Origin: Methanoregulaceae archaeon
GTDB taxonomy: Archaea; Halobacteriota; Methanomicrobia; Methanomicrobiales; Methanospirillaceae
Length of the DNA: 64,000 nt
Direction of reading: 5' to 3'
NCBI GenBank assembly: GCA_039683275.1
Contig: JBDKRP010000130.1
Coordinates: 839 to 64,838, forward strand
Positions 1 to 64,000 of this stretch are shown here, one piece after another. The notes under the pieces are model-generated. The model saw only the letters and a list, made by a program, of their open reading frames with translations, ran no database searches and was not told where the DNA came from. Both the position numbers and the translations under genes were made by a program. Each line of letters begins with the position of its first letter. Position 1 is the stretch's first letter.

Positions 1-910
1 CACGGGCAGCCACCGGCATGTTGGAGGTGTTTGCGATAAGCACCGTCCGCTCCATAAGAGGTTTTCCGGACTTCGGGTCTTCCAGGTGCGGGAACTCGAC
101 CAGAACTTCGGTCATCTCGTTTCCGCGCTCACCGCAGCCGATGTAGACCACGATCTTTGCGTCACTCCATTTTGCAAGCTGCTGCTGGGTAACCGTCTTT
201 CCAGAGCCGAACGGGCCGGGAATTGCAGCGGTACCGCCCTTTGCAATCGGGAAGAGCCCGTCGAGGATACGCTGACCGGTGATCAGCGGAATGGTCGGGT
301 TCATCTTCTCGGTGACCGGACGCGGGACGCGGACCGGCCAGCGCTGCATCATCGGGTATTCCCTGCCATCTTCCAGGACAATAACCGTCTCTTCGACGTT
401 GAATGAGCCGGACTTGATCGTCTTCACTTTCCCGGGTTTTGCATTCGGCGGGATCATGACCTTGTGGACGATGTTCGTCTCCTGGACCTCCCCGATGATC
501 GTTCCGGGGAGGACTTCGTCGCCTGCTTTTATGAGCGGCTTGAATTCCCACTTCTTGTCCCGGGGAAGACCCGGAGCGGATACACCGCGCTCGATAAAGT
601 TGCCCATCTTCTCAACGAGGACATTCAGGGGCCGCTGGATACCATCGTAAATACTGGTAAGAAGCCCGGGCCCGAGCTCGACTGCCAGGGAAAGCCCGGT
701 GTTCTCGACCGGTTCCCCCGGCCTGATGCCGGACGTGTCTTCGTAGACCTGGATGATCACATTCTGCCCGTCAATCTTGATGACTTCACCCATCAGCGCT
801 TCGTCGCCGACTTTGACGACGTCGTACATGTGGGCATCAAGATTGACTGCGGTGACCACCGGGCCCGCAATCCGTTTTAATACACCCTTTTTAACTGTCT
901 TGTCTGTCAT
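1..910 (-). CDS. atpA: A-type (A1AO) ATP synthase catalytic subunit A, N-terminal ~303 codons; 3' end lies beyond the window start
   Basis: My own translation of the minus strand from the ATG at 910-908 gives [25 protein letters not shown]...[14 protein letters not shown] (Walker A)...[10 protein letters not shown]. The frame is open to the window edge, so it is absent from the ORF track. It starts 4 nt after the atpF stop, in canonical H-I-K-E-C-F-A order. Confidence 0.9.
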
Positions 911-914
911 TCAT

Positions 915-1217
915 TCACTTCCACAGATCGACGCCCACCGAACGCTTGATCTTCTCGCGGAGGGATTCGCCACTCTCTTCCCCGCCAATTGCAATAACGG
1001 TCGGCTTTACCGAGTTTTCCAGGGTAAGCCGCAGTTTGCGGGGAAGCCGGTCCATATCATTCGAGCGGAGTACAAGGATTCCCACTTCGCTGTCCTGGAG
1101 GGCGCTCGTGACGTATTCATGGAGTTTTTCATCGTTTTCTGCCGCGTAGGTCTTTCGGATCCCGGCAAGACGGAATCCGAGAATGAATTCACTGTTGCCG
1201 ATTACTGCAATCTCCAT
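915..1217 (-). CDS. atpF: A-type ATP synthase subunit F
   Basis: 100-aa [23 protein letters not shown].... Size, sequence pattern and position between subunits C and A fit subunit F. Confidence 0.85.
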
Positions 1218-2276
1218 CTACATCACCAGGCACTCGGCAATCTTGTCTGTCGGGAGGTTCGATTCCTTCCCCCGGGCAATCGCACGAAGATTGGTCACTT
1301 CGTACTTCTTCTTTTCCAGGTACACGAGAATCGGATGAATCGAGAACGGCGTACGCTTCGACATCCGCTCCATCTGCTCCAGCTGGACGCGGGTGAGGGC
1401 TATTTCGATGTCCCTGACCTTGCGCTCCTTTTTCAGGCTTTCCAGGAGATCGAGAAGCGCTTTCAGCTTGACTTTCCGCATCAGGGAGTCGATAAACTCT
1501 TCATGCTGCGGGATACTGTTCAGCTGCTGGAGCTCGTCGACCGAGAAACTGCCGCCCGGCACCATGATCTCACGTCCATCCTCCTCGAATTGATCGGCAC
1601 GGAGCCGGAAGAGGGTCTTGATATTTTTGATGTCAATATCAAGTTTTATGAACGCAAGGAAGAGATCCCCGCCTTTTACGCCGCTCTTTGCTTCTGCAAT
1701 CAGGTCGGCGTAAAATTCCTTGTAGAGTTCATTTTCGAGACGGGCGAAGGATCCGCTCTCCATCGCCGGCTGGAACTCCCGCACGAGGACGGGATACAGC
1801 CGGGTGTCCTTGAGAGCGTCCATAATCCGGTCCGGAGAATCCTCATTGAGCAGCCGGTCAAGGAAAACCCGGTCAAGGCTCCCTGCCGGGATCAGGACTT
1901 CCTTGATCTTCCCGGGCTTTACACCCTGGATTTTACCGCGGATGATCGTGAGGACATTCTGGATATCCCATCTCCGGAGATAAGCTTTCGTGAAATGCTT
2001 GAGGTTCCCCGGAGTGATCTGCAGGATGCGCTGGTACTCTTTTGCAAGGTTCCAGCTGACCGCGACCTCGATAAGATTCGTTCCCCTGAACGCAGTCGCG
2101 AGTTCGTCGATCTCCTGTTTGTACTCCGTCTCTTCGATGAACCGTGCAATCTCGGGCAGGCTCATGTTGAGAAGCCTCTGGTACTCTTCGCGGGGAATGA
2201 GCTTCGCCTTCCGGACACGCATACGCGTGCAGACGTAGATGTAGGGCGCTGGTCCGGCCCCACTCACTTCAGGCAT
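1218..2276 (-). CDS. atpC: A-type ATP synthase subunit C (V-type d homologue)
   Basis: 352-aa ORF directly abutting atpF (1217/1218). Length and operon position fit subunit C. Confidence 0.85.
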   Translation of the reverse strand: MPEVSGAGPAPYIYVCTRMRVRKAKLIPREEYQRLLNMSLPEIARFIEETEYKQEIDELATAFRGTNLIEVAVSWNLAKEYQRILQITPGNLKHFTKAYLRRWDIQNVLTIIRGKIQGVKPGKIKEVLIPAGSLDRVFLDRLLNEDSPDRIMDALKDTRLYPVLVREFQPAMESGSFARLENELYKEFYADLIAEAKSGVKGGDLFLAFIKLDIDIKNIKTLFRLRADQFEEDGREIMVPGGSFSVDELQQLNSIPQHEEFIDSLMRKVKLKALLDLLESLKKERKVRDIEIALTRVQLEQMERMSKRTPFSIHPILVYLEKKKYEVTNLRAIARGKESNLPTDKIAECLVM

Positions 2277-2288
2277 AAACGTTCCTCC

Positions 2289-2867
2289 CTATCCAAAGAG
2301 TGTATCTGACGCATCCTTCAACCCTGACTCCCAAATCCGGTTCAGGAATGTGCGGTAACTGTAGTCAATCGAGAGCTCACTGTCAGCGCTTTCGATTACG
2401 ATACCGCCATCGATATCGATTGCCTTCCCTGTGGAAAAACCCTTGAACGCACCGTTCCCTGCGATAACCTCCCTGAGAACCGCAAGGTCGCGTTCGTTGC
2501 ACCGGACGATCCCGGCAGGGATCTCCTTCTGGGCTTCCAGGAGGAGTTTTCCAATGGCTTCCCGGTGGAAGCTTGCGGGCAAACCGGCGATCTTTTTGAG
2601 GGCGTCTGCGTAGACGCTGTCAAGGAGCTTTTTCTGGGTGTTGAGGACTTCGCGCTTCACCACCAGGTGAGCTGCTGCGACATCCTGCCCGATAATGTGC
2701 CCGGTCTGTTTTTCCACTTCAGCTTCCATTGAGAGCTTGGTGGACTCGGCACGCTTCTGGGCGTCCGCGAGAATCTTTGCTACCTCATTTTGTGCGGAAG
2801 CGCGGATCTCCCCTGCCTCCTTCTGCCCTTTTGCCCGTATTTCTTCGACGACCGCTTCCAGTCCCAT
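2289..2867 (-). CDS. atpE: A-type ATP synthase subunit E (peripheral stalk)
   Basis: ORF 2289-3023 trimmed to the internal Met (MGLEAVVEEIRAKGQKEAGEIRA...), giving 192 aa. The N-terminus is a charged Ala/Glu/Lys coiled coil. The longer ORF would overlap atpK. Confidence 0.8.
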   Translation of the reverse strand: MGLEAVVEEIRAKGQKEAGEIRASAQNEVAKILADAQKRAESTKLSMEAEVEKQTGHIIGQDVAAAHLVVKREVLNTQKKLLDSVYADALKKIAGLPASFHREAIGKLLLEAQKEIPAGIVRCNERDLAVLREVIAGNGAFKGFSTGKAIDIDGGIVIESADSELSIDYSYRTFLNRIWESGLKDASDTLFG

Positions 2868-2877
2868 GGTCTCTCCT

Positions 2878-3141
2878 TCAGAATAATAAGAGGAGACCAA
2901 CGACGAGACCGAAAATGACGATCGTTTCCGGGATGACCGTAAAGAGAAGCCCGAGACCAAAGAAATCCTTGTTCTCGGCAATTGCGCCGACTGCTGCCGC
3001 TCCGATACCCATTTCAGCGACACCGGTACCGATACCGGCGAGGCCGACTGCGAGACCTGCGCCGACTGCCTTCATTCCCACTGCCGATGCCTGTGCTACT
3101 GCGACTTCAGTCGCTACGGTTGCTACTGCTTCTGTTGCCAT
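2878..3141 (-). CDS. atpK: A-type ATP synthase proteolipid subunit K (c)
   Basis: 87-aa Gly/Ala-rich hydrophobic hairpin (GLAVGLAGIGTGVAEMGIGAAAVGAIAE...VIPETIVIFGLVV) with a conserved carboxylate in helix 2. Confidence 0.85.
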   Translation of the reverse strand: MATEAVATVATEVAVAQASAVGMKAVGAGLAVGLAGIGTGVAEMGIGAAAVGAIAENKDFFGLGLLFTVIPETIVIFGLVVGLLLLF

Positions 3142-3143
3142 GA

Positions 3144-5114
3144 TTATTCCTCAGTAAATCTTCGTTTCATTCCAAATGGATTGTACTTCTTTCCCCCACC
3201 CTTGTAGAACTTGGTGAAGAACTCAACATAGTGTAAACGGATTGAGTGGAGACCTCCTCCGAGGATCCCCAGTGCGGTGTTCATCGCGTGCCCGATCAGG
3301 AACACGAGAATTCCGACAATTATCATTACGATGCTCATCAGGGAGAAATTCTCAAGCGATGGCTCGATGAACATCCCGATGGACATATAGTTCACGACCA
3401 TCGCGATAGCGACCGATGAGAGTCCCACCGCAACAAGACGGGTATACGAGAGCACGTGGCTGATGATCGTGGGTAACTCCACGAGTTCAAGTGCCGATTC
3501 CCGGGCGATACAGATCACACCGACAAGGATAAGGATGCCCCCGATAAGCGCTCCGAGCGTTATGCCGGCTGCAATTACAGGAAGTCCCGTCAGATCGATC
3601 ATATAAGGGATAGCAAAATTCGCCCAGATAGCGATCAGAATTCCCCACATCACGGCGAGCCAGCCGAAGTTGGCAAGGACTGCTTTCATCCGGTGTTCGC
3701 CATGATCCTGCCGGGCATGGTTAACCATGCCGAGTCCGCGGCCCAGCGTTATGTGCAGGACACCAATCCAGACGGACAGGACCAGGAGTGCAGGAATTGC
3801 AGCATCCGAAGCTCCGGCTTCGCCGCCGATACCCAAGTGCCGGCTGAAGATGAGGGGATGCCACGGAAGTTCGAATCCTAAGAATTCACTGAACAAGAGA
3901 CCGAAAATGATGGTTATGATGCTTGCGTTCCGGAGAGAGACAAGGAGCATTTTTCCTTCTTCTCCCTTCAGGAATTTCCGGAGCCCGAAGCACATCACAA
4001 GGAGAATCAATCCGTACCCGACATCTCCCAGGATGAGCCCGAAGAAGACCGGGAAGACGATCGAGACCATGAGGGTCGGATCGACCTCGGTATACCGGGG
4101 CCGGGAATAAACGTCCATTAACATCTGCGTCGGTTTCGCGAAGTCCGGGTTATGGTACTCCACAGGAACCGAATCGTGTTCAAGGTCAACTTCAATCTCG
4201 CTCGTAAAGATCTTTCCACCGGTTACCCGGTTTAAGCTTTCAGTAACCTCAGCGAGCTTTGCAGTCGGGACCCATCCCTCAGCAACAAACGTCTGGGCGG
4301 TCGTTGCGAACCGGAGGGGGGCCTCGGCCTGTTCCACATCTGACGACAGCAGCTCTTCGCATGCCATCAGGAATTCGGAGCGGCCGGTTTTGATCTCGTC
4401 AAGCTTCTTCGTGATCGATTCCATCTGGCTCCTGGCAGACGCTGCCTGCGAGTTCAGGTGGTCGATCCGTGCCTGTGCCGGACCGGTCTCTTCCGGTACC
4501 GGAACCGACTGGAAGCCGGCCGGGAAAAGCGCATTTTCAACTTCCTTTGCATGCTGCACAGGAGTGAATACCACGATGAAACTCGCCTCCTTCGAAGGGG
4601 CAAAATATTTCTCGTGGGGCGCTGCAATCGGGACATCTGTTTTGATGTACCCGGCGAAAACCGCAAGGCTCCGGTACCCGCGATACAGCTCCATATCAAC
4701 GGGAATACCGGCGAAAGGCCGGAGCATTTCTATCTTGCCTTCGGCCTCTTTTACCTGGGCATCCAGCTTCGAGCGTTCTGCGATAAGATCCTCGATCTCA
4801 CGCTCAAGGGCAGGGAGATCGGATTCTATCTTCGTTTTGATCGCAGATGACCGCTCCTTCCCGCTGGCTTCCATCTCCTCTTTTTTGAGAGAGAACGCAT
4901 TCGCGATGGAACGGATCTTGATCAGTTCGCCCGATTTTTCACTGGCGCCCGCAAGAGGAGTACCTATCCGGAACCCGGTATAGGTTTCCTTACCCTGCTC
5001 GACAAATTCCTCGATATGAAAGAGATTGTGACGGTACAGTTCGCGGATGACCGGCTCCATCTGCTCCTTGGAGGCTGCGATTAAGAGCCGGCTCATCTGC
5101 TCAGGCTTGAACAT
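3144..5114 (-). CDS. atpI: A-type ATP synthase subunit I (a-type stator)
   Basis: ORF 3144-5183 trimmed to MFKPEQMSRLLIAASKEQ.... It has a soluble coiled-coil N-terminal half and a multi-TM C-terminal half, and sits in the expected operon position. Confidence 0.85.
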   Translation of the reverse strand: MFKPEQMSRLLIAASKEQMEPVIRELYRHNLFHIEEFVEQGKETYTGFRIGTPLAGASEKSGELIKIRSIANAFSLKKEEMEASGKERSSAIKTKIESDLPALEREIEDLIAERSKLDAQVKEAEGKIEMLRPFAGIPVDMELYRGYRSLAVFAGYIKTDVPIAAPHEKYFAPSKEASFIVVFTPVQHAKEVENALFPAGFQSVPVPEETGPAQARIDHLNSQAASARSQMESITKKLDEIKTGRSEFLMACEELLSSDVEQAEAPLRFATTAQTFVAEGWVPTAKLAEVTESLNRVTGGKIFTSEIEVDLEHDSVPVEYHNPDFAKPTQMLMDVYSRPRYTEVDPTLMVSIVFPVFFGLILGDVGYGLILLVMCFGLRKFLKGEEGKMLLVSLRNASIITIIFGLLFSEFLGFELPWHPLIFSRHLGIGGEAGASDAAIPALLVLSVWIGVLHITLGRGLGMVNHARQDHGEHRMKAVLANFGWLAVMWGILIAIWANFAIPYMIDLTGLPVIAAGITLGALIGGILILVGVICIARESALELVELPTIISHVLSYTRLVAVGLSSVAIAMVVNYMSIGMFIEPSLENFSLMSIVMIIVGILVFLIGHAMNTALGILGGGLHSIRLHYVEFFTKFYKGGGKKYNPFGMKRRFTEE

Positions 5115-5430
5115 GCAGCTGCTCCTGGAACCGTGAGACCAGCAGCTCGACCGCACGCGGGAGATTCTTCTCTCCTTTCTCATTCAGTGCCGCGGCCTTC
5201 CGGCTGCCTTCCTTCACGATCTCATCCCGCTTTGCTAATGCCTGCTGCCGTGCATCTGCGAGACGCTTTTTCTTGTACTCTTCAGCATCATTCTGTGCTT
5301 TTACGATCAGGTTGTCAGCTTCCAGCTCTGCCTGTGAAATACGCTTCTTCTTCTCGGCTTCCGCCTCACTGATAACCGATCGATACTCATCTTCGGTTTT
5401 CTTGATACTTGCCAAAACCTCAGTTTTCAT
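5101..5430 (-). CDS. atpH: A-type ATP synthase subunit H (peripheral stalk)
   Basis: 109-aa highly charged coiled-coil ORF. It is the first gene of the operon and is preceded by the Shine-Dalgarno-like GAGAGGAGGG (5435-5444, minus). Its 3' end overlaps the atpI start. Confidence 0.7.
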   Translation of the reverse strand: MKTEVLASIKKTEDEYRSVISEAEAEKKKRISQAELEADNLIVKAQNDAEEYKKKRLADARQQALAKRDEIVKEGSRKAAALNEKGEKNLPRAVELLVSRFQEQLHVQA

Positions 5431-5475
5431 CCAACCCTCCTCTCACGCCATAACACCAAATATGGAGAAAATTTC

Positions 5476-5486
5476 CCATATATGTG
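5476..5486 (-). promoter_or_regulatory. Candidate TATA box of the atp operon
   Basis: The minus strand reads CACATATATGG about 50 nt upstream of the atpH ATG, in an AT-rich 258-nt gap. The spacing allows a short leader containing the SD. Confidence 0.35.
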
Positions 5487-5688
5487 TTGCTGTTTATGCG
5501 CTGACGAGTAGATAGCATTATTCCAGCCCAAAAACAGCGTAATCTAGATATTACTGCTTACACCCTATGAAAGTTACGAAATCTGGTTCGACCCGGAATA
5601 GTAGTTTTATTATTTTTATCAGATGGAAAAACGGTATCCTGAAAAAACTACAGGATTCCTTTCCTCAGGAGTGTCCTGAATAAATTCC

Positions 5689-6147
5689 CTATATTGTCGG
5701 GGGAATTGTCTCAAACGAGATAGCATCCGGAATGTTTGAGACCTCAATTCCCCCGGGAACTCCCCGAAGCACAATCCCGGCGAGTTCGTCCGACGAGCAG
5801 ATAAGGTGCTGCTCCGGATGCGTCCCCCTCCGGATACCGCAATTCAGTTCGATAACCGGCCCTGCGGAGATGACAATACGAAGCCTTCGGGAGCCGGGAT
5901 GATCTTTCGGAAGCACGATAAGCGGCATGCGATAGACCCGGACGAGATCGATCAGCATCCGCGCTGGTTCGAGCGGTCCGCCCTCCGGGGCAGAAGCAGC
6001 GACAAGGTCGCCCGGGGATAATCCCTGTACATATTCCCCTTCGGGAACCTCAATGCAGAGCCCCAATCCCGATATAACCTTCCCGACAAGAAGAAAAGAG
6101 TGGCTTCCCCGCAAAAGAAGGAAACCGCCATCGAGTTCCAGAAACAT
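5689..6147 (-). CDS. Hypothetical protein (152 aa), co-oriented with and 9 nt downstream of the zinc-ribbon micro-ORF
   Basis: ORF MFLELDGGFLLLRGSHSFLLVGKV.... I recognised no family. No competing ORF on the other strand. Confidence 0.55.
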   Translation of the reverse strand: MFLELDGGFLLLRGSHSFLLVGKVISGLGLCIEVPEGEYVQGLSPGDLVAASAPEGGPLEPARMLIDLVRVYRMPLIVLPKDHPGSRRLRIVISAGPVIELNCGIRRGTHPEQHLICSSDELAGIVLRGVPGGIEVSNIPDAISFETIPPTI

Positions 6148-6155
6148 GCAGCAGG

Positions 6156-6308
6156 TTATACTTCGGTAACGTCGTCAGACTGGCAGCTGGGGCAGACAGG
6201 TTTTCTCCCCAGGCCTTTGAACCGCTCCCCGCATTCGTTGCACCGGTAATCTTTTCCCTTCACCCGCTCCGAAAATTCGATATCAGTTGGTCCCCCTGCC
6301 GAACACAT
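6156..6308 (-). CDS. Small zinc-ribbon protein (50 aa, CxxC...CxxC)
   Basis: Hand-translated: MCSAGGPTDIEFSERVKGKDYRCNECGERFKGLGRKPVCPSCQSDDVTEV*. It is below the ORF-track size cutoff. A TATA-like TTAAATAA (about 6342-6349, minus) lies upstream. Confidence 0.6.
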   Translation of the reverse strand: MCSAGGPTDIEFSERVKGKDYRCNECGERFKGLGRKPVCPSCQSDDVTEV

Positions 6309-6403
6309 GGATAACTCACCAGTTGGAGATTCAATCCGGGATTATTTAATCGTGTTCCTTCACGAAGTCGCTTTGAAGGGCCCTTCCGTGACCGCAGGCG
6401 GAA

Positions 6404-8341
6404 TCAGATGAAGAAGTTGAAGGTAATGATCGAGATGATGAGCATGATACTGGCATGTTTGACGCCGCTTGCCAGGGAGCCTTCCCCAAGCTGTCCTGCA
6501 ATAAGCCCTGAGAAAAAGGCCTGCATCAGGCAGCTGTGGTACAGGAGACGCCGGAAGGTTGCAATCGAGACACTCCCCACACCGGAGAGGGCTCCGTTGA
6601 ATGAGGCTGCACCGCTTCCGGATGTGCTTACCTTTGCGAGGACCGGCAGGAACTGGTTGGTCAGGACCGCGACTACAAAGAGGAAGACAAAGAACGAGAG
6701 GTACACGACAGCTGTATAGATGAACATGTCCGACATACGCTCTCTCTTGAGGATCCAGGACATCTTTGCATCACTTGCTGCAATAGTCAGCACTTCCCCA
6801 ATCTGCCCGCTCATCTCGGCAGCTTTCGTGATGAGCGTTACCGTACGGGCGATGAGCGGCGTACTGATCCGTTCTTCAAACCGGATAAGTGCATCCGTGA
6901 AATGGGCTCCCCAGTCCATATCCCGCTTGATCCTTTTTATCTCGTAACTGAGAAGACCGAGATTGGTATTCACAAGAAGGGTAATTGTCTGGGCGATAGT
7001 AAGGCCGACCTTGTTGATGTTTGCCATCCTCTCCAGAAAATCAGGGATGAGATCCTCCAGACCCAGAATTTTCCTGACCCACATTTCATAAAAAATGCCG
7101 TACGGGATCATGATGATGAGGATGGCTATCACGATATGATCGTCGATAACATTGAGGAATACTTCGAGATCATTGTAATACGGGGTATTATAGAGAATAA
7201 GTCCAATGTAGAGAATCGCCACCGGTACGGTGATGAGGAAACTCCGGTTTACGTTCATCACGAACCCCTGGAGAGGATGCTTCAGCTGGTGGAGGATATC
7301 CCGCCACCGGTCGTACCTGGCGAGCTGGGCAAAGAGTTTTTCTTCCCCGGTCTTCTTTACACGATGAACCTCTTCGTATTCATGGAGCCATTTCTCCTTG
7401 TGGTACCGCTCCGCCCGTTCACCTTTGATTGAGATCATATCGATGAGAAGGATGAAGACGAGGGACCCGATTGGGAGAACTGCGTAGGTCACTGCGGTGA
7501 ACTGCAGGATGGCCGCTCCCCCGACCATCCCCATTACGACCATGATGATGATGAGAAAGAGCGGCCCCGCAACAAAGAGCGTGACGTAGGATTCAGCAAC
7601 CATCGAGAGGAAATTCAAAAACTGCTTCTGCTCGAACCGGGCTTCTTCCTGGTACAGCCGTACCCGCATCGACAGGAAGGCCGACATATCCCCCCCACTC
7701 TCGATGACTGACAGGAGATCTTCCAGGAAATTCTTCAGCTTTTCCGAGGGTGTGGTCTCGGTCAGGTGCTTGAGCGCGGTAACAACATCGTACCCAAAGA
7801 AATCCGCATCCCGGACTACCTGCCGGAACTCAAGCGCAATCTCCCCATAGATGTTAGAATTTTCCGAGAGTGACCGGAAAATGACCATCAGCTGGGCTCC
7901 CCCCCTGCGCATCGCATACATGTACGCGACCGCGTTGTGGATGGTCATATTGATCTTTGTTGCCCGGGTACTTTTCGCGAATCCGGGCATACGGAGCATG
8001 GTGCTGTAGGTCAGGTAGCTTCCAAAGACAAACGCGACAATTACCGCAAAACCCTGGAAGAAGAAAAAGATCGAGATTCCCCCGATGACGTCGGGAATCG
8101 GAAGATTGAGAACGTTATAGATCCCGATCTGCCCGCCGGGACGCACAACCGCAAAGAGCAGGGTTACAAAAAATCCGCAGATCGCAAAAAGAATTCCCAC
8201 TCCTCCGGAAACAAGGACCGCCTGCACAAGATAGTGCTCGAGCGTGATACCGCTCCGGGACGCAATCATGTCCGCATGCAGGCCCTGGAACCGGATGGGG
8301 TCCCGCTGGATCCAGCGGCGAATCAGGGATTGAAGGTTCAT
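6404..8341 (-). CDS. FlaJ/TadC-like type IV filament platform (polytopic membrane) protein
   Basis: 645-aa ORF with two T2SS-F-like repeats separated by TM bundles. Its ATG overlaps the stop of the upstream ATPase gene (ATGA at 8338-8341). Confidence 0.85.
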   Translation of the reverse strand: MNLQSLIRRWIQRDPIRFQGLHADMIASRSGITLEHYLVQAVLVSGGVGILFAICGFFVTLLFAVVRPGGQIGIYNVLNLPIPDVIGGISIFFFFQGFAVIVAFVFGSYLTYSTMLRMPGFAKSTRATKINMTIHNAVAYMYAMRRGGAQLMVIFRSLSENSNIYGEIALEFRQVVRDADFFGYDVVTALKHLTETTPSEKLKNFLEDLLSVIESGGDMSAFLSMRVRLYQEEARFEQKQFLNFLSMVAESYVTLFVAGPLFLIIIMVVMGMVGGAAILQFTAVTYAVLPIGSLVFILLIDMISIKGERAERYHKEKWLHEYEEVHRVKKTGEEKLFAQLARYDRWRDILHQLKHPLQGFVMNVNRSFLITVPVAILYIGLILYNTPYYNDLEVFLNVIDDHIVIAILIIMIPYGIFYEMWVRKILGLEDLIPDFLERMANINKVGLTIAQTITLLVNTNLGLLSYEIKRIKRDMDWGAHFTDALIRFEERISTPLIARTVTLITKAAEMSGQIGEVLTIAASDAKMSWILKRERMSDMFIYTAVVYLSFFVFLFVVAVLTNQFLPVLAKVSTSGSGAASFNGALSGVGSVSIATFRRLLYHSCLMQAFFSGLIAGQLGEGSLASGVKHASIMLIISIITFNFFI

Positions 8342-9993
8342 TTCAGTACCTTTCGGAGATCGCTAATATTTTCAAGGACCTGCCGGGCATCGATATGATA
8401 GGCCTGGAAGATCCGTGACACCGAAATATAATCCCGGATCTCCTGCTCGTGCATGGCGCGTAATACATCCCGCCTGGCATGGATCTCCGCATCAAGCTGG
8501 TCGCGGCCCCACCCGCGCCGGGCTGCGATATCGGAATATACCTGGGATCGCCCGGTAAAACTGAAAACATCCTTCACCGGATCGTATTCAAATACGTTAT
8601 TGACCCGCAGATTGCCGGAGTTCGGGTCGATACCCGCGATCTCCACGATCTCCTGTGCCCTGCGGACCCGCTCCCGCCCTTTATAGATGAGTGCCTGGAC
8701 ACTGACAATATTGAGCGCCTGGACCATATTTCGCGGGACACTCAGGGGCTCGCTCTCCAGACGGTGGATCGCCGCATCCACACTTCCCGCGTGCATTGTC
8801 GAGAATGTCGTGTGACCCGTATTCATTGCCTGGAAAAGCGTCTGGGCTTCATGTCCCCGGACTTCACCAACCAGGATATATTCGGGGCGCTGTCGCATCG
8901 CAGCCCTGAGAAGATCGAACATGTCGATGGCATTACCGCCTTCAGTCAGCGCTTCCCGGGTTACACTCGCTATCCAGTTTTCATGGTACAGGGTAATTTC
9001 CCGGGTATCTTCGATAGAAACGACTTTTGCCATAGGGGGGATGAAGAGAGAAACCGCGTTGAGGGAACTCGTCTTCCCGGATGCCGTCCCCCCAATGAAA
9101 ATGAGACTTTTGTTATTCTCAATGGCCATCCAGAAGTAGACCAGCATCTCATCACTGAAGGTGCTGTACTCCATCAGCTCCACCGGGGAGAATGGATCTT
9201 CACGGAATTTGCGGATGGTAAACGAGGTCCCCCGGGTTGTAACTTCCGCCCCGAATGTCAGCTGCAGGCGGGAACCTTCCGGGAGGGTGGCATCGATCAT
9301 CGGAGTTCCGGCAGAAATGTGTTTTCCTGACCGCTGGGCAAGCGTTATCGCGAGGGAATTCAGTTCCTCCTCTTCAAACTGGATATTGGTCTTGATATTC
9401 CGGTATTTCCGGTGATAGAGAAAGAGCATTACCCCGTTCCCGTCGCATGAGATATCCTCGAGATTCTGGTCTTTCATCAGGGCGTCGATCCTCGACCAGC
9501 CGATATAGTTGCGGACCAGGTAATACTGGAGCCGGAAGAGGCTTATATCAGCCAGATTGAGACCATAATCCTTGAGGAGTTCGTTCATTTTATCCATGAG
9601 AATCTCAGTCCGGTCCTTTCCCAGCTCTTCATCGGTGAGGATCAGAACATCCCGCAGGTCTTCATGGAGCCGCTCGAGGAGTTCGTATTCAAACTCCGAG
9701 ACATGCGGTTCAAATAAAAGGTATTCGTTCTGGCCGGTTTTTTCGTTAAGGGCTATATAAACAAGAGAACGCCCTTCTTCAATCCAGTACTGGTCGACGG
9801 TTTGGTATCCCGCAGGTACTTCAGGTTCCACAAGGGATCCGTGGACCGCAGGATCATACTGTACTATCGTCCGTTTCTCCCGGGTAATCCCCAGAAGGCC
9901 GTGAGTTTTACTGACATAACCCTTTACAGCCCCGGCAGAGCCCTCCTCCACCGGAGTTTCCTCTTTCGACCCGTGAAACAGGGGGATCTTCAT
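8338..9993 (-). CDS. FlaI/PilB-family type II/IV secretion ATPase
   Basis: ORF trimmed to MKIPLFHGSKEE.... It carries Walker A GGTASGKTSS, an Asp box (VVSIEDTREI) and His box (GHTTFSTMHA), typical of archaeal FlaI-like hexameric ATPases. Confidence 0.85.
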   Translation of the reverse strand: MKIPLFHGSKEETPVEEGSAGAVKGYVSKTHGLLGITREKRTIVQYDPAVHGSLVEPEVPAGYQTVDQYWIEEGRSLVYIALNEKTGQNEYLLFEPHVSEFEYELLERLHEDLRDVLILTDEELGKDRTEILMDKMNELLKDYGLNLADISLFRLQYYLVRNYIGWSRIDALMKDQNLEDISCDGNGVMLFLYHRKYRNIKTNIQFEEEELNSLAITLAQRSGKHISAGTPMIDATLPEGSRLQLTFGAEVTTRGTSFTIRKFREDPFSPVELMEYSTFSDEMLVYFWMAIENNKSLIFIGGTASGKTSSLNAVSLFIPPMAKVVSIEDTREITLYHENWIASVTREALTEGGNAIDMFDLLRAAMRQRPEYILVGEVRGHEAQTLFQAMNTGHTTFSTMHAGSVDAAIHRLESEPLSVPRNMVQALNIVSVQALIYKGRERVRRAQEIVEIAGIDPNSGNLRVNNVFEYDPVKDVFSFTGRSQVYSDIAARRGWGRDQLDAEIHARRDVLRAMHEQEIRDYISVSRIFQAYHIDARQVLENISDLRKVLK

Positions 9994-10241
9994 TACCGGG
10001 AACTCCTCATACTGCGACGCCTGGCTGAGTGTCCATGGGGGATGGCCCCCGGAATGTGGACAAAAATGACCTCTCCGAACACTCCGCCGTGTTCTGGTGA
10101 GAATGTCACCCCCATGCCAGATAAAAGTAACACAGAACCCGGTAGCACTCAGAACCCCGGACAGCGGAAGGGTCAAATAGCATTCCCTCTGATGAGAAGA
10201 TAAGAAACCAGCGTCTCCCGCTGATTTTCGGATACGATACC

Positions 10242-11072
10242 ATGCCCGATACAGCAATGTTGCGGATGCCGACCGGCATCACTTCACTTGATCCGGTATT
10301 CGATGGAGGTGTGCCCCCCGGTTCAATGGTACTCCTTCTCGGGGACGCGGGTGCAGGCTCCTATGAATTCGTGTACAGTTCTCTCGCAAACATCCTGAAA
10401 CAGAAAAATGAGGGCGCCAACGCACCATCGATTGTGTTCCCTGAAGAGATCAATTATGTCACGTTTACCCGCCTGAAGGATGATGTCAGGAACGAGATCG
10501 CCCTGTCATTCAACCCGGATTTTGTCGGGACCATCTCGTCACAGGTACAATTCTCCGACCTTTCGGAATCATACTTTGACTCGAGTGTCGTTCCCCACAA
10601 CTGGTACAGCAGCACCGATATCGTCACCCGGCTCCAGCAGAGATCCGGGCACGAACACCTCCTGGCCCACCTTTCAAGAATTCTCGATACTGCAAAACCG
10701 GGAAGTCTTTTTGTCTTTGACTCGATCACCGATATCGCGACCCGGTGTTCCGCAGCCGACCACTGGCAGACGATGGCCGGGTTCCTCCGGGGACTCCAGC
10801 GGGCATCGAAACGGTGGGGTTCAACAAGTTATCTTCTCCTGACCCGGGGCATTCTCGATACCGCCAAGGAAAATGAACTCTCGGACATCGCAGATGCAGT
10901 CATAAACTTCCGGTGGGAGGAGACAAAAGGGGAACGAAGGCAACGGGTGATGTATTTTGACAAGTTCCGGGGAGTGATGACGCACTTTGAAGAGAAGGAC
11001 ATTGTTCGGTTCAAGATCCGGATCTCGCCGGACCGCGGATTTGATGTGGAGAGCATACGGGTGGTCATATGA
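10242..11072 (+). CDS. KaiC/FlaH-like RecA-superfamily protein with degenerate Walker A (probable pseudo-ATPase)
   Basis: 276 aa. The P-loop position reads LLLGDAGAGSYEF, with no Lys-Ser/Thr. A KaiC-type core (SLFVFDSITDI) is present. The stop overlaps the next start (ATGA at 11069-11072). An alternative start lies at 10257. Confidence 0.75.
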   Translation: MPDTAMLRMPTGITSLDPVFDGGVPPGSMVLLLGDAGAGSYEFVYSSLANILKQKNEGANAPSIVFPEEINYVTFTRLKDDVRNEIALSFNPDFVGTISSQVQFSDLSESYFDSSVVPHNWYSSTDIVTRLQQRSGHEHLLAHLSRILDTAKPGSLFVFDSITDIATRCSAADHWQTMAGFLRGLQRASKRWGSTSYLLLTRGILDTAKENELSDIADAVINFRWEETKGERRQRVMYFDKFRGVMTHFEEKDIVRFKIRISPDRGFDVESIRVVI

Positions 11073-11767
11073 GCGAAGAACGCGTCAAAATGGGAATTGA
11101 GGGACTGGATGATATGATGGGCGGGGGGCTGATACCCGGCAGCATCTGCGCCATTATCGGAACATACGGTACCGGGAAAACCACCTTCTCCCTCCAGTTC
11201 ATATGGGACGGGCTGAAAAACGGTGAGAACGTCATCTACATCAGCCTTGAGGAACGGGAGGAGCGTATTCTCCGGTACATTGCCCAGAAAGGATGGGATG
11301 TGAAGCCGTTCCTGGGAAAATCCCTCTTCATTTTCAAGCTGGATCCGACCGATTTCAATATCGCCAATAACCGTATCAAGAACGAACTCCCGCAGATGAT
11401 CAAAGAGGTGAACGCCTCCCGGGTCGTTATTGATCCCATCTCCCTTTTTGAGGATCTATTTGAGACAAACGCCTTGCGAAGACGCGAGATGTTCCGGTTC
11501 TTTGAGGGATTCCGTGACCAGAACTGTACGATGGTAATTACGAGCGAAACCGATCATGAAAACCCGTTCCTGAGCCGGCACAACCTGATCGAGTACCTCT
11601 CAGATACGGTGATTGTGCTCCGGTATGTCAGGCCTTCCGATTTGACGGATGTCCACCTGGCACTCGAAGTCGTGAAGATGCGGCTTTCGCAGCATTCCCG
11701 TGAGATCAAGCCCTATGAGATCCAGCCGGATCAGATTCTGGTATATTCAGAAGCAAATGTGTTCTGA
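11069..11767 (+). CDS. KaiC/FlaH-like RecA-superfamily ATPase (intact Walker A/B)
   Basis: 232 aa. Walker A is GTYGTGKTTF and Walker B is SRVVIDPIS. This is the single-domain KaiC (COG0467-type) architecture. Confidence 0.8.
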   Translation: MSEERVKMGIEGLDDMMGGGLIPGSICAIIGTYGTGKTTFSLQFIWDGLKNGENVIYISLEEREERILRYIAQKGWDVKPFLGKSLFIFKLDPTDFNIANNRIKNELPQMIKEVNASRVVIDPISLFEDLFETNALRRREMFRFFEGFRDQNCTMVITSETDHENPFLSRHNLIEYLSDTVIVLRYVRPSDLTDVHLALEVVKMRLSQHSREIKPYEIQPDQILVYSEANVF

Positions 11768-11854
11768 GGAAGAGTCAGAACACCGGAAATTCATTTTTCC
11801 ATTGTTTCCAAAACTTCCATAACGGCTGATACACTCAGGATTTCAGGACCAGAC

Positions 11855-12115
11855 CTAAACGGTGATGCCGACGAGGTTGAGAAGTATCAGGGCGACAACG
11901 CCGGGTAGTCCCCCAAGACCGCAGATAAGGATAGTTGCGGTGCTGTACCCGAGATCCGACTTCCCGATCCAGCTCATAACCCCGAGATAGTTTATGAAAA
12001 AAAGGAGCGCAAGGCCCAAAACCGCATTGATGACCAGGATCATGAATTTCTTTGCCAGGAAATAGATCAACCCGGCGATAATTACAACAAATATGAGGGC
12101 GTAAATGGCGTCCAT
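11855..12115 (-). CDS. BofA-family small membrane protein
   Basis: ORF trimmed to MDAIYALIFVVIIAGLIYFLAKKFMILVINAVLGLALLFFINYLGV...LICGLGGLPGVVALILLNL (86 aa). The IN-x-V-x-G...LF-x-x-N...G-x-x-G-x-PGV pattern matches the pro-sigmaK processing inhibitor BofA family. It starts 5 nt after the PmbA stop. Confidence 0.6.
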   Translation of the reverse strand: MDAIYALIFVVIIAGLIYFLAKKFMILVINAVLGLALLFFINYLGVMSWIGKSDLGYSTATILICGLGGLPGVVALILLNLVGITV

Positions 12116-12120
12116 GCTTT

Positions 12121-13425
12121 CTATGTACCAATGATATGCTGGGAATTTAATCGTATTGCGGGAAGCCGCATCGAGCCAAGCACCCGGGTCTCTTTCCCGA
12201 GACCCCCAATCTCTTTGAGGAGAGAGAATGCATTTCCGGCAAGCATCGCTTTCCTGACCGGTTCGCCATAGGTACCATCCTCCACCCACATCGGGTTCGT
12301 AAGTTCAACGGAGAAATCCCCGCTCATCGGGTTCGCGGTATGCGCTCCGATCAGGTTCTCAACGTAGAGTGCCCGCTCATCGCAGACAGCGGTCCGGGGG
12401 CCATCGACAACAAGGTTATGGGATCCGATTGAAGTTGCACCGCCCGCTCCGCCCCGCACTGCACTTCCCGTGCTCTCTTTCCCGTACCGGTATGCAGTCT
12501 TAAGATCATAGGCAAAACAACCTACGGTCCCGTTCCTGATGAAGTCAAGCCGCCGTGTCGGGACGCCTTCCGCATCCCAGTAACTGCTGCCCAGAGCATG
12601 GGGAATATGGGGGTCATCGAATAGCGAGAACGCCGGATCAAAGATCTGCTGTCCCAGGAACGGGGCAAGATAAGATCTTCCCGCATTCACATTCCGTCCC
12701 GAAAGCGCCGGGATAATAACCTGCCCGAGGATCTGGGCAAAAGCTAAGGGAGAAAGGATGACATCGCAGGTTCGGGTCGGGACGTCGGTTCCTTTGACAG
12801 AGTGGGTTGCGAGGAATGCGGCCCGTTTCCCGACAGCACCCGGATCGACATCCATGCCGCAGGACGAATCGAATTCGAATCCTGTTGACTGGCCGCAGAT
12901 CACTTCTGCCGATACCGAGACGTCGGTCTTCCGGTCCGAGTACAGAACACCATGGCTGTTCGCGAGAGTTCCCATTGAGCGCGAGAGTGACGCAGATGCC
13001 GTGGTGATCTCGGCCCGGTCATAGGTTTCAACTCCCGCACGAATTCCCCGGAGAAGCTTTTCCACAGTGGCCGGATCGAACACTACCCCTTCATCGAAAC
13101 TCAGGTTTTCCTGAGGGAACTTTACCGGTTCCGGAAGCCCTCGCCACTCCTGCGGGGTGGCAAGATCCCCGCTTGCAAGAGCCGATTCAAGACACTGCTC
13201 CCATCTGGCCGGATCGTTCGTGCTTGAACTCCCGATACGACCATTCCGGAATGTCCGTATGCCAAGACCGAAATCCCGCGTCTCATGGGCATGGCTCACC
13301 TTCCGCTTCCTGAGATCCGCAGAAAGTGAAGACCCCGAGACAACGATGACTTCTACCTCGTCCGCTCTCTTCTCTCCTTCTTTGAGGATTCTCTCAATTA
13401 TCTCCACTGCCACCCACCACCGCAT
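12121..13425 (-). CDS. pmbA: PmbA/TldE-family metalloprotease subunit
   Basis: About 434 aa with TldD/PmbA-family sequence but no HExxxH. It lies immediately downstream of and overlaps tldD. The exact start is uncertain (13425 or a nearby GTG). Confidence 0.85.
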   Translation of the reverse strand: MRWWVAVEIIERILKEGEKRADEVEVIVVSGSSLSADLRKRKVSHAHETRDFGLGIRTFRNGRIGSSSTNDPARWEQCLESALASGDLATPQEWRGLPEPVKFPQENLSFDEGVVFDPATVEKLLRGIRAGVETYDRAEITTASASLSRSMGTLANSHGVLYSDRKTDVSVSAEVICGQSTGFEFDSSCGMDVDPGAVGKRAAFLATHSVKGTDVPTRTCDVILSPLAFAQILGQVIIPALSGRNVNAGRSYLAPFLGQQIFDPAFSLFDDPHIPHALGSSYWDAEGVPTRRLDFIRNGTVGCFAYDLKTAYRYGKESTGSAVRGGAGGATSIGSHNLVVDGPRTAVCDERALYVENLIGAHTANPMSGDFSVELTNPMWVEDGTYGEPVRKAMLAGNAFSLLKEIGGLGKETRVLGSMRLPAIRLNSQHIIGT

Positions 13426-14731
13426 CCTGCAGAAGAACGTGCGGGGCACCGTCGCTCACCGGGACGCTCTGCCCTGATTTCCCGCAATACCCCGGATGCA
13501 TCTTCCGGTCATTCCCGACAAGACTAATCCCATGAAGTGTTGAGAGGATCTCACCCGAAAGGGAGACATCACGTACCATCGGACCGAGCTCCCCGTTTTC
13601 CACCAGGTAGCCGTACTCCGCATTAAACTGGAAGACGCCTCTCCCGGGGTCAACCTCACCGCCCCGTGACCCTATCAGGAGAATCCCGTTCCCGCACGCT
13701 TCGAGAATTTCCCCATATTGTGCATCCCCGTTTTCGATAAACGTGTTACTCATCCGTACAATGGGCCGTTCACCGGGCATTGCCCGGGCATGGCCTCCGG
13801 TGCCGTTCCCGACCGCAGCGAGCGTCTCCCTGCTATGGAGGTACGAGGAGAGAACACCTTTCCTGATGATCTCGGTCCTCGTTACCGCCACCCCTTCCGC
13901 ATCGAAGGGTTCGAACCCGAACTCCGGGAGGGAGGGGTCGTCCACGATGGTAAGAAGAGGACTACCGATGGTTTCCCCCACTTTTCCTGCAAGGACCGAT
14001 CCGCCTTCCTGCACGAGATCGCCTTCGCTCGCATGACCGACCGCTTCGTGGGCAAAGACCCCGGCAAGTTCGGGGTCCAGTACCGCACGCATTTTCCCGC
14101 CTTTTGCCGGTCGGGCATCGAGAAGTGCAAGTGCAATATCAGCTGCAGATCTCCCTTTTGACTCTTTTCCCCGGAGGTTCAGGCCCCGGAGGGAGTGTTC
14201 ACGCTCGTATCCCATCTGGATAGTTCCGTTCCGCGACGCAACCGCAAGGACATTGTACCCGGATCGGCAGAGCTCGTAGGTCAGCCCGATTCCTGAGCTG
14301 TCCTCAAACCGGACCTCCTCGGACCGCTCCGTGTAGGTTGCCCGGGTATTCACGATACCCTCTCTTCGGGCAGCCCGCTCAATTGCCGAAAGAAGCCCGG
14401 TCTTCTCTTCCAGGGGAATCGTGCGGGGATCTTCCGTCACGTCGGGAACCGGCAGGATGCGCCGGGTCGCGGGAGCAAGATGCACCGGTTCTTCCGTGAT
14501 CGCAGCAAGCTTCGCTGCGGACTGGATGAATTCCTCGAATTCTTTTCCCGAAGGCCGGGTGAAATTATCGATCTGGACAACTCCCCAGCCTTTCGATCCC
14601 AGGACACGGAGAACCGCCTTATTGAAAAAAGAAGTCCCCGCTGATTCTACAACCCCGTTATCGATATCGATATGGGAGGACTGGCCGGCAACATGCCGGA
14701 CATCCCAGTAGCGGATATCCGTCATGGTCAC
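13394..14731 (-). CDS. tldD: TldD-family zinc metalloprotease
   Basis: 445 aa with the HExxxH motif ([13 protein letters not shown]). Its start overlaps the lonB stop (ATGA at 14728-14731). Confidence 0.9.
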
Positions 14732-16743
14732 CCTGCAGTCGGACCGGGTACGGGGGTCTCAAAGACGGCGGCGGTGGACCGTTCCGCCATCTTCTTCAGT
14801 TTTGTCAGGAATCCCTCGGAGTTCTCGGGTACAAGCGCTATCCGGAGCACTTCTTCAATGGTATCGACCGCAACGATCTCAACCATACTCTTGTACCTCT
14901 CCTCGATCATGACATCGTCTGCATTGGTCCGGGGTATGAGAACCTTCTTGATTCCCGATTTCGCTGCAGCTTCGATCTTGAACGTGACCCCGCCGACAGG
15001 GAGGACATCGCCCCGGACCGAAAGCGAACCGGTCATCGCGATATCCTGACGGACCGGAATTCCTTCAATTGCGCTGATGACGGCAGTCGCAACGCTGATG
15101 GATGCGGAGTCCCCTTCGACACCGCCATAAGTCCCGATAAACTGGATGTGGATATCGATATTCCGGATGTCCTTTCCAGTGAATTTCTTGATGATTGCCG
15201 AGACATTCTTGATGGATTCCTGGGCTATCTCCCGGAGCATCCCGGTCGCAATCACCGAACCGCTTGCCCCCTGGGCAGGGGTTACTTCTGCCATGATAGG
15301 GAGGACAGACCCGGAGTCTGATCCCATCACGGCAAGACCGTTGACCCTGCCTACCCGGGTGCCTTCGATGACCGTCAGTTCGTACTCGCGGCTTCTCCCG
15401 ATGTAATCATCGGATATCTGGTCCTCGATAGACCGGGCGGTCTTCTTTGCTGCAATCACATGGGCGGCGGTCGTGATCGGGGCGCCTTCCTGGCGGGCAA
15501 GGTCACCTGCTACACGGATAAGGCCTCCCATATCCCGGAGCTTAAGGGTCAGGTGCCCTTTCCGGTTCGACCTGCGCCGGGATTCGCGGATAATCTCCTC
15601 GATTGCACTCCGGTCGAAATGGGGAATCTTGCCATCCTTCTTCACTTCCTGGGCAATGAACCGGACGTACTTCTCCCGGTTCTCGGGAGTATCCTCCATG
15701 CTCTCGGTCATGTAGACTTCGTACCCGTAGCCCCGGAGACGGGACCGCAGGGCGGGATGCATACCCTGGATGGCATCCACGTTCCCTGCCGCAATCATCA
15801 CGAACCTGCACGGGACCGGCTCGGTCCTGACCATGGCACCGCTCGACCGCTCGCTCTGCCCGGTGATCGGGAACTCTCCCTCCTGGAGGGCAGTAAGGAG
15901 GTTCTGCTGCGAGTGGGGAGTCAGCGTATTGATTTCATCGATGAAGAGAACCCCGGTATGTGCCCGGTGGATTGCTCCCGCCTCGACCCGGTCGTGGGAC
16001 GGGGTCTCGAGGCCTCCGCTCTGGAACGGGTCGTGCCTGACATCTCCCAGAAGGGCCCCGGCATGGGAACCGGTACCGTCGATAAACGGTGCCGTCGTGG
16101 TCTGGTCGTTTGAAACAAGGAGCTTTGGCACCATCGATTCCTCACGGGGTGTCGTGTACCGGAGCGCCATGAAGATAAACGCGGCCGCGATAATCCCCAT
16201 CAGCCACTGGTAGGTGATGAACGAGTACCCGATGATCCCGATGATCAGGAGCATGATGAGGGTATTCCTGAACTGGATCTTCTTCTTGGCTTCCGCCTTA
16301 TGGGCAGCGACGATCTGTTTCCCCCTCCCAGCCGGAACGGTCCGCACAATCGGATTATTGGGATCATCGGAGTTGGGGTATACCAGGATGTCCTGGAGTT
16401 CCTCCTTTGGCAGGAGCTCGGCCATTGCTTTCGCAAGCATCGATTTCCCGGTACCGGGACTCCCGATCATCATCACATGTCTTCGCTGGATTGCGGCCTT
16501 CTTGATAACTTCGACCGCATGTTCCTGGCCGATGACCTGATCGATAAGCTTGGCCGGCACTTCAATAGCAGATGACGTATCGGCCGCAACATCCGCAGGT
16601 GCCGATTCTTCACCTGCGGGATTTTCTGTCTGCTGCACCGTAGCTGGATTCTCTGGCGGGGTTCCTGACAGTTCTCCGCCCGGATTAACCGGCGTACTTA
16701 CCGGTTCCTCCACGGCACTATTCTCGTGAGTTTTCTGTTCCAT
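14728..16743 (-). CDS. lonB: Archaeal membrane-bound Lon protease (LonB)
   Basis: ORF trimmed to MEQKTHEN.... It has Walker A GSPGTGKS, two TM helices inserted in the AAA+ module ([33 protein letters not shown]) and a C-terminal Lon proteolytic domain. Confidence 0.9.
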
Positions 16744-17014
16744 CTCGGGTTGCCCTCGAAGCATACAAGCGATTTTCCGATACACAGGACACAAAAAAGA
16801 GCGCCCGTTTATCGGATTGCGTTGCACTGTTTATTTCTTCCATAATGGTTTAAGTAGTTTCAGCTCAGGTTACCTTCGGTAAATTGCATTCCGGGCCAGG
16901 AAATAAACCCCGTGCTCCGGGATGTCCTGCGGGAACCTTGTACGACAGCAAAACAGGATCCTGAATCAAAAACCCTAAACCTTGAATAGCCACCGGCACC
17001 AAGTGGATGGTGCG

Positions 17015-17860
17015 ATGAAAGTAATCAGCACCGAAAGCTCCCAGGTCCTCGCCGCACGGGTCGCAGGGTTCCTTGGTGTTCCACTCGTCGAGGTAAAATT
17101 TTCCCGGTTTCCGGATGGCGAACACTATCTCAAAACAGGTGCCCTTGACGATAATACCCTGATCATCGGCAGTGTTCCGGATAACGATGCACTGGTCCAG
17201 CTCCTGCTCCTCATCGATGCCTGCGATACGTCCCGGGTCAGGCTCGTTATTCCCTATATGGCTTACGCGAGGCAGGATAAGCGGTTCAACCCGGGTGAGC
17301 CCGTCAGTGCGAGAGCCATATCCCGCGCGCTAGGTGCCGGAGTCAGCGAGGTGTTCACGGTCAATATCCACGAACCTGCAATTCTTGGGAATTTTGGCGT
17401 ACCGGTCCGGAATCTCAGCCTTGCACCGGATATCGGGGCTTATATCGCGGGAAAAGATCTGGATAACCCCCTGATTCTTGCACCCGATGAAGGCGCGGCA
17501 TTGTTTGCCGAAGGGGTTGCTGCCGGAGGAGGATTTGATTGCGACCACCTGGAAAAAACCCGTCTTTCCGGGGAATCTGTCCGTATGGCACCGAAACGGC
17601 TTGACGCCGGTTCCCGGACTGTCGTCATAGTGGACGATATCATCTCGACGGGGGGCACAATCGCAACCGCAACCCAGATGCTGTACGATCAGGGAGCAAC
17701 AGAGGTGTATACGGCCTGCGTTCACGGAGTTTTTACCGGAGGCGCCTATATACGGCTGATAGCAGCCGGGATCCGGGAAATTTCCTGCAGCGACACGCTT
17801 GAACGGGTATGCAGCAGGTACTCTGCGGCGGAACGCATTTCCGCTGCCGTGAAACGGTAA
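17015..17860 (+). CDS. prs: Ribose-phosphate pyrophosphokinase
   Basis: ORF trimmed to MKVISTESSQVLAARVA.... It has the PRPP-binding loop VVIVDDIISTGGTI. Confidence 0.9.
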   Translation: MKVISTESSQVLAARVAGFLGVPLVEVKFSRFPDGEHYLKTGALDDNTLIIGSVPDNDALVQLLLLIDACDTSRVRLVIPYMAYARQDKRFNPGEPVSARAISRALGAGVSEVFTVNIHEPAILGNFGVPVRNLSLAPDIGAYIAGKDLDNPLILAPDEGAALFAEGVAAGGGFDCDHLEKTRLSGESVRMAPKRLDAGSRTVVIVDDIISTGGTIATATQMLYDQGATEVYTACVHGVFTGGAYIRLIAAGIREISCSDTLERVCSRYSAAERISAAVKR

Positions 17861-17905
17861 CCCGGCAATGCCAGACACACCTCATACAATCTGGAAGGAC
17901 TCTTC

Positions 17906-18361
17906 ATGAAACGGGTCCTCGATTCATCGTTCTTTTTTGCCGATTATCCCTTTGACGGCGAGCTCTTCACAACACCTTCCGTAGTTGGCGAACTTGTCGA
18001 TCTTTCCGCAAAATGCCGTTTTGAAAATCTCCTAGCACAGGGGCTCACCGTGCAAGAGCCGGTACCGGAGGCGCTGGAAAAAGTAGGGCAGGCTTCGAGA
18101 AAAACCGGGGATGGCAGCGTACTATCCGCAACCGACCGCAATCTCCTGGCTCTTGCTCTCGATACCGGGGCAACCCTTCACACGGATGATTTTGCAGTCC
18201 AGAATGTCGCCCACGCTCTCGGGATACCCGTGGCACCACTCCGGCAGCGCAGGGCGGACCCGATCCGGTGGAAATTCCGGTGCACCGGATGCGGGAGATA
18301 TTACCGGGAAACCGGGGAGTGCCCGGTCTGCGGCGCAGTTATTAAAAGAAAACTTAAATAG
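17906..18361 (+). CDS. nob1: Nob1-like endoribonuclease (PIN domain + C-terminal zinc ribbon)
   Basis: 151 aa with an N-terminal PIN-like VLDSSFFF and a C-terminal CTGCGRYY...CPVCG ribbon. This is the typical archaeal Nob1 architecture. Confidence 0.75.
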
Positions 18362-18381
18362 CTGGCAATAAACCTCTGTTC

Positions 18382-18993
18382 ATGTCTTCTCTTGAAGAGC
18401 TGATCAGCCGGGCAAAACTGCTCCTTTCCGAAGGCCACAGTCCCGGCCAGATCGCCGACGAGCTCTCCCTCTCCATGGAAACAGTAACCTGGCTCCTCAC
18501 CCAGGCAAAGGGAACATCGGCACCGAAAGATGTCCATATTGACTGGACCGCGATCAGCAGCGAATCGTCCCTCCTTGACGGGATTTCGATGCTTCTCCTG
18601 AAGCGGTATTACTGTGCCATTGCAGCTTCCGATGAAGATGAACCGGATCCCGTGGATGTAGTTGTCGGGATAGCACTCTCGGGCATCCCACTCGCGACCG
18701 TTATCTCCATCGAAGAGAACTCCCGTCTCGCTATTTACCACCCGTCAAAGCAGAGCACAAACGAAAAGCCGGTAGGATCGATCAGCGGGAATTTCGCCCC
18801 GATAAGCGGACAGCGGTGTATTATCGTGGACGATGTCATCACTTCGGGAAACACCATGAAGGAAGTCGTTACGTACCTGCGCAAACATGGCGCGATCCCT
18901 GCTGCGATCTGGGTCATCTTTGATAAGCGGGGCGTCCGCGACATCGAAGGAGTTCCCGTATACAGTCTCTTCAAGATATCCCGCATCGATTGA
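18382..18993 (+). CDS. Orotate phosphoribosyltransferase-like protein (N-terminal HTH + PRT domain; GfcR-type regulator family)
   Basis: 203 aa with an N-terminal HTH-like [20 protein letters not shown] followed by the PRT loop [12 protein letters not shown]. Confidence 0.75.
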
Positions 18994-19030
18994 ACCGGTC
19001 CTCTCAGGCGGAGAGGCCATGTGAGATTGA

Positions 19031-19038
19031 TTTATATA
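19031..19038 (+). promoter_or_regulatory. TATA box of the thermosome gene
   Basis: TTTATATA lies 41 nt upstream of the ATG. The SD GGAGGA at 19067-19072 would sit in the predicted short leader. Confidence 0.45.
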
Positions 19039-19078
19039 GAAGTTCAATTCCATTTTTTACCACATTGGAGGATCCATA

Positions 19079-20674
19079 ATGCTAGCTGGACAACCTATTA
19101 TCATTCTTAAAGACAACGTCGAGCGCAACTATGGGCGTGAAGCCCAGCGCTCCAATATTACCGCAGCAAAGGCTATCGCTGGAGCAGTGCGCAGCACGCT
19201 CGGCCCCCGTGGCATGGACAAGATGCTCGTCGGGTCCACCGGAGACATCGTTATCACGAACGACGGCGCGACCATCCTTGAGGAGATCTCGGTCCAGCAC
19301 CCGGGTGCAAAGATGGTTATCGAGGTCGCAAAGACCCAGGATGACGAAGTTGGCGATGGCACCACGACTGCAGTAGTCCTTGTCGGTTCCCTGATGGAAC
19401 AGGCAGAGATACTGCTGGAGCAGGACATTCACCCGACCGTCATTGCCCAGGGATACCGCCTTGGTATGGAGAAGGCAATCGAGATTATAAACAGCCTTGC
19501 AATCTCCGTATCTCCCACCGACAGGAAGATCCTGATGAAGATCGCCGATACCTCCATGACCGGGAAATCCATCGAATCTGTCAAAGGCAAAATCGATGCG
19601 ATTGTCGTAGACGCTGTCATGTCGGTTGCCGAAAAGGTAAACGGGAAAATCGTTGTCAGCGAAGACGACATCAAGATCAAGAAACAGAAGGGCGCTGCAA
19701 TGGACGATGCCGAGCTTATCAAGGGCATTGTCATCGACAAGTCCCGTGCAAACGACCAGATGACGAAGAGCGTGAAGAACGCAAAGATCGCGCTCATTGC
19801 TACCCCCCTTGAGATCACGAAGACCCAGGTCAAGGCAAAGATCAAGATCTCGACCGCAGACCAGATCAACGCCTTCTCCCTGCAGGAGCAGGAGACATTC
19901 CACCGGCTCGCGGACAGTATCATTGCGAGCGGCGCAAATGTCCTCCTCTGCCAGAAGGGTATTGCAGACCCGGTCCAGTTCTACCTTGCAAAGGCGGGTA
20001 TCTTTGCCATCGAGGACGTGAAAGAGGACGATATGAAGTTCGCGGCAAAGTCCCTCCATGCGAATATCGTGAACAAGCCGGAAGACCTGACCTCGAAGGA
20101 TCTCGGCCAGGCAGCGCTTGTCGAAGAAGAGGACGATGCCGAAATCACCAAGATCTCAGGCTGCAAGAACCCGAAGGCGACCACGATTCTCCTTCGCGGA
20201 ACCTCAGACTACCTCATCGACGAGCTTGAGCGGGCGGTCGTTGACGGGACCAGCGTCGTAATTGATGCAATGGAAGACGGGACCTATGTCGTGGGGGGCG
20301 GTGCAGTCGAGACCGAGCTCCTGCTCAAACTGAGAAACTATGCAGAGAGCGTCGGCGGACGTGTGCAGCTTGCAATCGAAGCCTATGCAGACGCTTTCGC
20401 GGTGATTCCGCGGACCCTTGCGGAGAACTCCGGCCTGAATGCAATTGACAAGCTCGTCGAGATCAAGACCGCCCATGCAAAGGGCAAGAAATACGCCGGG
20501 CTCAATGTGTACACGGGAGCCATCATCGACATGAATGCGGAAGGAGTCTACGAGCCGCTCCGGTCCAAGCGCCAGTCAATCCAGAGTGCAACCGAGACCG
20601 CAGTCATGCTCATCCGGGTGGACGACATGATGATCACCCAGAACAGGCCCCGGTCTCCGGGACCCATGGCATAA
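19079..20674 (+). CDS. ths: Thermosome subunit (group II chaperonin)
   Basis: 531 aa with the hallmark motifs [12 protein letters not shown] and [11 protein letters not shown]. Confidence 0.95.
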
Positions 20675-20793
20675 ATCCCGTCCAGAACGATCCTTCGCGT
20701 GAAAGGATTGGACCGGGATTCCCCGGTTCCGCATCTTTTTAGTACTCTCCCTTCGATACATAGTAGGGAAGAAACGAGCACTCATCCCTGCGT

Positions 20794-20878
20794 GCCGAGG
20801 TAGTCTAGCCCGGGAAGGCGGTAGCCTCGAAAGCTACTGGCGCCTTGCGCCTCGGGAGTTCAAATCTCCCCCTCGGCG
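20794..20878 (+). tRNA. tRNA-Ser (anticodon CGA), long variable arm
   Basis: Hand-folded. Acceptor GCCGAGG/CCTCGGC with G discriminator, anticodon stem GTAGC/GCTAC with loop CTCGAAA, variable arm GGCGCcttGCGCC, T arm GGGAG-TTCAAAT-CTCCC. A TTTT run follows. Confidence 0.9.
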
Positions 20879-20988
20879 TTTTCAACAGAGGGATCCTGAT
20901 CCAATTCTGAAATTTTCCGAATCACTTTTCCGGTCATTCCGATATCGGTTACCTGCTGTGCCCATCTCTCCGACTCGGGTAAGCCGGA

Positions 20989-21006
20989 CCGGTAGAGAAC
21001 CGTGCC
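20989..21006 (+). promoter_or_regulatory. Conserved motif CCGGTAG-N6-GTGCC upstream of cassette copy 1
   Basis: The motif ends 37 nt before the ATG at 21044. The same motif ends 36 nt before the ATG of the paralogous gene (37458-37475, minus). Confidence 0.35.
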
Positions 21007-21043
21007 AAAGAAGTTATCTCCCGTCCCCGGAAAAAGGTATACC

Positions 21044-21523
21044 ATGCAGTACCGGATGGTATGGGCGACACTCATTTTCATCCTCGCTCTTCTACCTCCG
21101 GTTGCCGCTGGCGGAGAGGTCCCATCGGATCTTCCCCGACTCCTTCTGGCCCCGGTCAACGCATCCCCGGATCAGGAGTTCCTAATGAACGGGACGCCGG
21201 ATTACTCAGCCCGGAGGGAACCGGGATGGTACCCCCTTTCCGGTACAACCCGGTTTTTCCGGGATACCCTCCCCTCCGGAACACAGCGATACTGGATGGA
21301 CATTACATGGAATGATCCGTCCCGTAATCTCCAGGTCACCATCTTCTCTCCCGAGGGTCCCCTTGGCCCGTACTCGAATGTTGCAAACGGCAGGATCGAT
21401 GGCAGGATCTTCCTTGCTATGGAAAAAGATCCCGCACTCCCGGCCGGGAACTGGTACTACGAAGTCAGGAATGTGCAAGGTACCAATTACAGTATTGGCA
21501 TATACCGGAACAAGGGGATCTGA
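21044..21523 (+). CDS. Secreted protein with C-terminal PPC-like (pre-peptidase C-terminal / P-domain-like) beta-sandwich, copy 1
   Basis: ORF trimmed to MQYRMVWATLIFILALLPPVAAG (signal peptide). The C-terminal block RYWMDITWNDPSRNLQVTIFSPEGPLGPY...AGNWYYEVRNVQGTNYSIGIY is present. It is a paralogue of 36723-37421. Confidence 0.65.
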   Translation: MQYRMVWATLIFILALLPPVAAGGEVPSDLPRLLLAPVNASPDQEFLMNGTPDYSARREPGWYPLSGTTRFFRDTLPSGTQRYWMDITWNDPSRNLQVTIFSPEGPLGPYSNVANGRIDGRIFLAMEKDPALPAGNWYYEVRNVQGTNYSIGIYRNKGI

Positions 21524-21526
21524 AGC

Positions 21527-22264
21527 ATGCGGAAAAAAGGTGTGGTATTTCTTATCATCCTGCTGCTCGTCCCGACGGTAATCCTCCCGACGACCGGTGG
21601 GGAAATCCAGGTGCAGTCAGGGTACATCGTTCCTCCGCCGGCCGGGGCAATACCGGTTTCTCCGGCAGAGGTGTCCTTCTGGGAACTGCCTCTCTGGATC
21701 ATAGTCCTCCAGATAGTACTCTTACCCGGGGAATGCCTTCTCCTCCTTAAATTCCTGGTTCCCCTGCGCTACCGGGAGATCTCCTCACAAAACGTTCTTT
21801 TCCAGGATGTTCGGGCCCGGATCTACAATACAATACGGAACAACCCCGGCATCCACCTCCATGGGATCTCCCAACGGACCGGCATTGGTATCGGGACCGC
21901 CCGGTACCATCTCAGGATGCTCCTCCGGACCCACAAGGTCACTCTGAACCGGGACGCCGGGTCCATCCACTTTTTTGAAAAACGTGGTGCCTATACCGGA
22001 CGCGAACAGGAGATCCTGAAACATCTTCAAAATCCAACCGCAAGGAAGCTGATCCATACAATTCTTGAGAATCCGGAGGCAAGCCGTCACCACCTGGCAG
22101 CTGCGGCCGGTATCTCCGGTTCATCGGTCACCTGGCATATCAAACGGCTGGAGGCCGACGGTATAGTCGCATCAGCCCGGATCGGAAGGACCGTTGCCTA
22201 TACGGTTCCTTCGGAAACCCTGGAAAAAATCCGCGAATATGAGCGGATATCCGGGGAAACCTGA
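21527..22264 (+). CDS. Membrane-tethered transcriptional regulator with two winged-helix domains, copy 1
   Basis: 245 aa with an N-terminal hydrophobic helix, a Pro-rich loop and a second TM (LPLWIIVLQIVLLPGECLLLLKFLV). Two wHTH units follow (IYNTIRNNPGIHLHGISQRTGIGIGTARYHL; ...AAAGISGSSVTWHIKRLEADGIV). It starts 3 nt after the preceding stop. Confidence 0.7.
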   Translation: MRKKGVVFLIILLLVPTVILPTTGGEIQVQSGYIVPPPAGAIPVSPAEVSFWELPLWIIVLQIVLLPGECLLLLKFLVPLRYREISSQNVLFQDVRARIYNTIRNNPGIHLHGISQRTGIGIGTARYHLRMLLRTHKVTLNRDAGSIHFFEKRGAYTGREQEILKHLQNPTARKLIHTILENPEASRHHLAAAAGISGSSVTWHIKRLEADGIVASARIGRTVAYTVPSETLEKIREYERISGET

Positions 22265-22349
22265 CCTCCCCTTCGGCCACACCGGCACTCCTCCATTGGT
22301 CGCATTTGCATACTTTTTTCTTCCTGCCGCCGGAATACACCGGAGCGAT

Positions 22350-22835
22350 ATGGTCACGCTCCGGGCACTCGCCCCTTCCGATATTCCTGTCATCAAGGCC
22401 TGGCCCGCCTACCCGGACGAATTTCTGGATCTCGATTACGCCCTGCGGGACGGGGGCTGGCTGGACACGTACGGGGCGAGAGCAGATACCCGGATACTCG
22501 TGGCAGAATCAGACGGATGCCTCGTTGGGTTTTCCATTCTTACTGATAATGAGGGGGAATCTGCGGAATTCAGGATCGCCCTGCATCCTTCCAGGATTGG
22601 TACCGGGTTCGGTAAAAACCTGGCCCTCCTCACGCTTGCCAGCGGGTTTTCCTGCCCGGACACCCTCCGGATCCAACTGATCGTCCGGAAGAACAATCCG
22701 CGTGCCCGGCGACTGTACGAACGGATCGGTTTCGCTCCTGCCGGGGAATGCTCGAAAGAAATCGCAGGACGGTCCGTCGGTTTTTACCGGATGGAGATTG
22801 AAAGAGATCGGTTTTACGAGGTAAACCAGAAATGA
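22350..22835 (+). CDS. GNAT-family N-acetyltransferase
   Basis: ORF trimmed to MVTLRALAPSDIPV.... It has the acetyl-CoA motif RIGTGFGKNL and a C-terminal NNPRARRLYERIGF. Confidence 0.8.
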   Translation: MVTLRALAPSDIPVIKAWPAYPDEFLDLDYALRDGGWLDTYGARADTRILVAESDGCLVGFSILTDNEGESAEFRIALHPSRIGTGFGKNLALLTLASGFSCPDTLRIQLIVRKNNPRARRLYERIGFAPAGECSKEIAGRSVGFYRMEIERDRFYEVNQK

Positions 22836-23395
22836 AGGATGCCCTCTGCGTTATCGATGTCCAGAACGAGTATTTTACAGGAAAGCTCCCTGTCACCTTT
22901 CCGGAAGGAAGTTTCCGGAATATCCTTCTTGCAATGGATATCGCAATTGAAAAGGAAATTCCGGTCATTGTCGTCAGGCACGTGAATCCGGATCCGTATG
23001 CCCCGACATTTGCCCGGGGAGGCCGGGGAGCGACGCTCCACGATGAGATCCTGCGCCGCCATCGGGATTTTCTTATCGAAAAACAGCTGCCAGGAAGTTT
23101 CACGGGGACCGGTCTTGAGGCCGGGCTCCGGTCCCGGGGCATCGACACCATCACGATCTGCGGGTACATGACCCAGATGTGCTGCGATACCACGGCCCGG
23201 CAGGGATTCCATCTTGGTTTCTCGGTCAATTTCCTCTCGGACGCGACAGGAACCCTGGCAATTTCCAACCCTGCCGGCAGTATATCTGCAGAAGACCTTC
23301 ACCGGGCAATCCTGATCACGCAGGCAATGCGGTTCAGCCGCGTAATTCCGACAGCGCAGTGGGTGGAGGAAATCCCCGCTCAGGTACCTGGCTGA
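22832..23395 (+). CDS. Isochorismatase-family cysteine hydrolase
   Basis: 187 aa with the catalytic pattern VIDVQNEY ... ICGYMTQMCCDTT. It overlaps the GNAT stop by 4 nt. Confidence 0.85.
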   Translation: MKDALCVIDVQNEYFTGKLPVTFPEGSFRNILLAMDIAIEKEIPVIVVRHVNPDPYAPTFARGGRGATLHDEILRRHRDFLIEKQLPGSFTGTGLEAGLRSRGIDTITICGYMTQMCCDTTARQGFHLGFSVNFLSDATGTLAISNPAGSISAEDLHRAILITQAMRFSRVIPTAQWVEEIPAQVPG

Positions 23396-23650
23396 CACAA
23401 GTCTGCACTTTTTCGATCCCTGTCAGGATTTCCGGATAGATTTTTGCGTCAGCCAGCGGCACGGATTTTGTGAAGATTCCCTCGTATGCTGGGGGTCGGA
23501 TGCAAAATGAGCGGATCGTTTTTTGCAGGTATGCCGGGACGGGGATCGTGCAATCCTGTCCCGGGTCTATCTCGTAATAATTGGACGAAGGGGTACCGGA
23601 ATGCAGAATTTTTCCGGATTTTTCAGGGTAGGTCCCGGTCCTAAAAATAT

Positions 23651-23718
23651 ATCCGACCCCCCACATGGTTTTTCTTTGTTACTTCGGAGAATCCCTTTTT
23701 TTATGGGGGGGGTCGGAT
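23651..23718. repeat. Imperfect 16-nt inverted repeat (ATCCGACCCCCCACAT / ATGGGGGGGGTCGGAT) with a 36-nt T-rich spacer
   Basis: Read directly. The arms are 23651-23666 and 23703-23718 with 1 mismatch. A third copy of the core GGGGGTCGGAT is at 23491-23501. A T6 run follows the right arm. Confidence 0.5.
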
Positions 23719-23894
23719 CAGTTTTTTCACATACCTGAGACCTTGCATCCTGCCGATCTCCGCTTCTGCTATTTCAGGGAATTTTCCTTCCCCTCTAAAT
23801 GGCGCAGAAAAGGGAAATCACGTACCCGGGTCCTGCATCCGGATCCGCAGGATGACCGGCATCCGGGACCTTTTGCACAAACTGACGGGAGTCG

Positions 23895-25379
23895 TTACAG
23901 CATCGCGGGCTCATTCGCTTCGGAATTCTGGTAATCCGGATGGATCTCCTGCCGGACAATGAGCGCCAGTACGAGGATAACTACCCCAAGCGCCAGCGAG
24001 AGCAGAAAGGCAAGATCGAATCCTGCCGACAGGACCTGCTGCTTTATCGCAACCGGTGCCAGTTTCGTGACACCCTTCTCGGTAGCAACCATCAGGATAC
24101 CATGGATGAAGACCATGTTAAAGACCGCAATGCCAAGGGTGAGCGGGGCAAAACGCTCAAGGCTGGTCAGGCTGGAGACCATGCCCCCCTTTGCCCTGGC
24201 AACTGAATTCATCACCATGTTCGATGCCGGGGAGATACTGAGCCCAAGGCCAAAGCCGATGAGAGCAAGGGCGAGGATAACATATCCGATCGGGGTGCCG
24301 GTAGAGAGACGGGTCATCAGAAGATACCCGAGGGTCAGGATGACCCCCGCACCGATACAGAGCCGTTTCGGTCCGACCCGGTTGAAGAGCAGTCCTGCAA
24401 GGATTCCTGCACCCATCATTGCAAACGAGAGCGAGCTCATGATGAGCCCGGAATCCGATGCCCCGAATCCCCGGACATATTCCAGGTAGAATGGAAGAAG
24501 ATAGTTGATTCCCGAGAAACTGAAAAAGACCAGGACCAGGATAAGATTCGTACAAAGGAAATTTTTGTTCCGGAACAGGCCGAGATCGAGCAGCGGATCG
24601 GAAAAGCGGAGTTCGTGAACGATAAACCAGGAGAGGGTGACGACCGCCAGCACTGCCAGGCAAAGGATACCCGGGGAGGTCCAGCCGAACGAGAATCCTT
24701 CCGAGACCACAAAGAGCAGGGAGGCAAGGCCTACAAAAATTAATGCGGCTCCGAGCTTATCAAATCCTGCGAGGCAGCACCGCTTACTATCATGGGGAAC
24801 AACTTTTGCACCCAGGATAAGAGCAACTATCCCCACCGGGACATTAATGAAGAAGATCCAGTGCCAGGACAGGTACTGGGTAAGGACTCCACCGATCGTA
24901 GGGCCGAGAGCAGTACCGAGTGCTGCCATGGTCATTACGATGCCCATTGCCTTCCCCTTCTGCACCTGGGGAATATATTCGGTGATCATTGCAGGAGCTA
25001 TCGCAGTAATCATCGCCCCGCCGATCGCCTGGAAAATCCGGGAGGCGACCAGCGAGGGAAACGAATTGAGAAGATCCGGGAGAAATCCGCAGGTGAAGGA
25101 ACCGGCCGTGAAGATGATGAACCCCAGGAGAAAGATCTTCCGGAACCCGACGATATCCGAGATTTTGCCGAAAATCAGGACGCAGCCTGCCATCACAAGG
25201 AGGTATGCAGTTGCAACCCAGCTCACGGTGCTGGACGAGAGGGAGAACGATTCAGAGAGGGTCGGGAGCGCGATATTCACAATCGTCCCGTCGAGCCCTG
25301 ACATGAAGGTCGCAAGAGAAATGGAGAATACAAGGAGCCCGAACCCTGCGGCTGCCTTCCTGCTGCCGGAATCTTCCAT
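23895..25379 (-). CDS. MFS drug:H+ antiporter, 14-TMS (EmrB/QacA-like)
   Basis: 494 aa, hydrophobic throughout, with MFS motif A-like GKISDIVGFRK after TM2. Confidence 0.9.
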   Translation of the reverse strand: MEDSGSRKAAAGFGLLVFSISLATFMSGLDGTIVNIALPTLSESFSLSSSTVSWVATAYLLVMAGCVLIFGKISDIVGFRKIFLLGFIIFTAGSFTCGFLPDLLNSFPSLVASRIFQAIGGAMITAIAPAMITEYIPQVQKGKAMGIVMTMAALGTALGPTIGGVLTQYLSWHWIFFINVPVGIVALILGAKVVPHDSKRCCLAGFDKLGAALIFVGLASLLFVVSEGFSFGWTSPGILCLAVLAVVTLSWFIVHELRFSDPLLDLGLFRNKNFLCTNLILVLVFFSFSGINYLLPFYLEYVRGFGASDSGLIMSSLSFAMMGAGILAGLLFNRVGPKRLCIGAGVILTLGYLLMTRLSTGTPIGYVILALALIGFGLGLSISPASNMVMNSVARAKGGMVSSLTSLERFAPLTLGIAVFNMVFIHGILMVATEKGVTKLAPVAIKQQVLSAGFDLAFLLSLALGVVILVLALIVRQEIHPDYQNSEANEPAML

Positions 25380-25411
25380 TCATGTGTATTTCGGGCGTAA
25401 GCTGATGAGAA

Positions 25412-26158
25412 TTGCGCTTCCCTGAGAGAGGAAACCCGGAAATGCGGGGAGAGATCCATTCTTGTATTCCGGAAACGACCCGGTATGGAATGACCCCGGG
25501 CAATACCACCGGGAACGGACAGGACGGAGAGAGAACGCCGCTCCTGACCGGTCCCCCATTCTACCTTCCCGAATTCGAGGAATCGTACCGGTACATCATC
25601 GACGAGTATGAAGTGGAACCACGGGACATTGCGATTTTCATGCCCTGTGCAGTCCGGAAACCGTACAGCCAGAGCCCGAGCCACCGGATCATCCGGATGA
25701 TTCTATCGCAGGTTTTCGACCCGTCCCGGTACCATATCGTCATCTTCGGGACCTGCGGGATCGTGCCTGCTGAACTCGAAGAGATGTATCCCTATGCCCA
25801 TTACCAGTACATGCTCGGGAAATGCCAGGACGAGAAGGTAAAATCGGATTTTCTCCGGATAGAGACGGACCGGGTTGCGGGATACCTGGAAAAGACCCGG
25901 GACGTGTACAGGTACCGGATCGGGTACTGTCTCGGCCTCTTCCGGCAGGCGCTTATCCAGGGGTCCGAAAAAGCCGGTGTCCCCATCGATCTCCTGCTCC
26001 CGACAAAGGAGAGCATCCAGCGGATCGTCGAGGAAGAGGAGTGCACGTTCCAGGAGGGAAGCCTTTCGATGGACCTGTATCTCGGCGAGTTCTGCGACCG
26101 GCTCCGCATGTTCCGGGACGAACACTGCGGCCCAAAAATGACTGATAAAAACGGGTAG
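25412..26158 (+). CDS. DUF5591-like protein (domain also found in archaeosine synthase ArcS); start uncertain
   Basis: The motif FMPCAVRKPYSQSPSH recalls DUF5591, but this family call is from memory only. Alternative starts lie at 25442 and 25490. Confidence 0.5.
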   Translation: MRFPERGNPEMRGEIHSCIPETTRYGMTPGNTTGNGQDGERTPLLTGPPFYLPEFEESYRYIIDEYEVEPRDIAIFMPCAVRKPYSQSPSHRIIRMILSQVFDPSRYHIVIFGTCGIVPAELEEMYPYAHYQYMLGKCQDEKVKSDFLRIETDRVAGYLEKTRDVYRYRIGYCLGLFRQALIQGSEKAGVPIDLLLPTKESIQRIVEEEECTFQEGSLSMDLYLGEFCDRLRMFRDEHCGPKMTDKNG

Positions 26159-26194
26159 CTCAGGTAGCGACTGATAATCCGGATAGACCCGGAT

Positions 26195-26902
26195 TCATCC
26201 GGTTTTTCCTTTCCGGAACTCTTCCAGCTGCCCGTCGCGGTACACCCTTACGGAGATCTTCTCCCCTTTCTGGTACCGCCTCATCCATTCATCATAGGTC
26301 TTCTGGACGTGCCGGAGTTTGCGCTCTGCAAAATAGGTCTGCATGAATTCCAGGAACGCTATCTCCTGGGTAAGAAATGCGTTCTCGTATTCCTTGGTTT
26401 CCCGGGCTATCGCGAAGCTTTCTTCTTCAGATATGGTTTCCCCGTATTCCCCGTGCTCATTGAGCCCTGAGATCTGCCGCCAGTCCACCTTTCCGTCGAC
26501 CCCCGGTTCCCGGTGCAGCATGTACGGGTAGATTCGGCAGATGGAGAACCGTTTATCGTAGACCCTGCACCTGCCGTCTTCAAGGAACCAGCATGAACCC
26601 GGGGCGTCATCCTTCACACGGAGGGCATACCCGGACACGTAGAAGATACCGTTCTGGTCGCAAAACTCGGGGCGGGGGGCGGGTTCAAGCGCCGCAGGTT
26701 CCATCTCTTTCACCCGTGCTGCGTCCCGGTCAAGGAGGAAGACGTGGCCGTTGAATGTTCGGGTACAGCATTTCCCGCAGGAGTTGCACCGGAACCCGAC
26801 TTCCCGGATAATCGCAGCGAGGTCTTCCATGGGGTATGCGAGAAGTGTGTTGCGCTCCTGGGTCAGGGCAACGATCCGGAACGGGATGGGGGTAAGGGAC
26901 AT
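26195..26902 (-). CDS. YkgJ-family (UPF0153) cysteine-cluster protein
   Basis: ORF trimmed to MSLTPIPFRIV.... It has the CNSCGKCC motif and further Cys pairs typical of COG0727 Fe-S/Zn proteins. Confidence 0.7.
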   Translation of the reverse strand: MSLTPIPFRIVALTQERNTLLAYPMEDLAAIIREVGFRCNSCGKCCTRTFNGHVFLLDRDAARVKEMEPAALEPAPRPEFCDQNGIFYVSGYALRVKDDAPGSCWFLEDGRCRVYDKRFSICRIYPYMLHREPGVDGKVDWRQISGLNEHGEYGETISEEESFAIARETKEYENAFLTQEIAFLEFMQTYFAERKLRHVQKTYDEWMRRYQKGEKISVRVYRDGQLEEFRKGKTG

Positions 26903-27101
26903 GATATCTCCAGTACGCGGTGCATGATAGTACCACCTCACCGGCTATTGTTCTTTCGGAGGACAAAATCCGGGAGTTATCGGGGGGCCCCGTTCGCTAC
27001 GCGGGATTGGATGCCCGGAACCGGGAAAAACGGGGAGATTCGCGGATTGGCAGCCTGCCTTTCCTGCCGGGGCACCTGAAAAAGGTATCCGTATCCGCCT
27101 C

Positions 27102-27710
27102 TTAGAACCCAATCATGTACCCGTACCGGGAATATACCTCGCGGACAAGTTCCCCCGCTTTCGGGTTCATCCAGTCATGCATCCATTCCGATACAAGCGA
27201 TTCGACCGTTATCGGGATCACGCCTGCCTGGATCATCCGTTCGATCCCATATGTATGAGCGGCCGGTGTCGAATCTCCGCCCGCATCCATGAGTCCGTAC
27301 ACCTCGTACCCTTCCCGCAGGGCATGGAGCGCCGTATATGCAAAACACATGCTGGTCCAGAGACCCGCGATGACCATCTTCTTCTTCCCGGCCATCTTCG
27401 CTGCGTTCCAGGTCATCTCATCCTCAAAGGCATCGAAACTCGGGACCTTCCGTGCAAATGCTTCCCGGCCGGGGAAGAGTTTCGCCACTTCCGGCATGAA
27501 CTCCCCGTTATTTGCAGGGTTGATCGCGGAGAGAACGACCGGAATTCCCAGGACACTCGCTGCTTTTGCCGCACAGTACGCCGCGTTCCGGATGATGGTC
27601 TTATCCCCGGATGCAACCCCTTTGAACATCGAGGACTGGTAATCCACGAGAACGAGACAGCTGTTCTTATCGGTCAGCAGCTCAAGGCTGCCCTTTGGTA
27701 CATTTGTCAT
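27102..27710 (-). CDS. Isochorismatase-family hydrolase (YcaC-like)
   Basis: 202 aa with LVLVDYQSSMF ... VIAGLWTSMCFAYTA catalytic Asp/Cys context. Confidence 0.85.
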   Translation of the reverse strand: MTNVPKGSLELLTDKNSCLVLVDYQSSMFKGVASGDKTIIRNAAYCAAKAASVLGIPVVLSAINPANNGEFMPEVAKLFPGREAFARKVPSFDAFEDEMTWNAAKMAGKKKMVIAGLWTSMCFAYTALHALREGYEVYGLMDAGGDSTPAAHTYGIERMIQAGVIPITVESLVSEWMHDWMNPKAGELVREVYSRYGYMIGF

Positions 27711-27816
27711 GATAGTTCCTCCAGATTAGATAGGTGGTTCTGGTACGGGCGATTTTATAAAAGTGAGGAATGTGACCCGGTTCAGTATCCGGGGGGGTGC
27801 CGAAGAATCTGCTCCC

Positions 27817-28458
27817 CTAGAATATACCCGTGAGGATTGCATTTGCTCCTCCAATGAATGCAAGGAACCCGAGAAGTGCCGCAAGAGCATAGCTGCGGGA
27901 CGTTTTGAAAGGATTTGTTTTGATAACCCCAAGGAAAGAGTTGGCATTGATAAGGTGGAAGACGACACCAAGGACCAGCAGGGGAACAACAATTGCCGGT
28001 TGAACCACGAAAACTGTAATTGCACCATAGAAAAGGAGTTCCAGAACGAATGCCGACCGTGGGTAGTTCCATAGCCCGAGGCCGACTTTTGTATCCCGCC
28101 CCATTCCCAGTACCGGGAGATCGCGTATATGGGTTATCGCATCCAGGAGCCAGTGTGAAGCGGAAGCTGCAATAAACAGGACCCCGGCAACCGGGCCGAT
28201 AAGGTACCCGATGACGAGCCCGGGAACTGCGGCGATGAGCGTTCCGGTTACCAGGGAATGGGAGAAAGGATAACTCGTGAACCGTATTTCGCCCTGGAGC
28301 GGTGTTTCAGGATTGATGGCAACCTTTTCCTTCCCGGTGAGGACCAGGACCGGCCAGAGGAGATCCGGAAAACTGACGCCAAGCAGTACGACAAGAGGGG
28401 GGACGGACGGGAAGAGTGCGATGAGAATATAGGCGACCGCAAAGTGTCCGATGAACAT
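27817..28458 (-). CDS. Membrane-bound metal-dependent hydrolase (YdjM/DUF457-like)
   Basis: 213 aa with MFIGHFAVAY..., SHSLV and SHWLLDAITH His motifs, and about 5-6 TM segments. Confidence 0.7.
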   Translation of the reverse strand: MFIGHFAVAYILIALFPSVPPLVVLLGVSFPDLLWPVLVLTGKEKVAINPETPLQGEIRFTSYPFSHSLVTGTLIAAVPGLVIGYLIGPVAGVLFIAASASHWLLDAITHIRDLPVLGMGRDTKVGLGLWNYPRSAFVLELLFYGAITVFVVQPAIVVPLLVLGVVFHLINANSFLGVIKTNPFKTSRSYALAALLGFLAFIGGANAILTGIF

Positions 28459-28556
28459 AACCTGATATAGACAGAATGAGATGTTAGGATTTTTCTATTG
28501 GTCAAAGGCCGGCGGGAGGCAGGAGGGTATCCCAGCCAGAAGCCGGCTTTCCGGCT

Positions 28557-29225
28557 CTACCGGATCCATCCGAGTCGGACCCACCGCTCGTATTCGTCGG
28601 GCCGGAAATCCCGGTTCTCTTCGATCATCGTCCGGAAATACGACCGGTTGTCCAGGATAATCGCTTCCTGTACCGGATCAGAGTACCCGTCAGAAACTGC
28701 CTGGACGAGTGTCTTCCCGAGCGCCTTTGCCGCAGGCGCAATGGCATCAAGCGCCTCTGCATTTCCCTGCGTTGCAATATGCACCCTGCCTACAGAGACC
28801 ACACCAAGGTAGTTGAGCATATGATCCAGATAGGTAACCACCTCAGATCCTCCCGAGTCGTAAGTTGTCGAAACCGAACACCCGAACTTCCCGGTCAGTT
28901 TCTGGCAATGGATGGCATCCGCCAGCCGGTCGAAGAAGATCTTCATCTGGCCGGTGATATTGTCGATATAGACCGGCGAGGCAAAGACAATTGCATCCGC
29001 TTCCTCCATCCTTGTAAGAAGTCCCGGAACATCGTCGTCGTGCACGCAGATGCCGTTCAGCATGCAGCCCTCGCATGCCGTGCAGGGGGTAACCCGGAAC
29101 TCGGCGAGATCGATTATCTCGGTTTCCGCGCCTTCCTCCGCCGCCCCTTCCAGGACAAAACCTACAAGTTTCCGGGTCAGGCTCCGGATGGTCCGGGGAC
29201 TTCCGTGGATTGCAATAACTTTCAT
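28557..29225 (-). CDS. Iron-sulfur flavoprotein-like NADPH-dependent FMN reductase
   Basis: Only the C-terminal 222 aa of ORF 28557-30233 is used (MKVIAIHGSPR...). It has the compact Cys motif CTACEGCMLNGIC (Cx2Cx2Cx5C) typical of Isf proteins. ATG at 29225. Confidence 0.8.
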   Translation of the reverse strand: MKVIAIHGSPRTIRSLTRKLVGFVLEGAAEEGAETEIIDLAEFRVTPCTACEGCMLNGICVHDDDVPGLLTRMEEADAIVFASPVYIDNITGQMKIFFDRLADAIHCQKLTGKFGCSVSTTYDSGGSEVVTYLDHMLNYLGVVSVGRVHIATQGNAEALDAIAPAAKALGKTLVQAVSDGYSDPVQEAIILDNRSYFRTMIEENRDFRPDEYERWVRLGWIR

Positions 29226-29390
29226 TTCCGATACAGCTCCGCAGGAAGAGATTTGATGCAGGGATATTTCAAGATGGGAGACTGTTCTGCATGATTCCGG
29301 GGGTCCACGCAGGAATTCCCGGGTTACTGCCCGCAACCAGTTGAGGATCGTGCGGGAATTCCCTAATATCGCCGGGCCCCATGATGTCTG

Positions 29391-30200
29391 ATGGTTCTGC
29401 CGATGACTGCTAAATCCCTTGATTGGCTGATGTTGCTGCTTGTGGTTCTTATTGTATTCTCCGTAGCGATCCTTGTGGGACTCTCGTTTGCCACAACACA
29501 GAAAGATACAGGTACTCCCGGTACTGCCTGTTCCGGGGCCGGCATAACGAATTCCGTATATTCCGGGTTCCTCTCGTCCGATGGATGTTATTTCAAAACC
29601 CATTCCCCGCCCGAGTACCTGAATGATCTCCGGAAGCACCCGGATATTTCCGTGACCGTCCTGTCGGTCCCGCCTGACTGGATAACCAAAAAAGATGCGG
29701 AATTTCTCATCCGCCTGATCGACTCCGATGACCCGGCCTCCCCGGTAATCTCTCCGCTCAGCTCCTATATGCCGGTGAACGAGAAATCGACGGTAGGAAA
29801 CGAGGCCCTCTTCCTCCTGGAAGGCTATCGTACCGGCAGGTACCCCCCACGGCTCTGTTCGGTAGGAACATTCCAGCCGGACCGGGCCGGGATCCTGGCC
29901 TGGTGGGAGGCATATGGAAAAAGAGGGTTCCTGGATGCAGACTCTGCGATTGCACTCGTTCAGGACAGGTATTCTGATCTCCGTGAATTCCCTTCGGAAG
30001 AGTTCCCGGTGAGAACCATAACGACGGAAAAGGCCGATGATGGATGGTACGTTGCATTCATAACCGAAGGTTCCGGAGTCCCGATCACCTCTGCCCGGTG
30101 TTATATCGTGGATGACAACCGGAGCGTGCAGGAAGTTGCGGTTGTGAAGCACAGCCTCTTCGTCCAGACAGACGAGTTTTCGGCACAAAAATGCGGCTGA
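29391..30200 (+). CDS. Hypothetical membrane-anchored extracytoplasmic protein
   Basis: 269 aa with a single N-terminal TM (WLMLLLVVLIVFSVAILVGLSF) followed by a soluble domain. I recognised no family. It competes with, and is preferred over, the antisense extension of 28557-30233. Confidence 0.55.
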   Translation: MVLPMTAKSLDWLMLLLVVLIVFSVAILVGLSFATTQKDTGTPGTACSGAGITNSVYSGFLSSDGCYFKTHSPPEYLNDLRKHPDISVTVLSVPPDWITKKDAEFLIRLIDSDDPASPVISPLSSYMPVNEKSTVGNEALFLLEGYRTGRYPPRLCSVGTFQPDRAGILAWWEAYGKRGFLDADSAIALVQDRYSDLREFPSEEFPVRTITTEKADDGWYVAFITEGSGVPITSARCYIVDDNRSVQEVAVVKHSLFVQTDEFSAQKCG

Positions 30201-30217
30201 CGTTTTGGAAGACCGTA

Positions 30218-31927
30218 TCAGATCCTTCGCCATGCTGACTTCGGGATGCAGATCTCAAACCTAGCTCCTTTCCCCGGAGTTCCTGTCTCCCGAAGGGAAA
30301 TTCCGGTTATTGCAAGGATCTCCCGTGAGATAGCAAGACCCAGGCCGGTATGTTTCCCGTACCCGCAACTGAAAATCTGCTCCTTTTCCCCTTCAGGAAC
30401 CCCGATTCCGTTATCCTCAAAGATGACCAGGAGATCCCCATTGCCGGAAGGTTCCGTTGAGATCCGGATGGAGGTCAAATGCTCCCCCCCATGACGGAGG
30501 GCGTTTTCCAGGAGGTTGTAGAAGACCTTCATCGCGAGCGGATCTGCAAAGATCCCGACTCCGGCAATTTCGCGGGTGATTGCGACTCCTTCATGGTGCA
30601 GGTCATAGATTGCCCGGGAGAGCATCCCCTCAAGCGGCTGCCAGGCAGGCTGCTTCACCCCGATATCCTGGTATTCAAGAGAGAACTGGAGGTGGCGGGT
30701 GATCTTATCCGTCAGTTCAATGGACCGGGTAAGCGAGGGGTCCGGGGGGACTCTGTCATTCTTCCCGTAAAGGAGGTCCAGGTTCATGCGAAGAGCTGTC
30801 ACCAGGTTGCTGATATCATGGCGGGTAAGGCGGGTCAGGAGGGATATCTTCTCATTCGCGACACGCAGGGCTTTCTCCGCATTTTTCCGGTCCGTGATGT
30901 CCCGGATGATCAGGACGTCGCCGGCTGATTCTCCTGCAGGGTCTTTCACGAGGGCTCCCGCAATACTGATCACCCGATGTTCCTGACCATCCAGGATGAT
31001 CTCCCGGTCAGGGATACTTTCCCGATCCCCGATATCCAGACGAAGCGTGGCCCATACCGATCCCGGGAGAAAATCTTCAACCAGCTTACCCGCAATCTCC
31101 TGCTCCTTGGTATTGAAGATGGAAGCCGCTACGGCATTTGCCGCGATAATCCGGGAATCCATGTCCACCAGGATAAAACCGTCCGGCATAGTCCGGAGTA
31201 TATCCAGGACCACGGCCTGAGGTGAAAGCGTGAAGAGCCCGTATTTAAGAATAGCGTAGGTAATGACCACGGAGAAGATCAGAATCCCCACGAAAACAAG
31301 ATTTGGGGTGTGATAGCCCAGCGCCGGAAGAATAACCCCGGAGAGGGAGCCAAACCCGATGATCGTAAGGAGGCCAATAAAAACAAGCCGGTTCTGGCGC
31401 CGGATTTTCCCGGGGGGTGCTTCCCTCCAGGACGCCAGACTTGCATAGAGAGCTAGGAACAAAAGGGCAATCACAAACGAGAATTCTGCAACGTACGCAG
31501 GACTTCCCTGAACCGGATAGTATACCAGCATCCCGCCGGGTTCATAGTAAACGGCAAAGATCGAGTCCGTGAATATCTCAATAAGTGCAAAAACGACCGA
31601 AGGAACGTAGAGGATCGCTGCAAGCAGAAGGGGCGGGATACGGCTTACGAACGGGCGGGCAGTGAAGACAAAGATAAAGTGGATGGCAAAAATGATGGCG
31701 AGGATCCAGAACGAACTGAACTTGAGCCAGAACAGGAATTCCCCGTATGCGTGTGCCTGCCAGAGAAGGAACTCCCCGATGCCCCAGTACGTTGCGGCGA
31801 GCAGGGCAGCAAGGAAAAGCCGGTTTACTGCAGATGCGGTATTCTTGGCATAAACATATACTCCGAGTGCATACGTGATGAGCGCGGAAACAAGGCAGAA
31901 AGACACGAGAAGTGCAAAATATATCAT
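30218..31927 (-). CDS. Sensor histidine kinase (N-terminal 7-TM module, PAS, HisKA-like, HATPase_c)
   Basis: 569 aa with an H-box RLTRHDISNLV, N box LLENALRHG and G boxes DNGIGVP / GLGLAISREI. A PAS-like segment (ILRTMPDGFILVD...) is present. Confidence 0.9.
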   Translation of the reverse strand: MIYFALLVSFCLVSALITYALGVYVYAKNTASAVNRLFLAALLAATYWGIGEFLLWQAHAYGEFLFWLKFSSFWILAIIFAIHFIFVFTARPFVSRIPPLLLAAILYVPSVVFALIEIFTDSIFAVYYEPGGMLVYYPVQGSPAYVAEFSFVIALLFLALYASLASWREAPPGKIRRQNRLVFIGLLTIIGFGSLSGVILPALGYHTPNLVFVGILIFSVVITYAILKYGLFTLSPQAVVLDILRTMPDGFILVDMDSRIIAANAVAASIFNTKEQEIAGKLVEDFLPGSVWATLRLDIGDRESIPDREIILDGQEHRVISIAGALVKDPAGESAGDVLIIRDITDRKNAEKALRVANEKISLLTRLTRHDISNLVTALRMNLDLLYGKNDRVPPDPSLTRSIELTDKITRHLQFSLEYQDIGVKQPAWQPLEGMLSRAIYDLHHEGVAITREIAGVGIFADPLAMKVFYNLLENALRHGGEHLTSIRISTEPSGNGDLLVIFEDNGIGVPEGEKEQIFSCGYGKHTGLGLAISREILAITGISLRETGTPGKGARFEICIPKSAWRRI

Positions 31928-32189
31928 GAATGCCCTACATCCACGGGTATTCCGGTACGGGGGGGTACTGGAGCAGCAGAAATCCGGGAAATACCTCTGT
32001 CAGGCCCCTGGCCGACGGGAAGATCCGGACCCGTCATACAGTCGATATATACTTCTTCCACCATACTTAAAAACGCTTTGGAGTTTATAGTAATTTTTCG
32101 GTACCCGCGATAATTCTTCAGATTTCCCCGGCACCGCGAAGCCGGGAGCAGAAACCTATTCACGACGGAATTCAATTTATTTCCTCAGA

Positions 32190-33470
32190 ATGAAATTGGG
32201 GTATCCGGTTGAGAGGGTAGGTGGGTATATCCGTCCATTTCAGGAGAACCCCAACCTACCCCGGACTTACCGGACGGGTGACCGGGAGCCGGGACTCGTT
32301 CGGGTCACCGTCGCCAAAAAAGCACTTCCAATACTGGTTATCGTTACCTTCCTGGGTGTCGGGTACTATATTCTTCCGATGGTCCTGAACGGGAATCTCC
32401 AAATCCCAAATCCGGTATCAGGAAATACGTCTTACCAGGATCCGGCTGCCGCTGTAACCCGGGAGACCCTGACACCTCTACCTCCAGCAACTGCCAATGT
32501 CACCAGCGCCGCTCCTCCCACGCGTCAGAATACACCGGCATCAGGGACACATGATTCACTGGACCGTACCTACACCTGGACCTACAAGGGAACCGAATGG
32601 TCCTGGACCGGGGGATTTGCGAAAGCCGGGTACCAGTATTACCGGAATAAATCCCACAGCAGGGAGAGTAATTATGCCGGATATGCCCTTTCGGATTACG
32701 ACCGTCAGATGCTTCAGGGAATCGTCCGGAAATTCGAAGAGGCCGGAAAGGAACACGGGTACACGGAATACGACACTATCATGAACATTGCGGCATTCGT
32801 CCAGTCGCTTCCCTATACTTCCGATAAAATAACGACAGGGTACGATGAATATCCACGCTACCCTCTCGAAACGCTCGTAGACGGAGGAGGAGACTGCGAC
32901 GATACTGCAATTCTCACTGCAGCACTCCTCGACGAACTGGGATACGGTGTTGTCTTACTCCAGCTTCCGAATCATATGGCCGTAGGTGTCAAAGGGGAAG
33001 ATACCCTCTCCGGCACCTATTTCGAATACCAGGGTTCGCGGTACTACTATCTCGAGACAACAGGGACGAACTGGGATCTCGGGGAAATCCCGGGCGAGTA
33101 TGCAAACCAGTCGGCGAAAGTCCTGCCGCTGGTCCAGGTTCCCTCCATGGAAATGGTCTGCTCGACAAAACCCACAGGATCTGATGCCGGATACTTTTAC
33201 TACCGAATACATTGCGACATCAGCAACACAGGGGTCGGCACTGCCAGGAACGCCAGTCTCTACATTGCAGCTCTTGCACTGAGCCGGGGGGAAGATCGTG
33301 TCTGGACACCGGACAGCACCGTGAAACTTGGCGATTATGCAGAAGGGGAGACAGGGTATGGCGAAGCAACCGTTCAGATCCCAAGGAATGAATTATCCCG
33401 GACAAAATGCGTTTTATCCGGGGATAATTTCGATCCGGTCACGCTTGTCTCTGCACAGTTCAGGGCATAG
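32190..33470 (+). CDS. Membrane-anchored transglutaminase-like (cysteine protease fold) protein
   Basis: 426 aa with one TM (ALPILVIVTFLGVGYYILP). The catalytic-Cys context is GGGDCDDTAILTAALLDELGY, followed by NHMAVGV. Confidence 0.75.
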   Translation: MKLGYPVERVGGYIRPFQENPNLPRTYRTGDREPGLVRVTVAKKALPILVIVTFLGVGYYILPMVLNGNLQIPNPVSGNTSYQDPAAAVTRETLTPLPPATANVTSAAPPTRQNTPASGTHDSLDRTYTWTYKGTEWSWTGGFAKAGYQYYRNKSHSRESNYAGYALSDYDRQMLQGIVRKFEEAGKEHGYTEYDTIMNIAAFVQSLPYTSDKITTGYDEYPRYPLETLVDGGGDCDDTAILTAALLDELGYGVVLLQLPNHMAVGVKGEDTLSGTYFEYQGSRYYYLETTGTNWDLGEIPGEYANQSAKVLPLVQVPSMEMVCSTKPTGSDAGYFYYRIHCDISNTGVGTARNASLYIAALALSRGEDRVWTPDSTVKLGDYAEGETGYGEATVQIPRNELSRTKCVLSGDNFDPVTLVSAQFRA

Positions 33471-33936
33471 GACATGAGGGGACTCCCTTTAGCCCGTCCG
33501 GTTTCTCATCTGAACCCCGTGCGGACTCACAGGGGCCCGGCGATACGGATGCAGGATACCAGGTGCCGCGATCTGCCTGTTCACGAATCCGGTAACTTCA
33601 AAATAACCTGCACTCAACAGGAAGCATTTATAAAAGCAGGGTAAAACCCGGTATAAAGACGAAATACGCAGGTTTGTGCACGAGAACCCTCCCGCGATTT
33701 CGCTCTTCGCAAACCGCTGCGGTTCCTCCCCGGAAATCGCGGCGGCCCGATACTCCGATGCGGGGAGATCCCGGCTGCTCCTCCTTCAGCCGGGATACCA
33801 CATCATACCCTCCGGAATTCCCCTGCCAGGGGTTTCCTGTCAATACAATCAGACCTTATCGTGAGTCATCCTTTTCCATTTTTCCATCGTGTTCCCGATG
33901 AGCGTGCTCCAGGCGCCGCTCCGATAAGATTGTTTT

Positions 33937-34392
33937 ATGAGACCATCTCCCAAATACCCGGGTATGTCATCAGATGAACGAGGAGCGCGCAGACGTCGCC
34001 ATGCAGGACACTTTCTCATCCCGGCGGGGATACTGATAGGCCTCGGCGTGGGGCTCCTGGCCGGCTACGTGGCATCCGGGGTCCTGATCGGATTGGGCTG
34101 TGGTTTCGTGCTATCCGCATTTGCAAAAGGGACAACTGATATACCGGGTCCGGACAGCTCCCTTCCCGGGTCTCCCCGGGAACCAGAACATTCGTGCTGC
34201 GGTTCATATCCCTGTGGACCGGGAACATGCAGCAATCCCCGGTGGGGCATGGGTATTGTCGGGATTTTCATCATTCTCGTGGGGATCGGGATTACCTGGG
34301 CCCCTCCGGACTTCTGGAAGTATATCATTGCCGGATTTCTGATACTCTTCGGGGTCTGGTTTGTGTACCGGGAATATTCCCGGAACCACTGA
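33937..34392 (+). CDS. Hypothetical membrane protein with Cys-rich loop
   Basis: 151 aa with Gly-rich TM helices (AGILIGLGVGLLAGYVASGVLIGLGCGFVL) and a loop HSCCGSYPCGPGTCSNP. An alternative start lies at 33964. Confidence 0.5.
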   Translation: MRPSPKYPGMSSDERGARRRRHAGHFLIPAGILIGLGVGLLAGYVASGVLIGLGCGFVLSAFAKGTTDIPGPDSSLPGSPREPEHSCCGSYPCGPGTCSNPRWGMGIVGIFIILVGIGITWAPPDFWKYIIAGFLILFGVWFVYREYSRNH

Positions 34393-34460
34393 TTTTTCCG
34401 TCATCCCGACTGTCCGGAAAAAAGCAAAAATTCTTGACTGCACGATGACAAAATCCTCCG

Positions 34461-35162
34461 ATGCAGATTAAATCCGTCGTCATCATTGTCGCCTTCATCG
34501 TTATAGGATGGTTTCTGATTGTCCCGGCACTCCTGCCGGTTATCCATTATAATCCGATCGATGCGAAAGCGAGTGCCGCAATCGGGGACACGCTCGTCCT
34601 CTCCAACAAGTCAGAATTTGCCCTGTACTGGTACGAACGGGCAGTTGCCGCTGATCCGAACAGTACGGATACCCTGAATAAACTGGGGATCGCGTACCAG
34701 AAAACCGGAAACCTGACTGCTGCGAACCAGGTTTTCGAAAAAGTTATCGAGCAGAGCGGGAACTCCACAACGGGTCTCGAATTGCGGGCAAATGCCCTTG
34801 TCCGTCAGGGAAAATATGCCGAGGCTGTTACGTACTACAATAAAGCGCTCGAACAAAGCCCGAATGACGCCACTATCCTGGTTCTCAAAGGAGATGCCCT
34901 CCTTGCTTCCGCAGTATCCCAGCAGCAGGCCATGCGTGAATATGCAAAAAACATCAGCGGGTATGGTTCCGGGAATAGTGCCCAGGTAACCGCGTATGAC
35001 GGACTCAAAGGGATGGATAGTTACCAGGAAGCTATCGCGAGCTACCAGAAAGCAATGCAGATCAATCCCGCCCTCACTGCCACCATCACCGCGAAGATCA
35101 TGAGCGTAACCATGAACCAGGTGAGCGAGTCCCAGAATATCTTGAACGATCTCAATTCCTAA
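34461..35162 (+). CDS. TPR-repeat protein with N-terminal membrane anchor
   Basis: 233 aa with several TPR units (ALYWYERAVAADPNSTDTLNKLGIAYQKTGNLTAANQVFEKVIE...). Confidence 0.75.
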   Translation: MQIKSVVIIVAFIVIGWFLIVPALLPVIHYNPIDAKASAAIGDTLVLSNKSEFALYWYERAVAADPNSTDTLNKLGIAYQKTGNLTAANQVFEKVIEQSGNSTTGLELRANALVRQGKYAEAVTYYNKALEQSPNDATILVLKGDALLASAVSQQQAMREYAKNISGYGSGNSAQVTAYDGLKGMDSYQEAIASYQKAMQINPALTATITAKIMSVTMNQVSESQNILNDLNS

Positions 35163-35207
35163 GAGAGAGACGTCTCATTCCGGTTCTCCACCAGATTCAT
35201 TTTTTTC

Positions 35208-35867
35208 TTACCACACCCATCCCGTCACCGGCTCTGTCAAATCCTGCCCTTCTTCCCGGGCTGAATTCACCCGCGATGAGACCGGATACGCCTGCATCTC
35301 ATCTGCCGGGGGAGGAGAGATTATGCTCTCCAGATCTTCAGGCAGGATCCGGTTCCCCGACAACCATGTCGTTTCCTGATCTTTCGCAAGAATCACCGGC
35401 ATCCGGTTGTGGATGGCGCCGACGAGCGAGTTCGGTCTCGTGGTCAGAATAGAATAGGCCGGAGAGGTCCTGTCATCCGGTCCCACCAGTTCTCCCCAGA
35501 GTCCCGCAAAGCCGAAGAGCTCTTTTTCCCGGAGATGCAGGAAATACGGGACATTCCGGCTCCCTTCCTTTTTCCATTCGTAAAATCCGTTTGCGGGAAC
35601 AATACACCGTTTGATCGGGATGATTGATGAGGGTACAGGATTTTCCCGGAGTGATTCGACCCGGATGTTTATCGGGAGCGCGCCCCGGGAAGAAAAACGG
35701 CCCCATTGCATCAATCTTGCCTCATTTCCGGCTGCTGCGTGCACGATTACCGGGTTTGCAGCAGAAGGGGCGATATTGAACTTCGACCGGAACCCGAGTG
35801 TCGGGTCGACTACGAGGAAACGCCGCCCGATCATGTCCACACCCCAGAGTGCATAGCGTCCGCACAT
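35208..35867 (-). CDS. SOS-response-associated peptidase (SRAP/YedK family, abasic-site sensor)
   Basis: ORF trimmed so the protein starts MCGRYAL (catalytic Cys2). The motifs FNIAPS, GFYEW and HNRMPVIL are present. Confidence 0.85.
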   Translation of the reverse strand: MCGRYALWGVDMIGRRFLVVDPTLGFRSKFNIAPSAANPVIVHAAAGNEARLMQWGRFSSRGALPINIRVESLRENPVPSSIIPIKRCIVPANGFYEWKKEGSRNVPYFLHLREKELFGFAGLWGELVGPDDRTSPAYSILTTRPNSLVGAIHNRMPVILAKDQETTWLSGNRILPEDLESIISPPPADEMQAYPVSSRVNSAREEGQDLTEPVTGWVW

Positions 35868-35965
35868 TATACTACCAGTGGTACCCGTATCAGCGATCAA
35901 TATTTCGGCGGTCCGGAGCCGTAAAACAGGTTCCTGTCCGCAGTTCCCGGACGCTGTTGCCCGGG

Positions 35966-36718
35966 TCAGGCTGCAGGAATTCCTGCTGTACCGATCCGTT
36001 GGGCAAGAATCCCGGCAACCATGGGCCGGATCTCATACGCTATCGTCCGGCCTGCGTGCCGGGTAGTAATGATCTGGTCATCCTCAAGGCGCTTCATGTG
36101 CCAAGTGACCGATGGTCCGGCAAGGCCCAGCTCCCCGGCAATTTCCTTCCGGGTCGCGTCCGGGTGGCGCACCAGAATCTCAAGGATCTCCCGGGTGGTG
36201 GAATTTCTGAGATGCTTGAGGACCCGTTGTTCATCAGGAGAGTACGTCCCGTTGTTCTCGTAAAACCTGACAGACGACGCGTCCTCTGCAAGGGTTATCT
36301 TGTGGGTCAGGAGAAGCACCCGTAGGTGGTACCGGAGGGTTCCCATCTTGAGATCCATCTCTTCCCGGAGGCCGTGCAGGTGGATTCCCGGGTTTTCCCG
36401 GATATACGTATAGATCCGGGACCTGATGGCCTGATCGAGGACGTTTGTCGTGGAGACCCGGCGGAATCCGAGATACGCCCACATCTTAAGGGAGATGAAG
36501 ATCTCAGGGGGTAGGAGGAAGATCTGGAGGGCGAGGACGGCAATCGGAAGCTCCCAGACCGGAACTGGTTCCGGTGTGCGGGGAATGGCTCCCGGGGGTG
36601 GCTGTTTTTCGTAACCGGGACGCACCACGTAATCAGTTGCGGCAGCAACAGTTCCTGCAAGGAGAAGAAGGGCAAGGGTCCCGGCAAGGATGGATGCGAT
36701 CCGGAAGGAGCTGGTCAT
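35966..36718 (-). CDS. Membrane-tethered transcriptional regulator with two winged-helix domains, copy 2
   Basis: 250 aa, collinear with 21527-22264. It shares the loop PPPGAIPRTPEPVPVWELP, the second TM and both wHTH units (IYTYIRENPGIHLHGL...; GLAGPSVTWHMKRLEDDQII). Confidence 0.7.
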   Translation of the reverse strand: MTSSFRIASILAGTLALLLLAGTVAAATDYVVRPGYEKQPPPGAIPRTPEPVPVWELPIAVLALQIFLLPPEIFISLKMWAYLGFRRVSTTNVLDQAIRSRIYTYIRENPGIHLHGLREEMDLKMGTLRYHLRVLLLTHKITLAEDASSVRFYENNGTYSPDEQRVLKHLRNSTTREILEILVRHPDATRKEIAGELGLAGPSVTWHMKRLEDDQIITTRHAGRTIAYEIRPMVAGILAQRIGTAGIPAA

Positions 36719-36722
36719 GATC

Positions 36723-37421
36723 TCACACCGAGTAGGTATTCAGGGTATAATCCCCGGCGCCCGTGCCCAGGTTCCTGACCCGGAAGAACCAATCTCCGGG
36801 TGTGAGAGTCCCGTTCCTGCCGATATCGAGAAAGATCCGGTCGTCTTCCATCAGATCCGAGGTATCATTGTACGGCCCGAGTGTCGCATCCGGTGTGTAC
36901 ACCATCAGTTCAAGATCGGTAAGGGGATCCGCCCAGTCAAGGTCGATCCATTCGTGCTGCTGGTTCTCCGGGACCGTGTCATGGAAAAATGAGACTCGCG
37001 GCACGGCAGAGACAAACACCTTCCCATTGACCGGAAGCGGGAGTTCACTTTCCGTTACCGTGACCGTTGTAAACATGTACCCCGCGCTGTTGGATGGCGT
37101 AAGGTTCACGGATATCGGGGATTCCCCTTCAGAGACGGTCACGAACATAACCTTCCGGTCGCTCCCGACGGAAACAGCATCATCCGAAAGCAGGGTGATA
37201 TTGCCGACAAGGATAGTCCGGGTACTATTTTCCCCGGGTATCGGAACGGGACTCGTCGCACCATATGCCGCTACGGTCACATTCTCAACACACCGGACAA
37301 AAGAATCGTTCCCGGACAGCCCGTCGCATGCTATTGCATACCCGGCCGAATACGCGGATCCCGTGGTAACGAGTGCGAGAAGAATCGCAGGCAGGGCCCA
37401 TACTACCATCCGGTACTGCAT
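36723..37421 (-). CDS. Secreted protein with C-terminal PPC-like beta-sandwich, copy 2
   Basis: ORF trimmed to MQYRMVVWALPAILLALVTTGSAYSAG. It has a sequon-rich middle region (NVT, NST, NIT, NLT). The C-terminal block HEWIDLDWADPLTDLELMVYTPDATLGPY...GDWFFRVRNLGTGAGDYTLNTY is homologous to copy 1. Confidence 0.65.
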   Translation of the reverse strand: MQYRMVVWALPAILLALVTTGSAYSAGYAIACDGLSGNDSFVRCVENVTVAAYGATSPVPIPGENSTRTILVGNITLLSDDAVSVGSDRKVMFVTVSEGESPISVNLTPSNSAGYMFTTVTVTESELPLPVNGKVFVSAVPRVSFFHDTVPENQQHEWIDLDWADPLTDLELMVYTPDATLGPYNDTSDLMEDDRIFLDIGRNGTLTPGDWFFRVRNLGTGAGDYTLNTYSV

Positions 37422-37457
37422 GCTCAGATCTCTTTTCCTGAGATACATAAGGTATCC

Positions 37458-37475
37458 GGCACAATCAGCTACCGG
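37458..37475 (-). promoter_or_regulatory. Conserved motif CCGGTAG-N6-GTGCC upstream of cassette copy 2
   Basis: The plus strand reads GGCACAATCAGCTACCGG. On the minus strand the motif ends 36 nt before the ATG at 37421. Confidence 0.35.
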
Positions 37476-37685
37476 TTGAAACAGGGCAGGTACGGGCAGG
37501 ACCAGGTTTTTCCTGGAATTGTGCCCCGGTTTCGTGCGCATCCGGATCCTGCTATAAGAATCATCCGGCACAGTCCTCTTCTTCAGGTTTTTCCGGTAGA
37601 GACCTGTGCGAGAACTGCTTTTGTATCCCCCGCTGCATCAGGATCAACCCCACGTTCCGGACTAGCCCGGACAGGAGTACACTAC

Positions 37686-38603
37686 ATGATCGAACTGGAA
37701 CATCTCACAAAAGAATACGGAGGTATCCCTGCAATACGGGACCTCACGCTCAGGATCGGGCCCGGGGAGATCTTCGGGCTGCTCGGGCCGAACGGCGCCG
37801 GGAAAAGTACGACCATCCTGATGCTGATCGGCCTCATCGAACCGACCTCGGGCCGGTGCCTTGTCGAAGGCATCGATGTCGCCCGCGATCCCCGGGGGGT
37901 CAAGCAGCGGATAGGGTACATGCCCGAGGATGTCGGGTTTTACGGTACGCTCTCGGCGGAAGAGAACCTCCTGTATTTCGGCAGGCTGTACCGGATGGAC
38001 CCTGCCCGACTCATGAACCGGATCCAGGAGCTCCTCACGCTCACCGGCCTCGAAGGAGTCGCAAAACCTGTCGGGGGCTATTCCAAGGGAATGCGCCAGC
38101 GGCTCGGGCTTGTAAAAGCTCTCCTGAACGATCCCCCGGTGGTAATCCTCGACGAACCGACCGCAAACCTGGACCCGAAAGGGGTTGCCGATTACCGGGC
38201 GATTGTCGCGGGTGTTGCAGAACAGGGAAAGACCGTGATCGTCTCCACCCATATCCTCGGTGAAGTCAGCAGGGTCTGCACTACCCTCGGGATTCTCTCA
38301 TCGGGGAACCTGGTTGCCCACGGAACCTGGGAGGATCTCGGGAAGAAAGCCAGGGACGGAAATTCCGGATCGGTAACTATCCTTCTTGAGACCCGGGATC
38401 CCCTTCCCGAGCTCGATCACCCGGCAATCGCAGGAGTTGCGTACAGGGACGGCCGACTCGGGGCAACGGTGACCGCAGCGGCTGATATCAGGGACGACCT
38501 TTACGACCATCTTTCGAGCCGGGGAATCCGGATCCGGGAAATCAGCTGCAGGGAACGATCCCTCGAAGAGGTCTTCCTTTCGTACTACCAGGTGGCGGGG
38601 TGA
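37686..38603 (+). CDS. ABC transporter ATP-binding protein (ABC-2 / NosF-like)
   Basis: ORF trimmed to MIELEHLTKEYGG.... It has Walker A GPNGAGKST, signature YSKGMRQRL and Walker B VVILDEPT. Confidence 0.9.
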   Translation: MIELEHLTKEYGGIPAIRDLTLRIGPGEIFGLLGPNGAGKSTTILMLIGLIEPTSGRCLVEGIDVARDPRGVKQRIGYMPEDVGFYGTLSAEENLLYFGRLYRMDPARLMNRIQELLTLTGLEGVAKPVGGYSKGMRQRLGLVKALLNDPPVVILDEPTANLDPKGVADYRAIVAGVAEQGKTVIVSTHILGEVSRVCTTLGILSSGNLVAHGTWEDLGKKARDGNSGSVTILLETRDPLPELDHPAIAGVAYRDGRLGATVTAAADIRDDLYDHLSSRGIRIREISCRERSLEEVFLSYYQVAG

Positions 38604-39712
38604 TGGCAATGCAGGGTTCGGGTCTCATGACCATAGCACGAAAGGAGTTTTTCGACCATGTCAGGAGCAGGAAATTCCTCCTGATCCTCGGGATATTCCT
38701 CGTGATCGCAGTTGTCGGGATCATTTCCGGGGTTGCAGATTACAATAAGAGCCTCTCCACCTACAACGAGCGGATCTCGGTTGCGTCCACCTCGCCAACA
38801 CCTGATACCATGGGGGAAAAGCCTTCCATCCTCTCTGTCTTTTCGAGTGTTTCTACCTACATCGTCTTCCTGGGGGCGATTCTCGGGGTAGCAATGGGAT
38901 TCGATCTCGTTACCAAGGAGAAAGAGAGTAAATCCCTCAAGATCCTGCTCTCCCACCCGGTATACCGGGACGAAGTGATCAACGGGAAAGCGCTCGGGAG
39001 TATTGCGGCACTCGTGCTTGCTCTTGGGATCGTCCTCGTGCTCTGCCTCGCTGCTCTTCTGGTCTGCGGCATCATCCCAGATCCATCCGAGCTCTCCCTT
39101 ATAGGAGTCTTCGGGATAGTCTCCTTTCTCTTCATCTTCTCGTACTTTGCAATTGCGCTCTTCATGTCCACCATCTCAGAAGAGAGCGGGAGCGCGCTCA
39201 TCTACACGCTCATCATCTTCATCGCCCTCTCGTCGCTCCTCCCGATGCTGGCAAACGATACGGTTATGGAAACCCTGACCGGATCGCCTCCCGAGTTCCC
39301 CCGGCAGCTCATAGACCAAATGCAAACGCAGGGAAACACGACAAAATCTGTCTCGATCACTTTCGATTCTTCCGGAAACGACCCTGCATGGCAGGAATAT
39401 TCATCAAAACTGAACACATACTGGGAGAAACGCCAGGCCCTGACCGATACCATCTCGCTCTTCTCTCCGACTATGAACTACAAGAAGGTCAGTTCTTCAG
39501 TAACAAATACAGAATCCGGGAATGTTCTCTTCAGCGGGAGCGGAGACGGGATTGGAATTTCCACCACATCCTTCACAAAAGCGGGATTCCAGTCGGTCAA
39601 CGTTCAGAATATCGTGGCAGATAATCTCGAGAACATCCTTGCCCTTCTTATCTTCCCGATCCTCTTCTTCGGGCTGAGCTACCTCCGGTTCATGCGTCTC
39701 GATGTGAGGTAA
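38600..39712 (+). CDS. ABC-2 family permease (NosY-like) with large extracytoplasmic loop
   Basis: 370 aa. Its start overlaps the ATPase stop (4 nt). There are six TM segments with a loop of about 110 aa before the last TM. Confidence 0.8.
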   Translation: MMAMQGSGLMTIARKEFFDHVRSRKFLLILGIFLVIAVVGIISGVADYNKSLSTYNERISVASTSPTPDTMGEKPSILSVFSSVSTYIVFLGAILGVAMGFDLVTKEKESKSLKILLSHPVYRDEVINGKALGSIAALVLALGIVLVLCLAALLVCGIIPDPSELSLIGVFGIVSFLFIFSYFAIALFMSTISEESGSALIYTLIIFIALSSLLPMLANDTVMETLTGSPPEFPRQLIDQMQTQGNTTKSVSITFDSSGNDPAWQEYSSKLNTYWEKRQALTDTISLFSPTMNYKKVSSSVTNTESGNVLFSGSGDGIGISTTSFTKAGFQSVNVQNIVADNLENILALLIFPILFFGLSYLRFMRLDVR

Positions 39713-39723
39713 CTGGGGGGACC

Positions 39724-41187
39724 ATGCAGAGCATCGATCACGGGAAAAACCCCCTCCTCATTTTCATACTCCTCGCGATCACGCTGGCCCTTGTTCACCT
39801 CACCCCGCCGGCTTCCGCAGAACAGACATTCTCCCCGGATACCGCAATCGTCATCAGCTGCAACTCCCCTGCAAAGGTGGTCGAAGCAGGGGAGACCGCG
39901 TCCTTCGAACTGGAGGTCACGAATAATGGACAGGAAATCAACCAGAAACTCTGGTTTGAATCGTTCTATGCCAAGAAGTACGAGTGGGATGTGATCTTCC
40001 GGGACGGAAATACCCGGATCTACAAGATCGCACCGGGAACGGGCGAGGTCATGAAGATCAATGTCTCGGTCGAGACCGATTCCTTCTCCCCGGTCGGGGA
40101 GTACCCGATCCGGATCCATATCGGCTCCGGTTATTACTGGGTATATGTCACCATATCAAAGACCCACACCGGGGAGAAAGGAACCCTGAAACTGAATATC
40201 GTAGATAAAGACGGGGCAAAGATCCAGGGAGCAAAGATCACCCTGCTCCGGACCGATGAATCATCGCCTCCGGATCGGGTCATGAGCACGGCTGACGGGA
40301 CGGTCTCAACAGAACTCGACCAGGGGGAATACGACCTCACGATAGAAAAAGCGGGGTACAAGAGCGCTGACAGGAAAGACATCCGGATCCGCGGCGGCAT
40401 CACGACAGATGCCGGGACCGTAATGCTGGAAAAGGATCTCTTTGCAGCAGAAGTTACCGTGAAAACACCCTCCATCACGACCACGATCAGTACCAATCCG
40501 AAGTATTCCTTTGTCATCCGGAATATCGGGAGAAGCGACGACACCTATCATCTTGGAATAGATACTCCTCCGGCAGGCTGGTATTTCCGGTTCCGCGACA
40601 GCACGAACACCGGAACGGATATCTCGGAGATTTTCATAAAGGACGGGGAAGAAAAGGAACTCACAATGGAAGCGATTCCCCCGTACGGAACCCGGGCCGA
40701 CGACTATTTCTTCACGCTCGCAGTCGATTCCTCCCGGGAGGTATACCGCGAGAACCTGAGCGCTGCGATTAAAGGCGACTACGATCTCCGGGTCTATGCC
40801 GGACAGTACCAGTATGATGTGAACAAGGGGGGAACCTTGGATTTCCCGCTCACGATCTCGAATGCAGGAACGGCCGGGGCACTCACGAATATCAAAGTCT
40901 CGATCTCAGCTCCGGACGGATGGAACGCAGACGTCGACCCGGAAACGATAGCGGGAATCGAACCCGGGGTGTCCGCAAAAGTGAATGTCCGGATAGTCCC
41001 TCCTGCGGATATCGTCGCAAGCGATTACAAGGTTAACGTGAAGGTGGTATCGGACCAGACCGAGAAAAGCGACGATTTCCGGGTTGTCGTTCACGAACAG
41101 TCTTTCTTCACAATCCTCGGGATAGGTATCATCGTCTTGATAGGAGGCGGGGTCTATCTTGCATTCCGGAAATATAACCGTCGATAA
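39724..41187 (+). CDS. Cell-surface protein with repeated beta-sandwich (NEW3/CARDB-like, carboxypeptidase-regulatory-like) domains and C-terminal TM anchor (COG1470-like)
   Basis: 487 aa with signal peptide LLIFILLAITLALVHLTPPASA. It has repeated motifs of the type GETASFELEVTNNG / GGTLDFPLTISNAG and a C-terminal anchor FFTILGIGIIVLIGGGVYLAFRKYNRR. Confidence 0.7.
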   Translation: MQSIDHGKNPLLIFILLAITLALVHLTPPASAEQTFSPDTAIVISCNSPAKVVEAGETASFELEVTNNGQEINQKLWFESFYAKKYEWDVIFRDGNTRIYKIAPGTGEVMKINVSVETDSFSPVGEYPIRIHIGSGYYWVYVTISKTHTGEKGTLKLNIVDKDGAKIQGAKITLLRTDESSPPDRVMSTADGTVSTELDQGEYDLTIEKAGYKSADRKDIRIRGGITTDAGTVMLEKDLFAAEVTVKTPSITTTISTNPKYSFVIRNIGRSDDTYHLGIDTPPAGWYFRFRDSTNTGTDISEIFIKDGEEKELTMEAIPPYGTRADDYFFTLAVDSSREVYRENLSAAIKGDYDLRVYAGQYQYDVNKGGTLDFPLTISNAGTAGALTNIKVSISAPDGWNADVDPETIAGIEPGVSAKVNVRIVPPADIVASDYKVNVKVVSDQTEKSDDFRVVVHEQSFFTILGIGIIVLIGGGVYLAFRKYNRR

Positions 41188-41388
41188 CACCGGTTGAGGG
41201 CCGGGCCTTCCATAAAAGGAATTCCTGGGGAAGGTACCGAAAACCTTCCCGGGAGGAATTTTCCGGCCCGAACATCAGCCGTTTCTCTCCTTGCCGGGAC
41301 CAGCAACTTTATGCCCAAACCAGCAACAAGATAAGATCAAATATATTTTATCCCAAAGACTGAATGAATTACCCGGAGGTGCCACGCA

Positions 41389-41592
41389 ATGCTGAAGATC
41401 CGCAAGAACAAACCCGCAATATCAGCCACCGCCAAACCGCAGCGGGAAGTGCGCAGGCTGAACCTCAACCGCACCTACGTCCCGCTCAAGATCGGGGTTG
41501 TTGTAGGGTACATCCTGATTGCGATGTTCTCTGCATCGACATCGATGTTCGGGATGCTGGTTGGATTTGTGATCCGGCTCGCCGGGCTGTGA
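41389..41592 (+). CDS. Small membrane protein (67 aa), basic N-terminus + hydrophobic C-terminus
   Basis: It is preceded by an AT-rich TATA-like ATATATTT (41341-41348) and the SD GGAGGT (41375-41380). I recognised no family. Confidence 0.45.
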   Translation: MLKIRKNKPAISATAKPQREVRRLNLNRTYVPLKIGVVVGYILIAMFSASTSMFGMLVGFVIRLAGL

Positions 41593-41637
41593 ATCTGAAC
41601 CGGGTCCGCCCTTCTTTTGAGACGGCCCTTTCGCACG

Positions 41638-41853
41638 TTACACGTACGCGAGAAACCCGAGCGTTCCGTGAATCAGGGCAACGGCAATCGTGCATTTCGC
41701 GAGGGTGACATGCCACTCGAACGGGATCTCCTTTCCTTTCAGGTACAGGAACCCGGCTGTCGCTGTCGACAGGAGAAGGATCAGGGTAGTGGCTCCCAGG
41801 TACATGAGGAGCGACTTGCCAAAAATGAGATAATAGGAGATTTCCTGGAACAT
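41638..41853 (-). CDS. Small two-TM membrane protein (71 aa) downstream of the cupredoxin gene
   Basis: It starts 11 nt after the cupredoxin stop. Two hydrophobic helices carry His residues (EWHVTL, ALIHGTL). Confidence 0.5.
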   Translation of the reverse strand: MFQEISYYLIFGKSLLMYLGATTLILLLSTATAGFLYLKGKEIPFEWHVTLAKCTIAVALIHGTLGFLAYV

Positions 41854-41864
41854 AGGACCCGGTA

Positions 41865-42401
41865 TCAGTTGTACTGGGGAACTCCCACAATGGAGGCCCC
41901 ATTCTCCACAACGATCTTCCCCTTCATTGAAGGGTGATAGGTGCAGATATAATCAAAGGTGCCCACATCGCCGAATGTGTAACTGAATTCCTGGCCTTTG
42001 ATGAGATCCCCGGACTGGAACATCCCGGATGCATTCCCGGTTGCAGAGACTGCATGGACAGTAGTATCCTCGTTCCGCCACGTAATCTGGGTTCCCGGGA
42101 GGACCGTGAGAGTGGAAGGGACGAAGGTAAAGTTCCTGATATACACTGTCGTCTGGGTAGTCTGAGGCGTTGCCGTCGGTACCACTGTTCCCCAGGCGGG
42201 AGTTCCTGCCACGGTCCCGGTTGCAATAACCGGGGTCGCCGTTGCAATGGCCGATGCCGTAGTTGGCGCTGCCGGTGCGGCAGTTGCCGGAACCGTTGCA
42301 GGTGTTGCCGCTGACGAAGGAGTTCCTGTCTGGGTGCACCCGGCCGCAAGAGCAAGTGCTATCAGGATACCAAGAACAAGACAAATTGAGCGAAACTGCA
42401 T
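41865..42401 (-). CDS. Type-1 (blue) copper protein, cupredoxin fold, predicted lipoprotein with Thr/Pro/Ala-rich linker
   Basis: ORF trimmed to MQFRSICLVLGILIALALAAGC (lipobox-like). It has a low-complexity linker of about 60 aa. The Cu ligands are in classical spacing: TVHAVS ... YICTYHPSM (His, Cys-x2-His-x2-Met). Confidence 0.8.
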   Translation of the reverse strand: MQFRSICLVLGILIALALAAGCTQTGTPSSAATPATVPATAAPAAPTTASAIATATPVIATGTVAGTPAWGTVVPTATPQTTQTTVYIRNFTFVPSTLTVLPGTQITWRNEDTTVHAVSATGNASGMFQSGDLIKGQEFSYTFGDVGTFDYICTYHPSMKGKIVVENGASIVGVPQYN

Positions 42402-42562
42402 ACAGGTGACTAACGTCATCACGGTACTTAAAACCTGGCTTATCTTATATCCCGCCATTTCCCAGGACGGAAAGGAGATCCTGAACGGCAGGTATCGTTC
42501 CCCATACCGCTTATTTATATCAGCCCCCGGGAAAACGGGATATAACGGAGCGTGAACGCCAT

Positions 42563-43186
42563 ATGCCAGCACAAAAAAGGAAAAAAGTCCCGGTAAAGAA
42601 AGTCATCATCCTGAACGGCAGCCCAAGGCCGAAGGGAAATACCGCCCAGATAGCCGGGGAATGCGCAAAAGTCATCCAGGCGGAGGGCGTGAAAACCGAG
42701 GTTATATCCCTTGCAGGAAAGAGAATCCAATCCTGCATTGCCTGCTATAAATGCCGGGAGAAAGGGAAATGTATCCTGGATGATGGCCTGAATGAGATCA
42801 TTGAGAAGATCCGGAAGGCTGACGGTTTCATCGTCGCATCCCCTGTCTACTTCGGGACGGCACGGGGCGATGTTATGGCAGCCCTCCAGCGTATCGGGTT
42901 TGTCTCGATGTCCACGGATCGGTTCCTGTCCTGGAAGGTTGGAGGGCCGATTGCCATCGCACGACGGGGCGGCCATACCTCAACCATCCAGGAGATGCTG
43001 ATGTTCTTCTTCATCAACGAGATGATTGTAGTCGGGTCCAACTACTGGAACATGGTCTTCGGCCTCCAGCCGGGGGAGGTCTGGAAAGACGACGAGGGAA
43101 TCGCTACGATCCGGCTCTTTGCCGCGAATGTAGCGAGTCTTGTAAAACAGGTCGAGCGGCCGGATCGCATCGATACCATTTCCTGA
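42563..43186 (+). CDS. Iron-sulfur flavoprotein-like NADPH-dependent FMN reductase
   Basis: 207 aa with VIILNGSPRPKGNT and Isf-type Cys motif CIACYKCREKGKC (Cx2Cx2Cx5C). Its stop overlaps the next start (TGATG). Confidence 0.8.
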   Translation: MPAQKRKKVPVKKVIILNGSPRPKGNTAQIAGECAKVIQAEGVKTEVISLAGKRIQSCIACYKCREKGKCILDDGLNEIIEKIRKADGFIVASPVYFGTARGDVMAALQRIGFVSMSTDRFLSWKVGGPIAIARRGGHTSTIQEMLMFFFINEMIVVGSNYWNMVFGLQPGEVWKDDEGIATIRLFAANVASLVKQVERPDRIDTIS

Positions 43187-44172
43187 TGACGAAAGGCGTC
43201 ATTGAAGTCAGGGATCTCCGGCACGCATACGGCGATTTCATCGCAGTTGACGGCATCGGTTTCAGCGTGTGGGAGGGCGAGATCTTCTCATTCCTGGGCC
43301 CGAACGGGGCCGGAAAGAGCACGGCGATCAACCTGCTCATAACGCTTCTTTCCATCCAGTCCGGTTCGGCTGAAATCGCAGGGTTCGATGTGGCGCAGGA
43401 ACCCTCGCGGGTCAGGGAGTCCCTCGGGATCGTCTTCCAGGAGGTAACGCTCGACCGGGACATGACGGTCCGGGAGACCTTGGAATTCCATGGCATGCTG
43501 TACAACATGGACCGGGACGACAGGAAAAAACGGATCGATGAACTTCTCGCTCTCGTCCAGCTGGAAGGGAAGCGGGACACCCTGACAAAGCATCTCTCAG
43601 GCGGGATGAAACGGAGACTGGAGATCGCCCGGGGGCTCATGACCCGCCCAAAGGTCCTCTTCCTCGATGAGCCGACGATAGGCCTCGATCCCCAGACCCG
43701 GATGCGGATGTGGGATTACATCCGGAACGTAAACCGGGAGGGGACCACCATCTTTCTCACCACCCATTACATGGACGAAGCCGACCAGCTCAGCGACCGG
43801 ATCAGTATCATCGACCATGGGAAGATCATTGTAACCGGGACCCCGGCAGAACTCAAGAATACCCTTGGGAAGGATCTCCTTTATTTCGAGACCAGCGACA
43901 ACATAATGGCCGCGACTGTCCTGCAGGAATTCCCGGCAGTCCGGACGGTTACCGATAAGGCAAGCGGATTTGTCGTCAGGGTGAGCGAAGATGGGACGCA
44001 CCTCCTTCCTGACATGATGGAACGGCTGATTGCAGAGAAAATCGAGGTCACAACGGTGAATATGAAAAAGCCATCCATGGACGATGTTTTCCTGCATTAT
44101 ACAGGAAAAGAGATCCGGGATGAAGAAACCGGGAAACGGGTCATCCCCAATATCAGACCGGGAGGCCGTTGA
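43186..44172 (+). CDS. ABC transporter ATP-binding protein (DrrA-like)
   Basis: 328 aa with Walker A GPNGAGKST, signature LSGGMKRRLEIA and Walker B VLFLDEPT. Confidence 0.9.
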   Translation: MTKGVIEVRDLRHAYGDFIAVDGIGFSVWEGEIFSFLGPNGAGKSTAINLLITLLSIQSGSAEIAGFDVAQEPSRVRESLGIVFQEVTLDRDMTVRETLEFHGMLYNMDRDDRKKRIDELLALVQLEGKRDTLTKHLSGGMKRRLEIARGLMTRPKVLFLDEPTIGLDPQTRMRMWDYIRNVNREGTTIFLTTHYMDEADQLSDRISIIDHGKIIVTGTPAELKNTLGKDLLYFETSDNIMAATVLQEFPAVRTVTDKASGFVVRVSEDGTHLLPDMMERLIAEKIEVTTVNMKKPSMDDVFLHYTGKEIRDEETGKRVIPNIRPGGR

Positions 44173-45009
44173 ATGACGCCCGGGTTCTACACCGTTTACT
44201 GGCGGGACATGATCCGGTTCTTCCGGTTCAAAACGCTCCTTTTCTCATCCCTGCTCCAGCCAGCCATCTGGCTTGCCTTCTTCGGAATAGCAATGGCAGC
44301 AAACTTCGATCAGCTATATACCGGGATCCCGGTCCCTGCCGGAGTCACTCAGGTCGGGTATCTCACCTTCATGGGAGCAGGAGTAATTGCAATGACAACC
44401 CTTTTTACAAGCCTTTTTGGGGGAATTGTCATCCTTTTTGATAAGAACTGGGGGCTGATGCGTGAGATCCTGGCAAGTCCGCTGCGCAGGGAAAGCATCA
44501 TCGCAGGTCTCGGTCTCTCCGGGGTCACAAAGTCCATCATCCAGGCGATTATCATCATGGGTTTCGGGATGCTTATAGGGGTCGGGTTTTTTCCCGGGTT
44601 CCCCTCCCTCCGGATCCTCATCTCAATCTTCGGGATTCTCGCATTTGTCTCGATCTTTGCAATCGGGTTCATCTTCTTCTCGTCAGCTATTGCTGTCTCA
44701 ATGGAGAGCCCGGAAGGACTCCAGGGGGTTATCACGCTTCTTACAATGCCGATCTTCTTTGCAAGCAACGCCCTGTACCCGACTTCGGCGTTTCCCGAGA
44801 TCCTGCGGATCATCTCAGTCTACAACCCGCTGACCTACCTGATCAACGGTATCCGGTATTTTGCGATCGGGGACCGGTTCATGGCGCTTGGCACAGAATA
44901 TACGTTCACTCCGGCAGATATCGTCATCTCATTCGGTGCCCTTGTCATCTTTGCCATCCTGATGTTTCTCCTTGCCCTCTGGCGGTTCCGGAAAGCAGTG
45001 GTCACGTAA
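44173..45009 (+). CDS. ABC-2 type exporter permease
   Basis: 278 aa with six TM segments. It is directly contiguous with the ATPase gene. Confidence 0.85.
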   Translation: MTPGFYTVYWRDMIRFFRFKTLLFSSLLQPAIWLAFFGIAMAANFDQLYTGIPVPAGVTQVGYLTFMGAGVIAMTTLFTSLFGGIVILFDKNWGLMREILASPLRRESIIAGLGLSGVTKSIIQAIIIMGFGMLIGVGFFPGFPSLRILISIFGILAFVSIFAIGFIFFSSAIAVSMESPEGLQGVITLLTMPIFFASNALYPTSAFPEILRIISVYNPLTYLINGIRYFAIGDRFMALGTEYTFTPADIVISFGALVIFAILMFLLALWRFRKAVVT

Positions 45010-45031
45010 AACACAGACAGGAAGAAGATTC

Positions 45032-45754
45032 ATGTTCATTTTCGCCCATCTCTTTGTCGGCTGTACTATTGCATTCCTGCTTTCGCGGTGGTTTCGTGAC
45101 AAGCGGCTCCTCATCGTTGCCGCCATTGCCGCAATTCTTCCGGATATCCTGGATAAACCAGTCGGGCATATCCTCCTTGCGGGATCTCTCAACAACGGGA
45201 GGATTTTCTTCCATGGTCTCCTCGGAATAGCAACGATCCTCATCATCGTAATTCTCATCTGGAGAATCCGCATTCTCTGGATTATCCCGGCAGTCATCGC
45301 AGGCCTCCTTTCTCACCAGCTGCTCGATGCCATGTGGGAGGAGCCGGTCACCTGGTATTTCCCGCTTTTCGGCCCGTTTCAGCCTGCACTGAACCCGGAT
45401 TATTTTATGAGCCGTCTCCTTGCCGAGATAACGAACCCCTCCGAGTGGCTTCTCTTTTTTTCCTGCATTCTTCTTGTTTCCTCTTGGTTCGCTGCCTGGC
45501 CTGGGACCGGGGTTCCGGTACCTCGCATCCCATACTTCGGAACGATCTCTGGGATAGTTGCCGGAGTATTCCTCGCGGGCGGAATCTATTCCCTTGCAAC
45601 CGGTCTTGCGGGATCCGGAAATATCCTGACCCGGTTTTCGTCTCCCGTGGACAACCTGATTATGGCAGCTCTGCTTCTCTGGGGCGGCATCATCTTCCTG
45701 GAACTGCAGGCAGGGCATCTCCTCCCGCAACAAAATGAAAAAGGACCTCTATAG
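45032..45754 (+). CDS. Membrane-bound metal-dependent hydrolase (YdjM/DUF457-like)
   Basis: ORF trimmed to MFIFAHLFVGCTIAF.... It has the His motifs FFHGLLG and SHQLLDAMW, and is multi-TM. Confidence 0.7.
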   Translation: MFIFAHLFVGCTIAFLLSRWFRDKRLLIVAAIAAILPDILDKPVGHILLAGSLNNGRIFFHGLLGIATILIIVILIWRIRILWIIPAVIAGLLSHQLLDAMWEEPVTWYFPLFGPFQPALNPDYFMSRLLAEITNPSEWLLFFSCILLVSSWFAAWPGTGVPVPRIPYFGTISGIVAGVFLAGGIYSLATGLAGSGNILTRFSSPVDNLIMAALLLWGGIIFLELQAGHLLPQQNEKGPL

Positions 45755-45840
45755 GACAGAGCCGATCTCCGGGTAGCAATGGCCGGGAAAACCGGGTTTT
45801 CAATCCAGCCGTGAACCAGGAAAAAATGGGGAGACCCGTT

Positions 45841-46731
45841 CTACACATTCACGTGCAGTACGATCCTGACCAGGATACCAATTATGAACGAAACTGCGGC
45901 AACCCCGAGGCTGATTGCTGCCATCTCTGCGAACCTGCGCCAGAACGGGAGGTTCCGGGCGACCGAGAGGTAATAGGTAAAGCAGAGGATGATGAGGATT
46001 GCTGCGGTTAAGGTGACCGGGAGCGCTGCGTACGGGTTGTTCAGGAGAAGATAAGGAGTAACCAGGAGAACGACGGTGACAACGTATGCGGCACAGGTAT
46101 AGATAGCAGCTTTCTTCGGGTTCACACCGCCGTCAGGAGCGGTATCCGACCGCTGGGAGAGGTACTCGGATGCCCCCATCGAGAGGGAGGCCGCAACTCC
46201 CATCACGACGCCGGTAACCGCTATGAGTTTACTGTCCTGCAGGGCAAACGTGAACCCTGCGAGCGCCCCGGTGAACTCGACGATGGCATCGTTCAGCCCG
46301 AGAACGACCGAGCCCATGTACCGGAGCCGGTCCTCGTCCAGCATCCCGAGAATCTCATCCTCGTGCTTTGCCTCTGTTGCAACGACAGCCGGTGCTTCCG
46401 GGATGGCTGCAAGAATTCGCGGGTCCATCTGCCGGGCACCTTTCTCCCGGTTCTCCATGAGACGGAACGCAAAGGTAAGGCCGAGTGTCTTCGCGAGGAA
46501 CAGGTACCAGACGAGCCGAATCCGGTCCGGCCGGACATCTATCCCGGTATACCGTTTCCAGAGCTCGTAGTGCCCGTCCTCTTCATCTGCAATCTGTTTC
46601 AGGACTGCACGGTTGTGGGGATCGCGTGTTGCACGGGCTATGCTCCGGTAGATCTCCCGTTCGGTTATCTCGTCACGCTGGTATACGAGCAGTATCCTGC
46701 GATGGTCAGGGGGTATCGTTTTCGCTGTCAT
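45841..46731 (-). CDS. VIT1/CCC1-family iron transporter with N-terminal ferritin/rubrerythrin-like domain
   Basis: ORF trimmed to MTAKTIPPDHRR.... It has the ferritin-like EITEREIYRSIA...ADEEDGHYELW and VIT1 membrane motifs VLGLNDAIVEFTGALAG and SMGASEYLS. Confidence 0.8.
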   Translation of the reverse strand: MTAKTIPPDHRRILLVYQRDEITEREIYRSIARATRDPHNRAVLKQIADEEDGHYELWKRYTGIDVRPDRIRLVWYLFLAKTLGLTFAFRLMENREKGARQMDPRILAAIPEAPAVVATEAKHEDEILGMLDEDRLRYMGSVVLGLNDAIVEFTGALAGFTFALQDSKLIAVTGVVMGVAASLSMGASEYLSQRSDTAPDGGVNPKKAAIYTCAAYVVTVVLLVTPYLLLNNPYAALPVTLTAAILIILCFTYYLSVARNLPFWRRFAEMAAISLGVAAVSFIIGILVRIVLHVNV

Positions 46732-48925
46732 AGGTATCTTCCGGATCTTCCGGTAATTCCGACCCTGACACTCCCGGGTTCCGCAGGGATTCTGCCAGGG
46801 TAAGATATTCCATCGCGTTCCGGAATTCCGAAACGCCATAATAATCGGTCATCACCATCTCCCGGAACATCGGGCCGGGCAGCATCGTCGCAAATTTCCA
46901 GCCCTCCCGGGGCGGGGCTTCCAGGGCCGATTCGATCTCATCCGGCCCGAATGTCAGGATTCGCTCAAGAATTGCCCGCACCAGGTCCGGGTTTCCTGCT
47001 CCTTTTCGTTTTCCCCGGAGGGTAACCACGATATCGTCGTACCCGGCTTGGACCGTGCCCTCCAGTTCGTGGCTCACCAGTGCGCAGAGGATCCGGTTGA
47101 ATCTCCTGCCCCGGAACGTGAGGATCCGGGTCTCTTCCGCTCCTGCGGTCTTATCAGAGGATGTGCCGGATGACTTTTCAGAGGATACGTGCAGGCGCCC
47201 GTGGCAGAGTCCTTTGGGCAGGGCTGCAATCGCCGCATGAAGCAGTTCCCGGTCTTTCTCCCCGAAAGGAAGACCGGCCTCCCCGGCTGCGACGATCTGG
47301 AGAACCGCATCGCAGATCAGGAGGGAAAATCCGACCTCTCCCCCGGTCCAGAAGACCCGCGACTTCTGGCCGGAGCCGGGAACCACGACTACAACATTCC
47401 GGTCCTCGTCGCACTTCACCACCTGCCAGTTCGATCCCCCGAGCGAGAAGTCCTGGGCACCCCTGCTGCCTACGAACCGGGCATCCAGCGTCCCGACCAC
47501 GTCCCCGTCCGGAGTCACGGCCCGGTATTCCCCGCCACCTGGGATGACTGAATAGATATCTTTCCAGTTGGATCGCCCGAATTCGGTTTCGGCCCTCGTC
47601 CCGGTCATCAGCATGTCCCCGTCAGTCACGAAATATCCTTCCCGTACAAGGTGGTTAAGAAGTGCATCAAACGTCTCCTGCCCGACTGTGCGGAACGGAG
47701 TGAGCGGCAGGACCTCCCGGGCAAGATACCGGCGGGATATCCTTCCACCCTTCTGGATAATGACCAGCATCTGCTGGAGGAGGACGCTGTACGGGAATTT
47801 TGGGGGCGTGAGTGGTTCGACCCGGCGCTGCGCAGCGCAGATGAGAATCGCTGCACTGAACAGCATATCCATCGGGTTTTCGAGCACCCAGGCGACATAT
47901 GCAGCCCGGGACCTCCGTCCTGTCCTTCCCATCCGCTGAAGGAAGGAGGAGACCGAGTTCGGGGGGCCGATCTGGACCGCCACGTCAAGATCCCCGATAT
48001 CAATCCCGAGTTCGAGCGTGCTCGTGCAGATGATGCAGCCCCCTTCCGGCCCGGTGATGACCTCTTCGGCAGCTTTCCGGAGTTCTGGCGAGAGGGACGA
48101 ATGATGGACCGAGAGGTTCCTGACAACCCCTTTCAGGGCCTTTGCGATTCGCTCTGCGTCCGATCTGCTGTTCACAAAGACCAGGGCTTTCTTGCCTGCA
48201 ACGATCCGTGCTATTGCGGCCATCCTCCGGTCTTCGTCCGGTTCTACTGTGAAGGTGAACCGCTTTTCCCGGGGAGGTGCAGGTACGCTGACGATCTCCT
48301 TCTCCCGGGTATCCCCGGTGAACCAGTCGAGGATCTCGCCCGGGTTCCCGACTGTCGCTGATAGCCCGATCCGCTGGATTGTCCGGCCTGCGAGACGGTC
48401 CAGGCGGTCCAGGAGGCAAAGGAGCTGGGCCCCCCGCTCGGTATCCGCGAACGCATGGACTTCGTCAACGAGGATATACCGGAGATTGGCGAGATCCGGA
48501 GTGATCCCGCCTTCCATCAGGAGTACTTCGAGTGACTCGGGGGTGATGAGGAGGATATGAGGGGGCTCCCCTTCCTTCCAGAACCTGCTCCCCTTCGGTA
48601 CGTCTCCGTGCCATTTCCGGACCGAGAACCCTGCCGGTGTGCAGAGCGTGACGAGCCGCTCCTCCTGGTCGTTGATGAGTGCTTTTAACGGAGAGAGGTA
48701 CAGGCATGCGACCCCGGGATACCCGTTTTTCAGGATGCCGTCCAGAATCGGGATCAGGGCGGCTTCCGATTTCCCCCCTGCGGTCGGTGCGGTGACAAGG
48801 ACCGACTGTCCCCTGGAGATGGGCCCGAATGCGGCTTCCTGGACTTCCCGGAGCTCATTCCATCCCATTTGCTGGACCAGCACCTGCTGGAGGGTGCCGT
48901 GCAGTTCCCGGAACGCCGATGGCAT
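46706..48925 (-). CDS. Lhr-like DEAD/DEAH-box (superfamily 2) helicase
   Basis: ORF trimmed to MPSAFRELHGTLQ.... It has motif I APTAGGKSEAA, motif II DEVH, motif VI QRMGRTGRR and a long C-terminal extension. The 3' end overlaps the VIT1 start by 26 nt. Confidence 0.85.
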   Translation of the reverse strand: MPSAFRELHGTLQQVLVQQMGWNELREVQEAAFGPISRGQSVLVTAPTAGGKSEAALIPILDGILKNGYPGVACLYLSPLKALINDQEERLVTLCTPAGFSVRKWHGDVPKGSRFWKEGEPPHILLITPESLEVLLMEGGITPDLANLRYILVDEVHAFADTERGAQLLCLLDRLDRLAGRTIQRIGLSATVGNPGEILDWFTGDTREKEIVSVPAPPREKRFTFTVEPDEDRRMAAIARIVAGKKALVFVNSRSDAERIAKALKGVVRNLSVHHSSLSPELRKAAEEVITGPEGGCIICTSTLELGIDIGDLDVAVQIGPPNSVSSFLQRMGRTGRRSRAAYVAWVLENPMDMLFSAAILICAAQRRVEPLTPPKFPYSVLLQQMLVIIQKGGRISRRYLAREVLPLTPFRTVGQETFDALLNHLVREGYFVTDGDMLMTGTRAETEFGRSNWKDIYSVIPGGGEYRAVTPDGDVVGTLDARFVGSRGAQDFSLGGSNWQVVKCDEDRNVVVVVPGSGQKSRVFWTGGEVGFSLLICDAVLQIVAAGEAGLPFGEKDRELLHAAIAALPKGLCHGRLHVSSEKSSGTSSDKTAGAEETRILTFRGRRFNRILCALVSHELEGTVQAGYDDIVVTLRGKRKGAGNPDLVRAILERILTFGPDEIESALEAPPREGWKFATMLPGPMFREMVMTDYYGVSEFRNAMEYLTLAESLRNPGVSGSELPEDPEDTYDSENDTP

Positions 48926-49096
48926 ATGAGAAGAGGATTGGTGGGACGGGGTTATGGCTTTTGGGTTCGCGGGGTGGAAGTGCCGGACCCCCCCTGATGA
49001 CCGGACCATATCCCGGGTCACACTGCAATACTTTCCCGGAGAGCAGGTTTTATTATTTGACTGCCAAGTCTACCACAGAGAATTCCTGCCCCAATC

Positions 49097-49900
49097 ATGA
49101 CAAAAAACCCGGTGAAAACTGTACGCGTCGGTGACGTCGCTATTGCGTACCAGGATTCCGGTTCCGGCTATCCGCTGATCCTGATAAACGGTTTTGCCTC
49201 AACGATGGACACATGGAATCCCCCGGTCCTTACAGCGCTCCGGGAACGCTTCCGGGTTCTTGTTTTCGATAACCGGGGCACCGGGTATTCTTCACCCTCG
49301 GATAAAGAGTTCTCCATCCCGCTCTTTGCGGAGGATACCGCATTGCTCATGGATGCTCTCGGAATCGGGAAAGCCAATATTCTCGGTTTCTCGATGGGAG
49401 CCGCAATTGCACTGGATCTTGCGATCTCCCGGCCGGAACGGGTGGACAAGCTTGTCCTGGTTTCCGGATCGGGCGGGGGAGCGGAGGTACAGGCAGCCAA
49501 ACCGGAGATCTGGGCAAAACTCATGGATAGGCGCGGGACTCCGTCCGAGATTGCGGACCGGATGTTCTCCCTTATCTTTCCCCCGGAATGGCTCCGGGAG
49601 CACCCGGATCCCTGGGCGTACTGTCCGGCCATCCGGGAAACAACAAGCGAAGAGATCGCCGCCCGCCAGATTGCCGCATTCACTGGCTGGAGAGGAGGTT
49701 CCGGGAGGCTCGGGACGATCTCGTCAGCAACCCTGCTCATCACCGGAACTGATGATGCGATCATCCCTCCTGCCAACTCGCTCATGATTGCATCGAGGAT
49801 TCCCGGAGCCAGGGTCATCGAATTTGAAGGAGCCGGCCATGGACTCATGTACCAGGTTCCGGACCGGTTCTGTGAAGCAGTCCTGGATTTTCTGGGATAG
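49097..49900 (+). CDS. Alpha/beta-fold hydrolase
   Basis: 267 aa with nucleophile elbow GFSMGAAIA, an HG-type oxyanion region (LILINGF) and a C-terminal GAGHGLM. Confidence 0.85.
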   Translation: MTKNPVKTVRVGDVAIAYQDSGSGYPLILINGFASTMDTWNPPVLTALRERFRVLVFDNRGTGYSSPSDKEFSIPLFAEDTALLMDALGIGKANILGFSMGAAIALDLAISRPERVDKLVLVSGSGGGAEVQAAKPEIWAKLMDRRGTPSEIADRMFSLIFPPEWLREHPDPWAYCPAIRETTSEEIAARQIAAFTGWRGGSGRLGTISSATLLITGTDDAIIPPANSLMIASRIPGARVIEFEGAGHGLMYQVPDRFCEAVLDFLG

Positions 49901-50064
49901 CGGGGAGTCCCCTGCGGTGCACGGATTCAGATTCCGCTGCGGAACTCCGGTCACCTGCACCTTCCGGGAAATTTATCCTGCTCGTTTCGCTCTTTCCACC
50001 CCGATCCAACCCTAATTAACAATTTCCCCCCATCCGCACCAGATTCCAACCGGATTTCGCCAGA

Positions 50065-50072
50065 TTTATATA
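50065..50072 (+). promoter_or_regulatory. Candidate TATA box upstream of the symporter unit
   Basis: TTTATATA lies about 165 nt upstream of the first ATG (50236), implying an unusually long leader. Confidence 0.35.
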
Positions 50073-50235
50073 TTCCGGTATGCTATTTAGTGACAAGGTA
50101 AACTGATGCCCGGAGAACTCGGCCGCATCCCGGTGGTCAACACAACCGCATTTTTCTTTATCTTTCGTTAGGGGACCTGCTGTTTAGCAGGCTCCCCGTG
50201 TATTGATCGCCTCCTGTTTACCAGAGGTTTTCCTC

Positions 50236-50367
50236 ATGTTCTCAGTGTTTGGTATTCCGGATCCCCAGATCTGGATTGGTTACGGGCTCTCCATCGGGTT
50301 TGCCCTTGCATGCATACTGTACGGTCTTTTGAACTGGAACCACGGGGGAGAAGAGCGTGGCAGTTGA
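50236..50367 (+). CDS. Symporter small accessory protein (43 aa, single TM)
   Basis: Hand-translated: MFSVFGIPDPQIWIGYGLSIGFALACILYGLLNWNHGGEERGS*. Its stop overlaps the GTG start region of the symporter (50357). It is below the ORF-track cutoff. Confidence 0.55.
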   Translation: MFSVFGIPDPQIWIGYGLSIGFALACILYGLLNWNHGGEERGS

Positions 50368-51937
50368 CACCCTGACGATGGCGGCAATCGTCCTCGTCTA
50401 TGTCGCAATCACGATTTTCCTCGGCTGGCTTGGGTACAAAAAGACGAAACACGCCGAAGATTACCTGGTCGCCGGGCGATGCAGCCACCCGGTCATCATC
50501 GCCCTCTCGTACGGGGCTACCTTTATTTCGACCTCCGCTATCGTCGGGTTCGGCGGTATGGCCGCGAACCTCGGTATGGGCCTCATCTGGCTCACGGTCT
50601 TCAACATCGGGATCGGTATCCTTCTCGCCTTCGTTCTCTTCGGCAAGAAGACCCGGGAGATAGGCCTCCGGACAAATGCGGTCACTTTCCCGGACCTGAT
50701 GGGGAAGATCTACAAGTCCCCGCTCCTCCAGTACATCAGCGGCTTCATCATCATTATCGGAATGCCGCTCTACACCGCCGCTATCCTGATAGGCGGCGCC
50801 CGGTTCCTGGAGCCGACCCTCAACATCCCGTACACCACTTCGCTCCTGATCTTTGCTGTAATTGTTGGCGTGTACGTGATTTACGGGGGCCTCATTGCCG
50901 TTATGTACACCGATGCCTTCCAGGGCACGATCATGCTGGTTGGCATGACCGCACTCCTCGTCCTGACCTACATCGCGGTCGGCGGGGTTACCGCAGGGAA
51001 TACCGCCCTCACGAACATGGCGGATCTCGTCCCGAAAGCTCTCGCTTCCCAGGGGATGACCGGTTGGACCACGATGCCGGATCTTGGTTCACCCATCTGG
51101 TTCACGCTCGTCACAACCCTCGTTCTCGGGGTGGGTATCGGTGTTCTCGCCCAGCCCCAGCTTGTGGTGAGGTTCATGACTGCAAAAGATGACAAATCCC
51201 TCAACCGTGCAATCCTTGTCGGGGGACCGTTTATCCTCATGATGACCGGGGTTGCCTTTACGGTAGGGGCGCTCTCAAACGTTTACTTCTTCCAGCACTC
51301 CGGGCAGATAGCGATCGATGCTGCCGGGGGGAACGTCGACCTGATTATGCCGGTCTTCATCAATCAGGCAATGCCGGACCTCTTCATTGTCATCTTCATG
51401 CTGAGCCTTCTTGCGGCTGCGATGTCAACCCTGAGTTCGCTCTATCATGCAATGGGAACAGCCCTCATCTGCGATCTCTGGGGGCGGGGAAAAAAATGCG
51501 CCCTCTCCCTCCGGGCTAACCAGATAGGTGTATTCATCATGATGATCGCAAGTCTCGGCCTTGCCTTCCTGATGCCGGGCAGCATCATCGCCCGGGCAAC
51601 AGCGATGTTCATGGGACTCTGCGCATCGGCATTCCTGCCTGCATTCGCAATCGGGATATATGCAAAAAGGCCTTCGACCCGTGCTGCGATAGCAAGCATG
51701 ATTGTCGGTGCAGCTGTCTGGTTTCTCTGGACCGCGTTTGTCCATGCCGCGGAAGCAAAACCTCTCGGTCTCTGCCAGTTCATCTTCGGGAAAGCTGCCC
51801 TCCTTGGCCTGCCCTGGTCGGTTATCGATCCCTTGGTGATTGCGCTTCCGCTTTCGCTCATCACGATCATCTGCCTGCAGTACTATGATTCAGGACGGGC
51901 TCCCCGGGGAGAACCTGCCGCTGCACCCAACCAGTGA
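50357..51937 (+). CDS. Sodium:solute symporter (SSS family)
   Basis: 526 aa with about 13-14 TM segments and the typical N-terminus ...FLGWLGYKKTKHAEDYLVAGR. GTG start. Confidence 0.9.
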   Translation: MAVDTLTMAAIVLVYVAITIFLGWLGYKKTKHAEDYLVAGRCSHPVIIALSYGATFISTSAIVGFGGMAANLGMGLIWLTVFNIGIGILLAFVLFGKKTREIGLRTNAVTFPDLMGKIYKSPLLQYISGFIIIIGMPLYTAAILIGGARFLEPTLNIPYTTSLLIFAVIVGVYVIYGGLIAVMYTDAFQGTIMLVGMTALLVLTYIAVGGVTAGNTALTNMADLVPKALASQGMTGWTTMPDLGSPIWFTLVTTLVLGVGIGVLAQPQLVVRFMTAKDDKSLNRAILVGGPFILMMTGVAFTVGALSNVYFFQHSGQIAIDAAGGNVDLIMPVFINQAMPDLFIVIFMLSLLAAAMSTLSSLYHAMGTALICDLWGRGKKCALSLRANQIGVFIMMIASLGLAFLMPGSIIARATAMFMGLCASAFLPAFAIGIYAKRPSTRAAIASMIVGAAVWFLWTAFVHAAEAKPLGLCQFIFGKAALLGLPWSVIDPLVIALPLSLITIICLQYYDSGRAPRGEPAAAPNQ

Positions 51938-51998
51938 CCCGGTCACTTCCGGGACCCCCGAAGAAACCTTTTTTGGTACCCTGCCTAACCGGATTGTT

Positions 51999-52382
51999 AT
52001 GACGGAACCTGGACTTGCAAATCAGTCCCTCACCACCTACAAGACAGGGACACCCCCGATGATCCGGAAAGAAGTCACGGAACGCATTCGCGATATCCCC
52101 GCCTGGACGCTGGATAATGGTCAGATTACGAAGGTGTTCAGCTTCGCGAACCCGGACCAGGCAGTCGGATTCGTAACGGAAACCCTGCTCTTTGCAAAGG
52201 AAGCCGGACACATCCCGGATATATCCCTGACCCAGGGACGCCATGTCAGAATCTCCTGGTTCACGTACCCGGCAGGAGGACTCACTATGAACGATTTCAT
52301 CATGGCCGCAAAACTCGACGCAAAGACCGCGCCAAAAAAAAGTAAGACGCCGAATCCTGAAGAAAAAACCGGATCAGGATAA
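51999..52382 (+). CDS. Pterin-4a-carbinolamine dehydratase-like protein
   Basis: ORF trimmed to MTEPGLANQ... (alternative start at 52059, MIRKEV). The PCD core reads AWTLDNGQITKVFSF...AGHIPDISL...GGLTMNDFIMAAKLD. Confidence 0.75.
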   Translation: MTEPGLANQSLTTYKTGTPPMIRKEVTERIRDIPAWTLDNGQITKVFSFANPDQAVGFVTETLLFAKEAGHIPDISLTQGRHVRISWFTYPAGGLTMNDFIMAAKLDAKTAPKKSKTPNPEEKTGSG

Positions 52383-52775
52383 CCCGAACGCTTTTTTGAT
52401 CTGGTCCCGGAATGCGTCTTTCGGGTACGCGCCTATGATCTGTCCCACCATCTTACCGCGGGAGTAGAGAATGATCGTCGGGATCGCGGATATGCCGTAT
52501 TGCATCGCGATATTCTGGTTCTCATCGGTATTGCACTTGGCAAAGGTGATCGTTCCTGCAAATTCCCGGGAGAGTTCCTCGACGATAGGGCCTACCCTCC
52601 GGCAGGGTCCGCACCATTCAGCCCAGAAATCGATGACCAGCCGTTCCGAACCCGCGAGGACCTCGCTGAAATTCTGTCCGGTGATCGGGATGACCCCGGC
52701 CGATTTCTTCTGTTCCCGTTGTTCCTGCATCTCCTGCATCCGTTTCTCACGGATCTGGGCAAGATCGTCGTCCAT
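52374..52775 (-). CDS. trxA: Thioredoxin
   Basis: ORF trimmed to MDDDLAQIREKR.... The active site is WAEWCGPCR. Confidence 0.85.
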   Translation of the reverse strand: MDDDLAQIREKRMQEMQEQREQKKSAGVIPITGQNFSEVLAGSERLVIDFWAEWCGPCRRVGPIVEELSREFAGTITFAKCNTDENQNIAMQYGISAIPTIILYSRGKMVGQIIGAYPKDAFRDQIKKAFGLS

Positions 52776-52886
52776 GATTGTCCGTTTGCGGGACAACCAT
52801 TTAATTCCTGTGAATCCGGCATATCCCGACCGGCAAGAGAGCAAACTATATCAGCGCACCGGGTGTATATTATAAACCCGAACGGA

Positions 52887-52961
52887 AGCGAGGTAGGGTA
52901 GTCAGGATATCCCGACGGGCTCATAACCCGTAGACCGATGGTTCAAATCCATCCCTCGCTA
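52887..52961 (+). tRNA. tRNA-Met (CAT), initiator-type
   Basis: Hand-folded. Acceptor AGCGAGG/CCTCGCT (A1:U72), anticodon stem ending in three G:C pairs (CGGG-CTCATAA-CCCG), T arm GATGG-TTCAAAT-CCATC. Confidence 0.9.
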
Positions 52962-53062
52962 CTTCTTTTCACAGAATTTTCCCGCGTACAGGAGCATGTA
53001 AAAAAGCAGGGCCAGCCGGGTTCCGCTTGTCCGCTTCGAAAAATAAGTTGAATGAAAATTGA

Positions 53063-54499
53063 TCAGGCGTCGCCTTTCTCTTTCGTGAACGCTTTTAAGT
53101 GGGATTGGTAGGTTCCGTCGACAAACGTGACCTTCCGCTCGCAGGAGTGTTCCCCATCGATGCAGACCGGATAGCTGGATGTCAGGCATCCGGTGCAGAG
53201 TTTCTCTTCCCTGAATCCGATGGATTCTACGAGGGCTTTCAGAGATATGTGATGAAGGGAATCGGCGGTGATACTTGCCCGCACCTGCTCCTCGTTTTTG
53301 TCGCTTGCGATCAGCTCGGCCCGGGTGGGCAGGTCTACGCCAAGGTAACAGGGGGCCTTGATAGCGGGAGAGCCGATCCGCATATGGATCTTCTTCGCTC
53401 CAGCTTCCCGCATAATCTCGATAATACGCCTGGAGGTGGTGCCCCGCACAATGGAGTCGTCGATAAGGACAACTTCCTTGTCCCGGAGGTGTTCTTTGAT
53501 GGGGTTCAGCTTGATCCGTACCGCCTTTTCCCGTTCCCGTTGGGTGGGCATGATGAACGTCCGTCCCATGTACCGGTTCTTCATCAGGCTCTCGACAAAG
53601 GGAATCTTCGAGCCCTGGGCAAACCCGATAGCGTACGCGGTTCCCGAGTCCGGAACCGCCCCCACGGAATCCGCTTCCACCGGGCATTCCTCGAAGAGTT
53701 TCTTCCCGATATTCCGCCGTACGTCATAGACAAGGACGCCATCAATCACCGCATCGGCACGGGCAAAATAGATGTATTCGAAGATGCAGTGTGCGGTACA
53801 GCTGCAGACCGCAATCTGGGTGGCATGAACGCCATTCTCGTCAAGGCGTACCAGTTCCCCGGGTTTAATGTCCCGGATGAACGTACCGCTCAGGGCATCT
53901 ACGGCAACACTCTCCGAGGCAACCATGTATCCGCCCTGTGTCTTTCCAAGACAGAACGGTTTGATACCGAGGGGGTCCCTGAATGCGTAGATGACCCCGT
54001 TGATCATCATGACGACCGAGTACGAACCCCGGAGCCTGCGCATACAGAGGTGGACGGCATCCTCGATACATCCGGACCGGTTGAGTTCGTCGATTAAGAC
54101 CTTCGCGATGACCTCGGTATCGGTCGTGGTCGTGAAGATCTGCCCCCGCTGCTCATACTCGTGCCGGAGCTCCTGGGTGTTCACCATGTTCCCGTTGTGA
54201 GCGATGGAGATCACGAAGTTCTTGAACCGGAAGTTGAGGGGCTGGATATTCTCGGGAAGGTTCGGTCCCGTGGTCGGGTACCGGACATGCCCGACACCGA
54301 CGTTTCCTTTCAGACCTTGTAAAATAGCGGGTGTAAAAACGTCAGCTACGAGGCCATGCTCCTTGTGTTTATAGAGACATGAGCCCTCGTAGGTTGATAT
54401 TCCCGCGCTCTCCTGGCCACGATGCTGGAGCGCGTACAATGCGTAGTAAAGAGGTAACGATACTCCGCCAGCATCCACGATGCCAACGATACCGCACAT
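53063..54499 (-). CDS. purF: Amidophosphoribosyltransferase
   Basis: 478 aa with N-terminal nucleophile MCGIVGI, PRT loop VVLIDDSIVRGTT and a C-terminal Cys cluster. Confidence 0.95.
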   Translation of the reverse strand: MCGIVGIVDAGGVSLPLYYALYALQHRGQESAGISTYEGSCLYKHKEHGLVADVFTPAILQGLKGNVGVGHVRYPTTGPNLPENIQPLNFRFKNFVISIAHNGNMVNTQELRHEYEQRGQIFTTTTDTEVIAKVLIDELNRSGCIEDAVHLCMRRLRGSYSVVMMINGVIYAFRDPLGIKPFCLGKTQGGYMVASESVAVDALSGTFIRDIKPGELVRLDENGVHATQIAVCSCTAHCIFEYIYFARADAVIDGVLVYDVRRNIGKKLFEECPVEADSVGAVPDSGTAYAIGFAQGSKIPFVESLMKNRYMGRTFIMPTQREREKAVRIKLNPIKEHLRDKEVVLIDDSIVRGTTSRRIIEIMREAGAKKIHMRIGSPAIKAPCYLGVDLPTRAELIASDKNEEQVRASITADSLHHISLKALVESIGFREEKLCTGCLTSSYPVCIDGEHSCERKVTFVDGTYQSHLKAFTKEKGDA

Positions 54500-54508
54500 G
54501 TTCCTACT

Positions 54509-54691
54509 CTAATGGGTGGGTTCTCTTGGTCTCTTCGTAACCCAGCGGTACCCGCGAATACGGGTACTCCGTCCGAAGCCGCAAGCCGAGCAGACTTTGT
54601 GTCTTCGGTGGTAGGAGATACTTCCACAGCGCCTGCAGACGATGTGGGTCTTCTTGTTCCGCTTCCCCATTGATGGCGTGCCTTTTGTCAT
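54509..54691 (-). CDS. rpl37e: 50S ribosomal protein L37e
   Basis: 60 aa [23 protein letters not shown]...CSACGFG, with the classic L37e zinc ribbon. Confidence 0.95.
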
Positions 54692-54703
54692 ATGAAATCA
54701 CCT

Positions 54704-54985
<282 letters not shown>

Positions 54986-55072
54986 TTAAACATACCGTAG
55001 ATGCCGGGCCCGCGAGCCATTGCGCCGGTGGAAACCTTTTCTTTTCTGGCAGCCGATGGTACAGCGAGAGCG

Positions 55073-55570
55073 ATGGGCAAGATAATCATAAAGAAACGCC
55101 ATTCGGTGCGCAAATCCCAGGTTACCGACATTCTCCGGTCGCTGGAAGCTGAGATCGGACCCTCGGCTGAGCTCTTCAAGGGGGCTCAACTCGAGATCGC
55201 GGAAACAACTTGCCAGTACCAGCTCTACCTCGTTGATAAGCAGCCACTCGTCTTTTCCGGTGAGAACTGGGTCTTTCCCACGCTGAAGGGTGCGATCTCG
55301 CGATCGTTTCCGGAGCGGCGGGTCACGGTCGATATGGGTGCCGTGAAATTCGTCGTGAACGGTGCCGACATCATGCGCCCGGGAATAACAGGTGTTTCTG
55401 ATGATGTCCTTGCAGGACGGCCGGTGCAGATCGTGGAAGAACGGCATGGGAAACCCCTGGCAATCGGTATCGCCCTCTTCGATGCGGCGGCAATGCGGGA
55501 GCAGCGGCAGGGAAAGATGGTGAAGACCCTCCACTTTGTGGGGGACGAGATCTGGAATCTTGAATTCTGA
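55073..55570 (+). CDS. PUA-domain RNA-binding protein (MCT-1/Tma20-like)
   Basis: ORF trimmed to MGKIIIKKRH.... The PUA core reads VDMGAVKFVVNGADIMRPGI...GKPLAIGIAL. Confidence 0.8.
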   Translation: MGKIIIKKRHSVRKSQVTDILRSLEAEIGPSAELFKGAQLEIAETTCQYQLYLVDKQPLVFSGENWVFPTLKGAISRSFPERRVTVDMGAVKFVVNGADIMRPGITGVSDDVLAGRPVQIVEERHGKPLAIGIALFDAAAMREQRQGKMVKTLHFVGDEIWNLEF

Positions 55571-55659
55571 GGGGTTTTCCGCAATTTTGCCCATCTTTTT
55601 CGGGCCCGGGAGTCTTCCGGACAGATACTATTAAATAAAATTCAATATACAGTTTTTTT

Positions 55660-56028
55660 ATGGTAAAGATATTCGATACGCTTCTCGGCAGGAATACCGG
55701 CACCGGGGAAGATGAATATATGGATCTCGATCTCGAGTCCTACGAAGAGCCCGGTGTGAATGCTCCCGCACTTCTTGTTAAGATTGCGACCCTGGGCGAC
55801 CTCAAGGACACCCCCCGGGTCAAGGATGAGGTCTACAACGGAAATATCGTCATAGTAGACATCTCCCGGCTCAAGATGGACAAGATCTCCTATGAGCGCG
55901 CCTTAAAGGATCTCAAGGAGGTCGCAAAGGACGTGAACGGGGATATCATCGGCCTCGGCGACCAGCGGTATGTTGTCCTCACCCCGATGTCCGTCAAGAT
56001 CTCCCGGGACAAGATCGGTGGAGCGTAA
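55660..56028 (+). CDS. sepF: Archaeal SepF-like cell division protein
   Basis: 122 aa with an acidic N-terminal region followed by ...VYNGNIVIVDISRLKMDK...DIIGLGDQRYVVLTP. An AT-rich TATA-like ATTAAATAAAA lies about 25 nt upstream, so the transcript may be leaderless. Confidence 0.8.
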   Translation: MVKIFDTLLGRNTGTGEDEYMDLDLESYEEPGVNAPALLVKIATLGDLKDTPRVKDEVYNGNIVIVDISRLKMDKISYERALKDLKEVAKDVNGDIIGLGDQRYVVLTPMSVKISRDKIGGA

Positions 56029-56571
56029 GTGCGACAGGTCGTTCCGGGTCCCTGCCCTACCTGCGGACGTGAAATAGAATACTGTTACCAGACTGAGAAT
56101 ATTCCCTATTTTTCCGATATCCTGATTATCAGTGCGATGTGCCCGGATTGCGGGTTTCGTTTCGCGGATACCCAGATGCTGAAGCGGGAGCCTCCCGCCC
56201 GGTACGAGTTTGCAGTCACGGGAGGAGAGGATCTCTCGGTTCGGGTCATGCGGAGCATGCAGGCCTCGATTGAGATCCCTGAGCTGGGCGTCCGGATCGA
56301 TCCCGGGCCCAAGTGCGACGGGTTTGTCTCGAACGTTGAGGGCGTCCTCGACCGGGTTGACGGGGTCCTGGAGAGTGTGCTTCTCTGGGCAGATGACGAT
56401 GAGGAGCGCCGGAATGCGATAGCCCTCAAAGAGAAGATCGCTCTAGCAAAGACCGGGAAGTTCCCATTCACGCTCATCATCGAAGATCCGACCGGGAATT
56501 CAGCCGTTGTCTCGGACCGGGCAGTGAAGTCCTCCTACGAAGTCCCACCAGAAGATTCGCGGAGGGATTAA
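56029..56571 (+). CDS. ZPR1-type zinc-finger protein
   Basis: 180 aa with a GTG start directly after the sepF stop. CPTCG...CPDCG zinc ribbon plus the ZPR1 beta-domain. Confidence 0.8.
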   Translation: MRQVVPGPCPTCGREIEYCYQTENIPYFSDILIISAMCPDCGFRFADTQMLKREPPARYEFAVTGGEDLSVRVMRSMQASIEIPELGVRIDPGPKCDGFVSNVEGVLDRVDGVLESVLLWADDDEERRNAIALKEKIALAKTGKFPFTLIIEDPTGNSAVVSDRAVKSSYEVPPEDSRRD

Positions 56572-56740
56572 ACGACCTTTGCGATTGGCCGATCAACACT
56601 CTGATGGGGATCAAACTATCTGAACTTTTTTCCAACTTTCGGAAATTTATATCATTAGATTCGTGATGAGCGTCCTGGATCTGCCACAAGAATTTAACCG
56701 GGGATTCAGGATATTCCCCGACAGAAAAAAAGATTTTAAA

Positions 56741-57733
56741 TTAATGAATCGCCATATCCCTCAGCCAGACCCCGGCCTCCGGAACAATCTCCCCGACAAC
56801 CTTCGCATCGGGAACGATACTCCGTAGGGTAGTGAGACTCTTCTCCGGGACCACGTACGCAAATCCCATTCCCATATTGAAAGTCCGGTACATCTCGTTA
56901 TCAGAAATCTTCGCCGACTCCTGCATCCACCGGAAGATTGCCGGGGGTGTAAGGGGATCGGTGAACTTAAACCCGTACTTCGTGAGCCGGGTGAAATTCA
57001 GGAGGCCGCCGCCCGTGATATGGCACATCCCGTGCACCTCGCAGGATGCTGCGACCTCCAGGCTCTCGTGGTAGATCCGGGTCGGAGTGAGGAGTTCGCG
57101 TCCCAGGGTCTTCCCGCTGGCGAGTTTCTGGTCGTATCCCCCGTGCTCCCCGGCTACCTTCCTTGCCAGGGAGAGTCCGTTCGAGTGGATACCGGTCGAG
57201 GGCACACCCACGATCTTGTCGCCGGACCGGATGGTCTCCCCGGTCACGACCTTGTCCTTCTGCTGGACTCCCATACAGGTCCCGGCCAAGTCGAGCCCGT
57301 TCACAAGGCCCTTGAGGGTTGCGGTTTCTCCGCCCACGATCTCGATGTTGGACTGCCGTGCACCCTCGTTGAGACCGATCCCGAGCTGGGCCATCTTCTC
57401 CTTCGAGATGCTGTCGGTTGCGATGTAGTCCACAAACGCGATGGGCTCGATGTTCATCACGTAGAGATCGTTCACGTTCATCGCGATGCAGTCTATCCCG
57501 ACCGTGCTCCAGTCCTGAAGGTGGTCTGCGACCAGCATCTTCGTCCCGACGCCGTCGACCGTCATTGCAAGGGCGAGCGGCCCGAAATCGATCAGGCCGG
57601 CAAAGTGCCCGACCTGACCGAGCATCCGGTAGTTCCCCTGCCTGCGGTAGGTCAGGTTTTTAATGAGCCCCTTTATCGCGGTCGCTTCCAGATCGATATC
57701 GACCCCTGCTGCCTGGTATGAATTACTGCCCAT
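56741..57733 (-). CDS. purM: Phosphoribosylformylglycinamidine cyclo-ligase (AIR synthase)
   Basis: 330 aa with YQAAGVDID, DGVGTK and HITGGGL motifs. It overlaps the lysC 3' end by 11 nt. Confidence 0.95.
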   Translation of the reverse strand: MGSNSYQAAGVDIDLEATAIKGLIKNLTYRRQGNYRMLGQVGHFAGLIDFGPLALAMTVDGVGTKMLVADHLQDWSTVGIDCIAMNVNDLYVMNIEPIAFVDYIATDSISKEKMAQLGIGLNEGARQSNIEIVGGETATLKGLVNGLDLAGTCMGVQQKDKVVTGETIRSGDKIVGVPSTGIHSNGLSLARKVAGEHGGYDQKLASGKTLGRELLTPTRIYHESLEVAASCEVHGMCHITGGGLLNFTRLTKYGFKFTDPLTPPAIFRWMQESAKISDNEMYRTFNMGMGFAYVVPEKSLTTLRSIVPDAKVVGEIVPEAGVWLRDMAIH

Positions 57734-59126
57734 GCGATTCCTCCGAGAGCCGGAACTCGTCGTGGAGCACCTTGATGGCCCGTGGGCCGTCCTCCTGCCT
57801 GACCACGAACGAGATGTTCACTTCCGACGACCCCTGCGATATCATCATCACGTTGACTCCCGCTTTCCCGAGCGCTGTGAAGATACGTCCACCGGTTCCC
57901 GGGGCTCCTGCCATACCGGCCCCGATAACCGCGACTGCGGCAACTTCCCGGTTATGCGAGACATCCCGTACCATTCCCTGCTTCACAAGATCCGAGAGGG
58001 CGTTGACCGCAACTTCCAGGTGACCTTCATCAATGATGAGCGAGATGTTCGCCTCGCTCGATCCCTGCGATATCATCATCACGTTGACATCGTGGTCGGC
58101 AAGCGTGGAAAAAATCGCTTTTGCAACACCCGGGCGTCCGATCATCTGGGCGCCGCAAATGTTGATAGCCGCGACTTTGTCGATATAGGTGAGCGCTTTT
58201 ACCACCCGGTCGTCCCGGTGGGCACCCCGGATGATACAGGTCCCCGGATGGGAGGGATTGAAGGTGTTTTGCACCCTGACAAGGATATCCTTCCGCATAG
58301 CGGGCTCAATCGACCGGGGATGCATCACCTTTGCACCGAAATACGAGAGCTCCATTACTTCCAGGTACGAGACGGAGGGAAGAACCCGGGCATTCCCGAT
58401 GAGCCGGGGATCGGTCGTCATGATCCCGTCCACATCGGTCCAGATCCAGATCTCATCCGCATCGATACCGGCGCCAACAATTGCTGCAGAGTAATCCGAA
58501 CCGCTCCGGCCAAGGGTAGTCACGATGCCTTCCCCCGTGCAGCCCATGAACCCCATGATCACCGGGATCTTCTCGGAAAGGTACGGGGAGACCCGGGCCT
58601 TGATCCGTGCGTCGCTTGCAGGGAGGGCATTTGCCTCGCCGTGCTGGCCGGTGGTCAGGATCCCCGCCTCGCACCCGTCCATCACTACCGACGGGATGCC
58701 CCGCTGCCGGAGGGCTGCCCCGACAATGGGTGCAAGAAGCCGCTCCCCATACGAGATGATGAAATCGCGGGACCGGGGGGTTAGTTCCCGCAGGCTGTGG
58801 ATCGCGTTCAGGATGCTCCGGAGTTCGGCGAGTCTCATCTCAATGACCGGGGCGACCTCTGCCACGTAATCGGGAGCCGCACCTTCGAGCGTTTTCATGT
58901 GCCGTTCCCTGAATGAGGAGGTAAGCGGGTCGATAGTGGTGAGGTCCCGGGTCCGTACAAGGGACTCGGAAACCTCGATCAGCTTGTCGGTTACGCCACG
59001 CTGGGCAGAGACAACGACAGCAAGCTCGTTCCCCCCGTTCCGGTAATGCTCCAGGATGTCGACCACCCGGCCGATGCACTGGGCATCGGCGACGGATGTG
59101 CCGCCGAATTTCATCAAAAACCTCAT
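57723..59126 (-). CDS. lysC: Aspartate kinase with tandem ACT domains
   Basis: 467 aa with MKFGGTSV and a duplicated ACT region (...NVMMISQGSSE... twice). An alternative start at 59114 has a better SD. Confidence 0.9.
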   Translation of the reverse strand: MRFLMKFGGTSVADAQCIGRVVDILEHYRNGGNELAVVVSAQRGVTDKLIEVSESLVRTRDLTTIDPLTSSFRERHMKTLEGAAPDYVAEVAPVIEMRLAELRSILNAIHSLRELTPRSRDFIISYGERLLAPIVGAALRQRGIPSVVMDGCEAGILTTGQHGEANALPASDARIKARVSPYLSEKIPVIMGFMGCTGEGIVTTLGRSGSDYSAAIVGAGIDADEIWIWTDVDGIMTTDPRLIGNARVLPSVSYLEVMELSYFGAKVMHPRSIEPAMRKDILVRVQNTFNPSHPGTCIIRGAHRDDRVVKALTYIDKVAAINICGAQMIGRPGVAKAIFSTLADHDVNVMMISQGSSEANISLIIDEGHLEVAVNALSDLVKQGMVRDVSHNREVAAVAVIGAGMAGAPGTGGRIFTALGKAGVNVMMISQGSSEVNISFVVRQEDGPRAIKVLHDEFRLSEESHGQ

Positions 59127-59188
59127 TTCAGGCTCACTCTGCGGTATCAGTTATTTATGTAACGTTAGAACGCACAAATAATAATACA

Positions 59189-60814
59189 ATGCGTGCAGTG
59201 GAAGTCGTGGATTGCCACGTTCTGGTGATCGGGAGCGGCGGTGCCGGTGTCCGGGCCGCGATTGAAGCATCGGGATACGGAGACACCATCCTTATCTCAA
59301 AAACCATCGCCGGAAAAGGCGGCTGCACGCCAATGGCCGAGGGTGGACTCAACGCGGTTCTCCGGGAGGAAGACTCCTGTGAGATCCATTTCGAGGACAC
59401 CATGAAGGGGGGAGCCCATCTCAACGATCCGGATCTCGTCCGGGTCCTCGTCCGTGACGCTCCCAAACGGATGGAAGACCTGATCCGGTGGGGTGCGGTC
59501 TTCGATTTCACTGATAAGGACCAGATCGCCCAGCGTCCGTTCGGAGGCCAACGGTTCCCCCGGACCTGTTACGCCGGGGACCGGACCGGCCACGAGATCA
59601 TGACAACCCTGATGGAACAGCTCCGTGCCTCCTCCGTCTCGATCATGCAGGAAACGACCGCAATCGAACTCCTCAAAGACGGGAACGCGATCTGCGGGGC
59701 AATTGTCCTGGACCGTGACGGGGAAATGTCAGTAATAAAGGCGGACAGCACCATTATCGCCACCGGGGGAGGGACCCGGATCTATGATATCTCCACCAAC
59801 TCTTCGAGCGGTACCGGTGACGGATATGCCCTCGGGTACCGTGCCGGAGCAGACCTCATCGATATGGAGATGATCCAGTTCCACCCGACGGGAGCCGTAT
59901 TCCCGTATGATGCACGCGGCCGTCTGGTCACGGAAGCGGTCCGGGGCGAAGGCGGCATCCTGACCAACACACTTGGGGAGCGGTTCATGAAGAGCTACGA
60001 TCCCGAGCGGATGGAACTTTCGACCCGTGACGTGGTAGCGAGGGCAATAGCGACCGAAGTCCTTGAAGGAAGGGGAACCGATCACAACGGGGTCTATCTC
60101 GACGTCTCCCATCTCCCGAAAGAGCAGATCGAGACCCGTCTTCCCGTGATGCTGGAACAATTCCTCAAGTACGGTGTAGACATACGCAAGCAGCCGATGG
60201 AAGTTGCACCCACCGCCCATCATATTATGGGCGGGCTCCGGATAACGACCGAATGCCGGACCACCCTGCCCGGTCTGTTTGCCTGCGGGGAATCGGCAGG
60301 AGGCGTCCACGGGGCAAACCGGCTCGGCGGGAATGCCCTTGCCGAAACCCAGGTCTTCGGGAAGATTGCCGGGGAGACGGCGGGAAAAGAGCCGAAACGG
60401 ACAACCTGTATCGATGAGAAACTGGTCGAATCACAGCGCCGCAGGCTTGGCGGGTTCCTGAAAGGTACCGTAAACCCTGCCGAAGTCGCCCACCGGCTGC
60501 AGAAAGCGATGTGGGACGGGGCCGGAATCTTCCGGAATGCTGCCGACCTTGAAACAACCCTCAATACTGCGAACAAACTTCTCTTTGAGAAGCTCCACGC
60601 AGATTCCCAGCGGATGGTGTCCGAGTGCTGCACGGTCCAGAACATGTGTACCACCGCCCTCCTTGTCTGCCGGGGGGCTATCCTGCGCAGGGAGTCCCGG
60701 GGAGCACATGTCAGGATCGATGTCCAGCAGACCTGGAATTCCCTGACGACACCGTACCGGCACTCCTATCTCTCCCGTACACGGGAGGGAATCGAGAAGG
60801 TGATGCCGCAATGA
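59189..60814 (+). CDS. tfrA: Thiol:fumarate reductase subunit A (fumarate reductase/succinate dehydrogenase flavoprotein family)
   Basis: ORF trimmed to MRAVEVVDCHVLVIGSGGAG (FAD fold). The QFHPTG and catalytic HxMGG motifs are present. Confidence 0.85.
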   Translation: MRAVEVVDCHVLVIGSGGAGVRAAIEASGYGDTILISKTIAGKGGCTPMAEGGLNAVLREEDSCEIHFEDTMKGGAHLNDPDLVRVLVRDAPKRMEDLIRWGAVFDFTDKDQIAQRPFGGQRFPRTCYAGDRTGHEIMTTLMEQLRASSVSIMQETTAIELLKDGNAICGAIVLDRDGEMSVIKADSTIIATGGGTRIYDISTNSSSGTGDGYALGYRAGADLIDMEMIQFHPTGAVFPYDARGRLVTEAVRGEGGILTNTLGERFMKSYDPERMELSTRDVVARAIATEVLEGRGTDHNGVYLDVSHLPKEQIETRLPVMLEQFLKYGVDIRKQPMEVAPTAHHIMGGLRITTECRTTLPGLFACGESAGGVHGANRLGGNALAETQVFGKIAGETAGKEPKRTTCIDEKLVESQRRRLGGFLKGTVNPAEVAHRLQKAMWDGAGIFRNAADLETTLNTANKLLFEKLHADSQRMVSECCTVQNMCTTALLVCRGAILRRESRGAHVRIDVQQTWNSLTTPYRHSYLSRTREGIEKVMPQ

Positions 60815-62286
60815 AGACAATCACTATCCGGGTATCCCGGTTCGATCCCGGGAAAGACACGAAGCCCCATCTCGAATCCTATACAGTCCGGCTGCACAAC
60901 GGAGCCCGGGTCCTCCATGCCCTGCACGCAATCCACGATACTCAGGATCCAACACTCGCGTACCGGTACTGCTGTGCCTCCGGCCAGTGCGGAAGCTGCG
61001 CAGTCCGGGTGAACGGAGAACCCGGTCTTGCCTGCATGGAAGAGGCGAGGACCGGTATCGTTGTCGAGCCGCTCCGGCTCCCGGTCATCCGCGACCTTGT
61101 CGTAGACCTCGGCCCGTTCCTCAAAAATATTGCGGCCCTGCTCCCGAAAACCGATCTGGTCATGCCGAAGAAGGCCGAGATTGAGACCATCAAACCTCTC
61201 AGGAGCTGTATCGAGTGCCTTGCCTGCGTCTCGGTCTGCCCGGCGATGGATGTCACCGAGTTTGCAGGACCGACTGCCATGCGGCAGGAGATGCGTCTCG
61301 CACTCGATCCCAGGGACAGCAGGGACCGGGTCCGCGAATCGGTCGGGACCGGCCTTTTCACCTGCACTTCCTGCCAGGCCTGCTGGAAAGTATGCCCGAA
61401 GAATATCGAGATCCCGTCGAAAGCGATTGAGAAACTCCGGGCCCTGGCAAACCGGGAGGGGCTCAGCCTGCCACGGCATACGGAAGTTGCGGCCCTCATC
61501 CGTTCGACCGGCCGGAGCGTTACCCGTACGGAACCGACCTTCATGGAGATTCTGGACAAGACCGAAGTAGAACCGGTTGGGGAGCTCCGGGCTGAGATCG
61601 GGTTCTTCGTGGGCTGCATGTACAACATGCGCCTCCCGAAGACTGCAATTGATGCAATAGAAGTCCTTTCCCGGAACGGGTTCCGGGTCATTATCCCCCG
61701 GGAGCAGATCTGCTGCGGATCGCCCCTGATACGGACCGGCCAGCTGGATCATATCGAACTCATGAAACGCAGGAACATCGAGGCGTTCAAGTTTCGGGGC
61801 ATCGATACGGTCGTCACCATGTGTGCCGGTTGCGGGTCTACCCTGAAAAACGATTACAAGACACCGTTCACAGTGATGGATATCTCAGAGCTCCTGGTGA
61901 AGTACGGGATCGAGCAGCCGGCGCGTCTCCCGATCACCGCGACCTACCACGATCCCTGCCACCTGCTCCGTGGCCAGGGTATACGGGAGCAGCCCCGGAC
62001 CCTTGCCCGTCAGGTCGTTGACTTGACCGAGATGCCGGCCTGGTGCTGCGGATCGGGCGGAGGGGTACGGTCCGGGATCCCTGAGGAGGCAGCGGCCCTT
62101 GGGGAGAAGCGACGGGAAGAGATCCGGAAGACCGGGGCGGATGTGGTTATTTCCTCCTGCCCGTTCTGCGAGTTCCATATAAGCGGCCATTCGGATAAAC
62201 CAGTCAAGAATATCACGACCATTCTTGCCGAGGGATACCGGGAGAAGGACCGGAAGAAAGCCTGCGCAGAAAAACCGGTTTCATGA
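60811..62286 (+). CDS. tfrB: Thiol:fumarate reductase subunit B (Fe-S subunit fused to HdrD-like CCG domains)
   Basis: ORF trimmed to MKTITIRVSRF.... It has the Cys clusters CASGQCGSC, CIECLACVSVCP and CTSCQACWKVCP, plus two CCG motifs (QICCGSP, WCCGSGGG). ATGA overlap with tfrA. Confidence 0.85.
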   Translation: MKTITIRVSRFDPGKDTKPHLESYTVRLHNGARVLHALHAIHDTQDPTLAYRYCCASGQCGSCAVRVNGEPGLACMEEARTGIVVEPLRLPVIRDLVVDLGPFLKNIAALLPKTDLVMPKKAEIETIKPLRSCIECLACVSVCPAMDVTEFAGPTAMRQEMRLALDPRDSRDRVRESVGTGLFTCTSCQACWKVCPKNIEIPSKAIEKLRALANREGLSLPRHTEVAALIRSTGRSVTRTEPTFMEILDKTEVEPVGELRAEIGFFVGCMYNMRLPKTAIDAIEVLSRNGFRVIIPREQICCGSPLIRTGQLDHIELMKRRNIEAFKFRGIDTVVTMCAGCGSTLKNDYKTPFTVMDISELLVKYGIEQPARLPITATYHDPCHLLRGQGIREQPRTLARQVVDLTEMPAWCCGSGGGVRSGIPEEAAALGEKRREEIRKTGADVVISSCPFCEFHISGHSDKPVKNITTILAEGYREKDRKKACAEKPVS

Positions 62287-62337
62287 GCAGGGAATCATGG
62301 GGGGCGACCCCATATATTTCCCGGAGTATCTCGGCCT

Positions 62338-62350
62338 GATTTTTTGATTT
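62338..62350 (+). terminator. Oligo-T tract downstream of tfrB
   Basis: GATTTTTTGATTT lies about 50 nt after the stop. Archaeal terminators are typically oligo-T runs. Confidence 0.3.
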
Positions 62351-62472
62351 GGTACCATTTCAGATGGTGATCCTCTGGACTCACACCGGATTCATGAATC
62401 TTTTATTGCAGTAAATTCCTGAGGGCCGTTTTCCGGGTTTCCTCAGAACCTGAATAATCCTGAAGGAATACC

Positions 62473-63732
62473 TTACATGCGGATTGACGGTTCGGGGGCA
62501 AGTACAGGAGATAACTGGGATTGCAGCCGTTTCAGCGTCTCTTCCCGCGACTGGATCTCTTTCGCGATATCATCGAGGGATACCGTGATATCATTGCGGG
62601 AACCATTAGGGGACCCATACGAAGACTGGAGAATTCCCATCAGTTTCTTCTCTACTTCTACGCGGCGGGTCAGCCGGGCATATTCGCATACAACGTCCCG
62701 TTCAAAACCAGCCCTGCTCGCTTTGCGGACGTCACGATCGATCAGTTCTCTTCGCATCAGCACATATTCAATGGCGCTGTAGAGTTCCCGCGGTTTTACA
62801 GGTTTCAGGATATAATCCTCGATACAAACACCGTATCGTTTTGCATCCGCAGGTGTGGGCTGCATTGCGGTGAGCATCAGGACCGGTATTTTCCTCAGGT
62901 CCGGATCTTTTTTGATCTCTTCCAGGGTACTCCACCCGTCCAGCGGGTACATCATGATGTCCAAGAGGATGAGATCCGGACGCCGCTTCCGGGTTTTCAG
63001 GATATCCAGGCACTCTTCCCCGCTTCGTGCCGGAATGGTGAGATATCCTTTCTGGGTGAGGAGAAGCGAGAAGAGCTCTACGATGTCTTTCTCATCATCG
63101 ACAATAAGTATCTGGACCGGCCTTTTCCGCAGGAATGCCGCATAATACCCGATTCCTGCAAGGGAAATTACCGCAATTCCCGCGATGACAAGGATTTGCC
63201 CGGGAATCAGCGCCGGAGCGGATGAACCCGGGAGCTGGAGCGTCATAATATCCGGATCCTCTGGATACTGTTTCTGGAATTCAAGGATCGCCGAAGAAAG
63301 ATCTATTGAGGCAAGAGACACGCCGGAACCGACATCCATGAGATCAACATACCGCAGGTCCGGGGTATATGGTACAATAAGGCTAAACACTCCCTCTTCA
63401 GAATACTCCATGTAGCCAGCCAGGGATCGGCCGGTATCAGGTCCGCTATTCAGAGGAGCATCCCCTGTCTGGGTCCTTGGATCCCGAATAGAGAACTCCT
63501 GAATAGGATTTTTCTGACTATCCCGTAGAGTCCCGGTAATTGTGCCGGATTGAAGGTTGAGGTTTGGGGCAGTCCCATACCGGATTTCGGAGGAGAGTTC
63601 CTTCGTGACGCCGTGATCATAGGCAATGGTAATTATGACTACCTTCTGGTACGGAGTATCCAAGGCCGCAGTTGCCGGATAGAGGAGTAATGCAAGACAG
63701 ACAAGGATGCCAGCCACGAGTTTCAGCCGCAT
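62473..63732 (-). CDS. Membrane-anchored response-regulator receiver protein (signal peptide + extracytoplasmic domain + TM + REC + coiled coil)
   Basis: ORF trimmed to MRLKLVAGILVCLALLLYPATA, preceded by the strong SD GGAGGTGGAG. It has a TM (ILVIAGIAVISLAGIGYYAAFL). The REC domain keeps the DD pair (ILIVDDE), phospho-acceptor Asp (LILLDIMM), Thr (MLTA) and Lys (ILKP). Confidence 0.8.
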   Translation of the reverse strand: MRLKLVAGILVCLALLLYPATAALDTPYQKVVIITIAYDHGVTKELSSEIRYGTAPNLNLQSGTITGTLRDSQKNPIQEFSIRDPRTQTGDAPLNSGPDTGRSLAGYMEYSEEGVFSLIVPYTPDLRYVDLMDVGSGVSLASIDLSSAILEFQKQYPEDPDIMTLQLPGSSAPALIPGQILVIAGIAVISLAGIGYYAAFLRKRPVQILIVDDEKDIVELFSLLLTQKGYLTIPARSGEECLDILKTRKRRPDLILLDIMMYPLDGWSTLEEIKKDPDLRKIPVLMLTAMQPTPADAKRYGVCIEDYILKPVKPRELYSAIEYVLMRRELIDRDVRKASRAGFERDVVCEYARLTRRVEVEKKLMGILQSSYGSPNGSRNDITVSLDDIAKEIQSREETLKRLQSQLSPVLAPEPSIRM

Positions 63733-63760
63733 TTCTCCACCTCCCGTATACAACGTAGTG

Positions 63761-64000
63761 TCATATTTTGTCCAATATATTTACTATTCGTTTTGTTGAC
63801 GCATTGCCGAATTTCCCGGAATATCCGTTGTGCATGATATCCGGATCCATATCCCATCGCCAGAAATTTTTGTAGGCAACCGGGTTATCCTGGGCGATCT
63901 GCCGGCACGCATCGGGATTCCATCCATTCAATCGTGCACTCGCTTTGCAATTCTCCTCAGAACTCCAGACATTGGGATCCGGGTCGTTCTCTGCGTAATA
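63761..64000 (-). CDS. Hypothetical protein, C-terminal 79 codons only (5' part beyond the window end)
   Basis: My own translation of the minus strand gives ...YYAENDPDPNVWSSEENCKASARLNGWNPDACRQIAQDNPVAYKNFWRWDMDPDIMHNGYSGKFGNASTKRIVNILDKI*. It is open to the window edge and its stop lies 28 nt upstream of the REC gene start. Confidence 0.4.
   Translation of the reverse strand, partial: YYAENDPDPNVWSSEENCKASARLNGWNPDACRQIAQDNPVAYKNFWRWDMDPDIMHNGYSGKFGNASTKRIVNILDKI

Follow-up and report, generated by a model that had tools for sequence, protein, structure and literature searches.

A small secreted protein and the membrane-tethered transcriptional regulator encoded immediately behind it, here sec and reg, form a pair that is supported as a conserved and tightly coupled unit, and that looks like an uncharacterised archaeal route by which an outside signal would reach gene expression, most often the expression of an adjacent export pump. 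Two such cassettes occur in the window, by which we mean the whole 64-kb stretch of DNA analysed here. We regard it as an evenly balanced proposition that sec and reg make up a two-protein transmembrane transcription regulator of the "co-component" kind in archaea, controlling itself and the exporter, a proposal in which we infer the signalling, the binding and the ligand.

The secreted half of cassette 1, sec1 (21044..21523, + strand; MEN6611062.1, a "hypothetical protein" at NCBI), is 159 residues long, and its translation begins MQYRMVWATLIFILALLPPVAAG. Its single hydrophobic peak is N-terminal (residues 5-23, preceded by Arg4), and behind this signal peptide a disordered linker of ~45 residues carrying N-glycosylation sequons leads to a C-terminal domain at residues ~68-159. 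Three sequons were found in all (N39, N49 and N148), and the initial annotation was right to see here a signal-peptide protein with N-x-S/T sequons. Cleavage of the signal peptides of both sec and reg proteins was assessed by eye, from the -3/-1 rule and from the position at which conservation starts. A lipobox or archaeosortase-type anchor was also considered for sec1 and ruled out, as there is no Cys across its 159 residues and no hydrophobic C-terminal tail.

The C-terminal ~90 residues of sec1 are confidently predicted to form a β-jelly-roll, PPC-like in fold. AF2 models residues 68-159 as seven strands at pLDDT >90, and the closest PDB folds retrieved by Foldseek are the C-terminal jelly-rolls of the proteases Tk-SP (9ues/3afg; E 2e-5 to 9e-5), CspB (4i0w) and KP-43 (1wmd), these protease matches together ranging from E 2e-5 to 3e-3 over ~92-112 aligned residues. 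The Pfam PPC model (PF04151) matched neither sec1 nor sec2, its paralogue in the second cassette, even at E ≤ 1, and Pfam and NCBIfam scans recognised no domain in either protein. We nevertheless call the domain PPC-like because its best structural matches are the C-terminal domains of subtilisin-type proteases; the earlier description of a PPC-like C-terminal block thus holds for the fold and fails for the Pfam match. An exhaustive profile search recovered a sec-domain family of about 200 representative clusters, where a word-indexed protein search gave 4 relatives. The profile reaches giant proteins built of Pfam PPC repeats (in P0061, 9 stretches and 307 bits), although the stretches that it matches in these giants score just 18.7-21.7 bits with the PPC model itself (cut-off 25.9), and one member of the family, P0056, has a weak PPC match on record. 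Whilst it shares its fold with the PPC and protease jelly-rolls (PF04151; 3afg, 4i0w, 1wmd), the sec domain differs from them in its setting: sec1 and sec2 contain no peptidase domain, the jelly-roll having ahead of it only the signal peptide plus either a linker or an additional β region, and it stands alone in this way, tied to a regulator gene. Its D-x-x-D-G-x-x-D-G-R motif resembles a putative Ca-binding loop.

The partner of sec1 is reg1 (21527..22264, + strand; MEN6611063.1), a membrane-tethered tandem winged-helix (wHTH) regulator of 245 residues with hydrophobic peaks at residues 5-23 and 56-74. We divide its N-terminal part into a probable signal peptide (residues 1-~24), a Pro-rich outside peptide (about 24-55) and a TM helix (56-82) that carries P-G-E at mid-membrane; about 12 residues then separate the helix from the first wHTH. 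The claim that two winged-helix units follow the membrane span is borne out by matches well above their cut-offs to HTH_HVO_0163_N (Pfam PF24266; residues 94-162, 57.3 bits, cut-off 31) and to the ArsR-like Pfam domain HTH_24 (residues 169-214, 64.7 bits, cut-off 21.9), and by an AF2 model in which residues 94-242 fold as a tandem winged helix at pLDDT about 90. Foldseek relates this model to ScpB, SelB and ArsR, a solved archaeal protein of 77 residues (5duk) matches the first wHTH with E 5e-14, and the NCBIfam HTH_metalloreg model scores 51-54 bits against reg1 and its paralogue reg2, slightly below its cut-off of 55.

The N-terminus of the regulator deserves a closer reading, having originally been drawn as a two-TM hairpin around a loop of ~30 residues. 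The short, conserved outside segment of that drawing survives, and the first helix as a TM span probably does not: in the regulators a signal-peptidase-type site (between VSA and QEY, AAA and PDY, or TGG and EIQ) closes the first hydrophobic segment, which looks like a cleavable signal peptide. Considering this site, and that conservation in the ortholog alignment starts directly after it, the mature regulator is more likely a single-pass protein with a free N-terminal outside peptide of ~30 residues than a hairpin with a loop. The AF2 monomer gives this peptide of reg1 low confidence (pLDDT 43-51). Among the regulators it follows the consensus x-Y-x-V-x-S-G-Y ... P-x-P-V-x-F-W-x-L-P, in which V, G, P and the L-P ahead of the TM helix are invariant across 18 pairs; invariant in the same pairs are a Glu at mid-TM, part of a conserved P-[PG]-E motif, and an Arg after the helix.

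That the module occurs twice in the window also proved correct. The second copy (35966-37421, - strand) consists of sec2 (36723..37421), a secreted paralogue of 232 residues with a signal peptide, a sequon-rich extra N-terminal region and the same C-terminal jelly-roll as sec1, and of reg2 (35966..36718; MEN6611078.1), a paralogous membrane-tethered tandem wHTH regulator of 250 residues (HTH_HVO_0163_N 60.7 bits, cut-off 31; HTH_24 60.9 bits, cut-off 21.9). Both proteins are homologous to those of cassette 1, with 37% identity over 87 aa between sec1 and sec2 (E 4e-21) and 49% between reg1 and reg2 (E 4e-72). The reg2 gene starts 4 nt past the sec2 stop; in cassette 1 the sec1 stop TGA (21521-21523) is followed by AGC and then by the reg1 ATG at 21527, which is the three-nucleotide spacing first reported, and a Shine-Dalgarno-like GGGGA precedes that ATG by 8 nt. 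As sec1 and reg1 share a frame, with only TGA-AGC between them, read-through fusing the two was considered, and rejected because in orthologous pairs the two genes sit in different frames, with an overlap of 4 nt. An oligo-T run read from the sequence 50 nt past the reg1 stop (TTTTTTCTT, 22314..22322, + strand) is likely an archaeal terminator signal, with which cassette 1 would comprise just these two genes.

The pairing of sec and reg is more than chance, considering that it is conserved across genera, with jelly-roll identity down to about 25%. A neighbourhood census of the Methanomicrobiales found a sec gene immediately upstream of the TM-anchored regulator at all 16 genome loci with >40% identity (L007-L022, spanning Methanoregula, Methanosphaerula subterraneus and Methanogenium cariaci), and the gap between the genes runs from -4 to +10 nt over the 19 loci at which both were resolved. 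The reverse direction, followed by exact look-ups of individual distant sec-domain members, gave the same picture: in the three informative cases (P0033, P0045 and P0056) the next gene encodes a TM-anchored PF24266 regulator (3/3). Both window cassettes are, moreover, syntenic with a related metagenome contig. The statement that the regulator is always preceded by a secreted partner therefore holds inside the Methanomicrobiales clade and not beyond it, where L023, a TM-anchored relative at 32% identity, has neither a sec partner nor the S-G-Y motif. With the archaeal tandem wHTH proteins of PF24266 (HTH_HVO_0163_N), reg1 and reg2 share the two-wHTH layout; they differ from the wider family, whose members recovered here from outside the Methanomicrobiales are soluble and about 180 aa long (177-191 aa), in the addition of a signal peptide, outside peptide and TM helix, and this extension is, as judged by sequence comparison, specific to the Methanomicrobiales clade. 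A literature search returned no functional study of HVO_0163 or COG3398, mention of HVO_0163 being confined to an acetylome list.

What is regulated is pointed to by a promoter box that the cassettes have in common with a divergent ABC-2/surface-protein operon. Directly upstream of the TATA box, both the cassette promoters and the ABC promoter carry GTAGA-N4-YGTGCC. In cassette 1 the box, together with a TATA-like TTAT, stops 22 nt short of the sec1 ATG (GGTAGAGAACCGTGCCAAAGAAGTTATCTCC, 20991..21021, + strand; PWM score 27.5 bits), and in cassette 2 it faces sec2 (GGTAGCTGATTGTGCCGGATACCTTATGTATC, 37442..37473, - strand; 39 bits). Two further copies share the intergenic region of cassette 2: a middle box, partial, oriented as sec2 and with its own TATA-like sequence (GAAGAGGACTGTGCCGGATGATTCTTATAGC, 37551..37581, - strand), and an inverted copy that faces the ABC operon (GGTAGAGACCTGTGCGAGAACTGCTTTTGTATC, 37595..37627, + strand). 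At 18 loci the box aligns and is conserved, always the same distance from the ATG, and when 14 divergent intergenic regions are aligned, the inverted ABC-promoter copy and the third, partial copy between are conserved as well. For the core pattern 0.32 occurrences would be expected in the window and 5 are present, a count that 0 of 100 shuffles reached, and YTGTGCS occurs 4 times in the 264-bp divergent region against 0.09 expected. Core-pattern matches at 35862 and 54494 were dismissed as chance, since both coincide with ATG-TGC start codons. A PWM scan of the 64-kb window returned no further operator sites over the shuffle maximum besides the two cassette promoters. Because the box overlaps the BRE/TATA region, some of its conservation may reflect the core promoter and its basal architecture, or the box may be read by another factor.

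The operon divergent from cassette 2 (all + strand) begins with an ABC transporter ATPase (PF00005; 37686..38603), and continues with an ABC-2 family permease (PF12679, ABC2_membrane_2; 38600..39712) and a surface protein of 487 residues (39724..41187) that combines a signal peptide, CarboxypepD_reg, CARDB and NPCBM_assoc β-sandwich domains and a C-terminal TM anchor. This divergent exporter/surface-protein arrangement is the usual one, present beside the cassette at 11 of the 16 genome loci, and also at L030/L031, at L004 and at window cassette 2. It is missing beside cassette 1 and at L001, L008, L009, L018 and L021, and L022 has the ABC-2 permease gene only, nearby and downstream. Cassette 1, a paralogous copy, has no exporter beside it and retains just its self-promoter box within the 64-kb window.

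How might such a pair work? We posit that the N-terminal hydrophobic segment of the regulator would be cleaved off, and that the secreted jelly-roll would then dock on the exposed N-terminal peptide, serving as the sensing or ligand-binding half. Once docked, it could alter the oligomeric state or the stability of the regulator, whose two unlike wHTH domains would read both half-sites of the box while sitting at the membrane surface, a position suggested by the about 12 residues between the TM helix and the first wHTH. Reading of the box would in turn tune TBP/TFB access at the cassette's own promoter and at the exporter promoter, and, since every candidate target codes for a membrane or secreted protein, the locus could be held at the membrane by co-translational insertion. 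In its most complete form the proposal is a tentative one, and we think it somewhat likelier to need revision than to stand entire: this would be the first archaeal co-component system, in which the jelly-roll takes up a cue from outside and clamps onto the free N-terminal peptide of the single-pass regulator, each wHTH reads one half of GTAGA-N4-YGTGCC by the TATA box, and an ABC-2/surface envelope-defence operon is turned ON, following ToxR/ToxS logic independently and with inverted topology.

Other readings of the same observations must be weighed against this one. The regulator could sense a membrane-level signal, or ABC-2 activity itself, through its mid-membrane Glu in the manner of BcrR or Bce, leaving the jelly-roll as a co-regulated envelope effector and not a sensor. 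We think this unlikely, albeit a serious contender: the ABC-2 operon is divergently linked at most loci with a promoter box in common, P-[PG]-E is invariant and its Glu buried, the outside segment is too short for independent folding, and a secreted protein without an anchor could diffuse off, which is awkward for a co-sensor. Precedents exist in the Firmicutes, where sensors with minimal outside loops depend on ABC transporters (BceS/BceAB) and where BcrR, a one-component regulator bound to the membrane, serves an ABC exporter. However, the sec-reg pair, found at every clade locus, is more constant than the ABC operon, and a purely intramembrane sensor would have no need of so strongly conserved an outside peptide of ~30 residues; that the partner-less L023 has lost S-G-Y argues in the same direction.

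Alternatively, the tether could represent the OFF state, with the regulator sequestered and then released by regulated proteolysis in the manner of anti-sigma factors (archaea, to our knowledge, are without sigma/anti-sigma systems) or of TcpP/TcpH. The about 12 residues between TM helix and wHTH make DNA access from the membrane sterically demanding, and the conserved helix-breaking Pro/Gly and the Glu in the TM helix recall site-2-protease substrates, which often carry just these residues. Indeed, TcpH shields TcpP from proteolysis (PMC11323476; PMC10269533, Table 1). Yet no protease gene was present among the conserved neighbourhoods examined, no cleavage site is marked in the sequence, and the candidate targets all encode membrane or secreted proteins, so that acting from the membrane is feasible. 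We hold release by proteolysis to be improbable; it would take a succession of steps in which a signal removes the partner's protection, an outside protease trims the peptide, an intramembrane protease cuts the TM helix and the freed tandem wHTH part diffuses to its operators. Finally, adjacency could carry no signalling meaning, with sec an ordinary protein of surface or adhesion function, or else a remnant protease domain, in one operon with a local autoregulator. PPC-like domains are certainly common accessory modules in secreted proteins, but the tight coupling kept across genera to about 25% jelly-roll identity, and the co-occurrence of TM extension and secreted partner in the clade, make this very hard to credit, and it would leave the conserved outside peptide needing explanation.

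If the co-component reading is the right one, there are bacterial counterparts to compare it with, VtrA/VtrC and ToxR/ToxS having been described as co-component systems (PMC9214523). These and TcpP/TcpH (PMC10269533) resemble sec-reg in having a tethered wHTH factor that itself has hardly any sensing domain, or none, and an extracytoplasmic, β-rich partner from an adjacent, often overlapping gene, and in being fast-evolving, with a partner invisible to standard domain models. No homology is implied. Topology is reversed relative to VtrA/ToxR, the outside peptide of reg being N-terminal and its DNA-binding part C-terminal; that part is a tandem of PF24266 and ArsR-like wHTH domains where theirs is of the OmpR/ToxR type; the gene for the partner precedes that for the regulator, whereas it follows it in VtrA/VtrC-type systems; the partner appears to combine a cleavable signal peptide with a PPC-like jelly-roll, in contrast to the membrane-anchored, lipocalin-like barrel of the VtrC type; and the host is a methanogenic archaeon, not a bacterium.

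Closer to home, ArnR of Sulfolobus has C-terminal TM helices and controls archaellum and pilus genes. The initial annotation knew of no characterised archaeal example, which is too sweeping for a membrane-bound regulator, ArnR being one (PMC6396743), and which stands for the partner, ArnR being a one-component system with no partner protein given (PMC10269533, Table 1). ArnR and ArnR1 of Sulfolobus acidocaldarius are archaeal transcription factors active while membrane-bound, as we propose for reg, though ArnR belongs to a separate family. The BcrR-BcrAB and Bce modules, for their part, place a membrane-embedded regulator or sensor with a minimal outside part beside the ABC exporter that it controls, a layout like that of cassette 2, but their proteins are of other families and have no secreted partner; unlike them, cassette 2 has a PF12679-type ABC-2 permease together with an anchored CARDB/NEW3 surface protein. 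Such adjacency to an exporter applies to cassette 2 and to 11/16 genome loci, not to cassette 1, and control of the exporter is a prediction.

We know of no membrane-bound transcription factor of the Methanomicrobia with a known signal, partner or target, and of no characterised archaeal case besides ArnR. Transmembrane regulators are, according to a census of membrane-bound transcription factors, enriched in this class (PMC10269533). From sequence alone, a circuit can now be outlined that runs from a candidate sensor, through a putative 30-aa docking peptide and a tethered factor, to a candidate operator and a predicted output, namely the cassette's own operon, the ABC-2 exporter and the surface protein. 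If true, this would show how archaea couple the envelope to transcription, and would assign a role to a family of secreted domains that had no name before.

The secreted protein of cassette 1 (sec1) is a 159-aa ORF beginning MQYRMVWATLIFILALLPPVAAG at 21044-21523 (+), recorded at NCBI as MEN6611062.1 and annotated "hypothetical protein ABFC24_09470"; it has a single hydrophobic peak (residues 5-23) with Arg4 before it, three N-x-S/T sequons and no cysteines. Its TGA stop (21521-21523) is followed by AGC and then, at 21527, by the ATG of the regulator (reg1), 8 nt upstream of which lies a GGGGA run. Reg1, a 245-aa ORF at 21527-22264 (+), is 100% identical to MEN6611063.1, a "winged helix-turn-helix transcriptional regulator", and its hydrophobic peaks fall at 5-23 and 56-74. 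The two ORFs share a frame, with TGA-AGC between them (21521-21529), yet a read-through fusion is unlikely, as in orthologues the two genes overlap by 4 nt and lie in different frames. The module indeed occurs twice in the window, as the initial annotation had proposed, with the paralogous sec2 at 37421-36723 (-) and reg2 at 36718-35966 (-): identity is 49% between reg1 and reg2 (E 4e-72) and 37% between sec1 and sec2, the latter across the last 87 residues (E 4e-21). That annotation's descriptive statements were all correct. Cassette 1 is flanked by thermosome and tRNA-Ser genes on one side and by GNAT, isochorismatase and MFS genes on the other, an arrangement repeated, minus the GNAT gene, in a related contig. 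The tRNA-Ser(CGA) gene (20793-20879, +) lies between the thermosome gene (19079-20674) and the cassette, whose promoter box begins 112 nt past the tRNA gene end.

Judged by its profile scores, the regulator truly belongs to Pfam PF24266 (HTH_HVO_0163_N), which matches reg1 residues 94-162 at 57 bits (cut-off 31); HTH_24 matches residues 169-214 at 65 bits (cut-off 21.9), and an ArsR/SmtB-type match reaches 51 bits, just under the NCBIfam cut-off of 55. The AlphaFold2 model of reg1, built from 13 sequences, has one helix at 4-22 and a second, long one at 56-82, with low confidence in between (23-55), and then two winged helices across 94-242 at a pLDDT of about 90; the claim of two winged-helix units holds. 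Foldseek returned tandem-winged-helix proteins (ScpB, the SelB C-terminus, RPC62) and single ArsR/SmtB repressors, whilst a profile search of PDB sequences related the first winged helix to the 77-aa archaeal protein 5duk (E 5e-14) and the second to ArsR/SmtB/CzrA. In the orthologue alignment, the first hydrophobic segment is variable in sequence and terminates in small residues (VSA|QEY in most Methanoregula, AAA|PDY, VAA|ATDY, TGG|EIQ), and conservation begins exactly past its end, with x-Y-x-V-x-S-G-Y-x-x-P-x-P ... P-x-P-V-x-F-W-x-L-P. We infer that this segment is a cleaved signal peptide; the mature regulator would thus be single-pass, with a free N-terminal peptide of ~30 aa outside (pLDDT 43-51 in the monomer model) and the DNA-binding half inside. 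After the conserved peptide comes a hydrophobic stretch that has an invariant Glu mid-way, within a P-[PG]-E motif, and closes with an invariant Arg (R-R-V or R-Y-R-E), in agreement with the positive-inside rule. Only about 12 residues separate the membrane from the first winged helix.

Neither sec1 nor sec2 matches any Pfam or NCBIfam model, and a word-indexed search with the secreted protein found four close relatives only. When the C-terminal block was made into a profile and searched exhaustively with HMMER, 204 representative clusters matched at E <= 1e-3, of which 58 also passed E <= 1e-10, almost all of the matches being proteins of 140-400 aa with a signal peptide ahead and the domain at the extreme C-terminus, sharing the core W-x-D-L-x-W ... 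P-D-x-x-L-G-P-Y-x-D-x-x-D-G-x-x-D-G-R-I-F-L ... G-x-W-Y-Y. The AlphaFold2 model of sec1, built from 59 family sequences, places seven strands in residues 68-159 (pLDDT above 90) behind a 45-aa linker (pLDDT below 50). Its top Foldseek matches in the PDB are to the C-terminal β-jelly-roll of the Thermococcus subtilisin Tk-SP (9ues, 3afg; E 2e-5 to 9e-5), with CspB (4i0w) also high and KP-43 (1wmd) lower in the list. The resemblance to PPC domains noted initially therefore stands at the level of the fold, whereas membership of Pfam PPC does not: the domain is not a Pfam PPC member, and we conclude that in fold it is a diverged, free-standing jelly-roll of the PPC-like class seen at protease C-termini. 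A weak PPC match is on record for one member of the family. The profile also matches giant multi-repeat proteins called PPC by Pfam, where the matched stretches score 18.7-21.7 bits with PPC, below the cut-off of 25.9. The giants with 4-10 jelly-roll-related repeats that the profile picked up are P0061 (2994 aa), P0135 (3188 aa), P0131 (3615 aa), P0078, P0086 and P0105; of these, P0061 and P0078 are Pfam PPC proteins, the former with nine PPC stretches (307 bits).

The two genes are inherited together. A scan with the regulator alignment, at one genome per GTDB species, returned 23 loci, and a jelly-roll gene lies immediately upstream on the same strand in 16/16 Methanomicrobiales relatives with >40% identity (Methanoregula spp., uncultured Methanoregulaceae, Methanosphaerula subterraneus and Methanogenium cariaci); the intergenic gap is -4 to +10 nt at the 19 loci where both genes are resolved. 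A single contig from a related metagenome has both window cassettes in synteny. In the reverse direction, three distant jelly-roll proteins (P0033, P0045, P0056) are each followed by a TM-anchored PF24266 regulator, and a fourth contig stops 21 codons into a gene that starts like the regulators' signal peptide. The expectation that a secreted gene precedes every TM-anchored regulator thus holds within this group but fails outside it: L023, a TM-anchored relative at 32% identity, lacks both a partner and the S-G-Y motif, and the Thorarchaeota relative L028, a 248-aa ORF with an N-terminal hydrophobic segment, also lacks a partner. The regulators of L024-L027 (Nitrosopumilaceae, Methanosarcinales, Woesearchaeota, Thaumarchaeota) are soluble, about 180 aa long and without a partner, and the best 120 of 407 profile matches to the wider family are nearly all 177-191 aa, none named beyond "wHTH transcriptional regulator". 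Membrane extension and secreted partner are therefore found together in one Methanomicrobiales clade. In the literature and family records, we found no PF24266 member with a tested function.

Multiple paralogous cassettes per genome seem common; a Methanoregula contig (L007) carries two complete ones tail-to-tail, at 1452-3066 (+) and 3079-4409 (-), of which only the first adjoins an ABC operon. The secreted-domain gene of the draft genome of Methanogenium cariaci JCM 10550 (L022:3-460) is split into overlapping ORFs (3-383 and 305-460), through either a frameshift or pseudogene, or else a sequencing error. In the Methanosarcinales and Woesearchaeota MAGs (L025, L026), a ~120-aa protein with four hydrophobic segments precedes a soluble 176-aa PF24266 regulator (L025, 3624-3986 and 3983-4513, gap -4 nt; L026, 3616-3984 and 3986-4516, gap +1 nt), and one of the two has a weak DUF7471/DUF5985 match; perhaps the family may be membrane-associated via a separate partner in other archaea.

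The DNA upstream of the secreted gene is also conserved, at a fixed distance from the ATG in 18 loci. The consensus, GTAGA-N4-YGTGCC(A/G)GAT-N3-TTATNTAT, ends about 22 nt ahead of the start codon. Such a spacing points to a TATA box whose transcript has no leader or almost none, with a further element directly against its upstream side. In the 64 kb, only the sites of cassette 1 (20991-21021, +) and cassette 2 (37442-37473, -) exceed the shuffle maximum of a PWM built from the alignment, a result that informs only on the absence of other sites, as both were in the training set. Across 14 aligned divergent intergenic regions, an inverted copy of this element stands beside a TATA box (TTTTTAA/TTTTGTA) that faces the ABC operon; the window copy is GGTAGAGACCTGTGCGAG... 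(37595-37627, +), and a third, partial copy lies between the other two (37551-37581, -). The element is enriched: the window has 5 copies of the core pattern GTAGNNNNNYGTGC where 0.32 would be expected (5 was reached in 0/100 shuffles), three of them being these promoter sites, and the 264-bp divergent region has 4 copies of YTGTGCS where 0.09 would be expected. The other two GTAGNNNNNYGTGC matches (35862-35875 and 54494-54507, both -) are probably chance, falling exactly on ATG-TGC (Met-Cys) start codons, one of a SRAP gene just downstream of reg2, and so adjoining cassette 2, the other of a 478-aa ORF. About a helical turn separates the two halves of the element, which are unlike each other, as are the two winged helices of the regulator; it is attractive to suppose that a regulator monomer might read both halves.

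At 11/16 genome loci, as well as at L030/L031, L004 and window cassette 2, the cassette stands head-to-head with a three-gene ABC operon that, like the promoter box, the initial annotation had not picked out; in the window this operon encodes an ATPase (37686-38603, +), a PF12679-type ABC-2 permease (38600-39712, +) and a 487-aa protein with a signal peptide, CarboxypepD_reg/CARDB/NPCBM_assoc β-sandwiches and a C-terminal TM anchor (39724-41187, +). Cassette 1 is a paralogous copy without this operon, and L022 has only an ABC-2 permease gene nearby, downstream of the pair. Directly upstream of the GGAG ribosome-binding site in the ATPase leader is a GC-rich hairpin (37654-37672, +), pairing as TCCGG-loop-CCGGA in the window and GGCCGGAA-loop-TTCCGGCC in Methanoregula; its position is kept in 9 loci, and with compensatory changes in 2/6 predicted pairs and a covariation energy term of about 0, it hints weakly at conservation as a structure. 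An isochorismatase-family hydrolase gene also recurs beside the regulator (window 22832-23395, +; L001:5816-6367; L014:4776-5327, -): it is downstream in cassette 1, convergent in one Methanoregula locus and, in the related contig, overlaps the regulator stop with no GNAT gene between. Possibly it is one more target, or it may be co-transcribed.

We posit, at roughly even chances, that the cassette is a two-protein transmembrane regulator. The jelly-roll would be the sensing half, binding a ligand and docking on the exposed N-terminal peptide of the regulator, and the tethered tandem-winged-helix factor would act at the TATA-adjacent box, both in front of its own operon and, where there is one, in front of the ABC-2 and surface-protein operon. 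The anatomy of the pair, its co-inheritance and the conserved, regularly placed box are shown by the sequences; that the regulator is the box-binding protein, and the sign of its regulation, we infer. As every putative target gene codes for a membrane or secreted protein, the locus could be kept at the membrane by co-translational insertion even though the linker is very short. It is a good deal less probable, if still worth weighing, that sensing occurs through the membrane or the exporter and that the secreted protein is an effector. Release of the factor by regulated proteolysis, which is a variant of the tethered reading rather than its opposite, is unlikely, and that the adjacency of the two genes is meaningless would be most improbable.

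For the two-protein regulator, whose function here is a proposal, the closest functional parallel lies in the bacterial co-component systems VtrA/VtrC, ToxR/ToxS and TcpP/TcpH (PMC9214523; PMC10269533, Table 1). The cassette does not belong to that superfamily: it has an inverted topology, its winged-helix families are different, its partner is a jelly-roll rather than a lipocalin-like barrel, and its gene order is reversed. A tally of transmembrane regulators across archaea shows Methanomicrobia to be enriched in them (PMC10269533); ArnR, listed with no associated protein, is the only characterised archaeal example in the table of that study (see also PMC6396743). An independently evolved archaeal circuit of the ToxR/ToxS kind, with a bipartite operator driving an envelope exporter, is a tentative reading that we consider possible but somewhat doubtful. 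The cassette itself is real and conserved, and is more than its annotation as a "hypothetical protein" and a "wHTH regulator" implies.
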